Shown here piece after piece: positions 1-64,000 of a stretch of DNA of 64,000 nt (position 1 is the stretch's first letter; each line of letters starts with the position of its first letter). A model generated the notes under the pieces. It saw nothing but the letters and a program-made list of their open reading frames with translations, was not told where the DNA came from and ran no database searches. This DNA comes from an uncultured Candidatus Saccharibacteria bacterium. Its GTDB lineage: Bacteria; Patescibacteriota; Minisyncoccia; Phycocordibacterales; VMEP01. The translations under genes were made by a program, and so were the position numbers. Where the stretch lies: the NCBI GenBank assembly GCA_964579635.1, contig CAZOFV010000003.1:2768-66767 (forward strand), in the 5' to 3' direction.

Positions 1-826
1 TGTAAATTTCGTTTTCGATTTCTGAGACCTTGCCATCTTCGTGATCAAGTCTGATATCTCCAGTGTGGACGATATCGCCATAAGGAGTTTCTATTATTAT
101 TCCCATTGAGTCGGGGATAGCGTGAGTAACAGCAAAGAATGAGATATTTGTATTCCCAATTTTTGTTCTTTCTCCACTTTCAACTATGCGAAAATCAATA
201 GCAGGAGCATGAGGAAATTCCTCCTGTCGTTTCTTAATCATAAGAGAGGTAAAGCTTCTTGTGTAAAGAGGGGGATTACCAATTTTTTCCATGATATAAG
301 GAATAGCCCCAATGTGGTCTAGGTGTCCATGTGTAATCAAAACTGCACGAATTTTACCTTTGTTTTCTTCAAGGTATTTAGTGTTTGGAAGAATATAATC
401 AATACCAGGAGTGTCATCTTCGCTAAACTGGAACCCCATATCAACAACGAAAATATCATCGCCGATTTCAAAGGCTGTCATGTTTTTACCAATTTCTTCA
501 ACTCCACCAAGTGGAATTATTCGGATGTTTTCAATACCAAGTTCTGGAATTTTGTGAACAGTAGTATCTCTTGGTGGATAAGAGGTTGCCCTTGGTGGTC
601 GCCCTCCTCCGTGTTGACGGCGGTGTGTGCTTGTACTGCCATGTCCACTACGTGTTGGCGTGCGTCCTCCTTGTGCGCTAGTGAAGCGTGGCTTACTAAC
701 TGCTGGGCGAGCAGATATATTTCCAGTACTTGTCCCGCTCTGTAGGTTTGGGAAAGTTCTGGTAACACGTCGAGCCGGTGCTTTAATAGGTCCTTTTCCT
801 TCTGGTTTGTCTGTTTTTTCAGTCAT
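1..826 (-). CDS. rnj: Ribonuclease J (beta-CASP metallo-beta-lactamase RNase), N-terminal part; C-terminus lies beyond the window start
   Basis: Reverse-strand translation from the ATG at about 826 gives MTEKTDKPEG..., then IPLGGVEEIGKNMTAFEIGDDIFVVDMGF, then LITHGHLDHIGAIPYIM (HxHxDH MBL motif). There are no in-frame stops down to position 1. The ORF track omits it because it is partial. A roughly 75 aa Arg/Gly/Ser/Thr-rich N-terminal extension precedes the catalytic domain. Confidence 0.85.
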   Translation of the reverse strand, partial: MTEKTDKPEGKGPIKAPARRVTRTFPNLQSGTSTGNISARPAVSKPRFTSAQGGRTPTRSGHGSTSTHRRQHGGGRPPRATSYPPRDTTVHKIPELGIENIRIIPLGGVEEIGKNMTAFEIGDDIFVVDMGFQFSEDDTPGIDYILPNTKYLEENKGKIRAVLITHGHLDHIGAIPYIMEKIGNPPLYTRSFTSLMIKKRQEEFPHAPAIDFRIVESGERTKIGNTNISFFAVTHAIPDSMGIIIETPYGDIVHTGDIRLDHEDGKVSEIENEIY

Positions 827-848
827 TTTTTTAATTAATTATTTTTTA

Positions 849-2645
849 TTAGATAATGTTTTCTTCGTCGGCAAAAATTTTCCAAACGTTTTCTGTTTTT
901 AAATACCATTTGTAAACTAATACAAATCTTTCAGATGTTATTGTTGTTTCTCCGAAATCAACTCCTTTTAAATTCTTACCTAGGACGTATATAAAATCTG
1001 GTGAATAAAGGAACGTCGCTGGGACATCATCTGATATTTCACTTTCAAACAAACGGTAATTTTCTTGTCGCTTTTTTTCGTCAACAATTGTTCTCGCTGA
1101 TTCAAGTAATTTGTCTACAGTTGAGTTTGCATACATCGCTATATTCAATCCAGGGTCGTTTCTTTGAGATGAATGCCAGAACGCGTATGGGTCTGAATTC
1201 TGTCTTATTATTTCTCCAAATAAAAGAGCATCATATTTTCTTGGGCGAATTATGTTTTGATTCAAGTCCCCGGATTCAAAGATTCTAATTTCAACATTTG
1301 CCCCAAGTTTTTCCCATTGTTTTTCAACCAATAACGCAGCGGCTTTTAGTTCTGGAGTATCTGCTGTTGTTATCGAAAAAGATAGGGGAGTAACAACTTT
1401 TTTAACGGTTTTCTCAAGAACTTTTTTCTCCTCGTTCCATTTCCACCCAGCTTTTTCGAGGGAAGCCCTTGCCTCTGCTACTTTTTTGTCTTGGTCGCCT
1501 GGTTCGTTGCTTTGGTAGACTGGCACATAATCTTTACCTGTTTTTGGTATCGGGCTATATGCTGGTACCCCATATCCATAAAGAACCGAATCAATAATTT
1601 CTTTTCGGTCTATTGCGTTGTTTAAGGCTCGTCTTACAACTATGTCGGAAAGTGCTGGTGATTGGTTTTGGTTGAAAAAGACACCAAAAATTCTGGGAAG
1701 GGGAGTTGTGATTATTTGGAAATCTTTGGAAATATCTTTAGCGTATTCTGGCGCTATCGCATTTATATTATCAACATCTTTGTTTTTTAAAGCCTGAACC
1801 AATTCTTTTTCGTTGGCATAAAAACGAACCACGATTGTGTCTATATATGGTTTACCAAGGGCAAACTTTTTAAAAGAATTTAGTTTGTAGTAAACAGGTA
1901 TTCCAGAAGAATCTTTTTTTATTGATTCAACTTTATATGGGCCAGAACCAACTCCGTTTGTATTGAAGTCGCTTAGCCCCATTTGTTCAGAACTTATATT
2001 TTTCCAAATATGTTTCGGCAATATTCCTATTGTGGCGTTTTCAAGAAACGGTGCGTATGGTTGTTTTAAAATAAAACGTATTTTCTTGTCGTCTATTTTT
2101 TGTATAGTGACACCTTCCCAGTTTAAGCGTTTTGGGCTTTTTAATATTTGGTCTTGTGCTTTTTCGATTGTGAATAGGACATCGTCTGTTGTTAATGGCT
2201 TACCATCGTGAAAAACTAAATTGTCTTTTAGTGTGAACGTGTAAGAAAGTCCATCGTTTGATACTTCGTAATTTGACGCAAGGTCGGGCGTAATCTCTCC
2301 GTCTGGTAATTTACGAAGAAGTCCTGAATAAACTAATTCCGTTATATCTCTGTCGGCGTCTGATATTGCAAGAACTGGGTTGATTAGTCTTGGTGTGCCA
2401 ATGATTCCTTCTGTTAGTGTTCCACCATAAGTAGGTACTTTTACTTTAAAATTTTGATTAACTGATTGGATAAACCAAAGAAAACTAATAACAAATAGCC
2501 CAGTGAGTATTAGTAGAACCCTCTTTTTTTTATACGAAAAAGAGCCGATTGCTCGGATTACTTCTTTTTTTGAAGGGATATTGCTTCCCTTTATACTATT
2601 CTCTTCGTTCACTAGAGTTATTTTTTTGTTTAATTTAATAGCCAA
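849..2645 (-). CDS. ABC transporter substrate-binding protein, family 5 (OppA/DppA-like), N-terminally membrane-anchored
   Basis: 598 aa ORF with an N-terminal TM helix (LLILTGLFVISFLWF). Overall architecture resembles solute-binding protein family 5 (peptide/nickel). Confidence 0.65.
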   Translation of the reverse strand: MAIKLNKKITLVNEENSIKGSNIPSKKEVIRAIGSFSYKKKRVLLILTGLFVISFLWFIQSVNQNFKVKVPTYGGTLTEGIIGTPRLINPVLAISDADRDITELVYSGLLRKLPDGEITPDLASNYEVSNDGLSYTFTLKDNLVFHDGKPLTTDDVLFTIEKAQDQILKSPKRLNWEGVTIQKIDDKKIRFILKQPYAPFLENATIGILPKHIWKNISSEQMGLSDFNTNGVGSGPYKVESIKKDSSGIPVYYKLNSFKKFALGKPYIDTIVVRFYANEKELVQALKNKDVDNINAIAPEYAKDISKDFQIITTPLPRIFGVFFNQNQSPALSDIVVRRALNNAIDRKEIIDSVLYGYGVPAYSPIPKTGKDYVPVYQSNEPGDQDKKVAEARASLEKAGWKWNEEKKVLEKTVKKVVTPLSFSITTADTPELKAAALLVEKQWEKLGANVEIRIFESGDLNQNIIRPRKYDALLFGEIIRQNSDPYAFWHSSQRNDPGLNIAMYANSTVDKLLESARTIVDEKKRQENYRLFESEISDDVPATFLYSPDFIYVLGKNLKGVDFGETTITSERFVLVYKWYLKTENVWKIFADEENII

Positions 2646-2687
2646 TCGGCCTGTATGTAGAATTAATACAGTTTGGCTTTTGGAGCT

Positions 2688-2939
2688 TTATCGGACGACG
2701 AGAGCAAGAAAAGAAGAGACAGCAAACAAAAGGGCGATTATTATCGTTGCATTAAAGAGTATTTTTTCTACTCCTCTTTTGCTGTTTTGCCAGCTTGATC
2801 CTTCTCCTCCACCTAAGGCCCCGCCTGTGTCAGTACCGGACTGCTGAAGCAGTATTGCGGTAATGAGTAGAGCGGAAAGCGCAACTTGGACCCACGGTAG
2901 GGTAGTAGCGATAAGTTCCATATGTGAAAACTCTACCAA
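2688..2939 (-). CDS. secG: Preprotein translocase subunit SecG (true start possibly the internal Met at about 2921)
   Basis: Small two-TM protein with an LLQQ...GGALGGGEGS glycine-rich loop typical of SecG. Confidence 0.75.
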   Translation of the reverse strand: MVEFSHMELIATTLPWVQVALSALLITAILLQQSGTDTGGALGGGEGSSWQNSKRGVEKILFNATIIIALLFAVSSFLALVVR

Positions 2940-2993
2940 AGGGTGGTAAAAAATGCAAATGTTTCTTTTTGTATACGGGGATGAGAATCAGTT

Positions 2994-3022
2994 TTGACAG
3001 CTATATACAAATGAAATATTAT
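2994..3022 (+). promoter_or_regulatory. Sigma70-like promoter for groES-groEL (TTGACA, 17 nt spacer, TATTAT)
   Basis: Near-consensus -35 and -10 hexamers with a 17 nt spacer, about 90 nt upstream of groES. No CIRCE (TTAGCACTC-N9-GAGTGCTAA) element is present. Confidence 0.5.
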
Positions 3023-3110
3023 ATTGCCGTATTTGTTATAAAGTAGTGTATGATTGTTGTTTCAAGGGCTTCTATTAATTAATTCATTTTATTAATAACT
3101 AAACAAAAAT

Positions 3111-3419
3111 ATGAAAAAAGAAACAAAAATTATTCCACTCGGAGACAGAGTTTTAGTTAAACCATTCACTAAAGAAGACGCCAAAAAAACTAAAAGCGGA
3201 ATTATTATTCCGGAAACAGTTGATCAAGAAAGACCAGAGCAGGGGAAAGTTATAGCTGTTGGTGAGGGTCGTATGAATAATGAAGGAAAAATTTTACCAA
3301 TGAAGGTTAAGGTTGGAGATATGGTTATCTTTTCTAAATACGGACCAGATGAAGTAAAGGTTGAGGGAGATGAATACTTCATGTTAAAAGAAGAAAATAT
3401 TTTAGCGATTATCAAATAA
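3111..3419 (+). CDS. groES: Co-chaperonin GroES
   Basis: 102 aa, IIPLGDRVLVKP...GKVIAVGEG..., the classic Cpn10 fold signature. Sits immediately upstream of groEL. Confidence 0.95.
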   Translation: MKKETKIIPLGDRVLVKPFTKEDAKKTKSGIIIPETVDQERPEQGKVIAVGEGRMNNEGKILPMKVKVGDMVIFSKYGPDEVKVEGDEYFMLKEENILAIIK

Positions 3420-3431
3420 TTTTTTTAAAAT

Positions 3432-5075
3432 ATGGCAAAACAAATAATTTTCAATGAGAATGCTCGTCAACTTTTAAAAAATGGAGTTGATAAGGTTGCA
3501 AACGCAGTAAAGATAACAATTGGTCCTCGTGGGCGAAATGTTGTTTTCGATAAGGGCTATGGCGCTCCAACAATCACAAACGATGGAGTTTCAATCGCAA
3601 AAGAAATTACTCTTTCTGATAAATTTGAAAACATGGGTGCGGAGATTGTGAAAGAGGTTGCAACTAAAACAAACGAAAACGCAGGGGATGGCACAACGAC
3701 AGCTGTCATTTTGACTCAAGCCATTGTTTCTGAAGGTATTAAACAAACAACCATGGGTGTGAACGCTATGGGAATTCGTTTGGGGATTGAAAGCGCGGCT
3801 GGGGAAGTAGTGCTTGCTTTGAAGAAGATTGGTAAGGAAATAAAAAGCAAAGAAGAAATAATGCAGGTGGCCTCTATATCTGCTGAATCTAAAGAGATTG
3901 GGAAAATCATTGCAGACACAATTGGTAAGGTTGGTAAAGACGGAGTTGTGACCGTTGAAGAATCACAGTCGTTTGGTATTGAGTCTGAAATAGTTGAAGG
4001 GATGCAATTTGATAAGGGATACGTCTCTCCTTATATGATAACCAACGGCGATAGAATGGAGGCAGAATATAGAGATGCACCTATTTTTATTACCGACAAA
4101 AAGATTTCAAGCATAAAGGAAATTTTACCGTTGCTTGAAAAACTCGCTCAAACCGGCAAGAAGGAAATCGTTATTATTGCTGATGATGTAGACGGTGAAG
4201 CTTTGGCCACTTTTGTGGTTAATAAAATCCGCGGGGCTTTTTCAGTGCTTGCTATTAAGGCACCGGGATTTGGAGATAGAAAAAAAGAGCTACTTCAAGA
4301 TATTGCTGTTTTGACCGGAGCAAAAGTTGTTTCCGACGAGCTTGGTATTAAACTTGAAAATGTTGATGTTTCTGTTTTGGGTCATGCTAATAAAATAATT
4401 TCCACAAAAGACAGCACAACTATTGTTGGTGGAAAGGGGAAGAAAGCAGATATTGATGCGAGAGTATCTCAATTGAAAAAAATTCGCGAAAAAACAGAAT
4501 CTAAGTTTGATGTTGAGAAAATTGAAGAACGACTCGCAAAATTAACTGGCGGAGTTGCTGTTATAAAAGTTGGAGCAGCGACAGAGACAGAGATGAAATA
4601 TTTAAAACTTAAAATAGAAGACGCGGTTAATGCGACAAAGGCTGCTGTTGAGGAGGGAATTGTCCCTGGTGGCGGAGTTGCTCTAATTAAGGCTGCAAAG
4701 TCTGTTGAAGCAACGTTAAAACATGCACCGGCATTTGCGAAAAGTTTTGAGTCTGAATTTATGGTTGGTGTTAGTATTCTTTTGAAAGCGCTTGAAGCGC
4801 CACTTCGTCAGATTGCAATAAACGCCGGGAAGGATGACGGTTCAGTTATTGTTGATAGAGTCAAAAACGCAAAAGGTTTTTCGGGGTATGACGCAGCAAA
4901 CGATGAAATAGTCCCCGACATGATTTTGGCTGGAATTATTGACCCACTAAAGGTGACAAGAAGTGGTGTGCAAAATGCTGCTTCAGCCGCCGCTGTTTTA
5001 CTTACGACCGAAGTCGCAATCGCTGATGAGCCAAAGGAGGAAAAAGAAACCCCTGCGCCAAGTGTGGGCTATTAA
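3432..5075 (+). CDS. groL: Chaperonin GroEL (Cpn60)
   Basis: 547 aa with AGDGTTTA, GVAVIKVGAATE and VPGGGVALI motifs. Confidence 0.97.
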   Translation: MAKQIIFNENARQLLKNGVDKVANAVKITIGPRGRNVVFDKGYGAPTITNDGVSIAKEITLSDKFENMGAEIVKEVATKTNENAGDGTTTAVILTQAIVSEGIKQTTMGVNAMGIRLGIESAAGEVVLALKKIGKEIKSKEEIMQVASISAESKEIGKIIADTIGKVGKDGVVTVEESQSFGIESEIVEGMQFDKGYVSPYMITNGDRMEAEYRDAPIFITDKKISSIKEILPLLEKLAQTGKKEIVIIADDVDGEALATFVVNKIRGAFSVLAIKAPGFGDRKKELLQDIAVLTGAKVVSDELGIKLENVDVSVLGHANKIISTKDSTTIVGGKGKKADIDARVSQLKKIREKTESKFDVEKIEERLAKLTGGVAVIKVGAATETEMKYLKLKIEDAVNATKAAVEEGIVPGGGVALIKAAKSVEATLKHAPAFAKSFESEFMVGVSILLKALEAPLRQIAINAGKDDGSVIVDRVKNAKGFSGYDAANDEIVPDMILAGIIDPLKVTRSGVQNAASAAAVLLTTEVAIADEPKEEKETPAPSVGY

Positions 5076-5110
5076 ACAACAGCTAGCTTTTAGGTAAATA
5101 AAAAACAAAA

Positions 5111-5140
5111 AAACTCCAAATAAAACGGAGTTTTTTGTTG
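5111..5140 (+). terminator. Rho-independent terminator after groEL
   Basis: Hairpin AAAACTCC-loop-GGAGTTTT followed by a T-run. Confidence 0.5.
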
Positions 5141-5206
5141 CTTGATTTTGGGTGTGGTCCTGTCATAATTCTTTCATTATAGTTTAATTTTTTTCACACT
5201 AAATTT

Positions 5207-5758
5207 ATGGAAATATTTTTAATAGCTGTTGCAGTTGTTGTCGCTTGGGGGATATTCGCTTATAACGGTTTTGTTGCTTTGGTTAACCGCACAAAAGAAG
5301 CATGGTCTGATATTGATGTTCAATTGAAACGTCGCTATGACCTTATTCCTAATTTAGTAAACACTGTTAAAGGTTATGCTACTCATGAAAGTTCTGCCTT
5401 TGAAAAAGTATCTGATGCCCGCGCGAAAGCTATGGGTGCAGGTGGTGTTGCCGATAAGGCGGCAGCAGAAAATATGCTTTCCGGTGCATTGAAATCAATT
5501 TTCGCAATAGCGGAAGCGTATCCAGAACTTAAAGCAAATCAGAATTTTCTTGCTCTTCAGAATGAATTAGCAGACACAGAAAACAAAATTCAAGCAGCAC
5601 GAAGGTTCTATAATATGAATGCTCGTGACTTATCAATCGGAATTGAATCATTTCCGGGAAATCTTATTGCTTCAATTTTTCATTTCGGAAAAATGGAATT
5701 CTTTGAACTAGATGAGGCTGAGGCTAGTGCCCGCAATCCAGTTGAAGTAAAGTTCTAG
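5207..5758 (+). CDS. LemA family membrane protein
   Basis: N-terminal TM helix plus RRYDLIPNLVNTVKGYATHE, typical of LemA. Confidence 0.8.
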   Translation: MEIFLIAVAVVVAWGIFAYNGFVALVNRTKEAWSDIDVQLKRRYDLIPNLVNTVKGYATHESSAFEKVSDARAKAMGAGGVADKAAAENMLSGALKSIFAIAEAYPELKANQNFLALQNELADTENKIQAARRFYNMNARDLSIGIESFPGNLIASIFHFGKMEFFELDEAEASARNPVEVKF

Positions 5759-5816
5759 ATTTTTTGTTTTTCTTTTGTAAAAATATTTTAACCTAATTTA
5801 CTAACCTATTATTTTA

Positions 5817-6716
5817 ATGACCAATCCATATACTCATCAAACTCAAAATATATTGAAGACTTGGTTTATCATGACCGTGTTTTTTGCTGTGGTGATTGGT
5901 GTGGGGTGGTTTGCTAGTTTGTATTTTGGAAATCAAAGTATTTTGTATATCGCTATTGCTTTCAGTATTGGAATGAATATCACAAGCTATTGGTTTTCAG
6001 ATAAGATAGTTCTTTCGATGACGGGAGCAAGAGAGGCAACGAGGGCTGAATTTTTCAACCTTTATACAACAGTAGAAAATCTCTCAATTACAGCAGGTCT
6101 CCCGATGCCAAAACTTTACGTGATTGACGATCAGGCGCCGAATGCTTTTGCGACAGGAAGGAATAAAGAACATTCAGTTGTTGCAGTGACAACGGGTCTT
6201 TTGCAGATTCTTGATAAAAATGAACTTGAGGGCGTGATAGCTCATGAACTCTCACATATTGGTAACAAGGATATGTTGGTCTCCACTGTTGCTGTTGTGC
6301 TTGTTGGTTTCGTCACTATTATTTCCGATATGGCGATACGAGCATCTTTTTTTGGTGGCAACAATGACCGTGATAATAAAACAAGCGCAGTGATTATGGC
6401 CATAGGGATTGTTTTAATGATCCTTGCTCCAATTGCCGCAACACTTCTTCAGCTTGCTATTTCTCGCAAACGGGAGTTTTTAGCAGATGCTTCAGGAGTG
6501 CTTTTAACTAGATACCCAGAGGGCCTTGCAAATGCGCTTAAGAAAATTGGGGGATATAGCCGTCCAATGATTAAGGCTAATAACGCGACCGCCCATCTTT
6601 TTATTTCAAACCCATTTGGTTCCAGTGAGGTATCTAATGACAAGATTCCTTTCTTAGTAAAAATTTTTTCAACACATCCACCAATAAATGAACGTGTTAA
6701 GTCTTTGGTAGGGTAG
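5817..6716 (+). CDS. htpX: Zinc metalloprotease HtpX (peptidase M48)
   Basis: Multi-TM protein with an HELSH zinc-binding motif (HEXXH) and M48 architecture. Confidence 0.85.
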   Translation: MTNPYTHQTQNILKTWFIMTVFFAVVIGVGWFASLYFGNQSILYIAIAFSIGMNITSYWFSDKIVLSMTGAREATRAEFFNLYTTVENLSITAGLPMPKLYVIDDQAPNAFATGRNKEHSVVAVTTGLLQILDKNELEGVIAHELSHIGNKDMLVSTVAVVLVGFVTIISDMAIRASFFGGNNDRDNKTSAVIMAIGIVLMILAPIAATLLQLAISRKREFLADASGVLLTRYPEGLANALKKIGGYSRPMIKANNATAHLFISNPFGSSEVSNDKIPFLVKIFSTHPPINERVKSLVG

Positions 6717-6728
6717 AATGACTATTAC

Positions 6729-7349
6729 ATGTTTATTTTTAAAATAAAAAGTTCTCTCTGGAGTGAAATAACAGAAACAAAAGTAAAGGTTGGTATCAAA
6801 GATAGAGCGATAAGTTTTATTTTTGAACCACTCCTTCCTTCTTTTGTTGTTCCAAATCATATTACCGTTTTTCGTTTTATTTCCATTCCATTTGTTACTT
6901 TTCTTTTGTTTTTCGAGTATTACGCAACAGGCTTCGCCTTGTTTGCTGTATCGGCTTTTAGTGATGCTCTTGATGGCGCTATTGCGCGTACTCGCGGGCA
7001 AGTTACAGATTGGGGAAAATTGTTTGACCCACTCGCCGATAAACTTTTAATCGGTATTTCTGGTTTTATTTTGGTCTCGCGTTTTTTGTCGCCAATTATT
7101 ATTACTACGGTGATCTTAATTGAAGTACTTCTTATTTTAAATGCTTACTACCGCAAAAAATTTCGAGGGGAAGTTGTTGAGGCACGTGGGGTAGGAAAAA
7201 TAAAAATGGTTTGTCAGTCTTTTGGAGTAGGTCTATTGGGGATTTACGCTATCTCTCAAATACCAATTCTTCTTTTTGTTTCGTTGTTATTTTTCTATAT
7301 CGGTATAGTTCTCGCGCTTATAAGTCTTTTTGTTTATCGGTCAATTTAG
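6729..7349 (+). CDS. CDP-alcohol phosphatidyltransferase family protein (PgsA-like)
   Basis: DALDGAIAR...G...DPLADKL matches the D-x2-DG-x2-AR...G-x3-D-x3-D signature. Multiple TM helices. Confidence 0.75.
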   Translation: MFIFKIKSSLWSEITETKVKVGIKDRAISFIFEPLLPSFVVPNHITVFRFISIPFVTFLLFFEYYATGFALFAVSAFSDALDGAIARTRGQVTDWGKLFDPLADKLLIGISGFILVSRFLSPIIITTVILIEVLLILNAYYRKKFRGEVVEARGVGKIKMVCQSFGVGLLGIYAISQIPILLFVSLLFFYIGIVLALISLFVYRSI

Positions 7350-7390
7350 TTTTGCGTTATTAGTTTTTTTCTGCAACAATGCTTTTTCAC

Positions 7391-7470
7391 GGAGGTGTCG
7401 CATAGCTAGGTCCCCGCCCGTACCGAACGGTACGTTCGGGCGGGTAGTGCGCAGACCTGGAAAGCCCGCT
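7391..7470 (+). pseudogene. Degenerate 5' fragment of tRNA-Ser with a 33 nt hairpin insertion in the D-loop region
   Basis: GGAGGTGTCGCATAGCTAGG then a CCCGCCCG...CGGGCGGG hairpin, then TAGTGCGCAGACCTGGAAAG identical to the downstream tRNA-Ser. No T-arm or 3' acceptor. Confidence 0.5.
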
Positions 7471-7505
7471 TTCTTTTAGTAGTTGTTTGTAGATTAATTA
7501 AATAT

Positions 7506-7590
7506 GGAGGCGTCGCATAGCGGTCTAGTGCGCAGACCTGGAAAGTCTGTGTGGGGCAACCCACCGAGAGTTCGAATCTCTCCGCCTCCG
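7506..7590 (+). tRNA. tRNA-Ser (anticodon GGA), type II with a long variable arm
   Basis: GGAGGCG...CGCCTCCG acceptor stem, anticodon loop CUGGAAA, variable arm GTGGGGCAACCCACC, T-arm GAGAGTTCGAATCTCTC. Discriminator is G and there is no encoded CCA. Confidence 0.85.
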
Positions 7591-7810
7591 CAGTTTTGAA
7601 ACGCAGTGAAAAACTGCGGAGGCGAGCAATGTGTCTGCACACATTGCGTGAGAGATTCGAACGCCGGAGCGATATTTTTGTAGCAACAAAAATCGCGAGG
7701 CGCGGCTAGCAAAAATTTTGTGACGACAAAATTTTATGCGGAGCCGAATCTCTCCGCCGAATCAGAGTGTTCGGCGAATAAAATATTCGTAACCGAATCT
7801 CTCCGCGCCA
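7587..7810. repeat. Cluster of short hairpins and three extra copies of the tRNA-Ser 3'-end motif CGAATCTCTCCGC
   Basis: A perfect 10 bp inverted repeat CCGCAGTTTT/AAAACTGCGG lies directly after the tRNA. A second GGAGGCG follows, then palindromes CAATGTGT..ACACATTG and ATTTTTGT..ACAAAAAT. CCGAATCTCTCCGC recurs at about 7744-7757 and 7793-7806. Confidence 0.5.
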
Positions 7811-7887
7811 AAAATCTAATATAAATAAGGCTAAATATACATAAAAACACGTGAATTTGTTATAATTCACGTTAATATATAAGTCTT

Positions 7888-8391
7888 ATGATTTCTGAGA
7901 ATTTAATTAAAGACAAAAAAGGTTTTACCCTCATCGAGCTTCTTGTTGTTATTTCTATCATCGGCATTTTGTCTTCCATTGTAATTTCAACGTTGAACAC
8001 AGCGAGAGTGAAGGCTCGTGACACAAGAAGATTAGCGGACATGAATCAACTAGTTAAGGCAATAGAGATGTATCATACTGATAACGGATTTTATCCTGCG
8101 TGCGGTGTTGCAGATTATTGTAACTCTACTGCTTCCGGAGGTTATGTGAATTTAAATACTTTAGACGTAAAACCAAATTATCTTAGCGCTACACCAGTTG
8201 ATCCAACAAACATCGCTGCTCAATATGGTTATTATTATGCGAGAAGATATAAACCAACTGGAAGTACTCCACCATACATATATACTGGTAGTGATCAAAA
8301 TTATATAGTTGGAACTAGGTTAGAAAATAGTTCCAACCCTGTATACTCAGGTTGGGATAATCCAAATATTAATCTTTACAAAGGTCAGTAA
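7888..8391 (+). CDS. Type IV pilin / pseudopilin-like protein with prepilin-type N-terminal cleavage/methylation domain
   Basis: KGFTLIELLVVISIIGILSSIV is a class III signal / N-methylation motif. Confidence 0.75.
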   Translation: MISENLIKDKKGFTLIELLVVISIIGILSSIVISTLNTARVKARDTRRLADMNQLVKAIEMYHTDNGFYPACGVADYCNSTASGGYVNLNTLDVKPNYLSATPVDPTNIAAQYGYYYARRYKPTGSTPPYIYTGSDQNYIVGTRLENSSNPVYSGWDNPNINLYKGQ

Positions 8392-8415
8392 CATTTAAAA
8401 TTAAAAAATAATAAA

Positions 8416-8970
8416 ATGAATTTCAAAAAAATAAATTGCTCAATCTGTGGTTTGATTCCAAAATGGTTACGCTTTGTTGTCGCTTTCGTTGGTTTGCTTT
8501 TAATACTTTCTTATCTGGGAAATTCCACAAGAACAGAAAAGTTTTTTTCAGAAGATAAAGATAGTAAGTCTTTAAATCAAGCACCAACTTCCTTGGTGGG
8601 AGAAAATAAAAAAAATACCCAAGTTTCTATTGGTGACGCAACAATAAACGTTATTGTCGCTAGTACAGAAGAAGAGAGAACCATTGGTCTTTCTGGTCGT
8701 GATTCACTTTTACCAAACGAAGGTATGCTTTTTGTTTTTGAAGAACCAGATATCTACGGTTTTTGGATGGAAGGTATGAAATTCGCATTAGATATCATTT
8801 GGATTAACGAAAATAAAGAAATTATTTATGCAGAGGAAAATGTTTTACCAGAAACATACCCTGGTATTTTTCAACCAGCTTCTAATGCGACCTACGTATT
8901 AGAGGTTTCATCTGGATTTTTTTCAAAAAACAAACTTAAAGTTGCTGACAAAGTTAATTTCTCCATCTAA
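8416..8970 (+). CDS. DUF192 family protein (secreted or membrane-anchored)
   Basis: N-terminal TM helix. C-terminal region (GMLFVFE...GFWMEGMKFALDIIW...) resembles the DUF192/COG1430 family. Confidence 0.5.
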   Translation: MNFKKINCSICGLIPKWLRFVVAFVGLLLILSYLGNSTRTEKFFSEDKDSKSLNQAPTSLVGENKKNTQVSIGDATINVIVASTEEERTIGLSGRDSLLPNEGMLFVFEEPDIYGFWMEGMKFALDIIWINENKEIIYAEENVLPETYPGIFQPASNATYVLEVSSGFFSKNKLKVADKVNFSI

Positions 8971-9259
8971 TAGGTAGTTAATTTTCTGACTCTTTGGAAG
9001 AGATAGTAAAGGGCAGTTTTCTTTGAAAAGTTTGATATTTTTTTTGGGAAATTGTTTGTCATAAATAGAAAAGGGTATCTATTTAGCCTTAGTTTGAAGC
9101 GGTAAATTTGACGCGGGGTTTACAAGAAAGATTTTATGTTTTTGTTTATTAATTTTATGGCAATCCACAGTGCCGGTGGGATGAATTTACTGTAAAATGA
9201 ACTTTACAAGCTCGTGATGAGCTAATTTTTACCAGTTTTTTTAATTTTTTAATAAAAAT

Positions 9260-11557
9260 ATGTCGAAAGTCGCAAAAGTTGCACAGAAATTACCATTACT
9301 AATCAAAAAAATTCAAAAACGTGATGGTACGATAGTTGATTTTGATATTGACAGAGTTACGAGTGCAGTAAACAAGGCGATGGTTGCGACAGGAGAGGGA
9401 AGCGAGAAGGAAGCGGAATATATTTCTCGCAAAGTTTATTCTGAGCTTTTGCGAGTGAACAAACTTGTAAAGAATTTTGTTCCAACAGTGGAAGGAATTC
9501 AAGATTTCGTTGAAGCACAGCTCATCACAGAAGACTACGCCAAAACAGCGAAGGCATACATCCTCTATAGAGAGGAGCGTTCTCGTTTACGTCGTGAAGT
9601 TGGAGAGGTTCCAGAGAAGGTACGAAAGCTTTCAGAGGAAAGTAAAAAATATTTTAGAAATGTATTAGGAGAATTTATTTATTACCGCACATATTCAAGA
9701 TGGATTGATGGTGAAGGACGACGAGAGACTTGGGTTGAAACAGTCGATCGTTATGTTGATTTCATGCGCGAGAATCTTGGTAAGAAATTAAAAGAGGAAG
9801 AGTATAAAGAAATAAGAGAAGCAATTCTAAAACAAGAAGCAATGCCATCAATGCGACTCTTTCAGTTTGCTGGTCTTGCTGCACGTAAAACAAATATTTG
9901 TGCATACAATTGTTCGTTCATTGCTCCAACCGCATGGCAAGATTTTGGAGAGGTCATGTATATATTAATGTGCGGTACCGGTGTTGGTTATGCTGTAGAA
10001 AATCAAAATATCGATAAGCTTCCTTCAATCAAATATCAAACAGGTAAAAAAGAACCAAAACATATTATTGCCGACAGTAAGGAGGGGTGGGCAGATGCGA
10101 TTGTTTTAGGAATGAAGACTTGGTCTGAAGGAAAAGATATTGAGTTTGATTATTCCGCACTTCGCCCAGCTGGCGCTCGTTTAAAAACAATGGGCGGAAA
10201 ATCGTCTGGTCCTGATCCAATTCGTTCTGTTATTAATTTCACTCGCGAGAGAATGTTAAAGAAACAAGGACGCAAGCTATCTCCCTTAGATGCACATGAT
10301 ATTTTATGTAAAATCGGTGAGTGTGTAGTTGCTGGTGGGGTAAGAAGAAGTGCCATGATTTCACTCTCAGATTTGGGTGATGTTGAGATGAGAGACTCTA
10401 AAAAGGGTCCATTTTATTACACAGACCCACAGCGTGCTCTTGCTAACAACTCTGCTGTTTATGTTGATAAACCAACAACTGAAGAGTTTTTAGATGAGTG
10501 GGTTGCTTTAATGAAGTCAAAATCAGGGGAGCGTGGAATATTTAACCGTGGTTCTTTGGCAACAACTCTCCCAGAGAGACGCATTAAGTTTTTGGATGAA
10601 TATATAACAAACGGACGCATGACTGGTCCTGTTGGAACAAACCCATGCGGAGAAATAATCTTACAATCAAAACAGTTTTGTAACCTTTCAGAGGTTATTG
10701 CCCGCCCAGGGGATACCGTTGAAAAACTTCTTAAGAAGATTAGAATCGCGACAATCATCGGAACATATCAATCAACACTCACAAACTTCCCATATCTATC
10801 AAAAGAATGGAAAGAAAATTGTGAAAAAGAAAGATTGCTCGGAGTCTCTGTTACGGGGCAGTGGGATTGTCCAACTGCACGCAAGGCAGATGTTTTGGAT
10901 AAACTTCGTAATGAAACGATAAAAATTAACCAACAGTACGCTAAGAGGTTTGGAGTAAATCCTTCAACGGCGATTACAGCAGTTAAGCCATCTGGAAATC
11001 TTTCTCAGACAGTTGATTCTTCTTCTGGGATGCATCCACGTTTTGCACCATTTTATATTCGTCGCGTACGTATCGCTTCGACAGATTCTCTTTTCAAAAT
11101 GTTGAAAGACCAAGGAGTGCCATATCATCCTGAAGTTGGACAAACCGCTGATTCAGCAACAACTTTTGTTATTGATTTTCCAGTACGTGCTCCAAAGGGT
11201 TCAATTTTCAAGAACGATTTAACAGCGATTGATCAATTGGAATATTGGAAGATGTATAAAACGCACTATACAGAACATAATCCATCAACGACAATTTCTG
11301 TCGGCGATACAGAGTGGATTGATGTTGGACATTGGGTATATAAAAATTGGGATATAGTTGGTGGACTTTCTTTCTTGCCACGAGATAATCACGTCTATCA
11401 ACTTGCACCTTACGAAGAAATAGATGAAAAGAAATATATTGAGTTAGCAAAACGATGGGAACATATTGATTTCTCAAAGATTGTAACTTATGAGAAGGTT
11501 GATGAAACAGAAAACAAAGCAGAACTCGCATGTGTGGCAGGAATTTGTGAGATATAG
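9260..11557 (+). CDS. nrdJ: Adenosylcobalamin-dependent (class II) ribonucleotide reductase with N-terminal ATP-cone
   Basis: ATP-cone (KIQKRDGTIVDFDIDRVTSAVNKA). TNPCGEI active-site motif characteristic of class II RNR. 765 aa. Confidence 0.88.
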   Translation: MSKVAKVAQKLPLLIKKIQKRDGTIVDFDIDRVTSAVNKAMVATGEGSEKEAEYISRKVYSELLRVNKLVKNFVPTVEGIQDFVEAQLITEDYAKTAKAYILYREERSRLRREVGEVPEKVRKLSEESKKYFRNVLGEFIYYRTYSRWIDGEGRRETWVETVDRYVDFMRENLGKKLKEEEYKEIREAILKQEAMPSMRLFQFAGLAARKTNICAYNCSFIAPTAWQDFGEVMYILMCGTGVGYAVENQNIDKLPSIKYQTGKKEPKHIIADSKEGWADAIVLGMKTWSEGKDIEFDYSALRPAGARLKTMGGKSSGPDPIRSVINFTRERMLKKQGRKLSPLDAHDILCKIGECVVAGGVRRSAMISLSDLGDVEMRDSKKGPFYYTDPQRALANNSAVYVDKPTTEEFLDEWVALMKSKSGERGIFNRGSLATTLPERRIKFLDEYITNGRMTGPVGTNPCGEIILQSKQFCNLSEVIARPGDTVEKLLKKIRIATIIGTYQSTLTNFPYLSKEWKENCEKERLLGVSVTGQWDCPTARKADVLDKLRNETIKINQQYAKRFGVNPSTAITAVKPSGNLSQTVDSSSGMHPRFAPFYIRRVRIASTDSLFKMLKDQGVPYHPEVGQTADSATTFVIDFPVRAPKGSIFKNDLTAIDQLEYWKMYKTHYTEHNPSTTISVGDTEWIDVGHWVYKNWDIVGGLSFLPRDNHVYQLAPYEEIDEKKYIELAKRWEHIDFSKIVTYEKVDETENKAELACVAGICEI

Positions 11558-11586
11558 AAACAGAAAATTAGGCAATTAGTAAAAAA

Positions 11587-11615
11587 GAAAACACCAGAAA
11601 GGTGTTTTCTTTTTG
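11587..11615 (+). terminator. Rho-independent terminator after nrdJ
   Basis: GAAAACACC-agaaa-GGTGTTTTC plus a T-run. Confidence 0.55.
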
Positions 11616-11670
11616 TTCTAGGGCAATTAGTGTTCAAAATATAGCCCTAAAATCAAAGAGATTTTAAGTA

Positions 11671-11699
11671 TTGACTTTTTGTTTATTATCTGCTTTAAT
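11671..11699 (+). promoter_or_regulatory. Near-consensus sigma70 promoter (TTGACT, 17 nt spacer, TTTAAT) driving the small GC-rich ORF
   Basis: Hexamers with a 17 nt spacer. An AAGGAG RBS sits 8 nt before the ATG at 11732. Confidence 0.45.
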
Positions 11700-11731
11700 G
11701 AAAAGAGTAATAACAACCTAAGGAGAGGGTT

Positions 11732-11986
11732 ATGCACCACGTTATTTACAAGGGTGGCAGTTTGCCTCCCGTCGAACAAGAATGGCGCTTCATGATGACG
11801 ACGACTATCGTGGCCATCGTCATCATGTTGGCGATTACACTTGGTGGCGTGGCAGATTACCTGAACTCGCCACAGGTTTACGTCTCGAATTCGACGGGAA
11901 AATGCGTTAAGGTCGTTTCGCCGAAAGGTGAACACCCGTGCGCCCCTGGCGATGAAAAGAAATACGAGCGTGTGTGGGTGAAGTAA
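11732..11986 (+). CDS. Small single-TM membrane protein (84 aa), hypothetical, compositionally foreign
   Basis: Strong RBS, TM helix TTTIVAIVIMLAITLGGV, Cys-containing C-terminal domain. Local GC is markedly higher than the flanks. Has its own promoter and terminator. Confidence 0.5.
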   Translation: MHHVIYKGGSLPPVEQEWRFMMTTTIVAIVIMLAITLGGVADYLNSPQVYVSNSTGKCVKVVSPKGEHPCAPGDEKKYERVWVK

Positions 11987-12002
11987 ATCTCCATGCTCAA
12001 AA

Positions 12003-12045
12003 AAGGCCGAAACGCTTCATGCGCTTCGGCCTTTCGTCTTTTGTT
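12003..12045 (+). terminator. Rho-independent terminator
   Basis: GGCCGAAACGC-ttcat-GCGCTTCGGCC hairpin followed by a T-rich tract. Confidence 0.6.
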
Positions 12046-12092
12046 GCCCATAACCGTGCTTTTTGTTATAGTTTCGTCGTTACTTTTCCCTT

Positions 12093-12164
12093 GCGAGTGT
12101 AGTTCAGTGGTAGAACGCTGTCCTGATAAGACAGAGGTCGAAGGTCCGATTCCTTCCACTCGCA
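12093..12164 (+). tRNA. tRNA-Ile (anticodon GAU)
   Basis: GCGAGTG/CACTCGC acceptor, D-arm GTAGTTCAGTGGTAGAAC, anticodon loop CUGAUAA, T-arm GGTCCGATTCC. Confidence 0.8.
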
Positions 12165-12187
12165 CATAGTTTTTTGTTGGCCGTTTT

Positions 12188-12841
12188 TTGCGTATAATTA
12201 AGCACATGACAACATTTCATATTGATATAGAAAAAGCATTTAGATTTGGATGGGAGAAAACAAAAAAACATTTTTGGTTAATTTTTTCTGTAATGATTTT
12301 TTCTTTTGTGGTGTCATCAATATTTGAAGCCCTTTCTTTTTCTTATAAGAATAGTGGTTATTATTTTGGGCGTTTTATTTTTTCTTTCTTTGGTTGGGTT
12401 TTTAACGCACTGGTAAATATTGGAATCATTCACATGAGTTTGATGCTTATTAATGACAGGGCAATTAAGTTCAATAATTTTTTTGATAAATCATATCTCT
12501 TTTTGAATTATATTATTGGTACGTTACTTTATTTTGCCGCAATTGTTGTTGGTTTGATTTTGCTTATTGTTCCCGGGATTATTCTTATGATAAGACTTCA
12601 GTTTTACAGATTCTTGATTGTTGAAAAAGAAATGAACCCCCTCGAAGCTTTTTCAAAAAGCTGGAATATGACAAAAGGACAAAGTCTTGGTTTGGTTAAG
12701 ATTTTTCTCGCAATTATCGGACTTAATATTTTAGGGGCGCTTGCTTTGGGTGTTGGTTTGTTCGTAACTGTTCCCGTGAGTTTAATCGCCTATGCTTTTG
12801 TGTATAACAAACTTGCTCACGCCGATTCTCAGGTAAAATAA
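12188..12841 (+). CDS. Polytopic membrane protein (DUF975-like), hypothetical
   Basis: Four to five predicted TM helices. No catalytic motif recognised. Confidence 0.45.
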   Translation: MRIIKHMTTFHIDIEKAFRFGWEKTKKHFWLIFSVMIFSFVVSSIFEALSFSYKNSGYYFGRFIFSFFGWVFNALVNIGIIHMSLMLINDRAIKFNNFFDKSYLFLNYIIGTLLYFAAIVVGLILLIVPGIILMIRLQFYRFLIVEKEMNPLEAFSKSWNMTKGQSLGLVKIFLAIIGLNILGALALGVGLFVTVPVSLIAYAFVYNKLAHADSQVK

Positions 12842-12845
12842 ATAA

Positions 12846-13601
12846 ATGATTGGTATTTTTGATTCTGGGTCTGGCGGTCTTACCGTCTTTAAGGAAATTA
12901 TTGCCCGCTTACCAAAGGCCGATTTTGTTTATTTTGGTGATTTAAGGAACGCTCCATATGGAGAAAAAACTCCAGAAGAGCTTGGAGCTCTTACTGTTTT
13001 AGGAATGGAGAGATTGCTCAATGAGGGGGCAACACAAATCGTTAGCGCGTGTAATAGCGTCTCTTCTAATATCGTCATGCCAATGTTTGATATTTTAGAC
13101 ATTAAGCCGATTGATATTATTGAAATGGTTGGGCCGACAGTACGTGCTTTTAGGGAAAAGAGAGACAAAAAAGTTTTAATTGTTGGGACGACAGCAACGC
13201 TTCGTTCTGGAATTTATCAAAACGGATTTCTTGCTCTTGGTATGGACGTTATTGCAGTGCCAATCCCATATCTTGCTGGCGCAATAGAAGAGGGAACAAC
13301 AGAGGCTGGAATGAAGGGAATGGTCAGTAATGTTTTAGAAAAACATAAAGGGGAGTTTGATACAATTGTCCTTGCTTGCACACATTATCCGCTTATTTGG
13401 AATATTTTTAGTGATGTTGTTGGTGGTGATATTGAAATATTTAATCCAGCTGTAGTCGTTGCGGAAGAAGTGTCTAAACGTTTTGAGGGAAACGGAGAAT
13501 CTAAGGTGAGGTTTGTTATTTCAAAAGATTCGCAATTTTTCCGACAAAAAGTAATGGAGATTTTTGGTTCCGAAGGCTATGTAATCGACGTGTTAAAATA
13601 A
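12846..13601 (+). CDS. murI: Glutamate racemase
   Basis: IGIFDSGSGGLTV N-terminus and the conserved VLACTHYPL region. Confidence 0.9.
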   Translation: MIGIFDSGSGGLTVFKEIIARLPKADFVYFGDLRNAPYGEKTPEELGALTVLGMERLLNEGATQIVSACNSVSSNIVMPMFDILDIKPIDIIEMVGPTVRAFREKRDKKVLIVGTTATLRSGIYQNGFLALGMDVIAVPIPYLAGAIEEGTTEAGMKGMVSNVLEKHKGEFDTIVLACTHYPLIWNIFSDVVGGDIEIFNPAVVVAEEVSKRFEGNGESKVRFVISKDSQFFRQKVMEIFGSEGYVIDVLK

Positions 13602-13609
13602 TCCCGTAT

Positions 13610-14935
13610 ATGAATACCGCTAAATTAGTTTTAGAAAATAATATAGATTTAAAAAAATATCAAAATGTACATTTTGTTGGTATTGGTGGAATAGGGGTTT
13701 CTGCTATCGCAAGAATGATGCTTTTGGAGGGGAGAAATGTTTCTGGTTCAGATTCGAAAGATTCTGAAATTACAAATGAGCTCAGTGTTTTAGGGGCGAC
13801 TATTTTTAATGAGCATAATAAGGAGAACGTAAAAGGAAATATCGATTTGGTTGTTTACACAGTGGCTGTTTTGGAAGATAATCCAGAGCTTGTTTCGGCA
13901 AAAGAACAGGGGATTAAGTGCCTATCATACCCAGAAATATTGGGTTTAATTTCAAAAAACAAAAAAACAATTGCTGTTTCTGGTACTCACGGCAAGACCA
14001 CAACTACCGCAATGATTGCGAGAATTTTTATCGATAGCGGGAAAGAGCCGACGGTCGTTGTTGGGAGCAAGTTATTAGAAGGAGCTGATAATTTAAAAAG
14101 TAATTTCATTGCAGGGAAGGGAGATTATTTCATAGTGGAGGCGTGTGAATATCGTCGCTCGTTTTTAAATATTCATCCAACGATAGGGGTCATAACAAAT
14201 ATTGATAATGATCATCTTGATTACTACAAAGACTTAGAAGATATACAAAGTGCGTTTAAGTCTTTCGCAGAATTAATCCCAAAAGAGGGGGTATTGATTT
14301 GTGATCGTAGTGATGAAAGATTAAAAAGTGTAATAGAAGGGCTTACTTGTACGATTGTTGATTACATGGATTTTTATGAGGAGAATATGGAAATTTCTGT
14401 TTCGGGGGAACATAACAGAAAAAATGCCGCTGTTGCTATTGCCGTCGGAAATGTTTGTGGAATTGATGTTTCTCTATCAAAAAAAGCGTTAAAAGAGTTT
14501 AAGGGAACATGGCGTAGGTTTGAATATAAAGGAAAAACAACCAACGGTGTTTTTGTTTACGATGATTACGGACATCATCCAACTGAAGTTAAAGCAACAC
14601 TTGCGGGTGCTCGCGAAAAATTTCCAGATAAAAAAATCACGGTAGTTTTTCAACCACATCTTTATTCACGAACTAAACTTCTTTTAGATGATTTTGCAAA
14701 ATCTTTTGATGACGCTGATAAAGCTTTGCTTTTACCGATTTATGCTGCTCGTGAGTCATTTGATGAGAGTATTAAGAGCGAGATGCTTGCAGAAAAAATC
14801 GGCGATAAAGCTAAGTCATTTTTAAATTTTTCTGATGTTGAAAATTATTTAAAGGAGGTGCAAAAAGAAGGAGATATTTTGATTACAATGGGGGCGGGAG
14901 ATGTTTATAAAGTGGGGGAGAATTTACTTAAATAG
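13610..14935 (+). CDS. murC: UDP-N-acetylmuramate--L-alanine ligase
   Basis: VHFVGIGGIGVSAIA, GTHGKTTTT P-loop and Mur ligase domain order. Confidence 0.92.
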   Translation: MNTAKLVLENNIDLKKYQNVHFVGIGGIGVSAIARMMLLEGRNVSGSDSKDSEITNELSVLGATIFNEHNKENVKGNIDLVVYTVAVLEDNPELVSAKEQGIKCLSYPEILGLISKNKKTIAVSGTHGKTTTTAMIARIFIDSGKEPTVVVGSKLLEGADNLKSNFIAGKGDYFIVEACEYRRSFLNIHPTIGVITNIDNDHLDYYKDLEDIQSAFKSFAELIPKEGVLICDRSDERLKSVIEGLTCTIVDYMDFYEENMEISVSGEHNRKNAAVAIAVGNVCGIDVSLSKKALKEFKGTWRRFEYKGKTTNGVFVYDDYGHHPTEVKATLAGAREKFPDKKITVVFQPHLYSRTKLLLDDFAKSFDDADKALLLPIYAARESFDESIKSEMLAEKIGDKAKSFLNFSDVENYLKEVQKEGDILITMGAGDVYKVGENLLK

Positions 14936-15011
14936 TCTGCTATAATGGCCCTTTAGGAACTCTTGATTTTTAACATTGCCGAGGTTTGTGGCTATTTCGT
15001 GGGGGTGAAAA

Positions 15012-15563
15012 ATGAAAGCAATAACATGCTTGTTTTGTGAGCGCATGCGTAAAAATTTTTCGTTTTGTCAGGTTATCGCACTTGCGATACTGATGAATAC
15101 GATACATAAAAGCGCCGTTTTCGTTGGCCGAGGAATGAGGTCTATTGGAAAGGTGCTTGTTAATTGGGGGTCGGTTGAGACACCCCGATGGACGACGGAG
15201 CTTTTCCGCAGGGCTTACATGGTCGATGCGGAAATACATATCAATGGTTTTGTGTACCGCGGGCCACTTTATGCAATGTATCGTGAGTTCGTGAATGGGG
15301 AGAAACTTATCCTCAGCATGAACTGGGTTGCAAGAAGAAGTGAGGTAGGAAAATATTCACCGTATTCTGGGTCGTGCAGTTTCTGCCTTCCTGGTTTCGG
15401 TGAACCACACTTCATCAAGGGTGATAGCGAAGATAATCGCGCTGTCGGCAATGTTTGGTTCTTCTTCGAGGGTGGGTGGGCTGTTCTTTATTTCGGCAAT
15501 CCAAAAGAGCGTTTGTTGTTTCAGGGGGAAAAAGACACTCTTCGGGTTTATTCCCACTACTGA
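15012..15563 (+). CDS. Hypothetical protein (183 aa) in a GC-rich island; coding status uncertain
   Basis: GGGGGTGA RBS-like sequence upstream. ORF ends 3 nt before a strong terminator. Cys pairs at both ends (CLFCERM...FC and CSFCLPGF). No family recognised. Confidence 0.35.
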   Translation: MKAITCLFCERMRKNFSFCQVIALAILMNTIHKSAVFVGRGMRSIGKVLVNWGSVETPRWTTELFRRAYMVDAEIHINGFVYRGPLYAMYREFVNGEKLILSMNWVARRSEVGKYSPYSGSCSFCLPGFGEPHFIKGDSEDNRAVGNVWFFFEGGWAVLYFGNPKERLLFQGEKDTLRVYSHY

Positions 15564-15566
15564 CAT

Positions 15567-15605
15567 GAGAACCGGGTTGCGAAAGCACCCGGTTCACTTT
15601 TTTAT
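15567..15605 (+). terminator. Rho-independent terminator
   Basis: GAACCGGGTT-gcgaaagca-CCCGGTTC hairpin plus TTTTTT. Confidence 0.6.
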
Positions 15606-15627
15606 ATATTTCGTTTAGGATTCAAAT

Positions 15628-16305
15628 ATGACCACACTTTATGTTGTTGCGACACCAATTGGAAACCTCGAAGATATAACCCTTCGGGCTATTCGCATTC
15701 TTAATGAGGTCGACGCGATTCTTTGTGAAGATACAAGAGTAACAGCGAAACTACTTTCTAAGTATGAAATAAAAAAATCACTCATCCGCTATGATGCGCA
15801 TTCGACCGACACAACATTAAAAAGGATTTTCACTTTGATCGAAGATGGTAAATCATTAGCCCTTGTTTCAGACGCTGGAACACCATCTATCTCTGACCCT
15901 GGTTCACATTTAGTACAAAAACTTCGTGAACATTTTTCCGAAGAAGATCTTTCAATCGTCGCTATCCCAGGAGCATCAGCCTTAACTTCTGCCTTATCAA
16001 TTTCGGGGATTCCTTCTTCAGAGTTTTTATTTTTGGGATTTTTACCACATAAAAAGGGGAGAGAAACAATATTTAAAGAAATCGTTGAAACAAAAAGACC
16101 GGTAGTTTTTTACGAGTCACCGCATCGAATTTTGAAAGCGCTTCAAAGTTTAAATAAATTTTGCCCAGAAAGAAGAATTGTGATTGGTAGGGAATTAACA
16201 AAAATCCACGAGGAAATGCTTTCTGGGACAGCCGAAGAGTTGATGATATTTTTTGATAAGAACAAAGATAAGGTTCGGGGAGAGTTTGTTGTAATTGTTA
16301 GCTAG
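15628..16305 (+). CDS. rsmI: 16S rRNA (cytidine1402-2'-O)-methyltransferase RsmI (tetrapyrrole-methylase fold)
   Basis: LYVVATPIGNLEDITLRAIRIL...ILCEDTR signature. Confidence 0.88.
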   Translation: MTTLYVVATPIGNLEDITLRAIRILNEVDAILCEDTRVTAKLLSKYEIKKSLIRYDAHSTDTTLKRIFTLIEDGKSLALVSDAGTPSISDPGSHLVQKLREHFSEEDLSIVAIPGASALTSALSISGIPSSEFLFLGFLPHKKGRETIFKEIVETKRPVVFYESPHRILKALQSLNKFCPERRIVIGRELTKIHEEMLSGTAEELMIFFDKNKDKVRGEFVVIVS

Positions 16306-16356
16306 CTTAAAGATTTTTAGCTTTGTCGGGAGAAAACATTACGCTATAATGGCCCT

Positions 16357-16647
16357 ATGTCAAAAAAGAGGATAATCATATTACTTGGTGTTTTAACAAC
16401 CCTTTTGCCATTATCTGGTTTTCCTGGAGCATGGCGTTCATTTTTCACTTTTGTTTTTGGTGTAGCAATTACCGGTTTAGCCTTTGTTGCGTTCAAGAGT
16501 AAAGACACTGATGGTTTAATAGAAAAAAGAGAAGACTCTTTTACTGAAAATACAATTCCACTGTCCTCTGCGGATAATTCTTCCACGGTTAGTAACACCG
16601 AGACTGTTTCTCACGAAAAAACACAAGAAGTCATAAGTTCTATATAA
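16357..16647 (+). CDS. Small membrane protein, hypothetical; probably leaderless mRNA
   Basis: TATAAT at 16345-16350 ends 6 nt before the ATG. Two TM helices. Confidence 0.45.
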   Translation: MSKKRIIILLGVLTTLLPLSGFPGAWRSFFTFVFGVAITGLAFVAFKSKDTDGLIEKREDSFTENTIPLSSADNSSTVSNTETVSHEKTQEVISSI

Positions 16648-16650
16648 ATA

Positions 16651-17904
16651 ATGTTAAAAAGTAAAAATAAGAAGCCGTTTTTAATTGGAAGCTTGTCGGC
16701 TTTATTTTTTACTGCTTCTTATTTTGGAGTTTCTCATATAACACAGAATGTTTACTCTGACGTTTCTCAGAGTACTAAGGTAGAAGAAAAATCAAAAATA
16801 GAGTCTGTTCTTGATAAAAACAACCAGGGAAAAATAGATTCATCTGTTGTTCACCTTAAAACACCAGAACCATTGAAAGGTATTTACATGACAGCTTGCG
16901 CTGGGAGCATGCCATCTTTTCGTGACCGATTAGCAAAAATTGCAGACGATACAGAGATAAATTCCATTATTATCGACGTTAAGGATTACAGTGGAACGAT
17001 TTCTTTTAAATCAGACAACCCTCTTTTTAAAGATAATGTTGGCGCAGGCTGTAAAATATCAGACCTTAAAGAATTCGTAAAAGTTCTTCACGAAAAAAAT
17101 ATTTACACAATTGCCCGCATAACGGTTTTTCAGGATCCATATTATTCTAAAATTCACCCAGAGCTTGCTGTTAAGCGTTTAAGTGATGGTGCTGTTTGGA
17201 AAGACAGAAAAGGACTTTCGTTTATAGATGTTGGAGCTAAACCATATTGGGATTATATTGTCGCGTTAGGGGAGGAATCTTATAAACTTGGGTTTGATGA
17301 ATTAAATTTTGATTATATTAGGTTCCCTTCAGACGGCGACATGAAGGATATTGATTTCACTTGGAGTAGAGGGAAAAATAAAGCTGTAGCGCTAGAGGAA
17401 TTTTTTACCTATTTGCATGAAAAACTTTCACCAACAGGAGCTAAGCTTTCCGCCGATCTTTTTGGGATGACGACAACAAACACCGATGATTTAAATATCG
17501 GGCAGGTTCTTGAGCGAACTCTTCCATATTTTGATTACGTGATGCCGATGGTTTATCCATCTCATTATCCACCGTATTTTAATGGCTGGAAAAACCCTAA
17601 TTTACAGGTTTATGGAGTTGTTAATTTTTCAATGTCTCACGCTGTCTCGCGTGCGGAAGCAACAACCACACCGATATATTTAATGGGCGAAACTAGAATT
17701 GGCACAACGACGCCACCAAGGTATACAAAAAAACCCGAAAATCGTTTGAAATTGAGGCCATGGCTACAGGATTTTCAGTATGGAGGGACATACGGCGCAA
17801 CGGAGGTTCGCGCGCAAATTAGGGCAACATATGACGCTGGTCTTACCTCATGGATTTTGTGGGATCCAGCCAATAAATACACGTTAGGAGCCCTAGAGAA
17901 ATAG
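16651..17904 (+). CDS. Putative glycoside-hydrolase-like TIM-barrel protein (DUF4015/GHL family), membrane-anchored
   Basis: N-terminal signal anchor. The region around GIYMTACAG...IIIDVKDYSGTISFK and its length resemble DUF4015. Confidence 0.45.
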   Translation: MLKSKNKKPFLIGSLSALFFTASYFGVSHITQNVYSDVSQSTKVEEKSKIESVLDKNNQGKIDSSVVHLKTPEPLKGIYMTACAGSMPSFRDRLAKIADDTEINSIIIDVKDYSGTISFKSDNPLFKDNVGAGCKISDLKEFVKVLHEKNIYTIARITVFQDPYYSKIHPELAVKRLSDGAVWKDRKGLSFIDVGAKPYWDYIVALGEESYKLGFDELNFDYIRFPSDGDMKDIDFTWSRGKNKAVALEEFFTYLHEKLSPTGAKLSADLFGMTTTNTDDLNIGQVLERTLPYFDYVMPMVYPSHYPPYFNGWKNPNLQVYGVVNFSMSHAVSRAEATTTPIYLMGETRIGTTTPPRYTKKPENRLKLRPWLQDFQYGGTYGATEVRAQIRATYDAGLTSWILWDPANKYTLGALEK

Positions 17905-18011
17905 TGGTTTTATATACTTGCTTTTTCAGTAAGATGTGTTAATATAAACAAGTCGCGATATTTCTACGCGATGTTTTTGTTTCCATAACCTAAAAGACAG
18001 GAGAAATAGCC

Positions 18012-18185
18012 TTGAAGTGTAAAAAAGATTGTGCTGGTGAATGCGACAGCAACACCCCATGGGAGGAGCGTTCGCTTTGCCGGATGAAACAAGGCGCCGA
18101 CCTTATGGCGCAAAAAAACGGCGGGGGTGCCAACAAGAAGATGGTTCAAGATGGCATCCCCAAAAAAAAGACGGGGGACGAATAG
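18012..18185 (+). other. Candidate 57 aa Cys-rich small ORF (TTG start) or structured RNA in a GC-rich island
   Basis: AGGAGA is 8 nt upstream of the TTG. Translation is LKCKKDCAGECDSNTPWEERSLCRM.... Overlapping alternative ORFs exist on both strands, so the call is weak. Confidence 0.2.
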
Positions 18186-18206
18186 CAAATAGCGTCGTCC
18201 TAACGA

Positions 18207-18245
18207 CCCTGGGCCACTGTGATAGTGGTTCAGGGTTTTTTATTT
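18207..18245 (+). terminator. Rho-independent terminator closing the GC-rich island
   Basis: CCCTGGGCCACT-gtgat-AGTGGTTCAGGG hairpin plus TTTTTT. Confidence 0.5.
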
Positions 18246-18277
18246 GGTGCATATTTTAGTATAATCTAAAGAAAGCT

Positions 18278-20164
18278 GTGGATGACAACAAAAAAATAAA
18301 TTATCTTGCTGAAACCAACGCCCGCAATCGTCGGCTTAAGTTTGGTATTCAGGCAATAGATCGCACTCGCCACGTTTATGTAATCGGAAAGACGGGTATG
18401 GGTAAATCGACCCTTCTTGAGAATATGGCGGTGCAGGATATTGAAAACGGAGAAGGTCTTGCTTTTATTGATCCACATGGAGGTACTGCAGAAAAACTTT
18501 TAAATTACATTCCAGAACATCGGATTAAGGATGTTATTTATTTTGCGCCGTTTGATACTGATTATCCTGTGTCGTTTAATGTGATGGAAGATGTTGACCC
18601 TAGTAAGCGCTACTTAGTTGCTAACGGCCTAATGAACGCTTTTAAAAAGATTTGGGTTGATGCTTGGTCGGCAAGAATGGAATATATTTTGAACAACATT
18701 CTTTTGGCTCTTTTGGAATATCCAGACTCAACACTTCTTGGTGTTAACAGAATGCTTTCGGATAAGGATTATCGTGACCTTGTTGTTGCGAATGTTAAAG
18801 ATGCTTCTGTGCGAGCTTTTTGGGTTGATGAGTTTGCTAAATACGGAGATAGGTATATGCAGGAAGCTGGAGCTGCTATTCAAAATAAAATTGGTCAGTT
18901 CGTTTCCAATCCTTTAATTAGAAATATTATTGGGCAACCAAAATCATCTTTTGATATCCGAAAAGTAATGGATGAAAAAAAGATAATGATTTTGAACCTT
19001 TCGAAAGGAAGAATGGGTATTGAAAACTCAGCCCTTTTGGGTAATATGCTTGTTACTAAAATTTATCTTGCTGCTATGTCGCGCGCCGACGCTTCGGCAG
19101 GAGAACTCGCCCGTCTTCCCAATTTTTATTTTTATGTTGACGAATTTCAATCATTTGCGAACGAATCTTTTGCAGAGATTCTTTCAGAGGCTCGTAAGTA
19201 TAAGTTGAACTTAACGATTGCCCATCAATATATAGAACAGATGCCAGAAGAAGTGCAGGCTGCCGTGTTTGGTAACGTTGGTACAATGATTGTTTTTAGA
19301 GTTGGCTCAACTGACGCCGAAGTTTTTGAGAAGGAATTTGCTCCAGAATTTACTGCTGAAGACATTGTTAATTTAGGTTTTGCTGAAATATATCTAAGAC
19401 TCATGATTAACGGCATTGGTTCTAAGCCTTTTTCCGCGATAACTTTGCCACCAATTGCAGAACCGAGTATTTCTTTCGCCAAACAAGTTGTTGAAGAAAC
19501 AAGGAAAACATACGCATCACCACGAGCTTTAGTTGAAAGCGCAACCGCTAAATGGTACGAACCTGTTCCATCTATACCGAAAGATAAGAAGCCAAAATCA
19601 TCATCAATCACGTCTTCAGCTTCAAGTGGGCACAGTGATAATAAAAATATCGAAAAACCATCATTTCTATCTCGTGTAGGTGTAAATAAGCCACAAGAAA
19701 ATATTAGCAAAGCAAAAGAAGTTGCTAGTGTTGTTGTTGATAAAAAACAAGAAGAGAATAAGGCTTTTGCAAAAGCTTTTGCGGATATTAAATTAACCCC
19801 AATTGAAACAGAAAACAAAAAACAAGATAATCACGTTGAGCGTTCGCATAAATTTAATGACGTAGATAATCGTGAAGCAAAAAATGGAACAGAGCGGGTT
19901 TCCCTTAGTGATCTTAAGAAAAAAGATATTGATAATGTTTCTCGTAATGTTTCTGACTTGAAAAATATGCTTGATAAGGCGATGACAGAAGGGAAGATAG
20001 CCGGTAAGGTTGTTGTTCCGGAGAGTCATAAACAAAGCAATAAAACAGAAGATAAATTACCAGAAAAAAAAGAAGTTTTTGTAAAAAGAGAAGAGATAAC
20101 CCCTCGCCCTAAAGAAATACCAGAGGAGGTTTTACGAAAACTTTTTGGTCACGATGAGAAGTAG
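18278..20164 (+). CDS. VirD4/TraD-like P-loop ATPase (type IV secretion coupling-protein-like, TraG-D_C/DUF87 architecture) with Lys/Glu-rich C-terminal tail
   Basis: Walker A VIGKTGMGKST, IDPHG, Walker B FYFYVDEFQ and LTIAHQ sensor. Low-complexity C-terminal 200 aa. Confidence 0.7.
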   Translation: MDDNKKINYLAETNARNRRLKFGIQAIDRTRHVYVIGKTGMGKSTLLENMAVQDIENGEGLAFIDPHGGTAEKLLNYIPEHRIKDVIYFAPFDTDYPVSFNVMEDVDPSKRYLVANGLMNAFKKIWVDAWSARMEYILNNILLALLEYPDSTLLGVNRMLSDKDYRDLVVANVKDASVRAFWVDEFAKYGDRYMQEAGAAIQNKIGQFVSNPLIRNIIGQPKSSFDIRKVMDEKKIMILNLSKGRMGIENSALLGNMLVTKIYLAAMSRADASAGELARLPNFYFYVDEFQSFANESFAEILSEARKYKLNLTIAHQYIEQMPEEVQAAVFGNVGTMIVFRVGSTDAEVFEKEFAPEFTAEDIVNLGFAEIYLRLMINGIGSKPFSAITLPPIAEPSISFAKQVVEETRKTYASPRALVESATAKWYEPVPSIPKDKKPKSSSITSSASSGHSDNKNIEKPSFLSRVGVNKPQENISKAKEVASVVVDKKQEENKAFAKAFADIKLTPIETENKKQDNHVERSHKFNDVDNREAKNGTERVSLSDLKKKDIDNVSRNVSDLKNMLDKAMTEGKIAGKVVVPESHKQSNKTEDKLPEKKEVFVKREEITPRPKEIPEEVLRKLFGHDEK

Positions 20165-21578
20165 TTTAAAATTTTTAACAATTTTATTTTTTATACCGCT
20201 TTTCACCAGCGCGCAGGTTTATTTTTCAGAAATAATGTATGACCCGAAAGATTCTGATGCAAGTTCTGGTGGGGAATGGTTTGAAGTTCAAAACACTAGC
20301 TCTGTTTCGGTTGATTTTACCAAGTTGTTTTTCTTTGAAAATGACACTAATCACGGTATTACTGCTATTTCAGACTCTTTAATTCCGCCAGGTGGATACG
20401 CGGTAGTTTCAAAAGATTCAACTGTTTTTAAAAATTATTTTACAAATTTTTCAGGGTTACTTTTTAAATCATCTTTTTCTTTAAACGACGGCGAAAAGTT
20501 GGCCATAAAAAACAATAAAGAAGATGTTGCTACAAGTGATAATTCTGTAGAGTACACATCAAGCCAAGGGGCAAAAAATGATGGAAACTCACTCCAAAAA
20601 GATTCATCTGGTACTTGGGGTCCTGCCACCCCAACACCAGGCGTTGGTTTGACTTCGGTAGGTGGCGGTTCTTCCGTGAGTACGAACAATGAATCTTTAG
20701 AACAACCTCCTGTTTTTTCGACAAGCAATATCGTTTCAAATTTTCCAGTTGAACCACAAATGATCGTTGAAGCTGGAAGTAACAAAATAACAGTTGCTGG
20801 TGCACTAATCACTTTTGATGGCATAGCTCTTGGTTTGAAAAAAGAACCACTAGAAAACGCTCGATATATGTGGAGTTTTGGCGACGGTATTTTAAAAGAA
20901 GGTAAAAAGGTAACACATACTTATCTTTACCCAGGAGAATATATCGCAGTGCTTGAGGTTTCTTCCGGTTATTTTTCAGGATCAGATCGTCTTAAGGTTT
21001 TAGTAGTAAAACCCGAAATTGTTGTTTCAAAAATTGGTGATGTTACCGATTATTTTATTGAGATTACAAATAACTCAAAACACGAACTTGATTTGTCTGG
21101 TTGGATATTGAAATCTCAAAATGAACAATTTTTTATTCCCAAAAATACAATAATTACACCACAGGGTAAAATAACTTTTTCTTCACTTACAACGAGGTTG
21201 TCATTTAAACAAAACGATAAACCATCTCTTTTGTATCCAAGTGGTGCAACAGCGGCGACTTTTGGGGACCCGGTGGCTGCTGAGATTATAAAAGAAGAAT
21301 TAATTGAGACATCTAACACAAGTGCTTTTGTGGAAGTTAAAGAAGGAGAAGAGAAAGGTTTTTCTGGTAAAAACATGGCAGCATCTGTTGCCTTAGCTTC
21401 TAGTGGGGATGAAAATGCACCAATAAAACAAAACCAAACATTTCCCATAAAATGGCTCCTTTCTGTTGGGGTCTTGTCGGCTTTGGCGATTTTTGGTGTT
21501 ATGTTTAATGCTCGGGGGATTAGCGGGGAAAAATCCGAACTTTCCGCTGATGATTTTGAGATTGAGGAAGTAGAGTAA
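20145..21578 (+). CDS. Surface protein with two lamin-tail domains, a PKD domain and a C-terminal TM anchor
   Basis: Signal peptide. SEIMYDPKDSDASSGGEWFEVQN and DYFIEITNNSKHELDLSGWIL are LTD motifs. WSFGDG...HTYLYPGEYIAVLEV is PKD. C-terminal hydrophobic helix. Start may be the second ATG at 20154. Confidence 0.75.
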   Translation: MVTMRSSLKFLTILFFIPLFTSAQVYFSEIMYDPKDSDASSGGEWFEVQNTSSVSVDFTKLFFFENDTNHGITAISDSLIPPGGYAVVSKDSTVFKNYFTNFSGLLFKSSFSLNDGEKLAIKNNKEDVATSDNSVEYTSSQGAKNDGNSLQKDSSGTWGPATPTPGVGLTSVGGGSSVSTNNESLEQPPVFSTSNIVSNFPVEPQMIVEAGSNKITVAGALITFDGIALGLKKEPLENARYMWSFGDGILKEGKKVTHTYLYPGEYIAVLEVSSGYFSGSDRLKVLVVKPEIVVSKIGDVTDYFIEITNNSKHELDLSGWILKSQNEQFFIPKNTIITPQGKITFSSLTTRLSFKQNDKPSLLYPSGATAATFGDPVAAEIIKEELIETSNTSAFVEVKEGEEKGFSGKNMAASVALASSGDENAPIKQNQTFPIKWLLSVGVLSALAIFGVMFNARGISGEKSELSADDFEIEEVE

Positions 21579-21588
21579 GTTTACCTTT

Positions 21589-22482
21589 TTGGCTAATAGT
21601 TATATAGTTTTCAGACTTATGGATAGTAATAAAAAAACAATTTTAGTAACTGGTGGGGCCGGCTTTATTGGGTCTCATTTGTGTGAGCAGTTGGTTAAGA
21701 ATGGGCATAAGGTAATTTCTTTGGATAATTATTTTACCGGGACAAAAGATAATCACGTATCTGGTGTTGATTATAGGGAAGGCCATACAAAAGATATAGA
21801 TAAACATATTACCGAAAAACCAGATATGATTTACCATTTGGGCGAATATTCTCGAGTGGAGCAGAGTTTTAACGATGTTCCCGTTGTTTGGGACTTTAAT
21901 ATTGTAGGCACATTTGCGGTGCTTGAATTTGCTAAAAAAAATAAATCAAAAATTATTTATGCTGGCTCAAGTACTAAGTTTGCCGATAATGGTTTAGGAA
22001 GATATCAAAGTCCGTATGCGTGGACCAAGGCGGCAAACACAGATCTTGTTGTTAATTATGGGGAATGGTTTGGTGTTTCTTATGCGATTACTTATTTTTA
22101 TAATGTTTATGGTCCAAGAGAGATATCTAATGGTTCCTATGCAACGGTAATCGGTATTTTTGCAGAAAAATTTAAGAAGAATGAACCGCTCTCCGTTGTT
22201 TCCCCTGGAACACAAGTGCGTAATTTTACACACGTTAAAGACATTGTTCGTGGGCTTGTTTTGGTTGGAGATAAAGGAGAGGGTGATGAATATGGACTTG
22301 GCGATGAGCGATCATATAGTATTTTAGAAATAGCGGACATGTTTGGGTCAGAAATAAAAATGCTTCCAGAAAGAAAGGGTAACAGAATGGGAGCAACTTT
22401 AAATATTTCAAAATCAAAATTACTTGGGTGGAGCGCAGAAGAAGATATAAAAAATTATATTAAAGAGATTGTTAAAGACTAG
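21589..22482 (+). CDS. NAD-dependent epimerase/dehydratase (UDP-glucuronate decarboxylase / UXS-like SDR); start probably the Met at about 21619
   Basis: ILVTGGAGFIGSHL Rossmann motif, YxxxK region and DNYFTG. Confidence 0.75.
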   Translation: MANSYIVFRLMDSNKKTILVTGGAGFIGSHLCEQLVKNGHKVISLDNYFTGTKDNHVSGVDYREGHTKDIDKHITEKPDMIYHLGEYSRVEQSFNDVPVVWDFNIVGTFAVLEFAKKNKSKIIYAGSSTKFADNGLGRYQSPYAWTKAANTDLVVNYGEWFGVSYAITYFYNVYGPREISNGSYATVIGIFAEKFKKNEPLSVVSPGTQVRNFTHVKDIVRGLVLVGDKGEGDEYGLGDERSYSILEIADMFGSEIKMLPERKGNRMGATLNISKSKLLGWSAEEDIKNYIKEIVKD

Positions 22483-22490
22483 ACGTAAAG

Positions 22491-23708
22491 ATGAAAAAAA
22501 TTCTTATATTTTCTCTCTCATATCACCCACGGTTTATTGGTGGGGCAGAGGTGGCTATTAAAGAAATTACAGATAGAATTAATAGTGAAGATATTTCCTT
22601 TGATATGGTGACATTGCGTTTTGACAGCAATCTACCGACTATCGAAAAAATAGGAAATGTAACAGTTTATCGCATTGGTTTTTCAAAAATTAACCCCACA
22701 ATCGCTGATTTAGGTAAATTCCCATTACACTTAAATAAGTTTCTGTTCCAATTTATTGCCGTGTGGAAAGCACACACACTTCATCAGAAAAATAATTATG
22801 ATGGAGTATGGGCGATGATGGCTCATTCGTGTGCTGTCCCAGCTGGACTGTTTAGCCTGTTGTACCCAAGTGTGCCTTACGTTCTGACACTTCAAGAAGG
22901 AGACCCACCCGAATACATTAAAAAGAAAATGTTGCCAATTTACCCGCTTTTTGTTTTGGGTTTTAGGCGCGCCAAGGTTTTACAAACAATTTCTACCTTT
23001 CTTTTAAAGTGGGGTCGTGATATGGGGTTTACTGGTTTTGGCCTAGTCGTTCCTAATGCGGTGGACGTAAAATATTTTTCACAAACACTTTCTCCTGAAG
23101 AACAGCTTGAGTTTAAAAATAAGGTTGGTAAAAAAGAGAGTGACATTTTCATGATCACTACCTCAAGGTTGGTTAAGAAAAATGCTGTTGATGATGTTAT
23201 TAAGTCACTAACTTATCTCCCGGAGGAATATAAATTTCTTGTTATTGGTATTGGTTCCGACAAAGAAATGCTTAAAAAACTCGCGCAAGATATTGGCGTT
23301 TCTGAAAGAGTTATTTTTTTAGGGGAGATTGAAAATAAAGAAATACCAATGTATTTAAAGATATCTGATATTTTTATTAGACCATCTCTTTCTGAGGGGT
23401 TTGGCATTTCGTTTGTTGAGGCAATGGCTTCTGGTTTGCCGGTTATTGCTACTCAAGAAGGAGGTATTTCAGATTTTCTTTTTGATCCAGAAATTAATAA
23501 AGATAAAGAGCCAACTGGGCTTGCTGTAAAAGTGCGTGATCCGAAAGGGATAGCAAAGCAAGCCATTCGATTAATGAGTGATGGTGATTTGAGGTCAAGG
23601 TTGATTAAAAATGGATTAAGTTTGGTGCGAGAGAAATATGATTGGGATAATATAGCCAAAAGTATGAAAGAAAATGTTTTTGATAGGCTTTTTGCTGATA
23701 AAAAATAA
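22491..23708 (+). CDS. Glycosyltransferase family 4
   Basis: GT-B C-terminal EGFGISFVEAMASGLPVIAT motif. Confidence 0.8.
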   Translation: MKKILIFSLSYHPRFIGGAEVAIKEITDRINSEDISFDMVTLRFDSNLPTIEKIGNVTVYRIGFSKINPTIADLGKFPLHLNKFLFQFIAVWKAHTLHQKNNYDGVWAMMAHSCAVPAGLFSLLYPSVPYVLTLQEGDPPEYIKKKMLPIYPLFVLGFRRAKVLQTISTFLLKWGRDMGFTGFGLVVPNAVDVKYFSQTLSPEEQLEFKNKVGKKESDIFMITTSRLVKKNAVDDVIKSLTYLPEEYKFLVIGIGSDKEMLKKLAQDIGVSERVIFLGEIENKEIPMYLKISDIFIRPSLSEGFGISFVEAMASGLPVIATQEGGISDFLFDPEINKDKEPTGLAVKVRDPKGIAKQAIRLMSDGDLRSRLIKNGLSLVREKYDWDNIAKSMKENVFDRLFADKK

Positions 23709-24812
23709 ATGAATACGAATAAAAAAATACTCATCGCTACAGGAATTTACCCGCCAGATATTGGGGGGCCAGCTTCGTATAGCAAAGCTCTTTTTGAAGA
23801 ATTTCCAAAGAAGGGGATTAATGTGGAGATTTTAAGTTTTGGTGAGGTTCGTTATCTACCAAAAATTATTCGACACGTTTTTTATTTTTTTAAAACAATT
23901 TTTCGCGCACGAGGGTGCGATGTTGTTTACGCTCAAGACCCAGTGTCAGTTGGTTTGCCGGCGATGATTGCTTCAAAAATATTACGCAAGAAATTTATTT
24001 TAAAAATTGTTGGTGATTATGCATGGGAGCAAGGCGTTTCCCGTTTTGGTGTGAAAGATTTATTGGATGAATTTTCAAAAAAAAGAAAAGGGTATTGTTT
24101 ATTGGTTTTATTTTTAAAACACATCGAAACCTGTGTTGCTAAAAAGGCGGATAAAATTATCGTGCCGAGTGAATATTTGAAAAGCATCGTTTCTAACTGG
24201 GGGATAGAAAAAAATAAAATAACAGTTATTTACAATTCTTTTGACGGGGAGGTTCAAAATTTACCCGAGGACAATAAAAGAGAAAGAATAATTTTATCGG
24301 CCGGCCGGCTTGTTCCATGGAAAGGTTTTTTAACGCTTGTGGCTCTTATGCCGAGACTTGTTAAACATTTTCCAGATATTAAGTTAATTATTGCAGGGGA
24401 GGGTAGTGAACGAAAGAAACTTGAAGTTGCTATTAAAGAACTTAGTTTAGAATCGAACGTTTTTTTAGCCGGAGCGCTTCCACAGGAGAAGCTTTTTAAA
24501 TATATTAAGAGTGCCTCAGTATTTGTTTTAAATACGGCCTATGAGGGTTTTTCGCATCAATTACTTGAGGTTATGGCCTTAGGGACACCAATAATAACAA
24601 CTAATATTGGTGGCAACCCAGAGGTTATAGAAAACGAGAAAAATGGCCTATTAGTAGAGCTTGATGATAGAGATGCGATTATACACTCTGTTGAGAGGGT
24701 TTTGTTAAATGAAGATTTTTCTAATAAGTTGGTACAAAACGCGAGAAAGACAGTAGAATTATTTAATCGCGAACGAATGATTAACGAGACAATCAAGGCA
24801 CTGTCTTTTTAG
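23709..24812 (+). CDS. Glycosyltransferase family 4
   Basis: EGFSHQLLEVMALGTPIITTNIGG motif. Confidence 0.8.
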   Translation: MNTNKKILIATGIYPPDIGGPASYSKALFEEFPKKGINVEILSFGEVRYLPKIIRHVFYFFKTIFRARGCDVVYAQDPVSVGLPAMIASKILRKKFILKIVGDYAWEQGVSRFGVKDLLDEFSKKRKGYCLLVLFLKHIETCVAKKADKIIVPSEYLKSIVSNWGIEKNKITVIYNSFDGEVQNLPEDNKRERIILSAGRLVPWKGFLTLVALMPRLVKHFPDIKLIIAGEGSERKKLEVAIKELSLESNVFLAGALPQEKLFKYIKSASVFVLNTAYEGFSHQLLEVMALGTPIITTNIGGNPEVIENEKNGLLVELDDRDAIIHSVERVLLNEDFSNKLVQNARKTVELFNRERMINETIKALSF

Positions 24813-24944
24813 ATACTTGTCCCGTTAGAAATTGCAAAATTAGATTTAGTGAGTTAATGGTAAAATTTATAATCAGATGAAAGATAGAGAATTTAAAATT
24901 AAAATAACAAATGGAAACGTCTTCGTTTCTTATTTTCTAATGGG

Positions 24945-26105
24945 ATGAAGGTTTTAATGATTTCAACTGATAAGAATATTTTGGAAGAGGGGAGCGTTGT
25001 TCGCGAGCGTATGGTTTCCTATGGGACTATTTGTGACGAGCTTCATATATTGGTAGTTGGAAAAGCAAATAGCGGGATAGTAAAATCGGGAGATGTTGTT
25101 GGGGTTAAGATTAGTTCTAGTGTTACGGCTTATTCAGTTTTATCTCATTTTAAAATCGATTCTTTTTTTAAGGCATATGGTATTGGGGTTAATATTTTAA
25201 ATAAAAACTATAAACAAAAAGTTACTCCATGGTTAATTACCGCTCAGGATCCTTTTGAGGCAGGTTTTGTTGCTTGGTGTATATCTAAAAAAACAAAATC
25301 AAAACTACAACTTCAAATTCACACTGATTTTTTAAGCCCGTATTTTTCCAGTGAATCTTTTTTAAATAAAATTCGGGTAGTAATCTCAAAGTTCTTACTC
25401 CCAAAAGCAGATGGGGTTCGTGTTGTTTCCGAGCGCATTGCTTCTTCTTTGAAAGCTAATAGCTATAAACTAAAAATTACTCCATTTGTTCTCCCTATTT
25501 TTGTTGATATAGAAAAAATAAGAAAAACTACCCCAACTGTCGATTTACATAAAAAATATTCTCAATTTGATTTTATCTTTCTCATGGCTTCACGTTTGAC
25601 TCGCGAAAAAAATATTGAAATGGCAATTGACGCAATGAAAGAGGTTAGTAAAAAATATCCAAAAGTCGGCCTCATTATTGTTGGTTCAGGATCAGAGGAA
25701 CAAAAACTTAAGCTAGAAGTTAAAAACCATGAACTAGGGGTTAGTGTGATTTTTGAATCATGGCAGAGTGATTTAACTTCTTATTACAAGACCGCCGATG
25801 CCTTTCTTTTAACTTCAAAATACGAAGGTTTTGGAATGACTCTCATTGAGGCAATAGCCTCCGATTGCCCAGTTATTTCTAGTGATGTTGGTATTGTTGG
25901 AAATATTTTAATAAAAAACGAAGACGTTTTAGTTTGCCAAAATGAAGACGTTAATTGTTTCGTCAGTAACATGAGCAGGTTTATTGAATATAAAGATGTT
26001 AGAAAAGAATTCGTGATGAGGGCACAAACTGCTCTCGGTGTTTTTCGCGGGAAAGACGAATATTTAAACAGAATGAAGGAATCATGGGTGGCGTGCTTTA
26101 TCTAA
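24945..26105 (+). CDS. Glycosyltransferase family 4
   Basis: EGFGMTLIEAIASDCPVISSDVG motif. Confidence 0.75.
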   Translation: MKVLMISTDKNILEEGSVVRERMVSYGTICDELHILVVGKANSGIVKSGDVVGVKISSSVTAYSVLSHFKIDSFFKAYGIGVNILNKNYKQKVTPWLITAQDPFEAGFVAWCISKKTKSKLQLQIHTDFLSPYFSSESFLNKIRVVISKFLLPKADGVRVVSERIASSLKANSYKLKITPFVLPIFVDIEKIRKTTPTVDLHKKYSQFDFIFLMASRLTREKNIEMAIDAMKEVSKKYPKVGLIIVGSGSEEQKLKLEVKNHELGVSVIFESWQSDLTSYYKTADAFLLTSKYEGFGMTLIEAIASDCPVISSDVGIVGNILIKNEDVLVCQNEDVNCFVSNMSRFIEYKDVRKEFVMRAQTALGVFRGKDEYLNRMKESWVACFI

Positions 26106-26572
26106 CTATTTTTATGAAAACACTTAAAAAAATATATTATAAATTTCACAGGAGTTCTCGTTCTTACGCTCCACGCTTATATGAAATTATTTACAAAAGA
26201 AAAGATGCAGTTAAATATATTTTTTCCGGCGGGATGGCAACGCTCACAAACCTTTCTGTTTTGTTTATATTGACTGAGGTTTTTGGTATTTATTATCTGG
26301 TATCATCTGTTTTTGCTTTTATTTTTTCAATTATAGTTAGTTTTAGTATGCAAAAATTTTGGACATTTGGAGACTCTTCAAAAGAAAATATTCACAAACA
26401 GTTTGCTTATTACCTATTTATTGTTCTTTTGAACTTAGTATTAAATACCTTTTCGGTTTATGTTTTTGTAGAATATTTACACCTTTGGTATTTTATTGCT
26501 CAGTTTTTTGCTGGTGTTATTATTGCGGTGGTTAGTTTTTTTGCTTATCGTAATCTAGTGTTTAAAAACTAA
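26084..26572 (+). CDS. GtrA family membrane protein (polyprenyl-phosphate-sugar flippase-like)
   Basis: Four TM helices and FSGGMATLTNLSVLFIL, typical of GtrA. Confidence 0.75.
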   Translation: MGGVLYLTIFMKTLKKIYYKFHRSSRSYAPRLYEIIYKRKDAVKYIFSGGMATLTNLSVLFILTEVFGIYYLVSSVFAFIFSIIVSFSMQKFWTFGDSSKENIHKQFAYYLFIVLLNLVLNTFSVYVFVEYLHLWYFIAQFFAGVIIAVVSFFAYRNLVFKN

Positions 26573-26636
26573 ATGTATTTTTGTAATCTATACTCTTCTT
26601 GTTTTTCCTTTTTCTCGCTATAGAATAACTATAAAT

Positions 26637-27743
26637 ATGAAGCCAAAACTCTGTTATGTCCTCCCTCGCTATGAGACCAAAGATGCGTCTCATTTTTCGC
26701 ATATACACGATTTTTTGGGCAAAATAGGGGGTATTTTTGACGTATACCTCATTATTGAAAAGGGAACAAAACCACCAGTTTCCTTTGGTTATACAAAGTC
26801 ATATATAGTTAAATCAAAGTTTATTTTTTTTAGGATTATTGAAACTAAAATAATTCTCTTAAGAGCACGCCTTTCTGGCTATAAAGATTTTTACGTTCAT
26901 TATTCTTTTCTCTCTGCATTTTTTTCTTCAATTATTGTTAGAGTTTTCGGGGGTCGTGTTTTTTATTGGAATTGTGGAGAACCATGGAAATATAAACGTA
27001 ATGTTTTTCGAGAAATTTTTGAAAGATTGGTCTATAAGATAATTACACATTTAGTAACCGGAGCGCCTTCTCTTGCGGATGAATATGCAAAGCGCTACGG
27101 AATAAAAAGAGATTTAGTTTTGGTGATGCCAAATTGGATAGATTTAGAACGCTTTAAAAACACACTTTCTCGCGAAGATTCTCGTAGTAATCTAAGTATT
27201 CCACAAGAATCGAAAGTAGTTTTATTTGTACACCATCTTTCTCCGAGAAAGGGTTCCCGTATGATTTTACCTGTGGCTAAAAAAGTTATTGATTCGTTTC
27301 CAGATACTATTTTTATTGTTGCGGGCTCCGGTCCCGATGAAAATTTTTTGCGTGATGAAGTAGTTCGTTTAGGTCTTAATAGAAATATTCGTTTAGTTGG
27401 CGCAGTAGCAAATCGAGAGCTTCCTGGTTATTTTATAGCTTCAGATGTATTTTTTATGCCTTCAGAAGAAGAGGGTTTCCCTCGAGTGCTTCTTGAGTCA
27501 ATGGCAATTGGTATTCCCTTTGTTGCAAGTGATGTTGGTGCCGTGCGCGATATTATTCCAAAGGGTATGATGGAGAATGTTGTATCCTCAAATAATGTAG
27601 ATAGTTTTGCTGATAGAATATGTTCATTCTTAAGACAGGATTCAATAAGTCTTAATTTGGTAGCAGAAAAACTAAAGACCCACGTAGCTAATTATGATGT
27701 GTCCTTAGTTTTTCAGATATTTGTTAAGTTGTTAAAAAAATAA
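26637..27743 (+). CDS. Glycosyltransferase family 4
   Basis: EGFPRVLLESMAIGIPFVASDVG motif. Confidence 0.8.
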   Translation: MKPKLCYVLPRYETKDASHFSHIHDFLGKIGGIFDVYLIIEKGTKPPVSFGYTKSYIVKSKFIFFRIIETKIILLRARLSGYKDFYVHYSFLSAFFSSIIVRVFGGRVFYWNCGEPWKYKRNVFREIFERLVYKIITHLVTGAPSLADEYAKRYGIKRDLVLVMPNWIDLERFKNTLSREDSRSNLSIPQESKVVLFVHHLSPRKGSRMILPVAKKVIDSFPDTIFIVAGSGPDENFLRDEVVRLGLNRNIRLVGAVANRELPGYFIASDVFFMPSEEEGFPRVLLESMAIGIPFVASDVGAVRDIIPKGMMENVVSSNNVDSFADRICSFLRQDSISLNLVAEKLKTHVANYDVSLVFQIFVKLLKK

Positions 27744-28384
27744 TGAGCGTAAAACAATTCGAAAATAATCGCTGGGCGAAAGATGAACAAGTTGTTTGCT
27801 TCCGACATGAAGCAGCTCTTTCGATGATTGATAAAGGAGCAGTCCTTGATCTTGGTTCTGGCGACGGCCTCTTCCTAGCACTTTTAAAGAAAAAAGGGAT
27901 AAAGGGGAATGGTTTAGACATTTCCGAAGAGGGTGTCTTTAGAACAAGGGAGAAGGGGATAGAAGCATCAGTTTTTGATTTTAACGATAAAGTTCCATTT
28001 GAAGACAACACTTTTGATTATGTTTCAATGCTCGATCTTTTAGAACATCTTTATACCCCGCAAGATCTTTTAATGGAAGCCACCCGTGTTTCTAAAAAAT
28101 TCGTAATAATAAGTGTGCCCAATTTTAGTTCTTTGCCAGCCAGGATTCAGACTCTTTTAGGGAAGGTTCCAGAAAACAACCAACCAAAAAAGGGGCACGT
28201 CTTTTGGTTTAATTATCTGGTTTTAAGAAAGATGGCCGATAGCGCAGGACTTCGTCTAGTTGAGATACGAATGAATACTTTTTGGCAGGATTATTTTTTG
28301 ATTGGATTAATTTCAAAATTTATGACAAAAATTTGGCCATCTTTATTTGCCTTATCTTTTGTTGTTAAGTTAGAAAAGAAATGA
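27743..28384 (+). CDS. Class I SAM-dependent methyltransferase (Methyltransf_11-like)
   Basis: VLDLGSGDGLF motif I and LLEHL. Confidence 0.75.
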   Translation: MSVKQFENNRWAKDEQVVCFRHEAALSMIDKGAVLDLGSGDGLFLALLKKKGIKGNGLDISEEGVFRTREKGIEASVFDFNDKVPFEDNTFDYVSMLDLLEHLYTPQDLLMEATRVSKKFVIISVPNFSSLPARIQTLLGKVPENNQPKKGHVFWFNYLVLRKMADSAGLRLVEIRMNTFWQDYFLIGLISKFMTKIWPSLFALSFVVKLEKK

Positions 28385-28668
28385 TCCCGTACAAAATAAT
28401 TTAAGCTATGTTTTATACATATGTACTAAAAAGTAAGAAAGATGGTAAGTTATATACGGGGTATACAAATAACTTACGGAAACGTTTTAAAGATCACAAT
28501 GATGGAAAATCAACGTATACTAAAGGAAGGGGTCCTTACGAACTAATTTATTATGAAGCATGTCTCGCGGAAGAAGATGCAAGGTCGAGAGAATTATATT
28601 TAAAAGCTGGGAGAGGTAAGCGTTTTATAAAGTCTCGTTTAAAACGTTTCCTATTTTGTACGGGATGA
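28382..28668 (+). mobile_element. About 287 bp element bounded by terminal inverted repeats TGATCCCGTACAAAATA / TATTTTGTACGGGATGA, carrying the GIY-YIG ORF
   Basis: Perfect 15 bp TIR (ATCCCGTACAAAATA) at about 28382-28398 and 28652-28668. Its only cargo is the 86 aa GIY-YIG gene. Related empty copies are at 30431-30557 and 24816-24947. Confidence 0.6.
28408..28668 (+). CDS. Stand-alone GIY-YIG nuclease domain protein (UPF0213-like)
   Basis: YTYVLKS...GKLYTGYTNNLRKRFKDHN...ELIYYE matches the GIY-(10-11)-YIG catalytic motif with R and E residues. The last codons are encoded by the right TIR. Confidence 0.75.
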   Translation: MFYTYVLKSKKDGKLYTGYTNNLRKRFKDHNDGKSTYTKGRGPYELIYYEACLAEEDARSRELYLKAGRGKRFIKSRLKRFLFCTG

Positions 28669-29285
28669 CTTATTCAATAATTAGAGATGGGGAGTATAAA
28701 AAGTTAAAAACTATTTCTGTAGATGGCTTGATTCTTGATTTAGGTGGAAATTTTAATTCTGAGTACCACGACATAATTAAGGGTAATCATACATTTACTT
28801 CGGTTAATATTAGTGCCCAGTACGGGTGCGACATGGTTTTTGATATACAGAAATCTTTTCCGGTTGAAGATGAAAAATTTGACGCAGTTATTTGTATGAA
28901 TGTTTTGGAGCATGTTTATAAATTTAATAATGTTATAGAAGAGACGTTTCGTGTCTTAAGGCACGGAGGATCTTTTATTTTTGCAGTTCCGTTCATGCAC
29001 CATATTCACGGTAGCCCCGATGATTATTTTAGATATACCCGTTCGGCAATAGAAGAAATGCTCAAAGAGAATAAGTTTGAAAATATAGAAATAGAGGAAA
29101 TAGGATTAGGTTTATTCTCTGTATTTTACCAATCTGCCTCCGGAATGTTCCCGAGCTTTCTTAAGGGCTTTTTTAAAAATCTCGCAGTTTTTATAGATTC
29201 AATATTCTTCAAAATATCAAAGAGATATCAAAATGTTAGCAAGAGAATACCTTTGGGGTATTTTGTTGTAGCGAGAAAGAGCTAA
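28656..29285 (+). CDS. Class I SAM-dependent methyltransferase (Methyltransf_11-like); likely true start the ATG at 28665 overlapping the GIY-YIG stop
   Basis: VICMNVLEHV...LRHGGSFIFAVPF. Confidence 0.7.
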   Translation: MYGMTYSIIRDGEYKKLKTISVDGLILDLGGNFNSEYHDIIKGNHTFTSVNISAQYGCDMVFDIQKSFPVEDEKFDAVICMNVLEHVYKFNNVIEETFRVLRHGGSFIFAVPFMHHIHGSPDDYFRYTRSAIEEMLKENKFENIEIEEIGLGLFSVFYQSASGMFPSFLKGFFKNLAVFIDSIFFKISKRYQNVSKRIPLGYFVVARKS

Positions 29286-30434
29286 TTAATTCTCCAGCAT
29301 GTTTTTGTATAAGGAAAGATACTCCTGGTACATTTTTTTACAAGAAAAATTGTTTAATATTCTTTCTCTTGCCTTTGAGCTCGTTAAAGCATAATCATCT
29401 TTTGAGAGGTTTAAAATATAATCAATACCAGCCCTTAGGTCTTTTATATCTTTATACCTTGCGATATATCCTGTTTCTTTGTGAAGTACTGTTTCTGGGA
29501 GAGCGTCAATATTGTACGTGACCACAGGAACGCCACAAGACATAGCTTCGGTACTTATGAGGCCAAAAGAGTCTTCTGGTGTTGGGTGTATAAAAATATC
29601 GGCAGAAGAAAGGTATTTTGCGAATAAGTTTCGATCGTGTGTTTTTGGAAGTGATTTATAATTTTTACTATCAGTTTTTATGTTTGAGTGTCCTATTGAT
29701 ACAAAAAATAGGTCGTTGTTATCTTTATATTCGTCAACAATTTTATTGGAATCTTCCCAGCCTTTTATTCCAAAGGCAATAATCTTCTTATCAAGAGGAA
29801 GGCCAAGTTCTTTCCTTATTACGATTTTTTCATGTGGTTTAAATATTTCCGTGTCTACTCCGTTATGAATACGAACGATTTTTTGATTACTAAGAATACT
29901 CTTCTCAAGCTCTTTTTTAATCCAATCAGATACCGCCACAACCAAAATCTTTGATTTTTTGTAAATCTCCCGCTTTTTGTTTAAAAGATTCGGCGTGTTG
30001 TCCCAAAGATAAAGTAAAAATCTTTTTTTGTTTGGATTTCTTAAAGTAGCGCTGTTGCTTGAAAATCCAGTAAATGCCCACATGTCATGCATTGTCCATA
30101 CAACTGGTTTTTTAAGAGACATTTTTTGTAGCGTAGAAAGGTTGAAAAAATTACTGTGGAGATTATGGCAATGAACAATATCCGCTTCTCGGAATTCTTT
30201 TGTTTCTAAAAGATAGTCGGTTTTAGCAAAAGCAAGATCGTTTGCAAAAAGCCTAACAAACCAATCCTGATAGCGCCTCCTTGGTATAACAAAAACGTCT
30301 GATTCACCTGAATATTTATAGCGCACAAAAGTTGAAACCGTGTGACCATCAGCTTTCAATCTCTTTCTGAGTTCCCAAGAAATATTTGCTGCACCACCTT
30401 TGTTATCTATTGTTCCTAAGACAAAAATTTTCAT
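29286..30434 (-). CDS. Glycosyltransferase family 4
   Basis: GT-B fold with EDSFGLISTEAMSCGVPVVTYNIDA. Confidence 0.8.
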   Translation of the reverse strand: MKIFVLGTIDNKGGAANISWELRKRLKADGHTVSTFVRYKYSGESDVFVIPRRRYQDWFVRLFANDLAFAKTDYLLETKEFREADIVHCHNLHSNFFNLSTLQKMSLKKPVVWTMHDMWAFTGFSSNSATLRNPNKKRFLLYLWDNTPNLLNKKREIYKKSKILVVAVSDWIKKELEKSILSNQKIVRIHNGVDTEIFKPHEKIVIRKELGLPLDKKIIAFGIKGWEDSNKIVDEYKDNNDLFFVSIGHSNIKTDSKNYKSLPKTHDRNLFAKYLSSADIFIHPTPEDSFGLISTEAMSCGVPVVTYNIDALPETVLHKETGYIARYKDIKDLRAGIDYILNLSKDDYALTSSKARERILNNFSCKKMYQEYLSLYKNMLEN

Positions 30435-30557
30435 CCCGTACGAAATAGGAAATGATTACATTTCCGTAAATTATTGATAAAGCTTATATAAAACTTAACA
30501 TCTTTCGGGTTATTTACCATATAAACACAACTAAGTGATTTCGTACGGGATCATTTA
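30431..30557. mobile_element. MITE-like about 125 bp element with the same TIR family (TCATCCCGTACGAAATAGG ... GATTTCGTACGGGATCA), no ORF
   Basis: Fills the gap exactly between the start codon of the upstream GT gene and the stop codon of the next. Contains an internal palindrome GGAAATGattacATTTCC. Orientation is inverted relative to the GIY-YIG copy. Confidence 0.55.
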
Positions 30558-31604
30558 TTTATTTTCAAAGCAATCGCGAATAAAATCTCTTGCTAGTTTT
30601 TTTGAAGTGAATTCTTTTAGGTAAAGGTTACAACCATTTTCACCGATTTTGTTAAGTATTTCCGGGTTGTCTCGTAAATAAGTTATTTTTTCTGCTAGTT
30701 CTAGAGAGTTACCAGGCTCTACGGCAACACAATTATTATCCTCTGTTAAAACTTCAAGTACACCAGCGTTTCTTCCGGTAAGGTAGGGGAGACCAAGAGC
30801 TAGGCTCTCATACAGTTTAGCTGGAAGTGTGCGAGTAAGGCGAGGGTGGTCCGCGAGTTGCCCCAAGCTTATATGACAAGAGAGCATCATTTTTCGAAGT
30901 TCATCTTCTGATAATCTTTCCGATAATATTTTTAAATTAGTTGGTTTAAGTTTTGCCATTAACGCATTAACTTCTCTATACATAAATCCATGACCTATAA
31001 CAAGGAATTGAATTTTTTTATTCTCCAGTTTTTTTGCTGTTTCTATTACGGTAAGTATTCCAGATTCTGGTAAAAATCTTCCCCTGAATAAAACAGTGAA
31101 GTCTTTGTTTTTTTGTATAGATTGGTCTCGAAAAAAAATTTCTTCATCAACCCCCATTCTTCCAAGGATAAGTTTGTTTTTTGGGACAAAGAATTTTTTA
31201 TTTACAAAACTAATTTGAGCGGTGCTTTCAAGTAAGACTTTTGAAGAAAGATGAAAAGAAATTAAATCTACAAGGAACCATCTTACCCCTGTCAAAGAAA
31301 AATTTTTAGCAATATTTCTTGATATTATATTTGCTTCATATTGGGAAGAAATAGCATTGAAAATTAACTTTTTGATTGATAGAAGGCGGATTACTGGTAT
31401 TAAAAACGGCAAACCATAGCCAACAATAATTACATCAAATTGATTTTTGTTTTTTAAGAAGCGGTTAATAAAATAAACATATTTACTAATACCATGCCCG
31501 TTTTCAATTAATTCAAAAACCTCATGACTATTTTCCCTTAGCCCATCAATTAAGTGTTTATCTGGGGCATATTTATTGCCGGTATTTATGTATAAAAACT
31601 TCAT
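30555..31604 (-). CDS. Glycosyltransferase family 4 (GT-B)
   Basis: C-terminal GT-B Rossmann half with an E-x7-E region (ESLALGLPYLTG). Confidence 0.65.
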   Translation of the reverse strand: MKFLYINTGNKYAPDKHLIDGLRENSHEVFELIENGHGISKYVYFINRFLKNKNQFDVIIVGYGLPFLIPVIRLLSIKKLIFNAISSQYEANIISRNIAKNFSLTGVRWFLVDLISFHLSSKVLLESTAQISFVNKKFFVPKNKLILGRMGVDEEIFFRDQSIQKNKDFTVLFRGRFLPESGILTVIETAKKLENKKIQFLVIGHGFMYREVNALMAKLKPTNLKILSERLSEDELRKMMLSCHISLGQLADHPRLTRTLPAKLYESLALGLPYLTGRNAGVLEVLTEDNNCVAVEPGNSLELAEKITYLRDNPEILNKIGENGCNLYLKEFTSKKLARDFIRDCFENK

Positions 31605-31652
31605 TATTTTGGCTTCAAGTATATCATCTAATTTGCTACAATCAGACTCTAT

Positions 31653-32798
31653 ATGAAAAGGCTATTCTTAATCTTCCACGGCCGTTTTCCGAGCGAAAAA
31701 GCGGCTTCTCTTTTTGCGGCTAAGGAATGTGAGGCATTTGGGAAAATGGGCTTTTTGACGACTATTCTTGTTCCACGTCGCCTAGGGAGGTTCAAAGCAG
31801 ATCCACACAATTACTATAAGTTGGAAAATAACTTTGAGGTAAGGTATTTGCCAACCATAGATATATTAAATATCGGTTTCCTGAAAGGTTTTTCTTTTAA
31901 ATTAAGTTTCCTCTCGTTTTCGCTGGTAAGTTTTATTTACCTTATTTTTAAAGCTAGCAAGCAAGATTTAATTTATTCAAATGAGTCTCTCCCCACGTTT
32001 TTCTCAACTTTTTATTTTCCAAATACTTTGTATGAATTACACGATTTTCCAGAAGGAAAAAAGTTTTTTTATAAATTACTTTTTAAGAGAGTGAAATATC
32101 TTTTAGTAACAAACATCTGGAAAACAGAAGAGGTGATTCGTTTATTTGGTGTAAATAGAGAAAAAATTATATGCGAACGTAATGCCGTCGAGGTGAAAGA
32201 TTTTGATATTCCAATAGAAAGAGAAGAGGCTAGAAATAAATTAAATTTGCCGGGAGACAAAAAAATAATTGTATATACCGGACATCTGTATTCTTGGAAG
32301 GGAACAGATGTTTTAGCGGAAGCCACAAAAATACTCCCAAAAGATTATTTAACAGTTTTTGTTGGTGGCACGAATGAGGATGTTAGTATTTTTAAGGATA
32401 AGTATGGTGGTATTGAGAATATATTGGTTGTAGGACACAAGGAACGTGGAGAGATTCCATTATGGCAAAAATCTGCTGATGTTTTAGTTTTACCAAACAC
32501 CGCAAAAGAGGATATTTCAAAATATTACACTTCCCCAATGAAACTTTTTGAATATATGGCAAGTAGGCGCCCAATCGTGGCGACAGATATTCCATCCGTG
32601 AGAGAAATAGCAAATAATGAGAATGCCATTATTGTTTTGCCAGATAATCCAAATGATTTGGCAGAGGGGATTAAGAAAGCTATTAGCGACAAAAATCTTG
32701 TAGGGGAAATAACAGAGAAGGCTTATTCTGATGTTTTGTTCCACACCTGGGAAAGAAGAGCCAAGAGGATATTAGATTTTGTTTGTGGAAATACATGA
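31653..32798 (+). CDS. Glycosyltransferase family 4
   Basis: KLFEYMASRRPIVATDIPSVREI. Confidence 0.75.
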   Translation: MKRLFLIFHGRFPSEKAASLFAAKECEAFGKMGFLTTILVPRRLGRFKADPHNYYKLENNFEVRYLPTIDILNIGFLKGFSFKLSFLSFSLVSFIYLIFKASKQDLIYSNESLPTFFSTFYFPNTLYELHDFPEGKKFFYKLLFKRVKYLLVTNIWKTEEVIRLFGVNREKIICERNAVEVKDFDIPIEREEARNKLNLPGDKKIIVYTGHLYSWKGTDVLAEATKILPKDYLTVFVGGTNEDVSIFKDKYGGIENILVVGHKERGEIPLWQKSADVLVLPNTAKEDISKYYTSPMKLFEYMASRRPIVATDIPSVREIANNENAIIVLPDNPNDLAEGIKKAISDKNLVGEITEKAYSDVLFHTWERRAKRILDFVCGNT

Positions 32799-34165
32799 TT
32801 AATTTTTTTAAAAGATATCGTTTTGATTTGATTATTTTTGCTATAGCTTTAATAGTTAGAATTTTTTTGTTTAGCATTAATTTATCTGTTGAAAATGGTA
32901 ATTTAGATAAAACTATTCACGGCGATGATGGTTATTATGAAATAAGCAGGTCGTTAGTTGCCGGGCACGGCTTTACAGGGGAAACCAATCCTCCTTTTAA
33001 TCCTAATCCACTTAGGACGCCGTTGTACCCATATTTTATTGCCATTATTCTATTTTTAACCAATAGTTATTGGTTCGTAATTATTACCCAAATTATTATA
33101 GGGGCACTTATCCCAGTATTAGGAAGAAGATTATCTTTAAAGATTGTTGATTCTGAAAAAATAAGTTTCATTGTTGGTTTGATTCTAGCTCTTGAGCCAT
33201 ATCTTGTTCTTTTTTCTTCTGTTTTTTACACAGAGACTATTTTTATCTTTTTGTTTATTCTTTTTTCTATAATTTTTATTTCATACCTTAATAGCGACAA
33301 TAAAAAAACACTTGCATGGAGTGCTTTTGTTTTAGGTTTAGCTACGCTAACTAAAACCACCCCACAGTTTTTGCCGCTTTTTATACTTCCAGTTATTTAT
33401 TTGCAGTTTTGTAAAATTTTAACAAAAAAACAAATAGCGATTAGGTTTATATTATTTTTATTAATTTTTTTAGCAACATTATCTCCTTGGATTTATCGTA
33501 ATTACAATGAGTTTGGTAAGGTTGGTATGACAGCTCAACCAGCTTATAACGTTTACGTGTACTTAGTCCCGTCTGTTTTGTCGATTGAAAACAATACAGG
33601 TTTTTCAGAAGAATTAAACAAGTGGGCAACTCCAGCGGAAACATCGACCGATAAAATTACACTTGCAAACGGTGCTTTTTACATAAAAAAATCACTTCCT
33701 GTAATATTTGATCATCCTCAGGCTTTACTGAGCCTTGTTGGAATAAGTTTTGTGACATTTTTTACTCATGATGGAATGCTCACAGTCTTACAGCACGCCG
33801 GTATAACCCCAGATATTTATCCAAAAAGATCAGCTATTTCTCTTTTGTTTACATCGCCTGTAGAGTTTTTTCTACTTTTGAAAGAATTTGCAGCAAGCCC
33901 ATTAATTACCATCCTGTTTTTTAGGGTTTTTTGGATGGTCGTGACAATTGCTTTTTTTGTCGGTAGTATTGTTTTCATCCGAAAGAAAAAATATCACGCT
34001 AAAGGATTGTTTGCCTTGATTTTGGTTTTATATTTTTTAATAACAACTCCTATAAATGGATTAGGAGTGAACGCTCGCTTTCGAATGCCCGTTAATGCAA
34101 TTATCTTAACTTTCGCTGTTTACGGGATACTAAGACCAGATTTTAAAGAAAGATTAATTAAATGA
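32783..34165 (+). CDS. GT-C fold membrane glycosyltransferase (ArnT/PMT, GT39/83-like)
   Basis: About 11 TM helices. Extracytoplasmic loop GDDGYYEISRSLVAGHGF near the N-terminus resembles ArnT/PMT DE/DD motifs. Confidence 0.6.
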   Translation: MWKYMINFFKRYRFDLIIFAIALIVRIFLFSINLSVENGNLDKTIHGDDGYYEISRSLVAGHGFTGETNPPFNPNPLRTPLYPYFIAIILFLTNSYWFVIITQIIIGALIPVLGRRLSLKIVDSEKISFIVGLILALEPYLVLFSSVFYTETIFIFLFILFSIIFISYLNSDNKKTLAWSAFVLGLATLTKTTPQFLPLFILPVIYLQFCKILTKKQIAIRFILFLLIFLATLSPWIYRNYNEFGKVGMTAQPAYNVYVYLVPSVLSIENNTGFSEELNKWATPAETSTDKITLANGAFYIKKSLPVIFDHPQALLSLVGISFVTFFTHDGMLTVLQHAGITPDIYPKRSAISLLFTSPVEFFLLLKEFAASPLITILFFRVFWMVVTIAFFVGSIVFIRKKKYHAKGLFALILVLYFLITTPINGLGVNARFRMPVNAIILTFAVYGILRPDFKERLIK

Positions 34166-35724
34166 ATAAGTTATCTATAATAATTCCGTGTTATAACGAA
34201 TCTAAAACTATCCGTGAAATTTTACGGCGAGTTGAAGGTGCTCCAATGCCAGGATGGGAAAAAGAAATAATTGTTGTTGACGATGGTTCTTTTGATGGGA
34301 CAAGAGATATTCTTAAGGAATATAGTTCGCGAATGAAGATATTTTTTCAAGAGAAAAACGGCGGTAAAGGTACTGCTGTAAGGCGAGGTCTTAAAGAGGC
34401 AACAGGGGAATACTCAATCATACAGGATGCTGATTTGGAATATGATCCAAATGATATAAAGGGGCTACTTGGAGTAATTGATACTAATAAAGCAGACGTT
34501 GTTTATGGTTCTCGTAATTTACATCACGAAAAAAGAGAGGGGTTTATTGTTCAACGTCTTGGCGTTTGGTTTATAACAAAATTAATGAATGTTATTTACG
34601 GTTTTAAGTTAACCGATGTCTGGACTTGTTATAAGCTTTTTCCAACTGAAGCTGGGGTAGATTTTTTGACTGGACATTTTGAGTCGGAGCTTCTTTTTAC
34701 GGCGTCACTTGTTAGGCGTGGATATCGTTTTTCTGAGGTTGCTATTTCACATAATCCGCGTCCGGTTAGCGATGGTAAAAAGATTCGTTATAGGGATGGT
34801 GTACAAGCTATTATAGTTATAATCCTAGATTTCTTAGTACATCTTAAAAAAGCCGATAGTTATGTTGCAAAAAAAGTAAATGATATTATCGTATGTCCAT
34901 TTTGTAAAAATAATTTTTCTTTAAATAAAGAAGGTTACACTTGTAGCCTTCACGGCAATTTTACTGTTGATAAAAATGGGCGACCTCTCCTTATTGACAA
35001 GGGGATGTTACAACAAGAAGCAGAAGAGCACACCTCCGGAATTAATTGGTTGAAATCTTTCTTAAAACAATTTCCGACTATTTATTATGGAATTTGGCAT
35101 CTTTTTTGCCCAGTCCTTATGTTGGCTAATGGTCCACGCAAGATAAAAAAATTTATTTCAGATGGTACTTTAATTTTCGATATTGGTTCTGGACCAGAAA
35201 GGCTAGGGGAAGAATTTGTTAATGTCGATGTGTTTCCTTTTCATGGTGTAGATGTAGTTGCTGATGCAACAAATTTGCCATTTAAAAATAATTCTATTTC
35301 AGCGGCTGTTACAGAATCAATGTTAGAACACGTAGATGACCCTGTTGCTGTTGCAAAGGAGTTAGTACGTGTCTTAAAAAAAGATGGGGTGATTTATGTT
35401 AGTGCTCCGTTTATCCATCCATATCACGCTTCTCCTGATGATTTTGGTCGTTGGACAATAAGTGGCTTGAAAGACTTGTTTTCGGAATTGGAAATTATAG
35501 AAACAGGTGTTCGTTCAGGACCGTGGAGTGCTTTTCTCATGTTTTTTGCTTATTGGCTTGGTGTTATTTTTTCTTTTGGTTATAAAAAAGCTGCGCCATT
35601 TCTTGCGCATTTATTTATGCTTTTATTGGGGCCACTTAAGATTTTTGATTTAATTTTTATGTGGTTACCGGGTTCAGAGGCGGTTTCCGCTCATCTTTAC
35701 ATAATAGGTAAAAAGAGGGGTTAG
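34162..35724 (+). CDS. Fusion protein: GT2 polyprenyl-phosphate sugar synthase-like (DPM1/GtrB-like) N-terminus, Zn-ribbon, and class I SAM methyltransferase C-terminus
   Basis: SIIIPCYNE...VVDDGSFDGT...IQDADLEYDP (GT2). CPFCKNNF...CSLHG (Cys4-like ribbon). VESMLEHVDDP...LKKDGVIYVSAPF (Methyltransf_11). Confidence 0.7.
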   Translation: MNKLSIIIPCYNESKTIREILRRVEGAPMPGWEKEIIVVDDGSFDGTRDILKEYSSRMKIFFQEKNGGKGTAVRRGLKEATGEYSIIQDADLEYDPNDIKGLLGVIDTNKADVVYGSRNLHHEKREGFIVQRLGVWFITKLMNVIYGFKLTDVWTCYKLFPTEAGVDFLTGHFESELLFTASLVRRGYRFSEVAISHNPRPVSDGKKIRYRDGVQAIIVIILDFLVHLKKADSYVAKKVNDIIVCPFCKNNFSLNKEGYTCSLHGNFTVDKNGRPLLIDKGMLQQEAEEHTSGINWLKSFLKQFPTIYYGIWHLFCPVLMLANGPRKIKKFISDGTLIFDIGSGPERLGEEFVNVDVFPFHGVDVVADATNLPFKNNSISAAVTESMLEHVDDPVAVAKELVRVLKKDGVIYVSAPFIHPYHASPDDFGRWTISGLKDLFSELEIIETGVRSGPWSAFLMFFAYWLGVIFSFGYKKAAPFLAHLFMLLLGPLKIFDLIFMWLPGSEAVSAHLYIIGKKRG

Positions 35725-36653
35725 TAGTGTACAAATGTTGAGTACTTATTTTCAAAATATGATTTTTTGTCTGAATAGTAGCTCCAGTCTATTTGTTCTT
35801 TCTGCATAACAATAAAAGGGATATCCCCATAGTAGGACGCAAAAGCTCCAAACGTGCTATTTGCCCCTAAAATGAGGTCAGTTGATGAAAGTAGGAATAA
35901 GTCGTGAACTGCGTTTTCTTTGCTTAAATGGAGATTTAAATCGCTAAATAGTGGTGTTTCAATTGGTCCATCAGAGGTAATGATAAAACAAGTTTCCGAA
36001 GTATTAAGTCCCGATTTCTTTAAGTATTCATCAATAATTTCACGCACCCTTGTTTGTGGAATGAAATAAGCACCGTTTCGCCACTCCTTATAATCGCCTT
36101 GGCGAATATGTATTCCTATAAGATTCTTGAACTTACTCCTTAAGGTTTTTATCTGCGTAGCTACTTTTTTCTCAATATCTTGTCGTGGTTTAAAATATTC
36201 AATTATTTCTTTTCTATATTTTTTTATTCCTATGGGGTTACGGAAAAGCCATCCATCGAAATAAATAGTTTTACTTAATTTCTCAAACTCTGAGAGTTTC
36301 AAGTTCTCATTTGTTGGTGGAAGATAAAACGGTTTATTCTCACTATTATCGGATGTAATTACAGACTGTTTGTTTATTGAAATAATTATTTTTGTATAGT
36401 GTTCGTATAATTTTCTCCACAATCTGCGCTTGAGAGAAGTTTTCCTTTTCGTGTAATTGGTAAATGGAAGAAAGAAAAATAATCTAAAAAAAAGATTTGG
36501 TGCAGATATTGTGAAATAATTACCATACTCAAAAAAAGAATAATTTTGAAGTGTAAATTTTCTCTCAAGAGTATAGGCGTAAATGCTTATATAGTTCCAG
36601 AGTTGGTTTGAGAGCTCGTTTCCCGCCGTTTTAATAATTTTTATTTTTACCAT
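35721..36653 (-). CDS. Glycosyltransferase family 11 (alpha-1,2-fucosyltransferase-like)
   Basis: IGIHIRQGDY (GT11 motif I HxRRGDY) and a C-terminal ANSTFGAFASYYG motif. Confidence 0.6.
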   Translation of the reverse strand: MVKIKIIKTAGNELSNQLWNYISIYAYTLERKFTLQNYSFFEYGNYFTISAPNLFFRLFFFLPFTNYTKRKTSLKRRLWRKLYEHYTKIIISINKQSVITSDNSENKPFYLPPTNENLKLSEFEKLSKTIYFDGWLFRNPIGIKKYRKEIIEYFKPRQDIEKKVATQIKTLRSKFKNLIGIHIRQGDYKEWRNGAYFIPQTRVREIIDEYLKKSGLNTSETCFIITSDGPIETPLFSDLNLHLSKENAVHDLFLLSSTDLILGANSTFGAFASYYGDIPFIVMQKEQIDWSYYSDKKSYFENKYSTFVHY

Positions 36654-37478
36654 TTATTTTTTAGGACGGGCTTCTATAAAACACCTGCCGTCACTTTCTT
36701 CTTTTATAATTTTCATTTCATAGGAAATAGAAGAAAGGAAAGACACAACATTAAACATATTAAGCATTGAGTGTATCTCCATAAGTATAATAGGTTTTTT
36801 GTTCAAAATAGTGTTTTTTGCGCCAGCGAGGACAAGAGACTCAGCCCCTTCAACGTCTATTTTTATTATGTCTGGCAAATCTTTTATCCCGAGCTCTTTT
36901 TCGAATAGGTCTAATGGAACAGTTTTTACTTTTATTTCAGTAAAGCCACGTTGTTTAAAAGCAGCTCTTTCCCAGATAGTATCAGCGGTGTCTATAAAAC
37001 CACCAGAACTTCTCCCACTTTCAATATCATCACTCATGCTGAATTCTTCGGTTCCTAAAACATTTGATACGGCGATATCGAAAACAGAAATTATATTTTT
37101 TATATCATTATTTTTTTCACGTATTAGTTTCAATCGTTCAACATTTTTAGGATTTGGCTCAAAGGAATAGACCTTACCGTGAGGCCCAACAAGTTTTGCA
37201 AAATAAAAAGAATGAAATCCTATGTGTGCGCCAATATCAAAAATAATTTTACCTTCAAGTTTTTCTGACTCCAGGCGTTTAAAGAGAAAGGTGTCGTAAT
37301 TATTTTCAATAATATTTTTTTGCCACGGACCGTTTGGATCAAAAAATATTTGTAACCCGTTTAATGGTCTATAGGTGAGTGTCGTCCATTTTGGATGAAA
37401 TATTTTATTTTTTACAAATATTTTTTTTAAAAAATAAAATATTATTGGTGGAATTATATTTTTTATAATTTTTTTCAT
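36654..37478 (-). CDS. FkbM family methyltransferase
   Basis: IIFDIGAHIGFHSFYFA...VYSFEPNPKNVERL. Confidence 0.75.
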   Translation of the reverse strand: MKKIIKNIIPPIIFYFLKKIFVKNKIFHPKWTTLTYRPLNGLQIFFDPNGPWQKNIIENNYDTFLFKRLESEKLEGKIIFDIGAHIGFHSFYFAKLVGPHGKVYSFEPNPKNVERLKLIREKNNDIKNIISVFDIAVSNVLGTEEFSMSDDIESGRSSGGFIDTADTIWERAAFKQRGFTEIKVKTVPLDLFEKELGIKDLPDIIKIDVEGAESLVLAGAKNTILNKKPIILMEIHSMLNMFNVVSFLSSISYEMKIIKEESDGRCFIEARPKK

Positions 37479-37490
37479 GTTTGTTGAGAA

Positions 37491-38120
37491 TTATTTTTTT
37501 AAAATGAAATATCTAGTCCAGGCACTTTCGTTTGGGATATAACTTTCTATTACCCTGAGACCGCTTTTTTCAATCTCCTTAACAACCTTGCGGTACGGGT
37601 AATCAATGTTACCCATTTCCCAGTGGTGTCCACATGGAGCCCAGTATTTTTTGTTATTAATAGAAGGAATTCTTAATTGTATATTTTTTTCTTTCAGGAA
37701 TGGTAATTTAACCGTAAGCCTAAGTAGAGACTTTCCGTGATCTGGAAGAGAAATAATAATATTGCTTCTCGACACTCTACCCAGTTCTTTTAAGGCTGTA
37801 GAAAAAGAAGAAAAAGGTAGGTGTTCTAATATTTCAAATGCTACCGCTACATCAAAAGAATTATCTTTAAAGGGAAGATTAAGCACGTCACCGACTATAT
37901 CAGGGGTGGTTGTCGGGTCGTTATCAACCGTGACAACCTTAACATCATTTTCTCGTAAAATCTTTGCTGTAATACCACTACCAGTACCTATCTCAAGAAC
38001 ACTTTTTGGGTTTTGGTTAAAAATATTTTGATATTGGTGGTAGTAGCTATACCACCTTGGTTTGTGGTTGTACTCCTTTTTTAGGTAAATATTTGTGTTG
38101 GTTGTATCTGTTTTGTTCAT
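37491..38120 (-). CDS. Class I SAM-dependent methyltransferase
   Basis: VLEIGTGSGITAKIL motif I and FEILEHL. Confidence 0.7.
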   Translation of the reverse strand: MNKTDTTNTNIYLKKEYNHKPRWYSYYHQYQNIFNQNPKSVLEIGTGSGITAKILRENDVKVVTVDNDPTTTPDIVGDVLNLPFKDNSFDVAVAFEILEHLPFSSFSTALKELGRVSRSNIIISLPDHGKSLLRLTVKLPFLKEKNIQLRIPSINNKKYWAPCGHHWEMGNIDYPYRKVVKEIEKSGLRVIESYIPNESAWTRYFILKK

Positions 38121-38881
38121 TTTTTAAAATTATATAGACCAGTTCCAAACCCACTATTAGGAGAGTATTCATTGGTCAAATTATTTCCATAAATATATTT
38201 TTCCTCTATTAGTTTTAGTGGCTTAAATAATTCTAAAACATAATCACGCGTGAAAGCCCGATGAGCATTGAAATAAACATTATTCTCTTTGTCTATTGGA
38301 ACAGAAATATACAGATTACCACCAGGGGACAAAACACGAGTTAGCTCTTTTGCTGCCTTTTCAGAGCCAAATTGGTCTAATTGGTCGCCATATCTACCAA
38401 GTCCAATATGTTCGATGACACATATTGAGCTAAGAGAGGAAATTTCATTATCTTTAAAAGGGAGATCTGTAACACTCCCTTTTATAAAAGACAGTTCTGG
38501 TAAAGATATGGATAAAGGCCTAATGTCTATCATTGTTGTTGGTACGAATTTGGATATTATTCCTACCATGATTGCTTGTGACCCTACATCATAGTGTTTT
38601 GTTGGTTTTTGTTTAAAAATTTTTTCTGCACACCATGTACCTTGAAGGAAATATATTGGATCGACGTTTGTCGAGGTGGTCTTGTCGTATATTCTAGGAA
38701 AAAGATTCTCCGTTTTTACTCGATATGTTTTATTAGTTTCTTTTTTTTTGAAGTAATAGTAATCAGATAAAAAATACACAAACATCCTTAGTCGTTTTAA
38801 AAAGTTTGGTTTTATTGAAAAAATGCGAAAAAAAATTACAAGATACTTGAAAATGGGTATTTTTTTTAATAGCGATTTCAT
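38117..38881 (-). CDS. DUF268-type putative SAM-dependent methyltransferase
   Basis: Resembles the DUF268 methyltransferase-like family (YDVGSQAIMVG...VIEHIGLGRYGD). Confidence 0.5.
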   Translation of the reverse strand: MKSLLKKIPIFKYLVIFFRIFSIKPNFLKRLRMFVYFLSDYYYFKKKETNKTYRVKTENLFPRIYDKTTSTNVDPIYFLQGTWCAEKIFKQKPTKHYDVGSQAIMVGIISKFVPTTMIDIRPLSISLPELSFIKGSVTDLPFKDNEISSLSSICVIEHIGLGRYGDQLDQFGSEKAAKELTRVLSPGGNLYISVPIDKENNVYFNAHRAFTRDYVLELFKPLKLIEEKYIYGNNLTNEYSPNSGFGTGLYNFKK

Positions 38882-38884
38882 TTT

Positions 38885-39319
38885 TTATTCCTTGTCACTC
38901 GATTTTAATAAAAGCTCACTCGAGGAATATATTTTTGGTAAATCAAGGATTTGGAATTTTATATTATTATCTTTACACGTTGATAGCTCGCTAATTTCTA
39001 AGTTACCATCTTTTCGATCTCCGCTGTTAAAGAAAAATAAATCGTCGTTTTGATACTTACTTCTAAGGTATTTTAATGATTCGCACTGTGTCTTGTCTTT
39101 ATCTATTGAAATAAATACCTCATCAACAGATTTAAGGTTGCTCATTATTTTTGCCCTGTGTTCTTCGTCCATAAATGGCTGTGAGCCCTTAAGGGATACT
39201 TGATGGTCACTGTTTATTATGCAGATAAGCTTATCAGATAGCTTTTTTGCCTCATTTATATATTCAAGGTGTCCATAATGTAGTGGGTTAAAGTACCCAG
39301 AAACTATTCCTATTATCAT
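38885..39319 (-). CDS. Cytidylyltransferase-like nucleotidyltransferase (HldE domain II / glycerol-3-phosphate cytidylyltransferase family)
   Basis: GYFNPLHYGHLEY (HxGH motif). 144 aa. Confidence 0.7.
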   Translation of the reverse strand: MIIGIVSGYFNPLHYGHLEYINEAKKLSDKLICIINSDHQVSLKGSQPFMDEEHRAKIMSNLKSVDEVFISIDKDKTQCESLKYLRSKYQNDDLFFFNSGDRKDGNLEISELSTCKDNNIKFQILDLPKIYSSSELLLKSSDKE

Positions 39320-39361
39320 GTTCTGTTAACAAAGTACTTTTTAATCACGTGTGACTTTTGT

Positions 39362-40336
39362 TTATACATTAGAGAATTGGTTTTTTCGCACAATTTGATA
39401 CCCCTTTATCAATTCATTGATAGCATCTTCTATTGGCATTTGTGTAACGAACCCTGTTTTTTCTATTTTTTCATTACTTATTATGTAATTTCTTTTATCT
39501 GGATCTTCGCCGATAGGGGATTCTATAAACACAAACTTAGGTAGTTGTTCTTTTATTTTTTCGCATAACTCAGATTTGCTTAAATTGGTATTTGAAAGGC
39601 CCACATTATATGATTGGTTTTTCATACTTTCAAAATTTTCCATTGCGTGTATAAAAGCAAAAGCAACATCTCTTACGTGTATATAATTTCTTTTGAAATG
39701 TGGCTCAAACAATACAACAGCTCTGTCTGTAACTGCACGATAAACAAAATCGTTTACGAGTAAATCCATGCGCATACGCGGACTAATTCCGCAGACTGTT
39801 GCTAGTCTGAATGTTATGGCATTTCCAGCCTCAAGAAGGGCTTTTTCGGTTTCGACTTTTAGTCTGCCGTAAAGAGAGACCGGCTCAAGTGGACTATTTT
39901 CATCACAATATGCGACACCTTCTTCCATTCGACCATAACCACTATTTGTATTCGGAAAGATTATTTTTTGTTCTGGTGTGCGAAGCTTAAGAAGCATCAA
40001 GATTGCGTCGCGGTTTATGCTGGTAGCACCCAACGGGTCTTGATCACACAAAGGGGCGCCAACTAAACAGGCAAGTGGAATTATGAAATCCTTATCAATA
40101 ATATGTTTTTTAATTAAAGATTCATTCCTCGCATCTCCGCGAATGATTGTGAGTGTTTTATAGTGGCAAACATCAAGAAGGGGTGATTGATTAAAGAGAA
40201 AATTATCTATTACAGTAACTTCATGTCCTGCCTTGAGTAATTCTGGCACTAAAACCGCTCCGATGTATCCCGCCCCTCCTGTTATAAGAATTTTTTTCAT
40301 GTTGTTTATTATATATTCAAATTTATAAGGTTTCAA
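39362..40336 (-). CDS. NAD-dependent epimerase/dehydratase (SDR, GalE-like)
   Basis: ILITGGAGYIGAVL Rossmann motif and YxxxK. Confidence 0.75.
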   Translation of the reverse strand: MKPYKFEYIINNMKKILITGGAGYIGAVLVPELLKAGHEVTVIDNFLFNQSPLLDVCHYKTLTIIRGDARNESLIKKHIIDKDFIIPLACLVGAPLCDQDPLGATSINRDAILMLLKLRTPEQKIIFPNTNSGYGRMEEGVAYCDENSPLEPVSLYGRLKVETEKALLEAGNAITFRLATVCGISPRMRMDLLVNDFVYRAVTDRAVVLFEPHFKRNYIHVRDVAFAFIHAMENFESMKNQSYNVGLSNTNLSKSELCEKIKEQLPKFVFIESPIGEDPDKRNYIISNEKIEKTGFVTQMPIEDAINELIKGYQIVRKNQFSNV

Positions 40337-40349
40337 TTTATGTGTTTAC

Positions 40350-41312
40350 TCATAATATTTCTGGGTAAACAAGCGATGTCCCGCGATCTTCAAATTTAAA
40401 ATCAAGAACATTTTCTTTAAACTCTTCTATAATATTTTTTTTAGTATTACTGTCGCATATTACCATTAAAAATCCGCAACCCCCGCTTCCAAGTAGCTTT
40501 ATTCCGTACGCACCCATACCCATAACTTGTTCTACCATTTTATCTATTTTTTCTGTTGAGATAAGCGGTGATATTTTACGTTTTTCGTTCCATGACTCTA
40601 GTAATAATTCTCCAATTCCCTTGATATCTTCTTTTAAAAAATAATCGTAAGCTTTTAGAGATAGTTCGAGTATCTTTTTTTTATCTTTGTTTTCGTGTGA
40701 TTGTGCTATCTCATTTTGGTTTCTTTGGTCGTTTGTGTAAATCAAAACAATAGAGTCTTCAAACTCACTTTTAAATTTATCTGAAACCGGTAGCGGTTTA
40801 ACAGAAAAATTTCCATTTTTTTCAATTGTTATCGTATTAAAACCACCGTATGCCGCCCATATTTGGTCTTGGATGCCGCCACTTTCTTTTAATATATTTC
40901 TTTCAATATGGATGGCGGTTTTGGCTATATCTTCCTTACTCACGGTTTCTCCCTTCAGATTTTTCATAAGATGTATCATTCCTGCACAAAAAGAAGAAGA
41001 ACCACCAAGACCTGTTCTTGCTGGTACGTCAGCAGAGGAGTTAAAATCTATGTGATTTTGGATATCTTGGTGTTTTAAAACTTCTCTAATAAGTGGATTT
41101 TGAATATCATTAAAAGAAGATACCACTTCGTGTTTAGAGTAGACTATGGAGTGTTCTTTCGGGAGAATTTTTGGTCTATATCTAGCTGATAGCCATATAT
41201 ATTTATCAATTGTGGTTCCTATAATAAACGAACCGTGTTCTTTGTAGAAAGATTCATAGTCAGTTGACCCGCCAAAAAATGATATTCTTAGTGGTGCTTT
41301 TACTATTATCAT
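40350..41312 (-). CDS. GHMP kinase (sugar-phosphate kinase; heptose-7-phosphate kinase HddA-like)
   Basis: PARTGLGGSSSF matches the GHMP ATP-binding motif PxGSGLGSSAA. Confidence 0.7.
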   Translation of the reverse strand: MIIVKAPLRISFFGGSTDYESFYKEHGSFIIGTTIDKYIWLSARYRPKILPKEHSIVYSKHEVVSSFNDIQNPLIREVLKHQDIQNHIDFNSSADVPARTGLGGSSSFCAGMIHLMKNLKGETVSKEDIAKTAIHIERNILKESGGIQDQIWAAYGGFNTITIEKNGNFSVKPLPVSDKFKSEFEDSIVLIYTNDQRNQNEIAQSHENKDKKKILELSLKAYDYFLKEDIKGIGELLLESWNEKRKISPLISTEKIDKMVEQVMGMGAYGIKLLGSGGCGFLMVICDSNTKKNIIEEFKENVLDFKFEDRGTSLVYPEIL

Positions 41313-42496
41313 ATAGAGTTTAACAGCTTACATAGTCTAGGAATATTGCTTTTTTCAAGCCCTGGATAGTTTCCTATATACCACCCGAAATGATGCACGT
41401 GGTTGGTATTGGGGTAATTTAAATATTCATTACCAAAGAGACGTCTTAGATATGGTTGCATAAGCTGGTTTCCTCCACCAGACATTCCTCTTCTGAATTC
41501 AATCATGTTTTCTTTGAGGATTTTTTCTACACTATCTCTCATCTTAAAATCAGCTTTTTTTAAGAGTAGGGTAAAGGCGTAGTTAGAATTTCCTGTTTGA
41601 TTAAAATCAGTAAAGTATTTTTCATTATCGAGATTTTTTAGAAAGATTTTTAAGTTGTCTTTTCTTATTTTGTTGTTTTTATCCAACCTCTTTAGTTGAT
41701 TTATCGCCATTACAGCATTAATTTCACTATTTCTCATGTTGTATGCAGGAGAAGAAAAAATGAAATCAGTATTTAAATCACTATATTTTTTAGCGTAATC
41801 ATTTTTTATTTTTTCGTTAGTACATTCTCTTACCATGCCGTGAGATCTAAACATTCTTGCGTGCTGATATATTTTTTCGTCGTCAGTGCAAATCATGCCA
41901 CCCTCAACCGAAGAAAGGTGGTGGGCATAATAAAATGAAAAATTAGAAACTAAACCAAATGAGCCACATTTCTTCCCTTTGAATGTTGCTCCATGTGATT
42001 CACACACATCTTCAATAAGTATAATTTTTTTCTTTTTACAGATATCGAGTAGCTCTTCTGTAAGGCCATTGTATCCAAGAATGTGGGTTAAAAATATCGC
42101 ACGAGTTTTTGGTGATATTTTCTTTTTTAATTCCTCAACATCTATGGCTAAAGTAGAAAGGTTAATATCACAAAATACCGGGGTAAATCCATTTTGTAAA
42201 ACGGAAGCGATATCAGAAACCCAGGTTAATGGAGGTACTATTATTTCCCCAGTTCCATAGATCTCTTTTAAAGCCAACATCGTAATTTGGTTAGCTGAGC
42301 TACCAGAGTTTACAAAAACACAGTATTTAACACCAAGCCATTTTGCCCATTTTTCCTCAAATTCCCTTACTTTTTTTGATTGCGTAAGAATAGGGACTTC
42401 TTTTTGAGACAGAAAAGAAACAACCTTGTTAACGTCTTCCCGGGAAATGTTGTTAGACATTAATGGCCAATTAGTAATTTTTTTGTGTTTATTCAT
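41309..42496 (-). CDS. DegT/DnrJ/EryC1 family PLP/PMP enzyme with His replacing the catalytic Lys: sugar 3-dehydratase (ColD/E1-like)
   Basis: The DegT fold motif reads SFYYAHHLSSVEGG, where true aminotransferases have SF...K....GEGG. Lys-to-His is the hallmark of ColD and CDP-6-deoxy-4-hexulose-3-dehydrase E1. Confidence 0.7.
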   Translation of the reverse strand: MNKHKKITNWPLMSNNISREDVNKVVSFLSQKEVPILTQSKKVREFEEKWAKWLGVKYCVFVNSGSSANQITMLALKEIYGTGEIIVPPLTWVSDIASVLQNGFTPVFCDINLSTLAIDVEELKKKISPKTRAIFLTHILGYNGLTEELLDICKKKKIILIEDVCESHGATFKGKKCGSFGLVSNFSFYYAHHLSSVEGGMICTDDEKIYQHARMFRSHGMVRECTNEKIKNDYAKKYSDLNTDFIFSSPAYNMRNSEINAVMAINQLKRLDKNNKIRKDNLKIFLKNLDNEKYFTDFNQTGNSNYAFTLLLKKADFKMRDSVEKILKENMIEFRRGMSGGGNQLMQPYLRRLFGNEYLNYPNTNHVHHFGWYIGNYPGLEKSNIPRLCKLLNSI

Positions 42497-42675
42497 TTTA
42501 ATAGTTTTGTGTTTTTAGCGTTAGATTCTATAGGATATCATAATTATACTACTTCTGAGAAGGAGCTTTTTGGACCTTTGGTTGCGATGATATTTACGTT
42601 TATTTTTGAGCAAAATTGACAGAGGTATTTTTTTTACATAACATTACTTAATCATTTATCCTCTTAATTAAAAAT

Positions 42676-43704
42676 ATGGAAAAAATAAAAAATAAGAAAG
42701 CGGAAGCAAAATTAAAAAAAATAAAAAGAGTGTTAATTACTGGTATTTCTGGTTCAGGTGGAAGTTATTTAGCCGAATATATAGTTAAAAATCATCCAAA
42801 AATTGAGGTTCATGGTATGGGTCGTTGGCACAGCACTACCGTTACAGATAATCTTCATGAGATTAGAGATAAGGTTATTTTACATGAATGTGATCTTATG
42901 GATTTTAGTTCTGTTTTGTCAGCATTAGAGAAAAGTAAACCAGACGCAATTTTCCATTTGGCGGCTCATGCTAACGTGCGGGCGTCGTTTCAAACACCGC
43001 TATCTGTTTTGAATAATAATATTATGAGTACAGCAAATCTTTTTGAGGCTATTCGTGCCGCAAAAATTAACCCACTTATTCAGCTTTGTAGCAGTTCAGA
43101 AGTTTACGGCATAGTAGATCCTAAATATGTTCCAATTAACGAAAGTACACCAATGTGTCCAACGAGCCCGTACGCTGTTTCAAAGGTTGCACAAGACATG
43201 CTTGGTTATAGTTATTTTAAATCATACAAAATGCCAATAATAAGGACGAGAATGTTTACCTACCTAAATCCTCGTCGAACTGACTTATTTGCAACTTCTT
43301 TTGCTAGGCAGGTAGTCAGGATAGAAATGGGATTACAGAAAGAGTTGGTACATGGGAACCTTGATTCAATAAGAACAATTATCGACGTAAGAGACGCCAT
43401 GCGGGCTTATTGGGACGCTCTTATATATTGTGAGCCAGGGGAGGCCTACAACATAGGAGGAACGACAACAATCTCGGTTGGTGATTTTTTAGACACATTA
43501 ATATCTCTTGCAAAAAAACCAATTCCAACGAGAGTGGACCCTGCTTTGTTACGTCCGTCAGATGTAACCCTTCAAATTCCTGATACAAGTAAATTTTGTA
43601 AAACGACAGGGTGGGAACCAGAATATACATTTAAGGAAAGTATGGCGCACCTTTTAGATCACTGGCGTAAAGAAGTAGCAAAAGAACTAACTGCCACCAA
43701 ATAA
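42676..43704 (+). CDS. NAD(P)-dependent sugar nucleotide dehydratase/reductase (Gmd/Rmd/ColC-like SDR)
   Basis: VLITGISGSGGSYLAEYIV resembles Gmd [14 protein letters not shown]. 342 aa. Confidence 0.65.
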   Translation: MEKIKNKKAEAKLKKIKRVLITGISGSGGSYLAEYIVKNHPKIEVHGMGRWHSTTVTDNLHEIRDKVILHECDLMDFSSVLSALEKSKPDAIFHLAAHANVRASFQTPLSVLNNNIMSTANLFEAIRAAKINPLIQLCSSSEVYGIVDPKYVPINESTPMCPTSPYAVSKVAQDMLGYSYFKSYKMPIIRTRMFTYLNPRRTDLFATSFARQVVRIEMGLQKELVHGNLDSIRTIIDVRDAMRAYWDALIYCEPGEAYNIGGTTTISVGDFLDTLISLAKKPIPTRVDPALLRPSDVTLQIPDTSKFCKTTGWEPEYTFKESMAHLLDHWRKEVAKELTATK

Positions 43705-43837
43705 ATAGCGTTTATGTTTACAAAAAAGCAATCACAGTATTGCTTTTTTTGTAATTTGTGATATAAAATTGAAAGAAAAAGTTCCTTAAATATGGGACTT
43801 TCCCAATTCAAATCAACTACTGATAGCGAGGTTTATC

Positions 43838-45379
43838 GTGGATAAAAAATTAGATGTTTTGTTTGTTAATCCCGATTCGTCCTTTCAGGCTTATCAGGGA
43901 TTGAGTGAAATCTACGCGGCCATTGAGCCACCCACTTGGGCGCTATTGTTGGCCCAGAGTTGTCGTGCAAAGGGGTTTGGAGTCGGCATCCTTGATTGTG
44001 GTGCAGAAAGGCTTAGCTTAGGCGATGCGGTGAAACGTATCGTAGAAGAAAAACCAAGACTCATTTGCTTTGTGATGTACGGGCAAAACCCAAACTCCGG
44101 TACGGCCAGTATGGCCGGCGCTGAACTTTTGGGCAAAGAGCTGAAAGAACTTTACCCCGAAGTTACGTTGTGTTTCGTCGGTTCCCATGTAAGTGCCTTA
44201 CCCAGAGAAGTTTTGGCAATTGATTGTGTAGACCTCGTGCTATTAAACGAAGGGGTTTATGCTTTGCACAACTTACTCCAGACTGACCTTAGCAATTCAT
44301 CGCTCGGGAAAGTAAAGGGTATTGGCTACAAGAAAGATGGGGTTTTGGTCTTGAACCAGCCAGAACGAGTGGTACCGCAAGAAAGAATGGATATTGATTT
44401 ACCGGGGTATGCCTGGGACCTTCTTCCTTGCCGCGAAAGGCCGCTTGATATGTATCGTGCTCATTTTTGGCATGCAGGTTTTGATCACGACAAGCGCACC
44501 CCATTTGCGGCGATTTACACCTCCCTTGGATGCACCTTCAAGTGTGATTTTTGCATGATTAACATCGTTAATCGTGTTGACAACACAGACGGTATATCCG
44601 CCGGCAATTCCCCAGGAATGCGTTTTTGGTCACCCGAGTTTATTCTCGGTGAATTTGAAAAGCTGGCAGCGATGGGTGTTGAGACAGTCAGAATCTCGGA
44701 CGAAATGTTTTTTCTCAACAAGCGTTTTTTTAACCCGCTTCTCGCTGGGGTTGTCGACAGGGATCTGAAGTTTCGCATGTGGGCATACTCAAGGGTGGAC
44801 ACGGTTCAACCTCAGTACTTAGAACTTTTTAGGCGCGCTGGTATTAATTGGCTCGCCTTAGGTGTTGAGGCTGGGAATCAGATCGTAAGACGGGATGCTT
44901 CCAAGGGTTCGTTCAAAGATGTGAACATTCGAGATGTGGTAAATACCGTGCGTTCTGGCGGTATAAACGTCATCGCGAATTACATTTTCGGACTTCCCGA
45001 GGATAGCACGGCAACGATGCAGGAAACACTAGATCTTGCCGTTGAGCTAAATACGGAAATGGTGAATATGTATCCGTGCCAAGCTCTCCCTGGAAGTACG
45101 CTTTATTTTGAGGCTAGGAAAAACGGGATTGCTTTACCGGATTCCTATTCTGGCTACGCGTTTCTTTCTTACGAAAGCCAGCCGTTACCAACCAAGTACT
45201 GCTCTTCGGCAGAAGTACTTCGCTTCCGTGATAATGCGTGGACAACGTATTTTTCCAACCAAGATTACCTCGCCCTTGTGGAGAGAAAATTTGGTGAGGA
45301 AGAACGCAGAAACGTTGAGGCGATGTCGAAGATAAGGTTGTTACGCAAGATTCTTGGGGATCCTGCTCCCGAGAAATGA
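43838..45379 (+). CDS. B12-binding (class B) radical SAM enzyme, GC-rich, probable sugar C-methyltransferase or rearrangement enzyme
   Basis: N-terminal B12-binding-like domain. CTFKCDFC (Cx3Cx2C) radical-SAM cluster motif. GC content is clearly above the flanks. Confidence 0.7.
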   Translation: MDKKLDVLFVNPDSSFQAYQGLSEIYAAIEPPTWALLLAQSCRAKGFGVGILDCGAERLSLGDAVKRIVEEKPRLICFVMYGQNPNSGTASMAGAELLGKELKELYPEVTLCFVGSHVSALPREVLAIDCVDLVLLNEGVYALHNLLQTDLSNSSLGKVKGIGYKKDGVLVLNQPERVVPQERMDIDLPGYAWDLLPCRERPLDMYRAHFWHAGFDHDKRTPFAAIYTSLGCTFKCDFCMINIVNRVDNTDGISAGNSPGMRFWSPEFILGEFEKLAAMGVETVRISDEMFFLNKRFFNPLLAGVVDRDLKFRMWAYSRVDTVQPQYLELFRRAGINWLALGVEAGNQIVRRDASKGSFKDVNIRDVVNTVRSGGINVIANYIFGLPEDSTATMQETLDLAVELNTEMVNMYPCQALPGSTLYFEARKNGIALPDSYSGYAFLSYESQPLPTKYCSSAEVLRFRDNAWTTYFSNQDYLALVERKFGEEERRNVEAMSKIRLLRKILGDPAPEK

Positions 45380-45396
45380 TGTTCCTAGTGATTTGA

Positions 45397-45432
45397 CCAC
45401 GCGTGGCAGTATGCCACGCGTGTTTTTTTTAT
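45397..45432 (+). terminator. Rho-independent terminator after the radical SAM gene
   Basis: CCACGCGTGGC-agtat-GCCACGCGTG hairpin plus T8. Confidence 0.6.
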
Positions 45433-45493
45433 TAATTTATATAAAAAGAACGTATTATTTTTAAATATATACATTATGATATAATCGTAAATT

Positions 45494-46132
45494 ATGGATA
45501 GTAATAAAATATCGTCTGGAAAGGGGAGAGACTTAACCCCAGAAGATTTAATTAACTTTGAGGAAGAAATTGCAGAATTATTTAATTCTGCAAAAATCCG
45601 ATCGCCGATACATCTTTATTATGGAAACGAAAAGGAGATAATAGAAGTATTCCGCGATGTTAAAGAAGACGACTGGGTAATGTGTTCTTGGAGAAGTCAT
45701 TACCAATGTCTTCTTAAAGGTGTTCCAGAAGATAAATTACGCGAAGAGATTCTTGCTAATAGGTCAATATCACTATGTTTCCCTGAACAGAGAATAGTTT
45801 CTTCCGCAATTGTGGGAGGGATTCTTCCGATTGCAGTCGGGGTTGCTATGGGTATCAAAAGAAGTGGTGGGAAAAATAAAGTCCACTGTTTTATGGGAGA
45901 TATGACATCAGAGACTGGTATAGCACACGAATGTATTAAATACGCGACAAATCACGATTTGCCAATACGTTTTATTATTGAAGATAATGGAAAGTCTGTG
46001 TGCACAGAAACACTTAATACATGGAAACAAGATAAACTTACATACGAAGACACTAAAAATCCCATGATAATTTATTATAAATACCAAACTAAATATCCTC
46101 ATGCCGGAGCGGGGGAGCGGGTTCAATTTTAA
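45494..46132 (+). CDS. Minimal TPP-dependent dehydrogenase E1 alpha-like subunit
   Basis: FMGDMTSETGIAHECIKYATNHDLPIRFIIEDNG matches the TPP-binding GDG...E..N...LP..F..ENN motif. Only 212 aa. Confidence 0.6.
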   Translation: MDSNKISSGKGRDLTPEDLINFEEEIAELFNSAKIRSPIHLYYGNEKEIIEVFRDVKEDDWVMCSWRSHYQCLLKGVPEDKLREEILANRSISLCFPEQRIVSSAIVGGILPIAVGVAMGIKRSGGKNKVHCFMGDMTSETGIAHECIKYATNHDLPIRFIIEDNGKSVCTETLNTWKQDKLTYEDTKNPMIIYYKYQTKYPHAGAGERVQF

Positions 46133-46135
46133 TTT

Positions 46136-46672
46136 ATGAAATATTTCGAAGAACTTAGTCGCGCAATGGAAATGATCGCACAAGATGAGAGGTCTTTTTT
46201 TATTGGACAAGCGGTGGCGTGTCCAGGGACTGCGATGACCACAACTCTTAAAAATGTCCCCCGAGAAAAACTTTTAGAACTTCCCGTTGCGGAAGAAATG
46301 CAGATGGGGATGTCTATAGGCCTTGCGTTAGCTGGTCATATCCCAGTTAGTATTTTCCCAAGGTGGAATTTTTTGCTTGTGGGAACAAGTCAGCTGGTTA
46401 ATCATTTGGATAAATTATCTATTATGTCAAACGGAGGTTATAAACCCAAAGTTATTATCCGTACGGGCATTGGGTCTGTTCGCCCGATGCATCCACAGTT
46501 TCAACATGTAGGTGATTACACAGAAGCGTTTAGGCTTATGTGCCCAAACGTTGAAATAATTCGTCTTGAAGAGCCGGAAGATATTTTTCCTGCATATAAA
46601 AAATCTCTTGAAAGAGAGGATGGTAAGAGTACTATTTTAGTTGAGTACGGAGATTACTATAACGAGAAATAG
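46136..46672 (+). CDS. Minimal E1 beta / transketolase pyrimidine-binding-domain-like subunit
   Basis: FIGQAVACPGT...LPVAEEMQMGMSIGLALAGHIPV resembles the transketolase Pyr domain. 178 aa, 4 nt downstream of the alpha-like gene. Confidence 0.55.
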   Translation: MKYFEELSRAMEMIAQDERSFFIGQAVACPGTAMTTTLKNVPREKLLELPVAEEMQMGMSIGLALAGHIPVSIFPRWNFLLVGTSQLVNHLDKLSIMSNGGYKPKVIIRTGIGSVRPMHPQFQHVGDYTEAFRLMCPNVEIIRLEEPEDIFPAYKKSLEREDGKSTILVEYGDYYNEK

Positions 46673-46729
46673 ACGAGCCCTGTTTTGAGAAAGACTATAC
46701 TTGAAAACATTAAGTTTGGTTTTTGGTTG

Positions 46730-47488
46730 CTAAGCACGTCCCTTTGGAAGGGTCCACTCCCCAGATGAAGCAGAAAGTTTTATTGGAGCGGTATTGCAAA
46801 CAAAGATCGAGTCAAAAGGAGCTATAAATTTTTCCTTTATTTCAAATCCAGCACATTTAAGCATTGATTCAATTGAGCTAGGCGTCATTCCCCAAAACCA
46901 GTTTGCATAACCTTCTTCTGGTTCATATGGTGTTGTGATTCCTATTTGGCTACTCATTTTTCTATTCCAAATTTTTCTTTGACTTTCATCTAAGAATGGA
47001 TAAAGCACTGCCATATTTTTCATTCCAGGAACTTCTGGTATGGATGCAGTATTTAAGATTAAGGTTTCTCCACAAATAGCGCGAAGTCTTGTGAGAAGGT
47101 GAATAGGATCTGGTGTGTGGTAAAGAACCCCAGAGCATAGTACGACATCACATACTCCAATAGCGTCAGTTGTTGAGGATTGATGGATGTCTCCTTGAAT
47201 AAATCCAATTTTAGAATTTCTTTTATTTTTTTCTTCTATAAACTTTGGGCTTTCTGGGTATATATCAATAGCTGTTACTTTTTTTGCACCGCTTTCTTCT
47301 GCAATAAATGAGTTTAGTCCATTTACTCCCCATAGTGCACCAACGTCGGCAAAAGATTTTCCCTTAACATATTTTCTAATCAAGTCAGCATTAGTAGTTT
47401 GTTTTATTCCAACAATTTTTTTTATTTTTCTTAAAGCTCTGTTGACTATTTGGTTGTGTCTAGTTAGCGTAGTAATTTTGTATAACAT
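46730..47488 (-). CDS. Class I SAM-dependent methyltransferase
   Basis: Rossmann-like VTAIDIYPES...CDVVLCSGVLYH region. Confidence 0.55.
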   Translation of the reverse strand: MLYKITTLTRHNQIVNRALRKIKKIVGIKQTTNADLIRKYVKGKSFADVGALWGVNGLNSFIAEESGAKKVTAIDIYPESPKFIEEKNKRNSKIGFIQGDIHQSSTTDAIGVCDVVLCSGVLYHTPDPIHLLTRLRAICGETLILNTASIPEVPGMKNMAVLYPFLDESQRKIWNRKMSSQIGITTPYEPEEGYANWFWGMTPSSIESMLKCAGFEIKEKFIAPFDSIFVCNTAPIKLSASSGEWTLPKGRA

Positions 47489-47505
47489 AATCGGTATTTA
47501 AAATA

Positions 47506-48438
47506 TTAATAAATAAATTCAGGTGTTATTTCTTTGTTCTTCATTTCCAGCCATTTTTCAGATGAAGATAGAAGTGACGACCAATCTGAGTATGGTTCTA
47601 CTAGCTCATCATTTTTACTATGCAAAATCATTCTAATTTTGTTTCGTAGTATTTTAAGCTTATTTATAATGAAATTGTCTGGATTTTTTCCTAAATAAAA
47701 CTTGTTTAACCTGTCAGTTTCAGTTTCTATCTCTTTTGAAAGAGTTTCGCTTACGCTTTGTGGGGTTAATATGTTTACATAAGAGTACCCAGTATACCAA
47801 GCAATTTTAACTTTTCCAGACGTAACTCGTAGAGACATTTCCATGTCTGCGCGTCTAAAGATAGGATCCCTTAAACCTATTAACGGAATAGAGTTACGAC
47901 GTAAAATCATACCAAGTTCACAGAAAGAAAATGGTACATGGTTTTTTTGGTATTTCTTAAAGTCGTCTACATAAACAAGAGCTTTTAGTTTTCCATGAGA
48001 ACCAAGAACTCCACCCTCGGTGTTTATTAGATCTATTTCGGGGTGTTTTATCATAAACTCTTTACAAGCTGTAATTGATGGATAATGAGATGCATCATCA
48101 TCTGCAATAAATTTTAAAAGAGTTCCTTTTGATGTAAGAGTTAACTTATTTATTGCATGGGCAACACTAACATCAGGTTCAGATATATAACAATCAATAG
48201 ACCCTAGTTTTTTTAATTCAGCGAGGTATTCCTTGGTGCCATCAGAGCTTTGCCCGTCTGCTACCAGGATATCCTCATCTTCTTTTTTTTGAGAAATTAA
48301 TTTTTCTAAGGTAACTTTTAGGTATGGAAGTTTGTTTTTTGTTACTACAAGGTAGGAGAGATTTATGTTTTTTTCCATAAAGTTTAGATTCGTTTTGGCT
48401 ATGATAAGGCCTCTATATCCTTTAGTCAAGAAATCCAA
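47506..48438 (-). CDS. Glycosyltransferase family 2
   Basis: LSYLVVTKN...VADGQSSDGT and a DDD region. Confidence 0.7.
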   Translation of the reverse strand: MDFLTKGYRGLIIAKTNLNFMEKNINLSYLVVTKNKLPYLKVTLEKLISQKKEDEDILVADGQSSDGTKEYLAELKKLGSIDCYISEPDVSVAHAINKLTLTSKGTLLKFIADDDASHYPSITACKEFMIKHPEIDLINTEGGVLGSHGKLKALVYVDDFKKYQKNHVPFSFCELGMILRRNSIPLIGLRDPIFRRADMEMSLRVTSGKVKIAWYTGYSYVNILTPQSVSETLSKEIETETDRLNKFYLGKNPDNFIINKLKILRNKIRMILHSKNDELVEPYSDWSSLLSSSEKWLEMKNKEITPEFIY

Positions 48439-48485
48439 ATTTATTAAAATTTACAAATATATGGTATTTATGAGATAGTAATTAT

Positions 48486-49058
48486 ATGTTTATTAAAGAC
48501 AGAATTCAAACATCTATTGATACAAAGAAGCGTCTATTGGATGACGTTTCTATTATTAGTATTGCAGAAGATATAACTAAAGCTATAACCGAAAGTTACG
48601 AAAAAGGGAATAAGACTCTTTGGTGTGGAAATGGGGGAAGTGCTGCCGATGCTCAACACCTGGCCGCTGAACTTTCTGGTAAATATTATTTTGATCGCGA
48701 ACCACTTTCTTCTGAGGCTCTTCATGTTAATACTTCTTATCTTACGGCTGTGGCAAACGATTACTCATACGATATTGTTTACGCAAGGCTAGTAAAAGCC
48801 ACTGGGAAAAAGGGAGATGTTTTAGTTGGGCTTTCTACTTCAGGAAATTCAAAAAATGTTGTTCTTGCGTTAGAAGAGGCTAAAAAAATAGGAATGATCA
48901 CAGTCGGGTTTACTGGAGAGAAACCATCTAAAATGGATTCACTTTGTGACTATTTAATAAAAATACCCTCAGTTGATACTCCACGCATACAGGAATGCCA
49001 CATGTTATTGGGACATTCAATTTGTGAAGGAGTTGAGCAAAATCTTTTTGGTGTGTAA
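48486..49058 (+). CDS. gmhA: D-sedoheptulose-7-phosphate isomerase (SIS domain)
   Basis: LWCGNGGSAADAQHLAAEL and GLSTSGNS, the GmhA signatures. Confidence 0.85.
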   Translation: MFIKDRIQTSIDTKKRLLDDVSIISIAEDITKAITESYEKGNKTLWCGNGGSAADAQHLAAELSGKYYFDREPLSSEALHVNTSYLTAVANDYSYDIVYARLVKATGKKGDVLVGLSTSGNSKNVVLALEEAKKIGMITVGFTGEKPSKMDSLCDYLIKIPSVDTPRIQECHMLLGHSICEGVEQNLFGV

Positions 49059-49062
49059 TTTT

Positions 49063-49938
49063 TTATTTTGTAAATATTTTCCCTTTATAGTTTTCGTTTT
49101 CTGTCTTTACTCTCCACATATAAAGAGGAATAAAACAGACGTGACTATTTTTGAATGTTTCAGCAACGTGGAAGTTAAAATCCTTATCGGCACCTCTTCC
49201 CATAAACGATGGCCAGACTCTATTTTCAAGATTTCTAAATTTCACTTTTTCAATAACTTCTCGTTTAAAAAGGGGAGAGTTCCCAGCTCCAGGATAGTTT
49301 TCATATGACCCAAAAAATAATCTATGAATAATCCTTTTTCTTTTTAGGTGAAACGGTATTATTTTGTTTAACTTAACTGAAATTTTCGCAATTAGACCTT
49401 TTGATCTTTGGGACATTAAGTATAAATCATTTGGATAAAGTATTTTTAGATTTTCTAAAAATACCTCTACTGATAACTCTTTGTTAAGATATTTTTCGTC
49501 AAACTGTATCCAATCAAGGGTTAAATGACTCGAATTATTTTTTTGAAGTAAATTGAGCTGAATCTCTATCCGGTTAAGAAAAGAAGCGTCGTCTGCATCT
49601 TGAAATGTTATCAATTCTCCTTTGGCGTGTTTAAAACCAGTATTTCTTGCTGAGTATCCAGCATTTATGTTTCGATTTAATTTTTTATCAAAGCGTAATG
49701 GATCAGTTTCGCTGTTAACTAATTTTATTCTATTATCTTTTTTTATTATGTCTTGAACTACTTTTTTTGTATTATCAGTGCTTGCATCATCAACTACTAT
49801 TATCTCTATATTTTTATAAGTTTGATTAATTATTGAATCAAGTGCAATAGCTATTGTTTTTTCACAATTATAAACAGGGATAATTACACTGATTAGTGGT
49901 TTTTCTTTTGTTGACTCTTTATTAAGATTGAAACTCAT
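49063..49938 (-). CDS. Glycosyltransferase family 2
   Basis: ISVIIPVYNCEKTIAIALDSIINQTYKNIEIIVVDDASTDNT. Confidence 0.8.
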   Translation of the reverse strand: MSFNLNKESTKEKPLISVIIPVYNCEKTIAIALDSIINQTYKNIEIIVVDDASTDNTKKVVQDIIKKDNRIKLVNSETDPLRFDKKLNRNINAGYSARNTGFKHAKGELITFQDADDASFLNRIEIQLNLLQKNNSSHLTLDWIQFDEKYLNKELSVEVFLENLKILYPNDLYLMSQRSKGLIAKISVKLNKIIPFHLKRKRIIHRLFFGSYENYPGAGNSPLFKREVIEKVKFRNLENRVWPSFMGRGADKDFNFHVAETFKNSHVCFIPLYMWRVKTENENYKGKIFTK

Positions 49939-51098
49939 GTATTTTTATCTAGTTTTAATACTTCATCAATAAATTTTGCATAAGCCTCGGAAAAAGTTTC
50001 CCTGGTATATGTTTTTCTGGCATATTTCCATACTGAAATAGATTTTTCAATAATTTCTTCTTGTGGGGTGTTTGAGAATTCTTTAACTATTTTTGAAATT
50101 GATAATGGTGTAGGGTTTTCTAATGGTACATATTCAGCATCTTCTTTTATCCCTGTTTCATGCGTAATTATTGGTATAAGTCCAGCATGCATAGCTTGAA
50201 CAACAGCACCAGAAGAACCTTCTCCTCCAGATGGGTAAATTAAGGCAGAACATTTTTCGACAATTTCCGCAAATTGTTTACCTCCAACGTCGATACGTCC
50301 GTAATAGTGTATATTCGGTGTTTCGTATAATTCCTTTTTGTAGATTTTAACGAAATCATCTTCTGCTGAAACTGGCCCACAAACATGAAGGTGTAAATCA
50401 GGCATCATTGTGAATGCTTCAAGTGTTAAGTCTAATCCCTTGAGGACTGCGCCACCGCCACCGACCCATAAATAATTTTTTCTAGCTTTGTCCCAGTCTT
50501 TTTTTTCAGGGAAATCAAATTTTACTACAGCTGAAATTGGTATAAAAAATATAGGTTTATTGAAACGCTCAAAGGTTGCAAATATTGTCTTATTTCCAAA
50601 CCCTTCAAGAAAATCGGCAGTTTCCGTGTTTTCCGTCGGAGACATTTTTCTTCTTGGGATAAGTTTAACACCGCGCCTTTTTTCTAGTTGATTAAGACGA
50701 TCTTGCTCGGCTTTGTTATAAGCTTCCCAGTGAGACATTAATATGTGAAATACTTTCTTGCATTTTTGTGGGAGGATTTCGGAAAGACGTTTTAAGTTTT
50801 TATCAGTGTCTATACATACTACGTATTTTTTTCGAGGCTTAAATGATGTATTTTTTGAATCAATTATGTCAACTTCGTAACCTCTTTCTGAAAAAAGTCT
50901 TGCAATTTCATAACACTCCCAGTACATGGTATGTATATTTGAAAAAGACTCCCAAGGGGTAAGGGTAAATGGTTCTGTAATATAAGAAATTAAAACATCG
51001 CCCCTCTTTTTACCAACCGGCTTCATAGTAACAACTCCAAAAAGTTTATTGGTTACCTTGTTTTTATATGCCCAATAAATAGCAGTTATCTTATTCAT
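49935..51098 (-). CDS. Glycosyltransferase (GT-B, GT4-like)
   Basis: LIYPSGGEGSSGAVVQAMHAGLIPIITHETG. Confidence 0.65.
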   Translation of the reverse strand: MNKITAIYWAYKNKVTNKLFGVVTMKPVGKKRGDVLISYITEPFTLTPWESFSNIHTMYWECYEIARLFSERGYEVDIIDSKNTSFKPRKKYVVCIDTDKNLKRLSEILPQKCKKVFHILMSHWEAYNKAEQDRLNQLEKRRGVKLIPRRKMSPTENTETADFLEGFGNKTIFATFERFNKPIFFIPISAVVKFDFPEKKDWDKARKNYLWVGGGGAVLKGLDLTLEAFTMMPDLHLHVCGPVSAEDDFVKIYKKELYETPNIHYYGRIDVGGKQFAEIVEKCSALIYPSGGEGSSGAVVQAMHAGLIPIITHETGIKEDAEYVPLENPTPLSISKIVKEFSNTPQEEIIEKSISVWKYARKTYTRETFSEAYAKFIDEVLKLDKNT

Positions 51099-52857
51099 GG
51101 TATTTTTGATGGTGTTTAAACCAAAGTGCTAAACAAAACAAAGACCATATTTTATAAGGATTACTACTCTCGTCTTTATTTGAGTTATTTAAAATATTCA
51201 GCAATTCTTTTTTATTAAAAAGTTCGTTTAACTGTTGGTTTTCGTTTATGGTGTTTTTGACTATTTGTTTAAAACTTTCTATCTGTAGCCACTCTTTTAC
51301 AGGAGCACCAAAACCCTGCTTTCTTCTGTAGACAAATTCTTTTGGCATGATTTCAGTTAATATGTCTTTTAGTATTATTTTCCCACCTTTTTTGTTTACT
51401 TTGTATTTTTCTGGAAGATTATATATGAATTCCGCCATTTTGTGGTCTAAGAAAGGGGATCGAACCTCAAGTCCATGCATCATGCTCATTCGATCTATTT
51501 TAACAAGAAGTTGTCCGGGTAGGTATGTTTCTATGTCAAAATTATTTATTGCTTTTATTTTATTTACATTTGTTTTTTCGTTATGTTTTTCAATATCCTC
51601 GTTTAAAAAAGAATGATTTTTCCATAGATTAATACGTTCTTTTTTTGAAAATATTGCTACATGTTTTAAGTATTCTTTAAATTGATTCGAAAAAAGTACG
51701 TTTTTTAAGTAAATAAGTTTGTTTGTATTCCAGTATTTCCAGTACCAGCCATATCCCATAAGTAATTCATCGGCACCATCGCCAGATATAGCCACTTTAA
51801 CATTTGAAGAGGTTAGTTCCGATATTAGATGTTGAGAAATGTTTGAAGAGTCAGCGTGTGGTTCATCTAGGTATTCCATCACTTTGTTAATCTCTTTAAG
51901 AATTAGTTCGCTTTTTGTTTGTAGTGTGTAATGTTTTGTTCCTATTTTTTCAGATGCTTGTTTTGCGAAAGGAAGTTCATTTATATACCCCTCATAACCA
52001 ACAGAGAATGTTTTTATTGGCGTACTGGTGTATTTTTGTGCATAAGCTGTTGCGATGGTTGAATCAACACCACCAGAAAGGAAACTGCCTATTTCAACAT
52101 CGGCTACCATCCTCTTCTTTACAGCATCATTAAATAATACTTTTAACTTTTCTTTTGCGTTTTCGTAAGTTATTTCGATTGGTTTATCTTCTAGTTTCCA
52201 ATATTGCCAAGTTTTTATTTCCCCATTTTTCACAACACCTGCATGTGCCGGAAGAAGAGTGTGTATGTTTGAATAGATTGTTTTCCACGGTGGTATATAT
52301 GAAAGTTGTAAATAATTATCAAGTGTTTTTTTATCAATTATTCCTTTTATTAGGTTGCTAGCAAAAATTGCTTTAATTTCTGAGGCACCCAAAAAGGTGT
52401 CATTAACCCATGCATAATAGAATGGTTTTTTGCCAAATCGGTCACGAGCTATAAACAACTCCTTTTTTTCATTATTCCAAATAGAAAAAGAAAACATACC
52501 ATCTAGGTGTTGTGGGCAATCATTGCCATATTCTACGTATGCTTTTAGGATTACCTCGGTATCTGAGTTTGTAGAAAAAACATGTCCAATTTTCTCCAAT
52601 TCTTTTTTTAATTCACGATAGTTATAAATCTCTCCGTTAAAAGTAATGGCGAGATCTTTTTCGTTGTCGCGCATTGGCTGGTGCCCCATATTAATGTCTA
52701 TAATCGAAAGGCGGGTTTGTCCTAAAATACACTCCGGAAATTTTAAAACACCGTTATCGTCTGGTCCGCGCTTAGACAACGACAAAATCATTCCCTTGAT
52801 ATTTTCATCAGAGAAATCATTTATGTTTTTTCCGGTAATGCTAATTATTCCACACAT
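51091..52857 (-). CDS. asnB: Asparagine synthase (glutamine-hydrolysing)-like amidotransferase
   Basis: MCGI N-terminal nucleophile Cys and SGGVDS PP-loop. 588 aa. Its location suggests a glycan amidotransferase role (WbpS-like) rather than housekeeping AsnB. Confidence 0.8.
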   Translation of the reverse strand: MCGIISITGKNINDFSDENIKGMILSLSKRGPDDNGVLKFPECILGQTRLSIIDINMGHQPMRDNEKDLAITFNGEIYNYRELKKELEKIGHVFSTNSDTEVILKAYVEYGNDCPQHLDGMFSFSIWNNEKKELFIARDRFGKKPFYYAWVNDTFLGASEIKAIFASNLIKGIIDKKTLDNYLQLSYIPPWKTIYSNIHTLLPAHAGVVKNGEIKTWQYWKLEDKPIEITYENAKEKLKVLFNDAVKKRMVADVEIGSFLSGGVDSTIATAYAQKYTSTPIKTFSVGYEGYINELPFAKQASEKIGTKHYTLQTKSELILKEINKVMEYLDEPHADSSNISQHLISELTSSNVKVAISGDGADELLMGYGWYWKYWNTNKLIYLKNVLFSNQFKEYLKHVAIFSKKERINLWKNHSFLNEDIEKHNEKTNVNKIKAINNFDIETYLPGQLLVKIDRMSMMHGLEVRSPFLDHKMAEFIYNLPEKYKVNKKGGKIILKDILTEIMPKEFVYRRKQGFGAPVKEWLQIESFKQIVKNTINENQQLNELFNKKELLNILNNSNKDESSNPYKIWSLFCLALWFKHHQKYHE

Positions 52858-52864
52858 ATAATAT

Positions 52865-53755
52865 TTAAATTTTTATCCAGCTGTTTGGTATTAAATCGAC
52901 AGTATTATTTTTAGGAGCATTTGCGAACCATTTTTGAGGGGCGATAACTATTTTTTCTTTACTAGGGTTTAACCAGGCACCCCACCAACTGAAACTACTA
53001 TTTGCAATAATATGGTGTTTACACTTGGACATCAATATTAAATCCTCGGCATTTTTATCATTATCGTTTTCCACTAATGTGAAATTGTATTCTAGCCCTT
53101 TAAGTTTCGGTAAAAAATTTTCTATAACCCAGGGATAATTATCTGAAAAAATAAAAAAATTAGGAGAAGGCACCTTGGATGCAATTTGGTTTATAGCTTC
53201 TATGTAATATTCTGCGGAACAGAATCCATGCCAAGGCCTAATGTGTTCCGATGCATATCTTCGCACGTGAATTGATACAGAATTTGTTTCTTCAATTTTT
53301 TTTAATAGCTCTAGGCTATGTGTTGAAAATGGTGCTTTTAGTGTTATTTCTTTTCGTATTTCATCTGCTATGTCTTTAAAATACTTTTCGCTTTGCCAAA
53401 AACCCTCAAAGTACAAAGCTTTTGATGAAAATACTTCTTGGTCGTATGTGAATGTTTTTTCTCCATAGTACCAAGGTTTTATTATTTTTTTTAACCTTAA
53501 TCGATGGTATAAAAAATTAAAAAACGCATTATGTTTACGTAACCAAACGAATCCACCCAAATCTGATTCTTTTGCGATATTTTCCTTTATATTGAATTTC
53601 GATAACCCATATGGATCGGCGGTGTAATAGGTATAAAATGGCGTTACATCCAAAGCAAAATCAATTTTCCTTTTTGACGATAGTGCTCGGGCGAAGGCGT
53701 ATTGGAATATTTGATTACATAAACCACCATTAAGTTTTACAATTAGTTTTTTCAC
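52865..53755 (-). CDS. Glycosyltransferase family 11 (alpha-1,2-fucosyltransferase, FutC/WbsJ-like)
   Basis: LNGGLCNQIFQYAF, SIHVRRYASEH (motif I) and ANSSFSWWGAWL (motif IV). Confidence 0.8.
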   Translation of the reverse strand: MKKLIVKLNGGLCNQIFQYAFARALSSKRKIDFALDVTPFYTYYTADPYGLSKFNIKENIAKESDLGGFVWLRKHNAFFNFLYHRLRLKKIIKPWYYGEKTFTYDQEVFSSKALYFEGFWQSEKYFKDIADEIRKEITLKAPFSTHSLELLKKIEETNSVSIHVRRYASEHIRPWHGFCSAEYYIEAINQIASKVPSPNFFIFSDNYPWVIENFLPKLKGLEYNFTLVENDNDKNAEDLILMSKCKHHIIANSSFSWWGAWLNPSKEKIVIAPQKWFANAPKNNTVDLIPNSWIKI

Positions 53756-54660
53756 GATAGTTTTTTTGTTAATTTTTTAATATATTTTCTAATATTTCTT
53801 TCTTTTGTGTGGATTATAAATGCTCTTGGTAGTCGTATTGTGAGTAATATAATAGCTAATATTTTATATTTAGTTCCATTGAGTGCCTCTATATGTCCTT
53901 TTAAATACGGCCAAAATCTACCAAAAGGGAACATGTGGTTTTTTGGGTTTTTAAATTGCATAGCCGTAACTATTTCATTTTCTTTATGTATTGATAGTTG
54001 GGGACTAGATGCGCCACCAAGCCTTTTTTTAAAGAGTGGTTTTTGGTCAACGACAACACTGAATCTGCTTATAGCCGCTAAACTAAACATATAGTCTTGC
54101 CCCCAAACGTTTCTTTGGGGGTATACTTCCCACACTTTTTTTAATACTTCAGTTTTGAAAAGCGAGTACATTAAATTACATTTGCCGAGGATTTCTGGTT
54201 GAAGAATATATTTTGCTACCTGTAGATATCCGGGTTTCCCGGAAAGGTTTGTCATCCAAATGGCTTCTATTAATGTGCGACCAAAAGAGTCGATTGCGGT
54301 TGTACAGGTTGTGGCTAATCCAAGGTCTTTGTCGTCTTTAAAGTGCCCCAGGCACGTTTCTAGATATTTTTCTTCCCATAAGTCGTCTTGAGCAGCCCAC
54401 ATAAAATACTCCGTGTTTGCCTTGTCGAGAACAAATTTAAAATTAGCAAACATCCCTATATTTTTTTCTTGCTTAAAATAGGTGATTCGTGAATCGTCTT
54501 TTACAAATTCTTTACATATCGTTTCCGTACTATCGGTAGATGAGTCGTCAGATATAAAAATTTTCCAGTCGGTAAAAGTTTGGGCGCGCAAAGAATTAAT
54601 CGCTTCTTTTAGAAATCGTTCACCGTTATATACAGGCATTCCAATAAATATTTTTGTCAT
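53752..54660 (-). CDS. Glycosyltransferase family 2
   Basis: IFIGMPVYNGERFLKEAINSLRAQTFTDWKIFISDDSSTDST. Confidence 0.8.
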   Translation of the reverse strand: MTKIFIGMPVYNGERFLKEAINSLRAQTFTDWKIFISDDSSTDSTETICKEFVKDDSRITYFKQEKNIGMFANFKFVLDKANTEYFMWAAQDDLWEEKYLETCLGHFKDDKDLGLATTCTTAIDSFGRTLIEAIWMTNLSGKPGYLQVAKYILQPEILGKCNLMYSLFKTEVLKKVWEVYPQRNVWGQDYMFSLAAISRFSVVVDQKPLFKKRLGGASSPQLSIHKENEIVTAMQFKNPKNHMFPFGRFWPYLKGHIEALNGTKYKILAIILLTIRLPRAFIIHTKERNIRKYIKKLTKKLS

Positions 54661-55326
54661 CTACTTTATTTTTTTAAGATATCCTCTCGTGTTGAATGTC
54701 GTATCTTTGCCAAACATGTCACATAATTTATTGTCTACTATAAAATCGTCATTTGTTTTCAAGAATTCGTTGATTGCTTTTAGCGGGCCACCGTTAAGTG
54801 GCTTATCTCTTTTAAGTCTAGTTACTATTCCGTCCTCTATTATTAAATATGACCCAACTGGAATTAATTTAGAAAAAGTTTTTATTGTTTCTAAGGTATC
54901 TTTATATAAATGAGAGGCATCATCAATAACAATTATTTTCTTAAATTTATTTACATTATTTAAATCATACTTTTTCCAGCCATCTGTAAAAAATTTTATA
55001 CGAGGGTGTTGTTTTGTTTTTTTATCCACGCGGTCTTCTATATCAATTGTGTGGATTTCACCATGACCAATTGCATCCATTAGGTCAGCAAGATAAAGAG
55101 ATGTTCCTCCAAAATTTGTTCCGATTTCAATAACCAGATCAGGCTTAATTTCAGATAACAGCATTTGGTATATTACATAATCAAAAGGGCACTTAAGGGC
55201 GGGAATTCCTCTGTAAGTTACATTAAAGTGTCCACTATAAATATCCCAAACGCTATATGAACCCATAAGGTATTTTAGGACAGCGTTTCTTTTTGCGTTA
55301 TAAAAATTTTTTATTTTATGTTCCAT
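54661..55326 (-). CDS. CmcI-family class I SAM-dependent methyltransferase (rhamnosyl O-methyltransferase / cephalosporin hydroxylase family)
   Basis: ALKCPFDYVIYQMLL...LVIEIGTNFGGTSLYLADL resembles Pfam CmcI. Adjacent to the wzt ABC ATPase. Confidence 0.65.
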   Translation of the reverse strand: MEHKIKNFYNAKRNAVLKYLMGSYSVWDIYSGHFNVTYRGIPALKCPFDYVIYQMLLSEIKPDLVIEIGTNFGGTSLYLADLMDAIGHGEIHTIDIEDRVDKKTKQHPRIKFFTDGWKKYDLNNVNKFKKIIVIDDASHLYKDTLETIKTFSKLIPVGSYLIIEDGIVTRLKRDKPLNGGPLKAINEFLKTNDDFIVDNKLCDMFGKDTTFNTRGYLKKIK

Positions 55327-56627
55327 TTTAATTTAGGCCTTACAACACCAGGGATGCGTTGGTTGAAATCATTCTTCTTTGCAGTTTCAAGGTTTGCCAT
55401 GACCTGGAAAACAAGCGCATCTTGTTTATAGAAATGTACTTTAAGCGGAAGCATTGTTGAAAGAGCAACCCCAGCTATGTAGGTACCCTCGTTCAATAGG
55501 TTTGCTGGTATCCATGCAATAGCCTTATGTCTTCCAGCAACATCTAATTTTTCATCTAAATCAGAATGGCTAATAAACGCATATTCACCAGCACTAGTGA
55601 ATATATGAATGTTTGGTACAAGATTTTGATTATTTTGCAAAACATCAAATTCCATTTCTATGCCAATTTCCTTGTCTGAAAGAACAAATGATATATCCTC
55701 TCCTTCATTATTTATTATTTTTGCTTTTATGAGTTTAGCGACATCATTGCCAATATTTTTATCAATTAAATCAATTGATGTTGCGTTACTGTTTTTGTCA
55801 TTTAGGTAATGTGCTACGACATCTTTCGTTTCCCCAATTATTTTTACTTTACCTTTTTCTAAAAGAATACATCTTTTGCACAGATTTTGTATTGCCGCCA
55901 TATTGTGGCTTACAAAAAGAATAGTACGTCCTGATTTTTTTGTAACCTCTTCCATTTTCCCTAAACATTTTTTCTGGAATTCAGCATCACCGACGGCGAG
56001 AACCTCATCAACTAAGAGAATATCTGGCTCCATGTGGGCAGCAACAGAGAAGGCGAGGCGAACATACATTCCACTCGAATAGTATTTAACAGGTGTATCA
56101 AGAAATTTATCAATGCCAGCAAAAGCAACTATTTCATCGAATTTTTTAACAATTTCTTTTTTTGTCATTCCCAAGATTGCTCCGTTGAGAAAAATATTTT
56201 CTCTCCCGGTAAGTTCTGGGTGAAAACCAGTACCAACTTCAAGTAGGGAAGCTACCTTACCTTTCATTTTAATTTCTCCTGTGGTTGGTGGAGTTATTCC
56301 TGTGAGAATTTTTAGAAGTGTTGATTTACCAGCACCGTTGTGTCCAATAATTCCAACCACTTCTCCTGGTTCAATATTAAAGCTGACGTCTTTAAGAGCC
56401 CAAAAATCTTCTTTTGTATCAATACCAGCAATTTCTTTTGCTTTCTTTTTTAAGAAAAATAAAGGACGTTTGATAATAGCGGTAAGCACATCCCGTAGCG
56501 CTACATAGTTACCACGGTGATGGTTTATTGTGTATTTTTTCCCTAAATTTTTTACTTCGATAATATTATTATTCATGTTTTTATGCGATATCAGCAAAAT
56601 ACCTTTCCACTTTTTTAAAATAAACAA
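55311..56627 (-). CDS. wzt: Polysaccharide ABC exporter ATP-binding protein (Wzt/TagH-like) with C-terminal carbohydrate-binding extension
   Basis: GIIGHNGAGKSTLLK Walker A, LSSGMYVRLAF signature, about 190 aa extra C-terminal domain. Confidence 0.85.
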   Translation of the reverse strand: MFILKKWKGILLISHKNMNNNIIEVKNLGKKYTINHHRGNYVALRDVLTAIIKRPLFFLKKKAKEIAGIDTKEDFWALKDVSFNIEPGEVVGIIGHNGAGKSTLLKILTGITPPTTGEIKMKGKVASLLEVGTGFHPELTGRENIFLNGAILGMTKKEIVKKFDEIVAFAGIDKFLDTPVKYYSSGMYVRLAFSVAAHMEPDILLVDEVLAVGDAEFQKKCLGKMEEVTKKSGRTILFVSHNMAAIQNLCKRCILLEKGKVKIIGETKDVVAHYLNDKNSNATSIDLIDKNIGNDVAKLIKAKIINNEGEDISFVLSDKEIGIEMEFDVLQNNQNLVPNIHIFTSAGEYAFISHSDLDEKLDVAGRHKAIAWIPANLLNEGTYIAGVALSTMLPLKVHFYKQDALVFQVMANLETAKKNDFNQRIPGVVRPKLKWNIK

Positions 56628-57402
56628 CTCCTATGGCAAGTAGCACTGCACACGCCGTGAATGAAATTCCAATAAGCGTCCAATTGATTGGCGCAGTTCC
56701 TAAAATTCCTGCACGTGCTGACTGAATGACACCCATCATAGGGTTGAAGGCAAGAATCCATGAATATTTTCCGGCGATACTTGCTGGATAAATTACTGGA
56801 GTTAAGAACATTAGTATTTGAATAAAGAACGGTAAAACATAGCGCACGTCGCGATATTTCACATTAATTGCGGCGAGAAATAATCCGCCACCAACCGAAG
56901 CCATAAAGGTTATTGCAAGTAGGAGAGGGAGAATAAATAAACCTGAAAGATGTGGTGTGTAGCCATAATAAATCATCATTCCTATCAGAATTACTGAAGC
57001 TATCGCAAAATCGACAAGTTTTGTTGCAACAGAAGCCAAAGGAAGAATTAGGCGTGGAAAATACACCTTGGTTATTATTGATTGATTACTAATAAGGACA
57101 CTACTTGTTTCTGAAAGTGCACTAGAAAAAAATTGCCAAAAAAGAAGTCCTGTGTACACAAAGATTGGATACGGCACATTATCAGATGGAATTTTTAACA
57201 GTGTCCCAAAGAAAACACTAAAAACAACCATTGTCATGAACGGCTGGAATACTGCCCAGCCAATACCTATGATGGTTTGTTTGTATCGTACTTTAAAATC
57301 ACGCCATACGAAAAAATAAAGAAGCTCCTTATAGTCCCAGAGTTCTTTGAAATCTCTTACGCTTAGAACTTTTTTCGGTTTTATAATTGTTGTAGTAGTC
57401 AT
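56581..57402 (-). CDS. wzm: ABC-2 type polysaccharide exporter permease (Wzm/KpsM-like)
   Basis: Six TM helices and ABC-2 family architecture. Overlaps wzt. Confidence 0.8.
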   Translation of the reverse strand: MTTTTIIKPKKVLSVRDFKELWDYKELLYFFVWRDFKVRYKQTIIGIGWAVFQPFMTMVVFSVFFGTLLKIPSDNVPYPIFVYTGLLFWQFFSSALSETSSVLISNQSIITKVYFPRLILPLASVATKLVDFAIASVILIGMMIYYGYTPHLSGLFILPLLLAITFMASVGGGLFLAAINVKYRDVRYVLPFFIQILMFLTPVIYPASIAGKYSWILAFNPMMGVIQSARAGILGTAPINWTLIGISFTACAVLLAIGVVYFKKVERYFADIA

Positions 57403-57410
57403 TTTTTACT

Positions 57411-58361
57411 TTATGAATTTTTAACTTTATCTAACTTTTGACTATCTTTATACCATTCGTATGTTTTTTTAATTCCATCGTCTATGTTTATTTTATGTTT
57501 CCAGCCAAGTTTATGTAATTTAGAAACGTCTAGGAGTTTTCTTGGTGTGCCATCTGGTTTTGATTTATCCCAAACAATTTTTCCGGAATAACCAGATACT
57601 TTTTTAATTTTTTCAACCAAAGATTTTATAGAAAGATCTGCCCCAGTACCAATATTTACTATCTCCGATTCATTGTAGTTTTGCATAAGGAATAAACAAG
57701 CATCGGCCAGATCGTCTACGTGTAAGAATTCTCTTTTTGGAGATCCTGTTCCCCAAATAACAATTTCTTTATTATTTTTTTCCCGTGCTTCATGAAATCT
57801 TTGAATGAGAGCTGGAAAAACATGGGATGTTACAGGGTCAAAATTATCATTTGGGCCGTAAAGATTTGTTGGCATTACGGAAATAAAGTTTGTGCCGTAT
57901 TGTTTGTTGTATGATTGGCACATAGTTATCCCCGCAATCTTTGCTATAACGTATGCTTTATTTGTTGGTTCTGGTTCGCTGGTTAAGAGGTATTTTTCCT
58001 TGATTGGTTGTGGTGCCATTCTTGGATAAATACAAGAACTTCCTAGAAAAAGTAGTTTTTTTACCTGAGAAATATATGCAGAGTGTATTATATTGTTTTG
58101 TATTATCAAATTTTCATAAATAAAAGATGCTGGATAGGTATTGTTCGCAAGTATTCCGCCAACTTTTGCTGCCGCCAAAAATACATATTCTGGATTTTCT
58201 TTTTTAAAGAATTCAGCAACCTTTTTTTGATCCATTAAATCTAATTCTTTTCGTGTTTTGAGAACTAGGTTTTTGTAACCTTTTTTGTTTAGTAGTCTTA
58301 CGATAGCTGAGCCAACAAGCCCATTGTGTCCAGCTACATAAATTTTTGATGTTTTCTTCAT
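57411..58361 (-). CDS. fcl: GDP-L-fucose synthase (GDP-4-keto-6-deoxy-D-mannose 3,5-epimerase/4-reductase)
   Basis: [15 protein letters not shown], YxxxK region and 316 aa. Confidence 0.85.
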
Positions 58362-58378
58362 GTCCTATAAGTTATAGT

Positions 58379-59482
58379 CTACATTACCATACGTTCTTTT
58401 TCTAAATCCGATTCGGTCATTAATTTAACAAGCTCTTTGAATTTTATCTTTGGTTTCCACCCGAGTTTATTTTTTGCTTTTGAATAATCTCCCTTGAGGA
58501 CATCCACCTCTGCTGGGCGGAAGTATCTTGGGTCGATTTCGATTATTGTTTTTCCAGTTTTTTTATCAATACCTTTTTCGTTTGATCCTTTCCCCTTCCA
58601 TACAATATCCATTCCAAGTATTTTTCCAGCTTCTTCAACAAACTCTCTAACACTGTGTGATTCGTTGGTAGCTAAAATAAAATCATCTGGTTCCTTGTGT
58701 TGCAACATAAGCCACATTCCGTAAACATAATCTTTTGCGTGGCCCCAGTCGCGCATAGCATCAAGGTTTCCAAGATATAATTTTTGTTCTTTGCCGAGCT
58801 TGATACGGGAAAGACCTTGGGTGATTTTTCTTGTAACAAAAGTTTCTCCACGTCTTTCACTTTCGTGGTTAAACAGAATTCCGTTTGAGGCAAACATTCC
58901 GTAGCTCTCACGATAGTTTTTTGTTATCCAATATGCATAAACTTTTGCCACACCGTATGGTGAGCGTGGATGGAAAGGAGTCGTTTCTTTAAGTGGTATT
59001 TCTTTCGCCTTACCAAACATTTCACTTGAAGATGCTTGGTAAAATTTTGTTTTACTTAAACCAGCTTCTCTCATTGCATCAAGAAGACGGATTGTTCCAA
59101 GGCCCGTGACGTCGCCCGTGTATTCTGGAATATCAAAACTAACGCGTACGTGACTCTGTGCTCCAAGGTGATAAATTTCATCTGGTTTTATTTTGTTTAA
59201 AACTCGGTTTAAGTTGCTTGAGTCTGAGAGGTCTCCAAAGTGCAGAAAAAATTTATTATTTGATTTATGTGGGTCGTTATAAATATGATCTATTTTTTGT
59301 GTATTGAAGTTGCTAGCGCGACGAATAAGCCCGTGCACTTCATATCCTTTTTCTAAAAGTAATTCAGCTAAATACGAACCATCTTGTCCGGTGATACCAG
59401 TGATAAGAGCTACTTTATTTTTTGTTGACACTTTATTGCTATTTTTTTTATTTGTTATTTTTTTCATTTTTTTGCCTACCAC
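58379..59482 (-). CDS. gmd: GDP-mannose 4,6-dehydratase
   Basis: [37 protein letters not shown] is the canonical Gmd N-terminus. Confidence 0.92.
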
Positions 59483-59724
59483 TTATTTATTTTATTAACC
59501 ACTTTCTTTTTAATTTTTAAATAAGATTGAGTTGCTTCTTTTTCCAGGTCAGGGGAGAGGATACGGAGGAGTTCTTTTCCCATAATTCTGTATTGCCCGC
59601 CGACTTTGTTGGCACGAATGAGGCCGTTTTTAAGCATGCGTTTTACAGTGCTATCGCTTATTTTAAGAATTGTTTGTGTTTCCGCTGTGGTATATACAGC
59701 ATTTGGGTGTATCTCCTGATTCAT
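59476..59724 (-). CDS. Small helix-turn-helix DNA-binding protein (HTH_17/excisionase-type)
   Basis: [38 protein letters not shown]. Overlaps the gmd start by 7 nt. Confidence 0.65.
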
Positions 59725-59754
59725 AATTTATTAAGTATTAGTAAAAAGGGTAGA

Positions 59755-59781
59755 AGTGTCAATAAGTGTCAAAAAGTGTCA
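59755..59781. promoter_or_regulatory. Three AGTGTCA direct repeats with exact 10 bp periodicity in the divergent promoter region
   Basis: AGTGTCAATA AGTGTCAAAA AGTGTCATTT, lying between the HTH gene start (59724, minus strand) and the plus-strand gene at 59845. Confidence 0.5.
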
Positions 59782-59844
59782 TTTTCTCGACTCTACTATA
59801 TAACAACTCTTAGGAATAAAAAGTTACCTTAAGTAAGGTGCTAT

Positions 59845-60786
59845 TTGGTTTATTGGGTATTTAATGATAGAAATAACTTAAATTTAAATTATACTGCAAA
59901 AGATAAAATGGCTTTTTATATGAGGCGACCATGGGGGAGAATGTGGAAACTTGTTAACCATAAAAATTTTTGGGTTAAATTTCTTGTGGTCGGTGGGCAG
60001 ACAAGCCTGCAGAGTCATAATCATCGTACTGAATGGCAACTTGGGGTTTTTAAGGTTACCCCTAAAAATAAACACTACGTGCTTCCGGGCGCATATTTTA
60101 GAATAGTTCGTGGCAAGGGGGTTCAAGGAACCGAGGAAGACGACAAGCATCACGAATGGCATGTTGGTTTTTATAGAGTGAAACCAAAAGAGAAACACCG
60201 CTTGCTTCGTGGTGTCTATCTTGAATTTGTACACGGTAGCGCTGCCGACGAAGGAGATATTGTTCGATATGAAGATGATTACAGTAGAACAGGGGAAGAC
60301 AGCGAACAAATAAACGAGAAAGAAAAAATAGTTGTGGTGAGCGGGGGATTTGACCCTATACACGTAGGTCACTTGGAAATGTTTGAAGAAGCTAAAGCTT
60401 TAGGAGATAAGCTCGTTGTAGTGATTAATTGTGATGCATGGCTCATTCGCAAAAAAGGAAAATATTTCATGAATCAAAATGATCGCGCAACACTTATAAA
60501 AGGAATTAAGCATGTAGACGATGTTTTTATTTTGGAAACTGACCGTGATGATGTTGGTGAGGCAATTGAAAAAATACGCCCACACATTTTTGCTAACGGA
60601 GGTGACAGAAAAGATGAGAACGCAATACCAGAAGCGAAGATTTGTAAAGAACTAGGGGTGGAAATGGTTTTTAATATTGGGAAAAGCGGAAAGGTCCGTT
60701 CAAGCTCAGAACTTTTGGAAGATTATATAAAAAAGGACGGTAAAAAAACTGCACGCGGAGATTTTTCTTGGCAAAAAAACGTATAG
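59845..60786 (+). CDS. Bifunctional cupin (mannose-6-phosphate isomerase type II-like) / cytidylyltransferase-like nucleotidyltransferase; start codon uncertain
   Basis: N-terminal half has VVGGQTSLQSHNHRTEWQ (PMI-type cupin motif) and an internal duplicated motif W-x-[LV]G-[VF]-[FY]-[KR]V-x-PK-x-KH. C-terminal half has VVSGGFDPIHVGHLEMF (HxGH nucleotidyltransferase). Confidence 0.6.
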   Translation: MVYWVFNDRNNLNLNYTAKDKMAFYMRRPWGRMWKLVNHKNFWVKFLVVGGQTSLQSHNHRTEWQLGVFKVTPKNKHYVLPGAYFRIVRGKGVQGTEEDDKHHEWHVGFYRVKPKEKHRLLRGVYLEFVHGSAADEGDIVRYEDDYSRTGEDSEQINEKEKIVVVSGGFDPIHVGHLEMFEEAKALGDKLVVVINCDAWLIRKKGKYFMNQNDRATLIKGIKHVDDVFILETDRDDVGEAIEKIRPHIFANGGDRKDENAIPEAKICKELGVEMVFNIGKSGKVRSSSELLEDYIKKDGKKTARGDFSWQKNV

Positions 60787-60828
60787 AAAAGTATAATCCC
60801 TTGAGTATTAAGTGTTTTTGGTAAAATT

Positions 60829-60874
60829 CCCCACCCCCAATCCATGTGCTATAGCATATGGATTGGGGGTGGGG
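60829..60874. repeat. 46 bp near-perfect palindrome CCCCACCCCCAATCCATGTGCTATAGCATATGGATTGGGGGTGGGG
   Basis: Self-complementary sequence. A near-identical copy lies downstream of the PaaX-like gene. Confidence 0.6.
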
Positions 60875-60903
60875 TAAAATTAGTATAAATTTAATAAAGG
60901 CAC

Positions 60904-61473
60904 ATGGGAGTACTTGAAAAAGAATCAAAAAAGAGGGCACAAAAAGAAAATGTACAAAAAATTATTTTGTCTGTTATTAAGGGGGCTGGGATATTAAGTG
61001 TTGCGTTAATTTCACCGAGTGTTGTTGGCGCATTTAATAAATTAGGAATTATTAGAAGAGACAATTATTGGGTAAAACGTTCTATCGATCGGCTTGTTGA
61101 AAAAGGATTAATAAAGTTTGAAAAAACAGAAAAGGGAAATTTTTTTCGCCTTACCACTGAGGGCGAAAGACGTTTATATCAAATGTATGACAAAGGAGAG
61201 TTACCAAGGCCAAGAAAATGGGATGGTAAATGGAGAATTATTATTTACGACCTTAAGGAAGAACGGAAAGCACTTAGGGAAAAATTAAGGAGAACAATAG
61301 AAAGTTTTGGTTTTTTGAAACTACAGGATAGTGTCTGGGTATATCCATATGATTGCGAGGATTTAATTACTCTAATGAAGGCTGATTTTAAAATAGGGAA
61401 GGACGTACTTTATATAATTGCCGATAAAGTAGAAAATGATAAATTTCTCAAAAAAGAATTCGGTATTTTGTGA
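60904..61473 (+). CDS. PaaX-like transcriptional regulator (winged-helix plus PaaX_C-like domain)
   Basis: KWDGKWRIIIYDLKEERKALREKLRRTIESFGFLKLQDSVWVYPYD matches the PaaX C-terminal W.G.W..V.YD.PE..R.....L...GF..LQ.SVW..P pattern. Confidence 0.55.
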   Translation: MGVLEKESKKRAQKENVQKIILSVIKGAGILSVALISPSVVGAFNKLGIIRRDNYWVKRSIDRLVEKGLIKFEKTEKGNFFRLTTEGERRLYQMYDKGELPRPRKWDGKWRIIIYDLKEERKALREKLRRTIESFGFLKLQDSVWVYPYDCEDLITLMKADFKIGKDVLYIIADKVENDKFLKKEFGIL

Positions 61474-61502
61474 TTGTATTCGAGTTTAGATTGTAAAAGT
61501 AA

Positions 61503-61542
61503 CACCTCCAATCCACGTGCTATAGCACGTGGATTGGAGGTG
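61503..61542. repeat. 40 bp perfect palindrome CACCTCCAATCCACGTGCTATAGCACGTGGATTGGAGGTG
   Basis: Shares the core CCAATCCA-yr-TGCTATAGCA-yr-TGGATTGG with the palindrome at 60829-60874. Confidence 0.6.
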
Positions 61543-61642
61543 TGGAGAGGCGAATATTGGAATCTGACAAAGAATCGAAAAATGAGTTATCCACAGAAGT
61601 GGTAGTGAGGGAAGGGAAATGAGGTGGGTTGTTTGGTAAAAT

Positions 61643-62290
61643 TTGGGGAATATGTCCATTTTAAACTGGGGGTGGAGAAAAATTTTGTTACGAGCGCTCG
61701 CCGTTATTTTTATTATTTATGTTGTGTTGGTAATTTATCGAGCTTTTCATTTTTGGAATTTAGAGAAAACAAATAAACAGGTTGAAAAAATACATTCAAC
61801 TAAACTCACATTAGATGATGTGTTTGGTAGAAATTTACCACCAGACCCTGGGGCGGAAGCTGATAAGACAGTTGCGGGAATTGATGCTAACACGAACGGA
61901 ATTCGTGATGATGTAGAAATCGCAATTTTTAAAGAATATCCAAACTCGGCCAAGACGAGGGCGGTGTTGCTTCAATATGCGCTGGCCCTACAGATGGAAG
62001 TAACTCAGCCGATGGTGAATACGGAAACAGTGACAGAAGTGGCAACAGAAAGTAGTCGAGCAGATACATGCCTTGCTGATACTCTTGTGCCAAGAAAAAG
62101 TCCCGAATCATCAAGAGATAATGTTGCTATAGAAGAGATAGATAAATATATCAACTTTGTGAAAAACAAGCAGTTGAATACTGAAACAAGAGAAAATGCC
62201 CACAGGGATTTTTATCGAGGAAATCTTGGGAGTTATGGTGAATCAACAAACATGGTGTGTGACATAGATCCTTCTACTCTGCCAAATTAG
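61643..62290 (+). CDS. Hypothetical membrane-anchored protein
   Basis: N-terminal TM helix LLRALAVIFIIYVVLVIY. No recognised domain. Confidence 0.4.
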   Translation: MGNMSILNWGWRKILLRALAVIFIIYVVLVIYRAFHFWNLEKTNKQVEKIHSTKLTLDDVFGRNLPPDPGAEADKTVAGIDANTNGIRDDVEIAIFKEYPNSAKTRAVLLQYALALQMEVTQPMVNTETVTEVATESSRADTCLADTLVPRKSPESSRDNVAIEEIDKYINFVKNKQLNTETRENAHRDFYRGNLGSYGESTNMVCDIDPSTLPN

Positions 62291-62305
62291 ATTTATCAGA
62301 ATTTT

Positions 62306-64000
62306 ATGAATTATTTTTCATTAAAATTTAAAATAATTACAATTATTGTTTTTGTTGCGATACCACAGCTTTTCGTTTTTGCGCAGACTCGAGGTCAAAC
62401 TTGTTCCCCAAATGGGTATACCATCGAAGCAATTAATGGGGTCTTTACCGATGACTCTGAGGCTAAGGAAAATAAAGATAGTTTAAAAAAACATTTGCCA
62501 AGTATTTATAATAATGAACCGCTAATCGTAGATTATCTTCACAATCCATCCCACCTCGCTGGCATTGGCGATGGGTTAAAAGCTCTATATCAAAAAGTTT
62601 TTGATGACGAAACAATAGAAGATTACGACTTGGTTGAAATGCTTCAATCAGCTAGTGAAAAAGTTAAAACTAAAAAAGTGCTCCTCGTTGCCCATTCACA
62701 GGGTAATTTTTATGCCAATAGTTTTCATGACAAAGTTTATGGAAATCAAGAAAATGCTTCCGCAAACTCTATTGCTGTTTATGCTGTTGCTACTCCGGCT
62801 AGTCGCGTTGCGGGTGGTGGAAAGTGGCTTACTTCAAGTACCGATAAAGTTATTTCTGATTTTGTTGCAAGTGTGCCGTTTAAGAAAATCATGCCCGCAA
62901 ACACAAAAATTATTTTAAAAGAAGGTGATGATAGTCGTGGGCATAGTTTTTCAGATGTTTATATAAAATATCGCGCTGATCAAATTGTTTCCGATATCAA
63001 GGGGTCACTCGATAATTTGAAGGCCAATAATAGTGAAAATTTACCTTGTATTGCGCCACCAAAACGCACTACTGCGCATAAGGTCGAGGGTGCGATTTTT
63101 GCCGTCGTTGATCCTGTTGCGGAAACTACATTAGACGGGACACTTGCAGTTGCGAGTGGTGTTTATGGTGCGACAAAAAATATCGCTTCGGCTATTGGGT
63201 CCGGCGTACGAGTTGTTACTAATTTTGCTTTTAGTAATTCAAATAGTGGTGCGGCGGTAGTTCTCGCCACAGAAACTAGTAACACAAATGAGCAAAAACA
63301 AACAGAAACCGTCACTCAAGACGCTTCCGTTGTGATTGTTGAACCAAACCAAATTGCCCAACAATCTGAAGTGGTGCCTCAAAATGAAGTACAAGATGAG
63401 AGTAATCAAGCTGAATCAGTAGCAACTACAATAATTGTTAAAGAAACGACCGCACCAGAATCAACTATAAATAATATTCCTGAACCAAAGATTAACTTTG
63501 GTAGTGGTTTTTCCCCAGGATTTGGTGGTGGTAGCGCGCCTGCGGTAACACAAACACAAACATCTTCCGCTGATGAGACACTTAGTGTAACTAATGTCGC
63601 AAGTGAACCAGAACAGGTTTTAATTTCTGTAACATCACCAGCTGATTTTTCTCAAACGTTTGCAACGACAACGATAATATTTTCTGGCACTTCGACTCCT
63701 GGTGCGGTTATCTCGAATTCTTTTTCAGAAGCGACCACGACCTCGTCAGGAGAGGGTAATTGGTCACTTTCTGTATCTCTCTTTCCACAAGGAGCAAGCA
63801 CGATACAATTTTTTGCGAGAGTTTCTGGTAATGAAAATGTTGGACAACAAGAAATTACACTGACAGTTGATGTTCCTGTCGTTCCGTCACCAACAATTAC
63901 TTCACACACTTTTCCATTACAGCTTCGCGCGAAGTCAGTTACTTTTTCTGGGACTGGGACACCAGGATTTACGATAACAAATAATTTTAATAGCATGACC
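62306..64000 (+). CDS. Large secreted surface protein (partial, continues past the window end): signal peptide, alpha/beta-hydrolase-like N-terminal domain, Ser/Thr-rich repeat region
   Basis: ATG at 62306 with no in-frame stop to position 64000. MNYFSLKFKIITIIVFVAIPQLFVFAQT signal peptide. VLLVAHSQGNFYANSF nucleophile-elbow-like motif. Later repeated FSGT[SG]TPG[AF][VT]I[ST]N units. Confidence 0.6.
   Translation, partial: MNYFSLKFKIITIIVFVAIPQLFVFAQTRGQTCSPNGYTIEAINGVFTDDSEAKENKDSLKKHLPSIYNNEPLIVDYLHNPSHLAGIGDGLKALYQKVFDDETIEDYDLVEMLQSASEKVKTKKVLLVAHSQGNFYANSFHDKVYGNQENASANSIAVYAVATPASRVAGGGKWLTSSTDKVISDFVASVPFKKIMPANTKIILKEGDDSRGHSFSDVYIKYRADQIVSDIKGSLDNLKANNSENLPCIAPPKRTTAHKVEGAIFAVVDPVAETTLDGTLAVASGVYGATKNIASAIGSGVRVVTNFAFSNSNSGAAVVLATETSNTNEQKQTETVTQDASVVIVEPNQIAQQSEVVPQNEVQDESNQAESVATTIIVKETTAPESTINNIPEPKINFGSGFSPGFGGGSAPAVTQTQTSSADETLSVTNVASEPEQVLISVTSPADFSQTFATTTIIFSGTSTPGAVISNSFSEATTTSSGEGNWSLSVSLFPQGASTIQFFARVSGNENVGQQEITLTVDVPVVPSPTITSHTFPLQLRAKSVTFSGTGTPGFTITNNFNSMT

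Follow-up and report, generated by a model that had tools for sequence, protein, structure and literature searches.

The question raised by this locus is what a radical SAM gene and two very short E1-like genes could be making together within a cluster of sugar genes. The genes occupy positions 43838-46672 of a stretch of 64,000 nucleotides (the window) from an uncultured Candidatus Saccharibacteria bacterium. All three ORFs are found there, an intact radical SAM gene being followed by an E1alpha-like and an E1beta-like gene (Table 1). They are real, intact genes of a widespread and still uncharacterised cassette, which most likely turns an activated heptose into a new sugar, deoxygenated and extended in carbon, that is destined for a polysaccharide of the cell surface. 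A literature search for this cassette found no paper, no characterised member and no product sugar, and its chemistry as a whole is what we infer below.

Table 1 Features of the three-gene unit and the neighbouring nucleotide-heptose genes, numbered from the first nucleotide of the window.
Feature	Position	Strand	Supporting match or structure
Cytidylyltransferase-fold sugar-1-phosphate nucleotidyltransferase, 144 aa	38885..39319	-	PF01467
Cj1427-type NDP-heptose C4 dehydrogenase, 324 aa	39362..40336	-	PDB 6VO6, E 1.7e-110, end-to-end alignment
HddA-like GHMP sugar kinase, 320 aa	40350..41312	-	NF049969 HddA, E 4e-41; PDB 4N3O heptose 7-phosphate kinase, E 6.8e-32
ColD-type PMP-dependent NDP-4-keto-sugar 3-dehydratase, 395 aa	41309..42496	-	best PDB match ColD 2GMS, E 3.6e-56
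GDP-heptose 4,6-dehydratase-like SDR, 342 aa	42676..43704	+	best PDB match 7US5, E 1.8e-58
Class-B-fold radical SAM enzyme, N-terminal B12-binding-like domain	43838..45379	+	PF02310, PF04055
GC-rich intrinsic terminator	45398..45430	+	11-bp stem (8 G-C pairs), 3-nt loop, T8
Short E1alpha, ThDP diphosphate-binding (PP) domain only, 212 aa	45494..46132	+	PF00676 E1_dh
Short E1beta, ThDP pyrimidine-binding (Pyr) domain only, 178 aa	46136..46672	+	PF02779 Transket_pyr
GmhA-like sedoheptulose-7-phosphate isomerase, 190 aa	48486..49058	+	TIGR00441 gmhA, 188.5 bits, E 7e-56

The first gene has a GTG start and encodes 513 residues. An earlier note on this DNA had described its product as a B12-binding radical SAM protein with a CTFKCDFC motif, and the domains and the motif are borne out. 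Pfam finds both a B12-binding domain (residues 29-145, 41.7 bits against a cutoff of 32.1) and a Radical_SAM domain (58 bits against 29.5), and the cysteines of the motif (C232-T-F-K-C236-D-F-C239) are invariant in 28 homologues. The CxxxCxxC core and the N-terminal B12-type Rossmann domain are the features of the class B superfamily, as in GenK, Fom3, AprD4, OxsB and HpnJ, whose substrates are sugars or linked to nucleotides, and cobalamin binding is predicted. Four further cysteines (C42, C77, C112 and C414) are likewise invariant in the 28 homologues and could hold a second cluster instead of cobalamin; AprD4 is an example of a class B fold that can do without cobalamin.

There are more than 120 homologues of 70-99% identity, spread across phyla, and their names are all generic or misleading, for example "BchE-like cyclase" or "YgiQ"; over distant phyla, identity within the family is 60-99%. 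No NCBIfam equivalog is reached, the best being HpnJ (101.2 bits against a cutoff of 577.6, E 6e-29), with BchE (80.2 against 481, E 1.5e-22), PhpK (71.8 against 600, E 3.7e-20), AprD4 (49.4 against 500) and KedN5 (40.9 against 700) behind it. Membership in the named class B families (HpnJ, BchE, PhpK, KedN5/GenK-type, AprD4, HpnR, MgmA) is not supported, all scores being below the curated cutoffs. The structure model is of moderate quality (pLDDT 69.8), and its fold neighbours are a mixture of methylases (TsrM, MgmA, CysS) and non-methylases (AprD4, OxsB), with TsrM, OxsB and MgmA matching over the whole chain. The protein is set apart from the solved class B members by an identity of only 12-18%, by its own invariant cysteines and by very high conservation across phyla.

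The two E1-like proteins are well below the size of dehydrogenase E1 subunits, as had been claimed and as their Pfam coverage confirms. The E1alpha matches profile positions 7-171 only of the 300 in E1_dh, it aligns to residues 22-180 of a 318-aa full-length homologue, and in its AF2 model (pLDDT 78) it corresponds to about half of PDH/BCKDH E1alpha; the C-terminal half is missing, and there is an invariant tail, YPHAGAGxRVQF, in its place. The E1beta corresponds in alignment to residues 5-154 of a full-length one of 348 aa, and Pfam detects no Transketolase_C domain (PF02780) in it. Judged by alignment, both proteins keep the residues for binding and activating ThDP. In E1alpha, G-[D/E]-M...E-D-N (G135-[D/E]136...N165, with N165 invariant) aligns to GEG...NNG of BCKDH, and in E1beta the alignment sets the Glu of PVAEE opposite the catalytic Glu in the ISE of human E1beta. 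The pair therefore has the ThDP-Mg motif and the activating Glu of a 2-oxo-acid dehydrogenase E1, and lacks its full length and Transketolase_C. A Pfam scan of 40 window ORFs (24.9-62.3 kb) found no lipoyl E2 or E3 gene, and none was found in related cassettes. A natural alpha-beta fusion exists (P0330).

YerE, which builds branched sugars with the same cofactor, is a single-chain acetolactate-synthase-like enzyme. Its single-chain TPP_enzyme_N/M/C architecture was not found in the pair, where E1_dh and Transket_pyr are on two chains and TPP_enzyme_C gives a marginal match (22 bits). On its domain matches the pair belongs to the E1/transketolase (TK) family, and not to the decarboxylase (TPP_enzyme_N/C) family.

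The short ORFs are not pyruvate dehydrogenase debris, since about 118 clusters of the short form exist and dN/dS is about 0.05; a conserved short family under purifying selection is what is found, rather than frameshifted fragments. The best 120 homologues of the short E1alpha are all 199-239 aa, and the best 150 or so matches, which include the 118 clusters (50% identity, E<=1e-30), mostly measure about 200-250 aa, apart from shorter partials and a few longer fusions. The short lengths are kept in hundreds of sequences at 71-100% identity. Between the window and a syntenic relative (L087), dN/dS is 0.046 for the short E1alpha and 0.03-0.08 across the block.

More than 80 genomes, belonging to many phyla, carry the cassette, which is horizontally spread. 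In 42 of the 43 loci that have at least 6 kb of flank, the radical SAM gene has a ThDP pair of the TK/E1 superfamily no more than 10 kb away, so that co-occurrence is near-obligate. The pair is of the short E1 type in 25 loci (plus 4 mixed), a split transketolase in seven and a full-length E1 in six, and a ColD-type 3-dehydratase is present in 38. Because E1-type enzymes are replaced by transketolase-type ones in some cassettes, the donor is not fixed: an acetyl unit could come from pyruvate, or a glycolyl unit from a ketose. Every neighbourhood that was read gene by gene places the radical SAM gene in a sugar cluster, not among non-sugar enzymes. A more distant homologue, from Azospirillum (40% identity), has a kinase, a NUDIX hydrolase and a fucose-synthase-like gene nearby and no ThDP enzyme; therefore the radical step may not need the branch, and may be independent of it. 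The radical SAM gene often directly adjoins a kinase gene.

The neighbouring genes support a functional link within the trio, as part of a nucleotide-sugar pathway leading to a deoxygenated sugar with extra carbon, because a ColD-type 3-dehydratase, a Cj1427-type C4 dehydrogenase and a heptose 4,6-dehydratase-like gene adjoin it. All three are within 6 kb of the E1 pair, and this linkage is conserved. That much agrees with the C-methylated or C-branched deoxysugar of the earlier note, in which C-methylation is now only one of several options: the structural neighbours of the radical SAM model, with their non-methylating members, leave it as one possibility. A point absent from that note is that the substrate is most likely a heptose. 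The closest structure to the C4 dehydrogenase is 6VO6, which we take to be Cj1427. The 4,6-dehydratase-like SDR, present in the window's sub-lineage of the cassette, shares the motif CSSSEVYG with 7US5, a GDP-D-glycero-D-manno-heptose 4,6-dehydratase. The AHH of the 3-dehydratase aligns to the SHH of ColD, whose first His is the one altered in the H188N mutant entry 3B8X; therefore the window enzyme has His in place of the Schiff-base Lys. The best specific NCBIfam match of the nucleotidyltransferase is RfaE domain II, a heptose-1-phosphate adenylyltransferase (E 1.4e-15). In other phyla an HddC-like NTP_transferase replaces this cytidylyltransferase-fold enzyme (HddC/ManC-like in verrucomicrobial cassettes), and one cassette (L088) has SIS, phosphatase and nucleotidyltransferase genes inside it. 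Glycosyltransferases, methyltransferases and Wzm/Wzt surround the trio.

Some cassettes carry an L-2-hydroxyglutarate oxidase, which in one locus (L025; 448.8 bits, above cutoff) adjoins the Cj1427-like gene. This fits the chemistry of Cj1427, an NDP-heptose C4 dehydrogenase that turns 2-oxoglutarate into L-2-hydroxyglutarate (PMC10680097).

We propose that the radical SAM enzyme and the short E1 pair form the late-acting half of a cassette that builds a higher-carbon deoxysugar from an activated heptose. By homology, the GmhA-like enzyme would isomerise sedoheptulose-7-phosphate and the HddA-like kinase would phosphorylate the product, after which dephosphorylation at C7 and nucleotidylation would give NDP-D-glycero-D-manno-heptose. 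The Cj1427-type dehydrogenase or the 4,6-dehydratase-like enzyme would then form a 4-keto sugar, and the ColD-type enzyme, again by homology, would remove the 3-hydroxyl to give NDP-3-deoxy-4-keto-heptose or its 3,6-dideoxy form. For these two steps there is a direct precedent, as Campylobacter jejuni enzymes perform exactly that sequence, its C3-dehydratase accepting both the 4-keto-heptose and the 6-deoxy-4-keto-heptose (PMC10440746, PMC10680097). Next, we infer that the short E1 pair, a stripped-down PP plus Pyr enzyme without the parts that serve a lipoyl E2, would decarboxylate pyruvate and add a two-carbon unit to the C4 ketone. There is precedent for this, as YerE and ErwE carry out ThDP-dependent acyl addition to a 3,6-dideoxy-4-keto sugar at its 4-keto group (PMC9306805) and PDH-like pairs act in sugar branching (PMC4425429). 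Last and least certain, the radical SAM enzyme might form a C-C bond on the branched intermediate, either by C-methylation of an unactivated carbon or by ring closure, and the final sugar would enter a polysaccharide exported by the Wzm/Wzt ABC transporter in this Patescibacteria genome. For this route as a whole, from NDP-heptose through the 3-deoxy-4-keto-heptose and the two-carbon branch to the radical C-C bond, we see slightly better than an even chance.

The closest known system is the capsular GDP-heptose pathway of C. jejuni (GmhA, HddA, HddC, Cj1427, the heptose 4,6-dehydratase and the HS:5 PLP/PMP C3-dehydratase), in that homologues of its isomerase, kinase, C4-dehydrogenase, 4,6-dehydratase and ColD-type C3-dehydratase are all in the window locus. 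However, Campylobacter does no more than epimerise and reduce the keto intermediate, the ThDP pair and class B radical SAM enzyme of the window being absent, and nucleotidylation is by HddC (GDP) rather than by a cytidylyltransferase-fold enzyme. PDH-like E1 pairs are known from the branched-sugar pathways of actinomycetes, namely AviB1/AviB2 for avilamycin and Pau11/Pau12 for paulomycin. Like AviB1/AviB2, the window pair is encoded together with enzymes that make an NDP-4-keto-deoxysugar; the sugar, however, is probably a heptose of primary glycan synthesis in the window and is a dTDP-hexose of a secondary metabolite in the actinomycetes. The suggestion that short pairs transfer two-carbon units finds its published precedent in full-length pairs (AviB1/B2, Pau11/Pau12) and not in short ones: compared by length only, the window pair has 212 + 178 aa and Pau11/Pau12 have 325 + 345 aa (PMC4425429). 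Some cassettes related to that of the window have full-length pairs of 318 + 348 aa, the size of Pau11/Pau12. The logic is also that of YerE and ErwE, for yersiniose, erwiniose and caryophyllose, where a 4-keto sugar undergoes C3 deoxygenation, ThDP acyl addition to C4 and reduction (PMC9306805). YerE is described as a TPP-dependent flavoprotein, whereas the window enzyme is of the two-subunit E1/transketolase family, and in the window cassette C3 deoxygenation is ColD-type.

Other readings of the same genes can be put forward. The radical SAM enzyme may not be a methyltransferase at all, and may act on the branched intermediate by rearrangement or by closing a carbocycle, as proposed for HpnJ or calditol synthase. 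The best NCBIfam matches, HpnJ and BchE, are both non-methylating, ring-forming class B enzymes, and the fold neighbours include OxsB and AprD4; set against this, every family score is far under its cutoff, the methylases PhpK, MgmA, TsrM and CysS score similarly, and most characterised class B radical SAM enzymes are methylases. Radical SAM enzymes have been implicated in the conversion of sugars to cyclopentanes (PMC9092360), and we regard this reading as possible, though on balance unlikely. It is less probable again that the ThDP enzyme of a heptose-derived cassette extends the chain rather than branching at C4, giving a linear nonose. The radical SAM enzyme, by AprD4-like diol dehydratase chemistry, or an oxidase would make an aldehyde or ketone in the C6-C7 side chain, to which the E1/transketolase-type enzyme would add a two-carbon unit in the manner of DXS. 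E1, DXS and transketolase normally add to aldehydes, the short E1 is replaced by a split transketolase in seven of the 43 loci, and AprD4, a sugar diol dehydratase, is among both the closest structures and the NCBIfam matches; the frequent adjacency of the kinase gene and the distant homologue without ThDP genes also fit. However, the near-constant ColD-type dehydratase provides exactly the 3-deoxy-4-keto acceptor of the known branching enzymes, and no precedent for chain extension on an NDP-heptose was found.

Returning to the proposed C4 branch, a long shot is that the product would be an undescribed nine- or ten-carbon sugar, a caryose-like 4,8-cyclo-3,9-dideoxy-nonose. Here the ThDP pair would join its two-carbon unit to C4 of 3-deoxy-4-keto-heptose, and the radical SAM enzyme would abstract the C7 hydrogen and close a cyclopentane onto the new carbonyl. 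This would match every feature of caryose: 3-deoxy (from the ColD-type enzyme), a quaternary C4-OH, a C8 tertiary alcohol with a methyl group, and nine carbons (seven from the heptose and two added). How caryose is made is reported to be unknown (PMC9092360).

We consider it very improbable that the short pair is a free 2-oxo-acid decarboxylase, comparable to sulfopyruvate or phosphonopyruvate decarboxylase, providing a small aldehyde or acyl group to a non-sugar decoration such as a phosphonate methylated in the manner of PhpK or Fom3. Short two-subunit ThDP decarboxylases do exist, the PhpK-family P-methyltransferase model does match, and fosfomycin biosynthesis similarly combines a cytidylyltransferase, a ThDP decarboxylase and a B12 radical SAM enzyme. 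However, there is no PEP mutase among the same 40 scanned ORFs or in annotated related loci, the DegT-family partner is a His-type dehydratase and not an aminotransferase, and the pair falls in the E1/TK family. Finally, that a decayed PDH operon and an unrelated, recently inserted GC-rich radical SAM gene lie together by accident, as the short ORFs and the GC contrast might suggest, deserves almost no credence, being contradicted by the conserved lengths, the purifying selection, the intact cofactor residues, the linkage across phyla and the same order and GC contrast in L087 at saturated dS.

If the proposed route is true, a large uncharacterised radical SAM family gains a concrete substrate, NDP-3-deoxy-4-keto-heptose with a ThDP-derived branch. 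The pair would be the smallest known ThDP enzyme of the E1/transketolase family, with PP and Pyr on two chains of about 200 aa, and the parts that serve a lipoyl E2 would be dispensable for carboligation. There would be a new higher-carbon surface sugar in poorly studied bacteria, including Patescibacteria, whose glycans are essentially unknown and whose episymbiotic lifestyle relies on cell-surface contacts. Should the caryose-like product be correct, the short E1 and radical SAM families would represent a new way of making carbocyclic sugars enzymatically, one that occurs in Verrucomicrobiota, Planctomycetota, Patescibacteria, Acidobacteriota and Proteobacteria. Published Campylobacter enzymes can make all the early substrates, and therefore the pathway is directly testable.

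It is worth adding that the radical SAM gene does differ in composition from its neighbours, as the earlier note had observed, with a GC of 0.473 and a GC3 of 0.482, where GC3 averages 0.29 (sd 0.06) over the window and is 0.28 and 0.35 for E1alpha and E1beta; the GC-rich terminator reported after it is also there. The recent acquisition drawn from this is not supported. In most other genomes the GC3 of the gene follows that of the genes around it (a SAR116 genome has 0.18 and Piscinibacter 0.95, for instance), and therefore the protein itself does not force the anomaly. In L087 (36.5% GC), where gene order is identical to that of the window, the fourfold-site GC of the radical SAM gene is 0.45 against 0.23-0.27 in neighbouring genes, and dS from the window is 1.3-1.9, which is saturated, in every gene of the block. 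The anomaly is therefore older than the split between L087 and the window, or is maintained, and does not mark a recent event. On the 5' side of the radical SAM gene there is an AT-rich hairpin (about 43722-43749) with only 2 G-C pairs, which the terminator scan did not call.

The radical SAM gene and the short E1 pair belong to a conserved gene cassette. Related loci were collected, 80 of them from one-per-species genomes, with metagenomic contigs in addition; their neighbours were scored by tblastn, and co-occurrence was counted in the 43 loci in which the radical SAM gene has 6 kb or more of sequence on either side. A thiamine diphosphate (ThDP) enzyme pair of the TK/E1 superfamily is found within 10 kb of the radical SAM gene in 42 of the 43, this being a short E1 (25 loci), a short E1 plus another type (4), a split transketolase (7) or a full-length E1 (6). 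A ColD-like gene occurs in 38 of these loci, and most also have the GHMP kinase, the Cj1427-like SDR and a nucleotidyltransferase. A typical verrucomicrobial operon contains, in this order, L-2-hydroxyglutarate oxidase, SDR, NTP-transferase, NUDIX, GHMP kinase, E1alpha, E1beta, ColD-like, radical SAM and GT2 genes. Given that the three ThDP architectures interchange while the rest stays constant, there is strong evidence that the ThDP step and the radical SAM step are in one pathway. The explanation that we favour, by a little over even chances, is that this pathway turns an activated heptose into a new deoxygenated, carbon-extended sugar for a surface polysaccharide. A literature search for a radical SAM/ThDP/heptose cassette found nothing relevant. 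Heptose 4-oxidation, 3-deoxygenation and the logic of ThDP sugar branching are known; the cassette joins them to a new minimal E1 architecture and an uncharacterised class-B radical SAM family.

Features of the window discussed in the text
Feature	Coordinates	Strand	Description
ORF	323-745	+	GC3 0.57; no Pfam match
ORF	15012-15563	+	GC3 0.48; no Pfam match
324-aa SDR	39362-40336		End-to-end alignment with PDB 6VO6, E 1.7e-110
DegT-family protein	41309-42496		ColD-like; Schiff-base Lys replaced by His
Radical SAM gene	43838-45379	+	GTG start; 513 aa; motif C232-TFK-C236-DF-C239
Terminator	45398-45430		GC-rich; 11-bp stem, 8 G-C pairs, T8 tail
Short E1alpha gene	45494-46132		212 aa; E1_dh profile positions 7-171 of 300 only
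Short E1beta gene	46136-46672		178 aa; Transket_pyr match only, without Transketolase_C domain
SIS protein	48486-49058		GmhA-like
GT11 fucosyltransferase-like gene	52865-53755	-	
Rhamnosyl-O-methyltransferase/CmcI-like gene	54661-55326	-	
Wzt	55311-56627	-	C-terminal carbohydrate-binding domain
Wzm	56581-57402	-	
Fucose-synthase-like gene	57411-58361	-	
GMD	58379-59482	-	
313-aa protein	59845-60786	+	Second cytidylyltransferase-like domain (residues 166-254)

The neighbours of the pair in the window match the capsular heptose enzymes of Campylobacter jejuni. The structure to which the 324-aa SDR aligns, PDB 6VO6, is presumably Cj1427. The GHMP kinase is HddA-like, and an SDR of 342 aa that adjoins the radical SAM gene has the heptose 4,6-dehydratase 7US5 as its closest relative. 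A C. jejuni C3-dehydratase of the ColD-like kind accepts both 4-keto-heptose and 6-deoxy-4-keto-heptose (PMC10440746, PMC10680097), and this precedent, together with the matches to heptose enzymes, implies that the cassette should deliver an NDP-3-deoxy- (or 3,6-dideoxy-) 4-keto-heptose. In Cj1427, the bound NADH is re-oxidised with 2-oxoglutarate, and L-2-hydroxyglutarate is released (PMC10680097). In a Limisphaerales MAG, the verrucomicrobial cassette opens with an L-2-hydroxyglutarate oxidase (L025:3210-4256; NF008726, 448.8 bits against a curated cutoff of 299) beside the Cj1427-like SDR; this oxidase would recycle the L-2-hydroxyglutarate from such ping-pong dehydrogenases. Its presence in the cassette therefore provides independent support for Cj1427-type chemistry. 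Homologues of the oxidase occur in 17 of 86 related loci, with none in the window.

It is worth adding that in another related locus the gene immediately upstream of that for the radical SAM enzyme (L088:7354-7926) encodes a histidine-phosphatase family protein, closest to CobC (alpha-ribazole phosphatase; 116.8 bits against a cutoff of 162.9), which could substitute for GmhB as heptose-bisphosphate phosphatase or serve cobamide salvage for the B12-domain enzyme. The second cytidylyltransferase-like domain in the window is 41% identical to the cassette's 144-aa enzyme; the N-terminal half of the 313-aa protein that contains it carries no assignment.

The coordinates reported earlier for the radical SAM and E1-like ORFs proved to be exact. 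The earlier note had taken the latter for functional miniature enzymes, and the alternative, that they are fragments of a decayed pyruvate dehydrogenase (PDH), is ruled out by the conserved lengths of the short E1alpha family and by dN/dS. Among the 120 best homologues of the 212-aa protein, lengths run from 199 to 239 aa and identities from 71 to 100%. An exhaustive search at E<=1e-30 gave 118 clusters at 50% identity, and of the roughly 150 best-scoring matches, among which all 118 fall, most measure about 200-250 aa, the remainder being shorter partials and a few longer fusions. Comparison with L087, a diverged syntenic relative of the window, gives dN/dS values of 0.046 (E1alpha) and 0.045 (radical SAM gene). 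The clear conclusion is that these genes are a short family and not debris.

In alignments, the alpha chain matches residues 22-180 of a full-length relative of 318 aa, and the beta chain residues 5-154 of 348. The parts of E1 that are missing serve the lipoyl-E2 partner in dehydrogenase complexes, and no E2 or E3 genes are encoded near the short pair. The ThDP-Mg motif of E1alpha is intact (G135-[D/E]136-M...E-D-N165, aligned to GEG...NNG of BCKDH E1alpha, with N165 invariant), and E1beta keeps the cofactor-activating glutamate ('PVAEE' against human 'ISE'). In structural superposition, the AlphaFold (AF2) model of the short E1alpha (pLDDT 78) matches about half of PDH/BCKDH E1alpha, with TM scores of 0.6-0.73 by query length and 0.36-0.43 by target length. 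Residues 195-212 form an invariant family tail, Y-x-Y-x3-Y-P-H-A-G-A-G-x-R-V-Q-F, having no counterpart in full-length E1alpha; it is modelled with low confidence (pLDDT <50) and may complete the active site or a subunit interface. A natural fusion of short E1alpha to a Transket_pyr domain (P0330, 408 aa) is an argument for the two chains working as a single enzyme. In a second fusion (P0386, 552 aa) an APH-family kinase is joined to short E1alpha, which connects the ThDP step with a kinase step. Two further homologues, P0323 (550 aa) and P0333 (553 aa), carry inteins (Intein_splicing/HINT and LAGLIDADG domains), that of P0323 being inserted near the ThDP-binding region; inteins commonly lie in highly conserved active-site regions.

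The radical SAM protein scores above the Pfam threshold for both PF02310 (B12-binding) and PF04055 (Radical_SAM). It is very highly conserved, with 70-99% identity among its best 120 homologues, which come from Patescibacteria, Verrucomicrobiota and others and bear only generic database names. Its scores stay below every curated family cutoff, with even the best matches (HpnJ, BchE and PhpK) falling far short of threshold. The AF2 model (pLDDT 69.8) resembles TsrM, MgmA, AprD4, OxsB and CysS at 12-18% identity; these structural neighbours mix methylases and non-methylases, so that the model does not point to one reaction. Four further cysteines, C42, C77, C112 and C414, are invariant and may hold a second cluster.

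For the late steps, two precedents lead us to propose the short E1 as a C4-branching enzyme. The ThDP carboligases YerE and ErwE put an acyl group on C4 of a 3,6-dideoxy-4-keto nucleotide sugar (PMC9306805), and PDH-like E1alpha/beta pairs, AviB1/B2 and Pau11/12 (the latter 325 and 345 aa), represent the second described way of making two-carbon branches on sugars (PMC4425429). By analogy, the short E1 would decarboxylate pyruvate and place the two-carbon unit on C4, and the radical SAM enzyme would then form another C-C bond, perhaps by methylation or ring closure. Several observations count against this proposal. Transketolase-type enzymes in place of the E1 type make the two-carbon donor uncertain, and the nucleotide carrier differs among lineages. 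Furthermore, a search of a plasmid collection found radical SAM homologues at 38-41% identity only (Azospirillum, Solidesulfovibrio), and the 40% identical homologue on Azospirillum lipoferum 4B plasmid AZO_p6 (L086, 10690-15382) lies between a GDP-fucose-synthase-like gene on one side and GHMP kinase and then NUDIX hydrolase genes on the other, with ThDP and ColD genes absent from its neighbourhood. From this gene order, radical SAM enzyme and kinase look like an older core, possibly with a different product. The boldest reading, that the product is a caryose-like carbocyclic nonose, is a long shot. Caryose biosynthesis is reported as unknown (PMC9092360). The best 120 matches to a Burkholderiales radical SAM query are only from Piscinibacter, Rubrivivax, Rhizobacter and MAGs, with no named Burkholderia/Trinickia caryophylli, a result that speaks neither for nor against the caryose link. 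A phosphonate route (PhpK/Fom3-like radical SAM enzyme, ThDP decarboxylase and cytidylyltransferase) is rejected: a scan of 40 window ORFs and of related loci found no PEP mutase, and the partner from the DegT family is a dehydratase of the His type.

The compositional contrast of the radical SAM gene that the earlier note had observed is real: its GC is 0.473 and its GC3 0.482, where GC3 in the window averages 0.29 (sd 0.06); GC1 and GC2 are raised as well, whereas E1alpha and E1beta (GC3 0.28 and 0.35) look native. The GC-rich terminator that the note described is also present, and strong, and with an AT-rich hairpin upstream it makes the gene look like its own transcription unit. Among the related loci, radical SAM GC3 ranges from 0.18 to 0.97 and tracks the neighbours in most other hosts, so that the anomaly is real and not imposed by the protein sequence. 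The conclusion that acquisition was recent finds no support. L087, from a genome of 36.5% GC, shares both the gene order and the contrast; fourfold-site GC is 0.45-0.51 for the radical SAM gene and 0.16-0.34 for its neighbours, and all genes show saturation of synonymous sites between the two genomes (dS 1.3-1.9). Hence the GC-rich allele is either old and only partly ameliorated, or maintained. An older foreign origin is possible, GC1 and GC2 being raised and patescibacterial copies being consistently GC-richer than their neighbours, as in L005 and L088 by GC3. Two further ORFs of the window, as high in GC3 as the radical SAM gene, may be foreign or non-genes.

By exact sequence match, the window's GroEL, ribonucleotide reductase and MurC fall into clusters named Parcubacteria or Paceibacterota, so that the host is a member of the Patescibacteria (CPR), with a genome of about 36% GC. 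A single large glycan locus fills the window between about 24.9 and 59.5 kb, with many GT1, GT2, GT4 and GT11 glycosyltransferases, several methyltransferases, an asparagine-synthase-like amidotransferase, GMD, a fucose-synthase-like gene and a Wzm/Wzt ABC exporter. Within it, genes for a 6-deoxyhexose branch and for export form a module of their own at 52865-59482 on the minus strand. Its genes indicate an ABC-transporter-dependent glycan, probably methyl-capped, in this patescibacterium.

Follow-up and report, generated by a model that had tools for sequence, protein, structure and literature searches.

PaaX, the closest relative of the protein described here, is a repressor whose E. coli operator is TGATTC-N27-GAATCA and which represses its own promoter through steric hindrance (PMC9493321). 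Other described systems resemble the present locus in one respect or another. Cas2 has a ferredoxin-like beta-alpha-beta-beta-alpha-beta domain with a conserved Asp at the end of beta-1; lambda cI, encoded between OL and OR, and the lac, gal and deo systems, with their auxiliary operators, have two cognate sites that may be joined by looping; RAYT (TnpA-REP) proteins of the REP/REPIN systems are encoded by single-copy genes with lineage-specific flanking palindromes and intergenic solo copies; and integron attC sites, which are imperfect and carry a GTTRRRY core, have IntI adjacent to them. To our knowledge hardly anything has been established about how Patescibacteria control transcription, and literature searches on the motif, on PaaX/Cas2-like proteins in candidate phyla radiation bacteria and on Patescibacteria palindromes found no description of the arrangement reported here.

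Here we examine a 64-kb window (the whole stretch of DNA that was analysed) in which two long palindromes enclose one gene. As judged from the sequence, this gene encodes a small winged-helix/Cas2-like protein that most likely binds DNA at the two palindromes, and the palindrome-gene-palindrome layout recurs at hundreds of related Patescibacteria genes that are routinely mislabelled "Cas2".

Two palindromes enclose a single gene

The features of the locus are these:

60829-60874, unstranded: upstream site P1, 46 bp long and quasi-perfect as a palindrome, with arms of 23 nt that meet at a dyad between 60851 and 60852
60833-60838, unstranded: left outer half-site of P1, ACCCCC, at positions 19-14 from the dyad, with its mirror GGGGGT at 60865-60870
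60848-60855, unstranded: dyad core of P1, GCTATAGC, invariant in orthologues despite differing arms
60875-60880, + strand: putative -10 hexamer TAAAAT, adjoining P1 and starting 23 nt from its dyad
60904-61473, + strand: gene for a 189-aa protein with an N-terminal helix, a winged helix and a Cas2-like domain
61502-61543, unstranded: downstream site P2, 42 bp long and perfectly palindromic about a dyad between 61522 and 61523
61504-61509 and 61536-61541: half-sites of P2, ACCTCC and GGAGGT
61519-61526: core of P2, GCTATAGC

The initial annotation had reported two perfect palindromes, and both are present where it placed them, P2 being one base longer on each side; P2 is indeed perfect, but P1 pairs at 22 of its 23 positions, the sole mismatch being a G·T (G60846 opposite T60857). 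The reported distance of about 30 bp from either end of the 189-aa gene agrees with our measurements, which give 29 nt from the end of P1 to the ATG (60904) and 28 nt from the stop codon (61471-61473) to the start of P2. The two sites are the longest inverted repeats of the window, and the core that they share, CCAATCCAnnTGCTATAGCAnnTGGATTGG, occurs exactly twice in 64 kb with 3 mismatches tolerated (0 in 100 shuffles). With the exact palindrome limited to these two copies in the 64 kb, the dispersed occurrence that the annotation had named as a possible refutation is not seen, and its suggestion of REP-like elements fits poorly. P1 and P2 differ by C/T at position 16 and by T/C at position 7 from the dyad, and these differences are mirrored on both arms, so that the symmetry has been maintained. 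The contrast that had been drawn between GC-rich arms and AT-rich flanks exists in this allele but is specific to it, because the arms are completely different in close orthologues.

A winged helix joined to a Cas2-like domain

In the encoded protein, the predicted recognition helix of the winged helix comprises residues 55-66 and the Cas2-like beta-alpha-beta-beta-alpha-beta domain residues 110-173. The Pfam family PaaX_M was matched with 71.4 bits (6.7e-20, cutoff 24) and winged-helix models were matched weakly, while PaaX_C gave no Pfam match, the protein stopping at residue 189. The score against the PaaX equivalog TIGR02277 was 48.9 bits for a cutoff of 264.55; because of this score and the missing PaaX_C, the protein is not a PaaX orthologue, and the earlier description of a PaaX-like winged-helix gene holds for the domain matches only. 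For the structural comparison we used an AF2 model built from 120 sequences (pLDDT 74.6), an earlier one from 22 sequences (pLDDT 63) having been discarded as too weak. The best Foldseek matches of this model were PaaX (8a39, 7.8e-6), Rv0674 (3kfw) and the PaaX-like regulator 3l09, followed by MarR/PadR regulators and Cas2.

The NCBIfam cas2 model TIGR01573 was passed marginally (27.6 bits against a cutoff of 24.5, residues 110-150). The Cas2-like domain has 21 invariant positions in 120 sequences, among them D116, which aligns with the catalytic Asp of Cas2 at the end of beta-1; Tyr, Glu, Lys and Arg residues are also invariant in this C-terminal domain, and no His is invariant in the 120 family sequences. 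No Y1/HUH family was matched in Pfam, NCBIfam, PADLOC or PHROGs, the last two yielding only weak Cas2 and regulator-like matches. Neighbouring genes in the window include a GDP-mannose dehydratase, an epimerase, a cytidylyltransferase-like gene, an HTH_17 gene and a membrane protein, with no paa catabolic genes among them, and no CRISPR or other repeat array was found in the 64 kb. No integrase or transposase gene was seen among the called neighbours either, and no Pfam family of Cas1 among the called genes of loci L001-L012. The family is large: GTDB species representatives yielded more than 580 matches, the protein clusters number more than 2,000, and public sources label many of its members 'Cas2'. 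On these results, the many annotations of a "CRISPR-associated endonuclease Cas2" in these genomes do not refer to CRISPR components.

A tripartite site on both flanks of family genes

To describe the sites we used a set that is unbiased with respect to the arms, namely 85 family genes taken from 80 GTDB loci and the encoding-contig loci. About 85% of the ~85 homologous genes, all from Patescibacteria MAGs, have a dyad of ~40 bp on both flanks. Searching 150 nt on either side, we found a core of the class upstream of 72 of 85 genes and downstream of 70 of 83 (0.13 expected per 150 bp), and the median distances are 48 nt from the upstream dyad to the ATG and 46 nt from the stop codon to the downstream dyad. 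The arms are complementary at 12.0 of 16 positions on average, against 4.4 at control cores. Comparison of the sites reveals a tripartite structure made of an outer 6-bp half-site (consensus cATACAC, positions 19-14), a variable spacer and a core of the GCTATAGC type; on sequence grounds, the fixed spacing of these conserved blocks points to a protein site rather than to a hairpin. Most sites conserve half-sites and core around spacers that are non-complementary, and fully symmetric spacers are found in 35 of 134 sites, that is, in about a quarter of them, P1 and P2 included. Perfect palindromy is a minority state of the tripartite site and not its defining feature. Since only 1 fully symmetric case is expected, an additional force must act on the sites. 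Perfect palindromes of this kind are also break points of metagenome assemblies.

The upstream and downstream sites of one gene resemble each other (arm identity 0.78, against 0.44 between genes) and have asymmetries in common. Comparison of the 44-bp sites showed that these are more often in direct than in inverted orientation (29 against 9), whereas the same test was uninformative with the flanks included. Asymmetric cores (GACC/GGTC) followed no consistent orientation rule, and no helical phasing was found between the two dyads. Solo sites of the class, with the gene absent, number 21 in 1.25 Mb (~1 per 60 kb); some of them lie between convergent genes, and those on one contig have arms unrelated to each other. 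A RelBE pair and a tRNA were also found enclosed by sites of the class, and there are several family paralogues per genome, in differing contexts. We considered a TATAAT in the arms as a general promoter and rejected it: 20 of 74 palindromes have it, always 7 nt from the dyad, but the window does not, and we prefer to regard it as a variant of half-site plus spacer.

Half-sites covary with the recognition helix

Divergence of the outer half-site follows divergence of the winged-helix region (partial r 0.275, with 0 of 2000 permutations as high); it does not track that of the C-terminal domain, and the spacer tracks no region of the protein. When 186 protein columns were scanned against 18 site positions for mutual information, residues 55, 56 and 59, which form one face of the predicted helix 55-66, came out on top, paired with site positions 14-18, and equally variable columns elsewhere in the protein scored ~4 times lower. 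With Tyr or Phe at residue 56 the site carries TACGT in 10 of 13 cases, as opposed to 1 of 85 with other residues (Fisher p = 2e-10), a covariation of residue and base that could be inflated by shared ancestry. The window protein and a 93% identical orthologue have the same recognition helix, and their sites are alike only in the outer C-rich half-sites. We therefore rejected a reading of the inner arms by the protein, because these differ between the two orthologues in spite of the same helix and because the spacer shows no covariation. If the sites are bound as proposed below, Patescibacteria would have a large multi-paralogue regulator family with a site model of ~40 bp and a first residue-to-base recognition code.

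Promoter placement and proposed mode of action

The putative -10 hexamer that adjoins P1 predicts a transcription start at ~60887, and TAAAAT or TAAGAT stands at the same offset in loci L005, L009 and L012, such that a dyad site next to the regulator's own predicted promoter is conserved in orthologues. Throughout the family, -10-like hexamers peak at 21-23 nt from the dyad at upstream sites only (18 of 91) and in the direction of the gene only, with 1 to 7 in the control categories. The window also has a promoter-like site at 60768-60797, 5' of P1. The downstream site is conserved as strongly as the upstream one and has no associated -10 element, and the next gene downstream is convergent in 38 of 81 cases, so that a simple promoter-operator role cannot explain it.

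Taking together the evidence from conservation, covariation, site positions and geometry, we consider it on balance probable that P1 and P2 are operators of the protein encoded between them and that the upstream one autoregulates the gene; from this evidence we infer that the protein binds, in which sense it regulates, what P2 does and how the symmetry arose. The initial annotation had listed operator sites for a dimeric regulator among its options, and it is this one that the recognition-helix covariation, the adjacent -10 and the PaaX-like geometry favour. The palindromes kept at orthologous loci, the allele difference between L012 and L009, the stable position of the gene and its absence from viral contigs, all described below, also speak for it. 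The protein belongs to a Patescibacteria-wide family of ~190 aa that combines a winged helix with a PaaX_M/Cas2-like domain. Its Cas2-like domains would dimerise over the conserved GCTATAGC core, while the two winged helices would contact the outer half-sites ACCYCC/GGRGGT, centred ~16 bp on each side of the dyad, which would leave a footprint of ~40 bp with the geometry of the PaaX operator. Because P1 lies directly against the -10 and its dyad near -36, occupancy should control transcription of the gene itself; the simplest mode would be repression, with the -35/spacer region occluded. P2 may be a second cognate site at the 3' boundary, either assisting P1 as an auxiliary operator, by cooperation or looping, or acting as a protein roadblock that insulates a single-gene unit.

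The full symmetry over 42-46 bp would be unnecessary for binding, given that the spacers of most family sites are non-complementary. Quasipalindrome mutagenesis is an established process, and the full symmetry is probably the result of a quasi-palindrome having been symmetrised by intrastrand template switching. The conserved downstream site, the excess of fully symmetric spacers, the solo sites and the differing inner arms of orthologues with the same helix count against the operator reading. So do two further observations: the conservation of the Cas2-like domain exceeds the needs of a dimerisation module, and the non-conserved spacer and arm sequence that the two copies share is unpredicted by operator function alone.

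Orthologous loci and the possibility of DNA processing

The same two observations bear on an alternative that we regard as unlikely, according to which the sites are substrates of the same protein, whose Cas2-like domain would nick or cut the GCTATAGC core of a 'floxed' gene unit. The gene could then be excised, inverted or copied into other sites of the class, and a new site-specific DNA-processing module would be at hand. This would agree with the near-invariant C-terminal domain that retains the catalytic Asp of Cas2 and its invariant Tyr, Glu, Lys and Arg, with the layout of arm, spacer, core, spacer and arm that is typical of recombinase sites and occurs once per gene end, with the compactness of both sites (~46-48 nt from the gene ends), with upstream and downstream sites that are mutual copies down to their asymmetries, and with the bracketing of a RelBE pair and a tRNA. 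The loci L012 and L009 add a case of allele replacement in an otherwise identical background, in that their flanks are 100% identical and they differ nowhere but in the upstream site and in the stretch of the gene that codes for the winged helix; there is also a single case of presence and absence.

Against this alternative stand the stability of the locus, the relationship to PaaX, a repressor, and the lack of a recombinase or HUH motif. Palindromes are present on both flanks in 4 of 4 syntenic orthologues and in a paralogue in another context, with the core kept and with arms that differ between loci and match within a locus; the orthologous loci hence retain the flanking palindromes whose loss beside a kept regulator the annotation had thought would refute it. 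Position and orientation of the gene are kept in 38 of 39 locus pairs of diverged genomes, with flanks down to 65-80% identity. Inversion between species was rejected, the one pair in opposite orientation being in a rearranged region. So was recent mobility, as every high-identity gene pair is syntenic and no near-identical copies were found in different contexts. The empty locus of the presence/absence case has no solo site. No target-site duplications are apparent, a flanking direct repeat of at least 4 nt being found at 1 of 108 palindromes (0.8 expected); the TAAAATT on both sides of P1, examined as a candidate, is the -10 region and was treated as chance. A phage or plasmid origin was likewise set aside, no family gene having been found on viral contigs and PADLOC/PHROGs matches being weak. 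The annotation's option of recombination sites marking a cassette thus finds no support in these comparisons.

That the Cas2-like domain is catalytically active on the GCTATAGC core, positioned there by its own winged helices, seems to us a long shot. Were it so, the gene and its two sites would form an undescribed DNA-cleaving or strand-exchanging unit, a free-living Cas2 relative with its own repeat-like sites, for which self-excision, inversion or homing into sites of the same class would be possible, and both the copied sites and their perfect symmetry could be accounted for.

Hairpins and mobile elements

Quite improbable, in our view, is the explanation that the palindromes function as nucleic-acid hairpins independently of the protein, either as RNA stem-loops that terminate, process or stabilise transcript ends or as DNA cruciforms or REP-like elements. 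Folded as single strands, P1 and P2 reach -38 to -44 kcal/mol (z-scores -7.5 to -10.4), their hairpins are very stable whichever strand is taken (-37 to -44 kcal/mol), their compensated changes preserve the symmetry, fully complementary spacers are in excess, solo copies lie between convergent genes, and P2 on the - strand was the sole candidate to pass a simple terminator scan. Most family sites, however, have non-complementary spacers between their conserved blocks, G·U-compatible mismatches are not in excess (26 sense, 22 antisense), and on the + strand neither palindrome is followed by the T-run that an intrinsic terminator would need, while canonical intrinsic terminators are present elsewhere in the genomes of these loci. 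The Rfam scan of the window recovered two tRNAs only and matched neither palindrome, the 64 kb contain only 2 copies, and hairpins acting by themselves would not lead one to expect half-sites that covary with the recognition helix of the adjacent protein.

We hold it very improbable that gene and sites are a small transposon-like or integron-cassette-like element served by an enzyme encoded elsewhere, with P1 and P2 as its terminal repeats or attachment sites, since matching repeats around the gene, several paralogues per genome in different contexts and site-gene-site-gene-site array-like runs (L009 and L032) are outweighed by the absence of target-site duplications and of an integrase or transposase among called neighbours, by stable synteny, by sites that are dyad-symmetric rather than single-ended, and by half-sites that covary with the internal gene and not with a distant enzyme.

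Comparison with known systems

Returning to the operators that we favour, the systems introduced at the outset differ from the locus in definable ways. Unlike integron attC sites, P1 and P2 have a GCTATAGC-type core and (near-)perfect dyads, with no integrase among the listed neighbours. Unlike in REP/RAYT systems, the protein has no HUH-Y1 motif, solo copies occur at ~1 per 60 kb with unrelated arms on the same contig, and the conserved part of the site is the dyad centre instead of a GTAG/CGTC foot. In comparison with lambda cI and with lac, gal and deo, the locus has one dyad of ~40 bp per region and a downstream site with no recognisable promoter, and no helical phasing between the two sites was seen. 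With Cas2 the protein shares the ferredoxin-like domain and the Asp at the end of beta-1, but here a winged helix is fused to that domain, the window contains no CRISPR array, cas1 is missing from the called neighbours, and the flanking repeats are two in number, ~670 bp apart and enclosing the gene itself.

PaaX is the nearest of these systems. Like the window protein it has an N-terminal winged helix followed by a Cas2-like PaaX_M domain and, as mentioned, it is the best structural match; its operator, like sites of the P1 and P2 type, spans ~40 bp and has two inverted 6-bp half-sites, separated by N27 in PaaX and by 26 bp in the family, in which positions 14-19 from the dyad were set by covariation. 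The window protein differs in its lack of the ligand-binding domain PaaX_C and of nearby paa genes, in Cas2-like residues that it keeps (YD116 where PaaX has SE in the alignment), in the additional GCTATAGC core, in sites on both sides of the gene and in the several paralogues per genome. The unusual operator geometry of PaaX would in this way extend to a minimal two-domain relative that is still enzyme-like, and one may ask what the Cas2-like domain would be doing on DNA.

A gene bracketed by two palindromes

The gene studied here, its homologues in Patescibacteria forming one family, lies between two palindromes in the window:

60829-60874: P1, palindrome upstream of the gene, 23-nt arms around GCTATAGC, single G·T mismatch (G60846/T60857)
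60904-61473: family gene, 189 aa, with P1 29 nt upstream and P2 28 nt downstream
61502-61543: P2, perfect 42-bp palindrome downstream of the gene

The initial annotation had two perfect palindromes bracketing a PaaX-like gene; the bracketing holds and P2 is perfect, while P1 has one mismatch. P1 and P2 are the longest inverted repeats of the 64-kb window, with predicted folding on either strand of -37 to -44 kcal/mol (z-scores -7.5 to -10.4). Their common 30-bp core occurs at exactly two places in 64 kb, with up to three mismatches allowed, and had zero occurrences in shuffles. Both palindromes are real and non-random.

Identity of the encoded protein

Pfam searches with the 189-aa product returned PaaX_M ("PaaX central Cas2-like domain") at 71 bits, weak matches to winged-helix models and no PaaX_C domain, and the NCBIfam models for PaaX and cas2 gave 48.9 bits (cutoff 264.55) and 27.6 bits (cutoff 24.5), respectively. 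The AF2 model built from 120 homologues (pLDDT 74.6) has three parts, a long N-terminal helix, a winged helix (helix 55-66 and then a beta-hairpin) and a beta-alpha-beta-beta-alpha-beta domain. Its nearest structures in Foldseek were E. coli PaaX (8a39, E = 7.8e-6), Rv0674 (3kfw) and the PaaX-like regulator 3l09, followed by MarR/PadR regulators and Cas2 chains. Across the family the C-terminal domain is nearly invariant and the winged helix variable, and D116, which aligns at the position of the Cas2 catalytic Asp, is conserved. The 64-kb window holds only this one family gene and no CRISPR array. The window protein is neither PaaX nor CRISPR Cas2; the earlier label of a PaaX-like winged-helix gene is right as to its PaaX_M domain and winged helix, and wrong if taken as PaaX identity. 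The family numbers 2,166 protein clusters, many of them named "Cas2" or "PaaX" by their sources, has more than 580 matches among GTDB species genomes and is confined, as far as sampled, to Patescibacteria MAGs; among the 80 GTDB loci listed, 11 genomes have two or three family loci each.

The family gene lies within a nucleotide-sugar and cell-envelope glycan cluster (window 48486-62290) that includes a GmhA-like gene, a GDP-mannose dehydratase, an epimerase and a cytidylyltransferase-like gene, and in the homologue-bearing locus L005 glycosyltransferases, a Wzm/Wzt ABC transporter and Wzy_C. This cluster is a candidate regulatory target of the family gene.

Conservation of the paired sites

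The window is syntenic with the contigs of the closest homologues (HTH_17 gene, cytidylyltransferase-like gene, family gene, membrane protein), and a 63% identical paralogue occurs in a different gene context on the same 476-kb contig as a close homologue. Comparison of locus structure, suggested by the initial annotation, showed palindromes on both flanks of the regulator in orthologous loci: in every syntenic locus and at the paralogue, two long palindromes centred on GCTATAGC bracket the gene, their arms matching within a locus and unrelated between loci. Between the neighbouring genes, conservation in the alignments is limited to the gene itself, the centres of the palindromes and a TAAAAT/TAAGAT hexamer just after the upstream palindrome, the surrounding sequence being unconserved.

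To survey the family we used loci obtained through the protein, and hence unbiased for arm sequence. Of 81 genes, 22 have palindromes with arms of 12 nt or longer on both sides, 21 on one side and 38 on neither; the genes of this last group still have the element, with weaker symmetry. A 150-nt search on each side found a core of the class (G/A/C)C-(TATA, GATC, GACC, GGTC, GGCC, GATA or TATC)-G(C/T/G) upstream of 72/85 genes and downstream of 70/83 (0.13 expected per 150 bp), with arm complementarity of 12.0/16 as against 4.4/16 at control cores. The common site design is tripartite and about 40 bp long: the core, a variable spacer and, at positions 19-14 from the dyad (the symmetry centre), an outer half-site whose consensus is cATACAC. 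Median distances are 48 nt from the upstream dyad to the ATG and 46 nt from the stop to the downstream dyad. The window palindromes represent a minority state, because full spacer complementarity is seen in just 35/134 sites (about 1 expected), the other spacers being only mildly symmetric. P1 and P2 are the perfectly symmetric version, at this locus, of a pair of PaaX-type dyad sites that recurs throughout the family. The literature searched yielded no account of this paired-site arrangement.

Regarding mobility, we found no target-site duplications at the surveyed palindromes, no relatives on viral contigs and no near-identical gene copies in different contexts. Position and orientation are kept in 38/39 locus pairs, with flank identity down to 65-80%; the one presence/absence case (L090 versus L068) has no solo site, that is, a site of the class without an adjoining family gene, at its empty locus. 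No helical phasing was detected between upstream and downstream dyads.

Several observations concern individual loci. L012 and L009 are otherwise 100% identical and differ only in the upstream site together with the 5' winged-helix-coding two-thirds of the family gene (L012 4100-4700), and in a stretch covering the HTH_17 gene, where identity is 59-93%. The cause is either recombination that replaced the allele or the assembly of two strains together. In one orthologous locus (L103 992-2086) the downstream site is followed by an additional membrane-protein gene, of 364 aa; its product begins with the N-terminus of the usual downstream gene (MGNMSILN...), which suggests a duplication or insertion at that spot. 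In the window, three direct GTGTCA repeats with 10-bp spacing (59756-59781, GTGTCAATAAGTGTCAAAAAGTGTCA) sit between the diverging HTH_17 (excisionase-type) and cytidylyltransferase-like genes. They are invariant in L005, L009 and L012 and probably bind another regulator, which may be the HTH_17 protein. About 55 nt upstream of the next gene's ATG (61652), TTATCCACA (61587-61595) matches the DnaA-box consensus perfectly; it is kept in all four orthologous loci, and the stretch between it and P2 is not.

Occurrence of the sites elsewhere

A metagenome scan with TATWATNNNGCTATAGCNNNATWATA yielded 98 stretches. A family gene is next to 52 of the 102 palindromes for which this could be determined; the remaining 50 occur in ordinary intergenic regions, with flanking genes in all arrangements, and the palindromes of one contig differ in their arms. 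Across 1.25 Mb of arm-unbiased loci there are 21 solo sites, most of them flanked by co-directional genes. Eighteen were compared with a family gene in the same locus, and for six of these the half-site match reaches at least the 95th percentile of the comparisons made with other loci. Such solo sites could serve the regulators as additional targets. A REP-like element, also proposed initially, fits poorly: the core has two copies in 64 kb, and solo sites are too few and too varied for a REP family.

Other genes were also seen between such sites. A RelB/RelE-like toxin-antitoxin pair lies between two GCTATAGC-centred palindromes with similar arms (L056 11752-12503), 3 kb from a family gene, and a tRNA-Leu gene between two class sites (L032 1000-1455); in L171 (~1730-1994) a class site lies 3 nt from an ORF that, judged by translation alone, resembles a tRNA gene. 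The Logan unitigs carrying the gene (L001-L004, L007) all end inside the perfect downstream palindrome and several JGI contigs (L105, L139, L147 and others) start or end inside class palindromes, which are systematic assembler breakpoints.

Evidence for probable reading of the sites by the protein

Divergence of the outer half-site correlates with that of residues 50-90 when controlling for the C-terminal domain (partial r 0.275, reached in 0/2000 permutations). No correlation with the C-terminal domain was left once the winged helix was accounted for, and spacer divergence correlated with nothing tested. When all protein columns were scanned blindly against all site positions for mutual information, residues 55, 56 and 59 (i, i+1 and i+4 at the start of helix 55-66) came first, paired with site positions 14-18, columns of equal variability elsewhere being about four-fold lower. 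The half-site TACGT accompanies 10/13 genes with Tyr/Phe at residue 56 and 1/85 with other residues, an association spanning two different helix subfamilies. The L012-L009 pair, in which the upstream site and the winged-helix-coding part of the gene differ between 100% identical flanks, points the same way. Shared ancestry can inflate covariation statistics; a signal concentrated on one helix face would be hard to explain except by site reading. On this sequence evidence, the protein encoded between a pair of the family-wide dyad sites most likely binds them.

Hexamers resembling a -10 element show a positional peak, with starts 21-23 nt from the dyad, that is confined to upstream sites read in the direction of the gene (18/91, versus 1, 3 and 7 in three control categories), and many family genes seem leaderless or nearly so. 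The window's hexamer, TAAAAT (60875-60880), begins 23 nt away from the dyad of P1, which places that dyad near -36. The upstream site would most likely autoregulate the family gene. A second, near-consensus sigma-70-type promoter-like site (TTGGCA-18-TATAAT, 60768-60797, 11/12 matches) lies across the end of the cytidylyltransferase-like gene and is directed into P1; orthologues do not conserve its -10. If this promoter is active, P1 would double as a 5'-UTR hairpin.

The proposal of operator sites for a dimeric regulator is favored by the half-site covariation with helix 55-66 and the upstream -10 peak; a plain operator does not fit the downstream site. The latter is conserved as much as the upstream site, has no associated -10-like peak and is followed by a convergent gene in 38/81 cases. 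Arm identity, non-conserved sequence included, is 0.78 between the sites of a gene and 0.44 between genes, and asymmetries common to both copies are direct in 29 cases and inverted in 9, with 14 ties. Moreover, the Cas2-like domain is conserved like an enzyme and full symmetry exceeds binding needs. Template-switch correction of quasi-palindromes is a known process, and full symmetry probably arose through it. Because the operator model does not account for what the downstream site and the Cas2-like domain do, or for the likeness and symmetry of the sites, there is a small but interesting chance of a DNA-processing function.

Comparison with PaaX

According to a phenylacetate-pathway review (PMC9493321), E. 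coli PaaX binds TGATTC(N27)GAATCA and represses its own promoter by sterically hindering RNA polymerase. The family sites bound, most probably, by their own regulators resemble this operator in having 6-bp inverted half-sites, 26 bp apart compared with N27 in PaaX. Since the two spacings agree, the unusual geometry of about 40 bp appears to be a trait of the architecture joining a winged helix to a Cas2-like domain, in which a Cas2-like dimer could plausibly lie over the core with one winged helix on each side.
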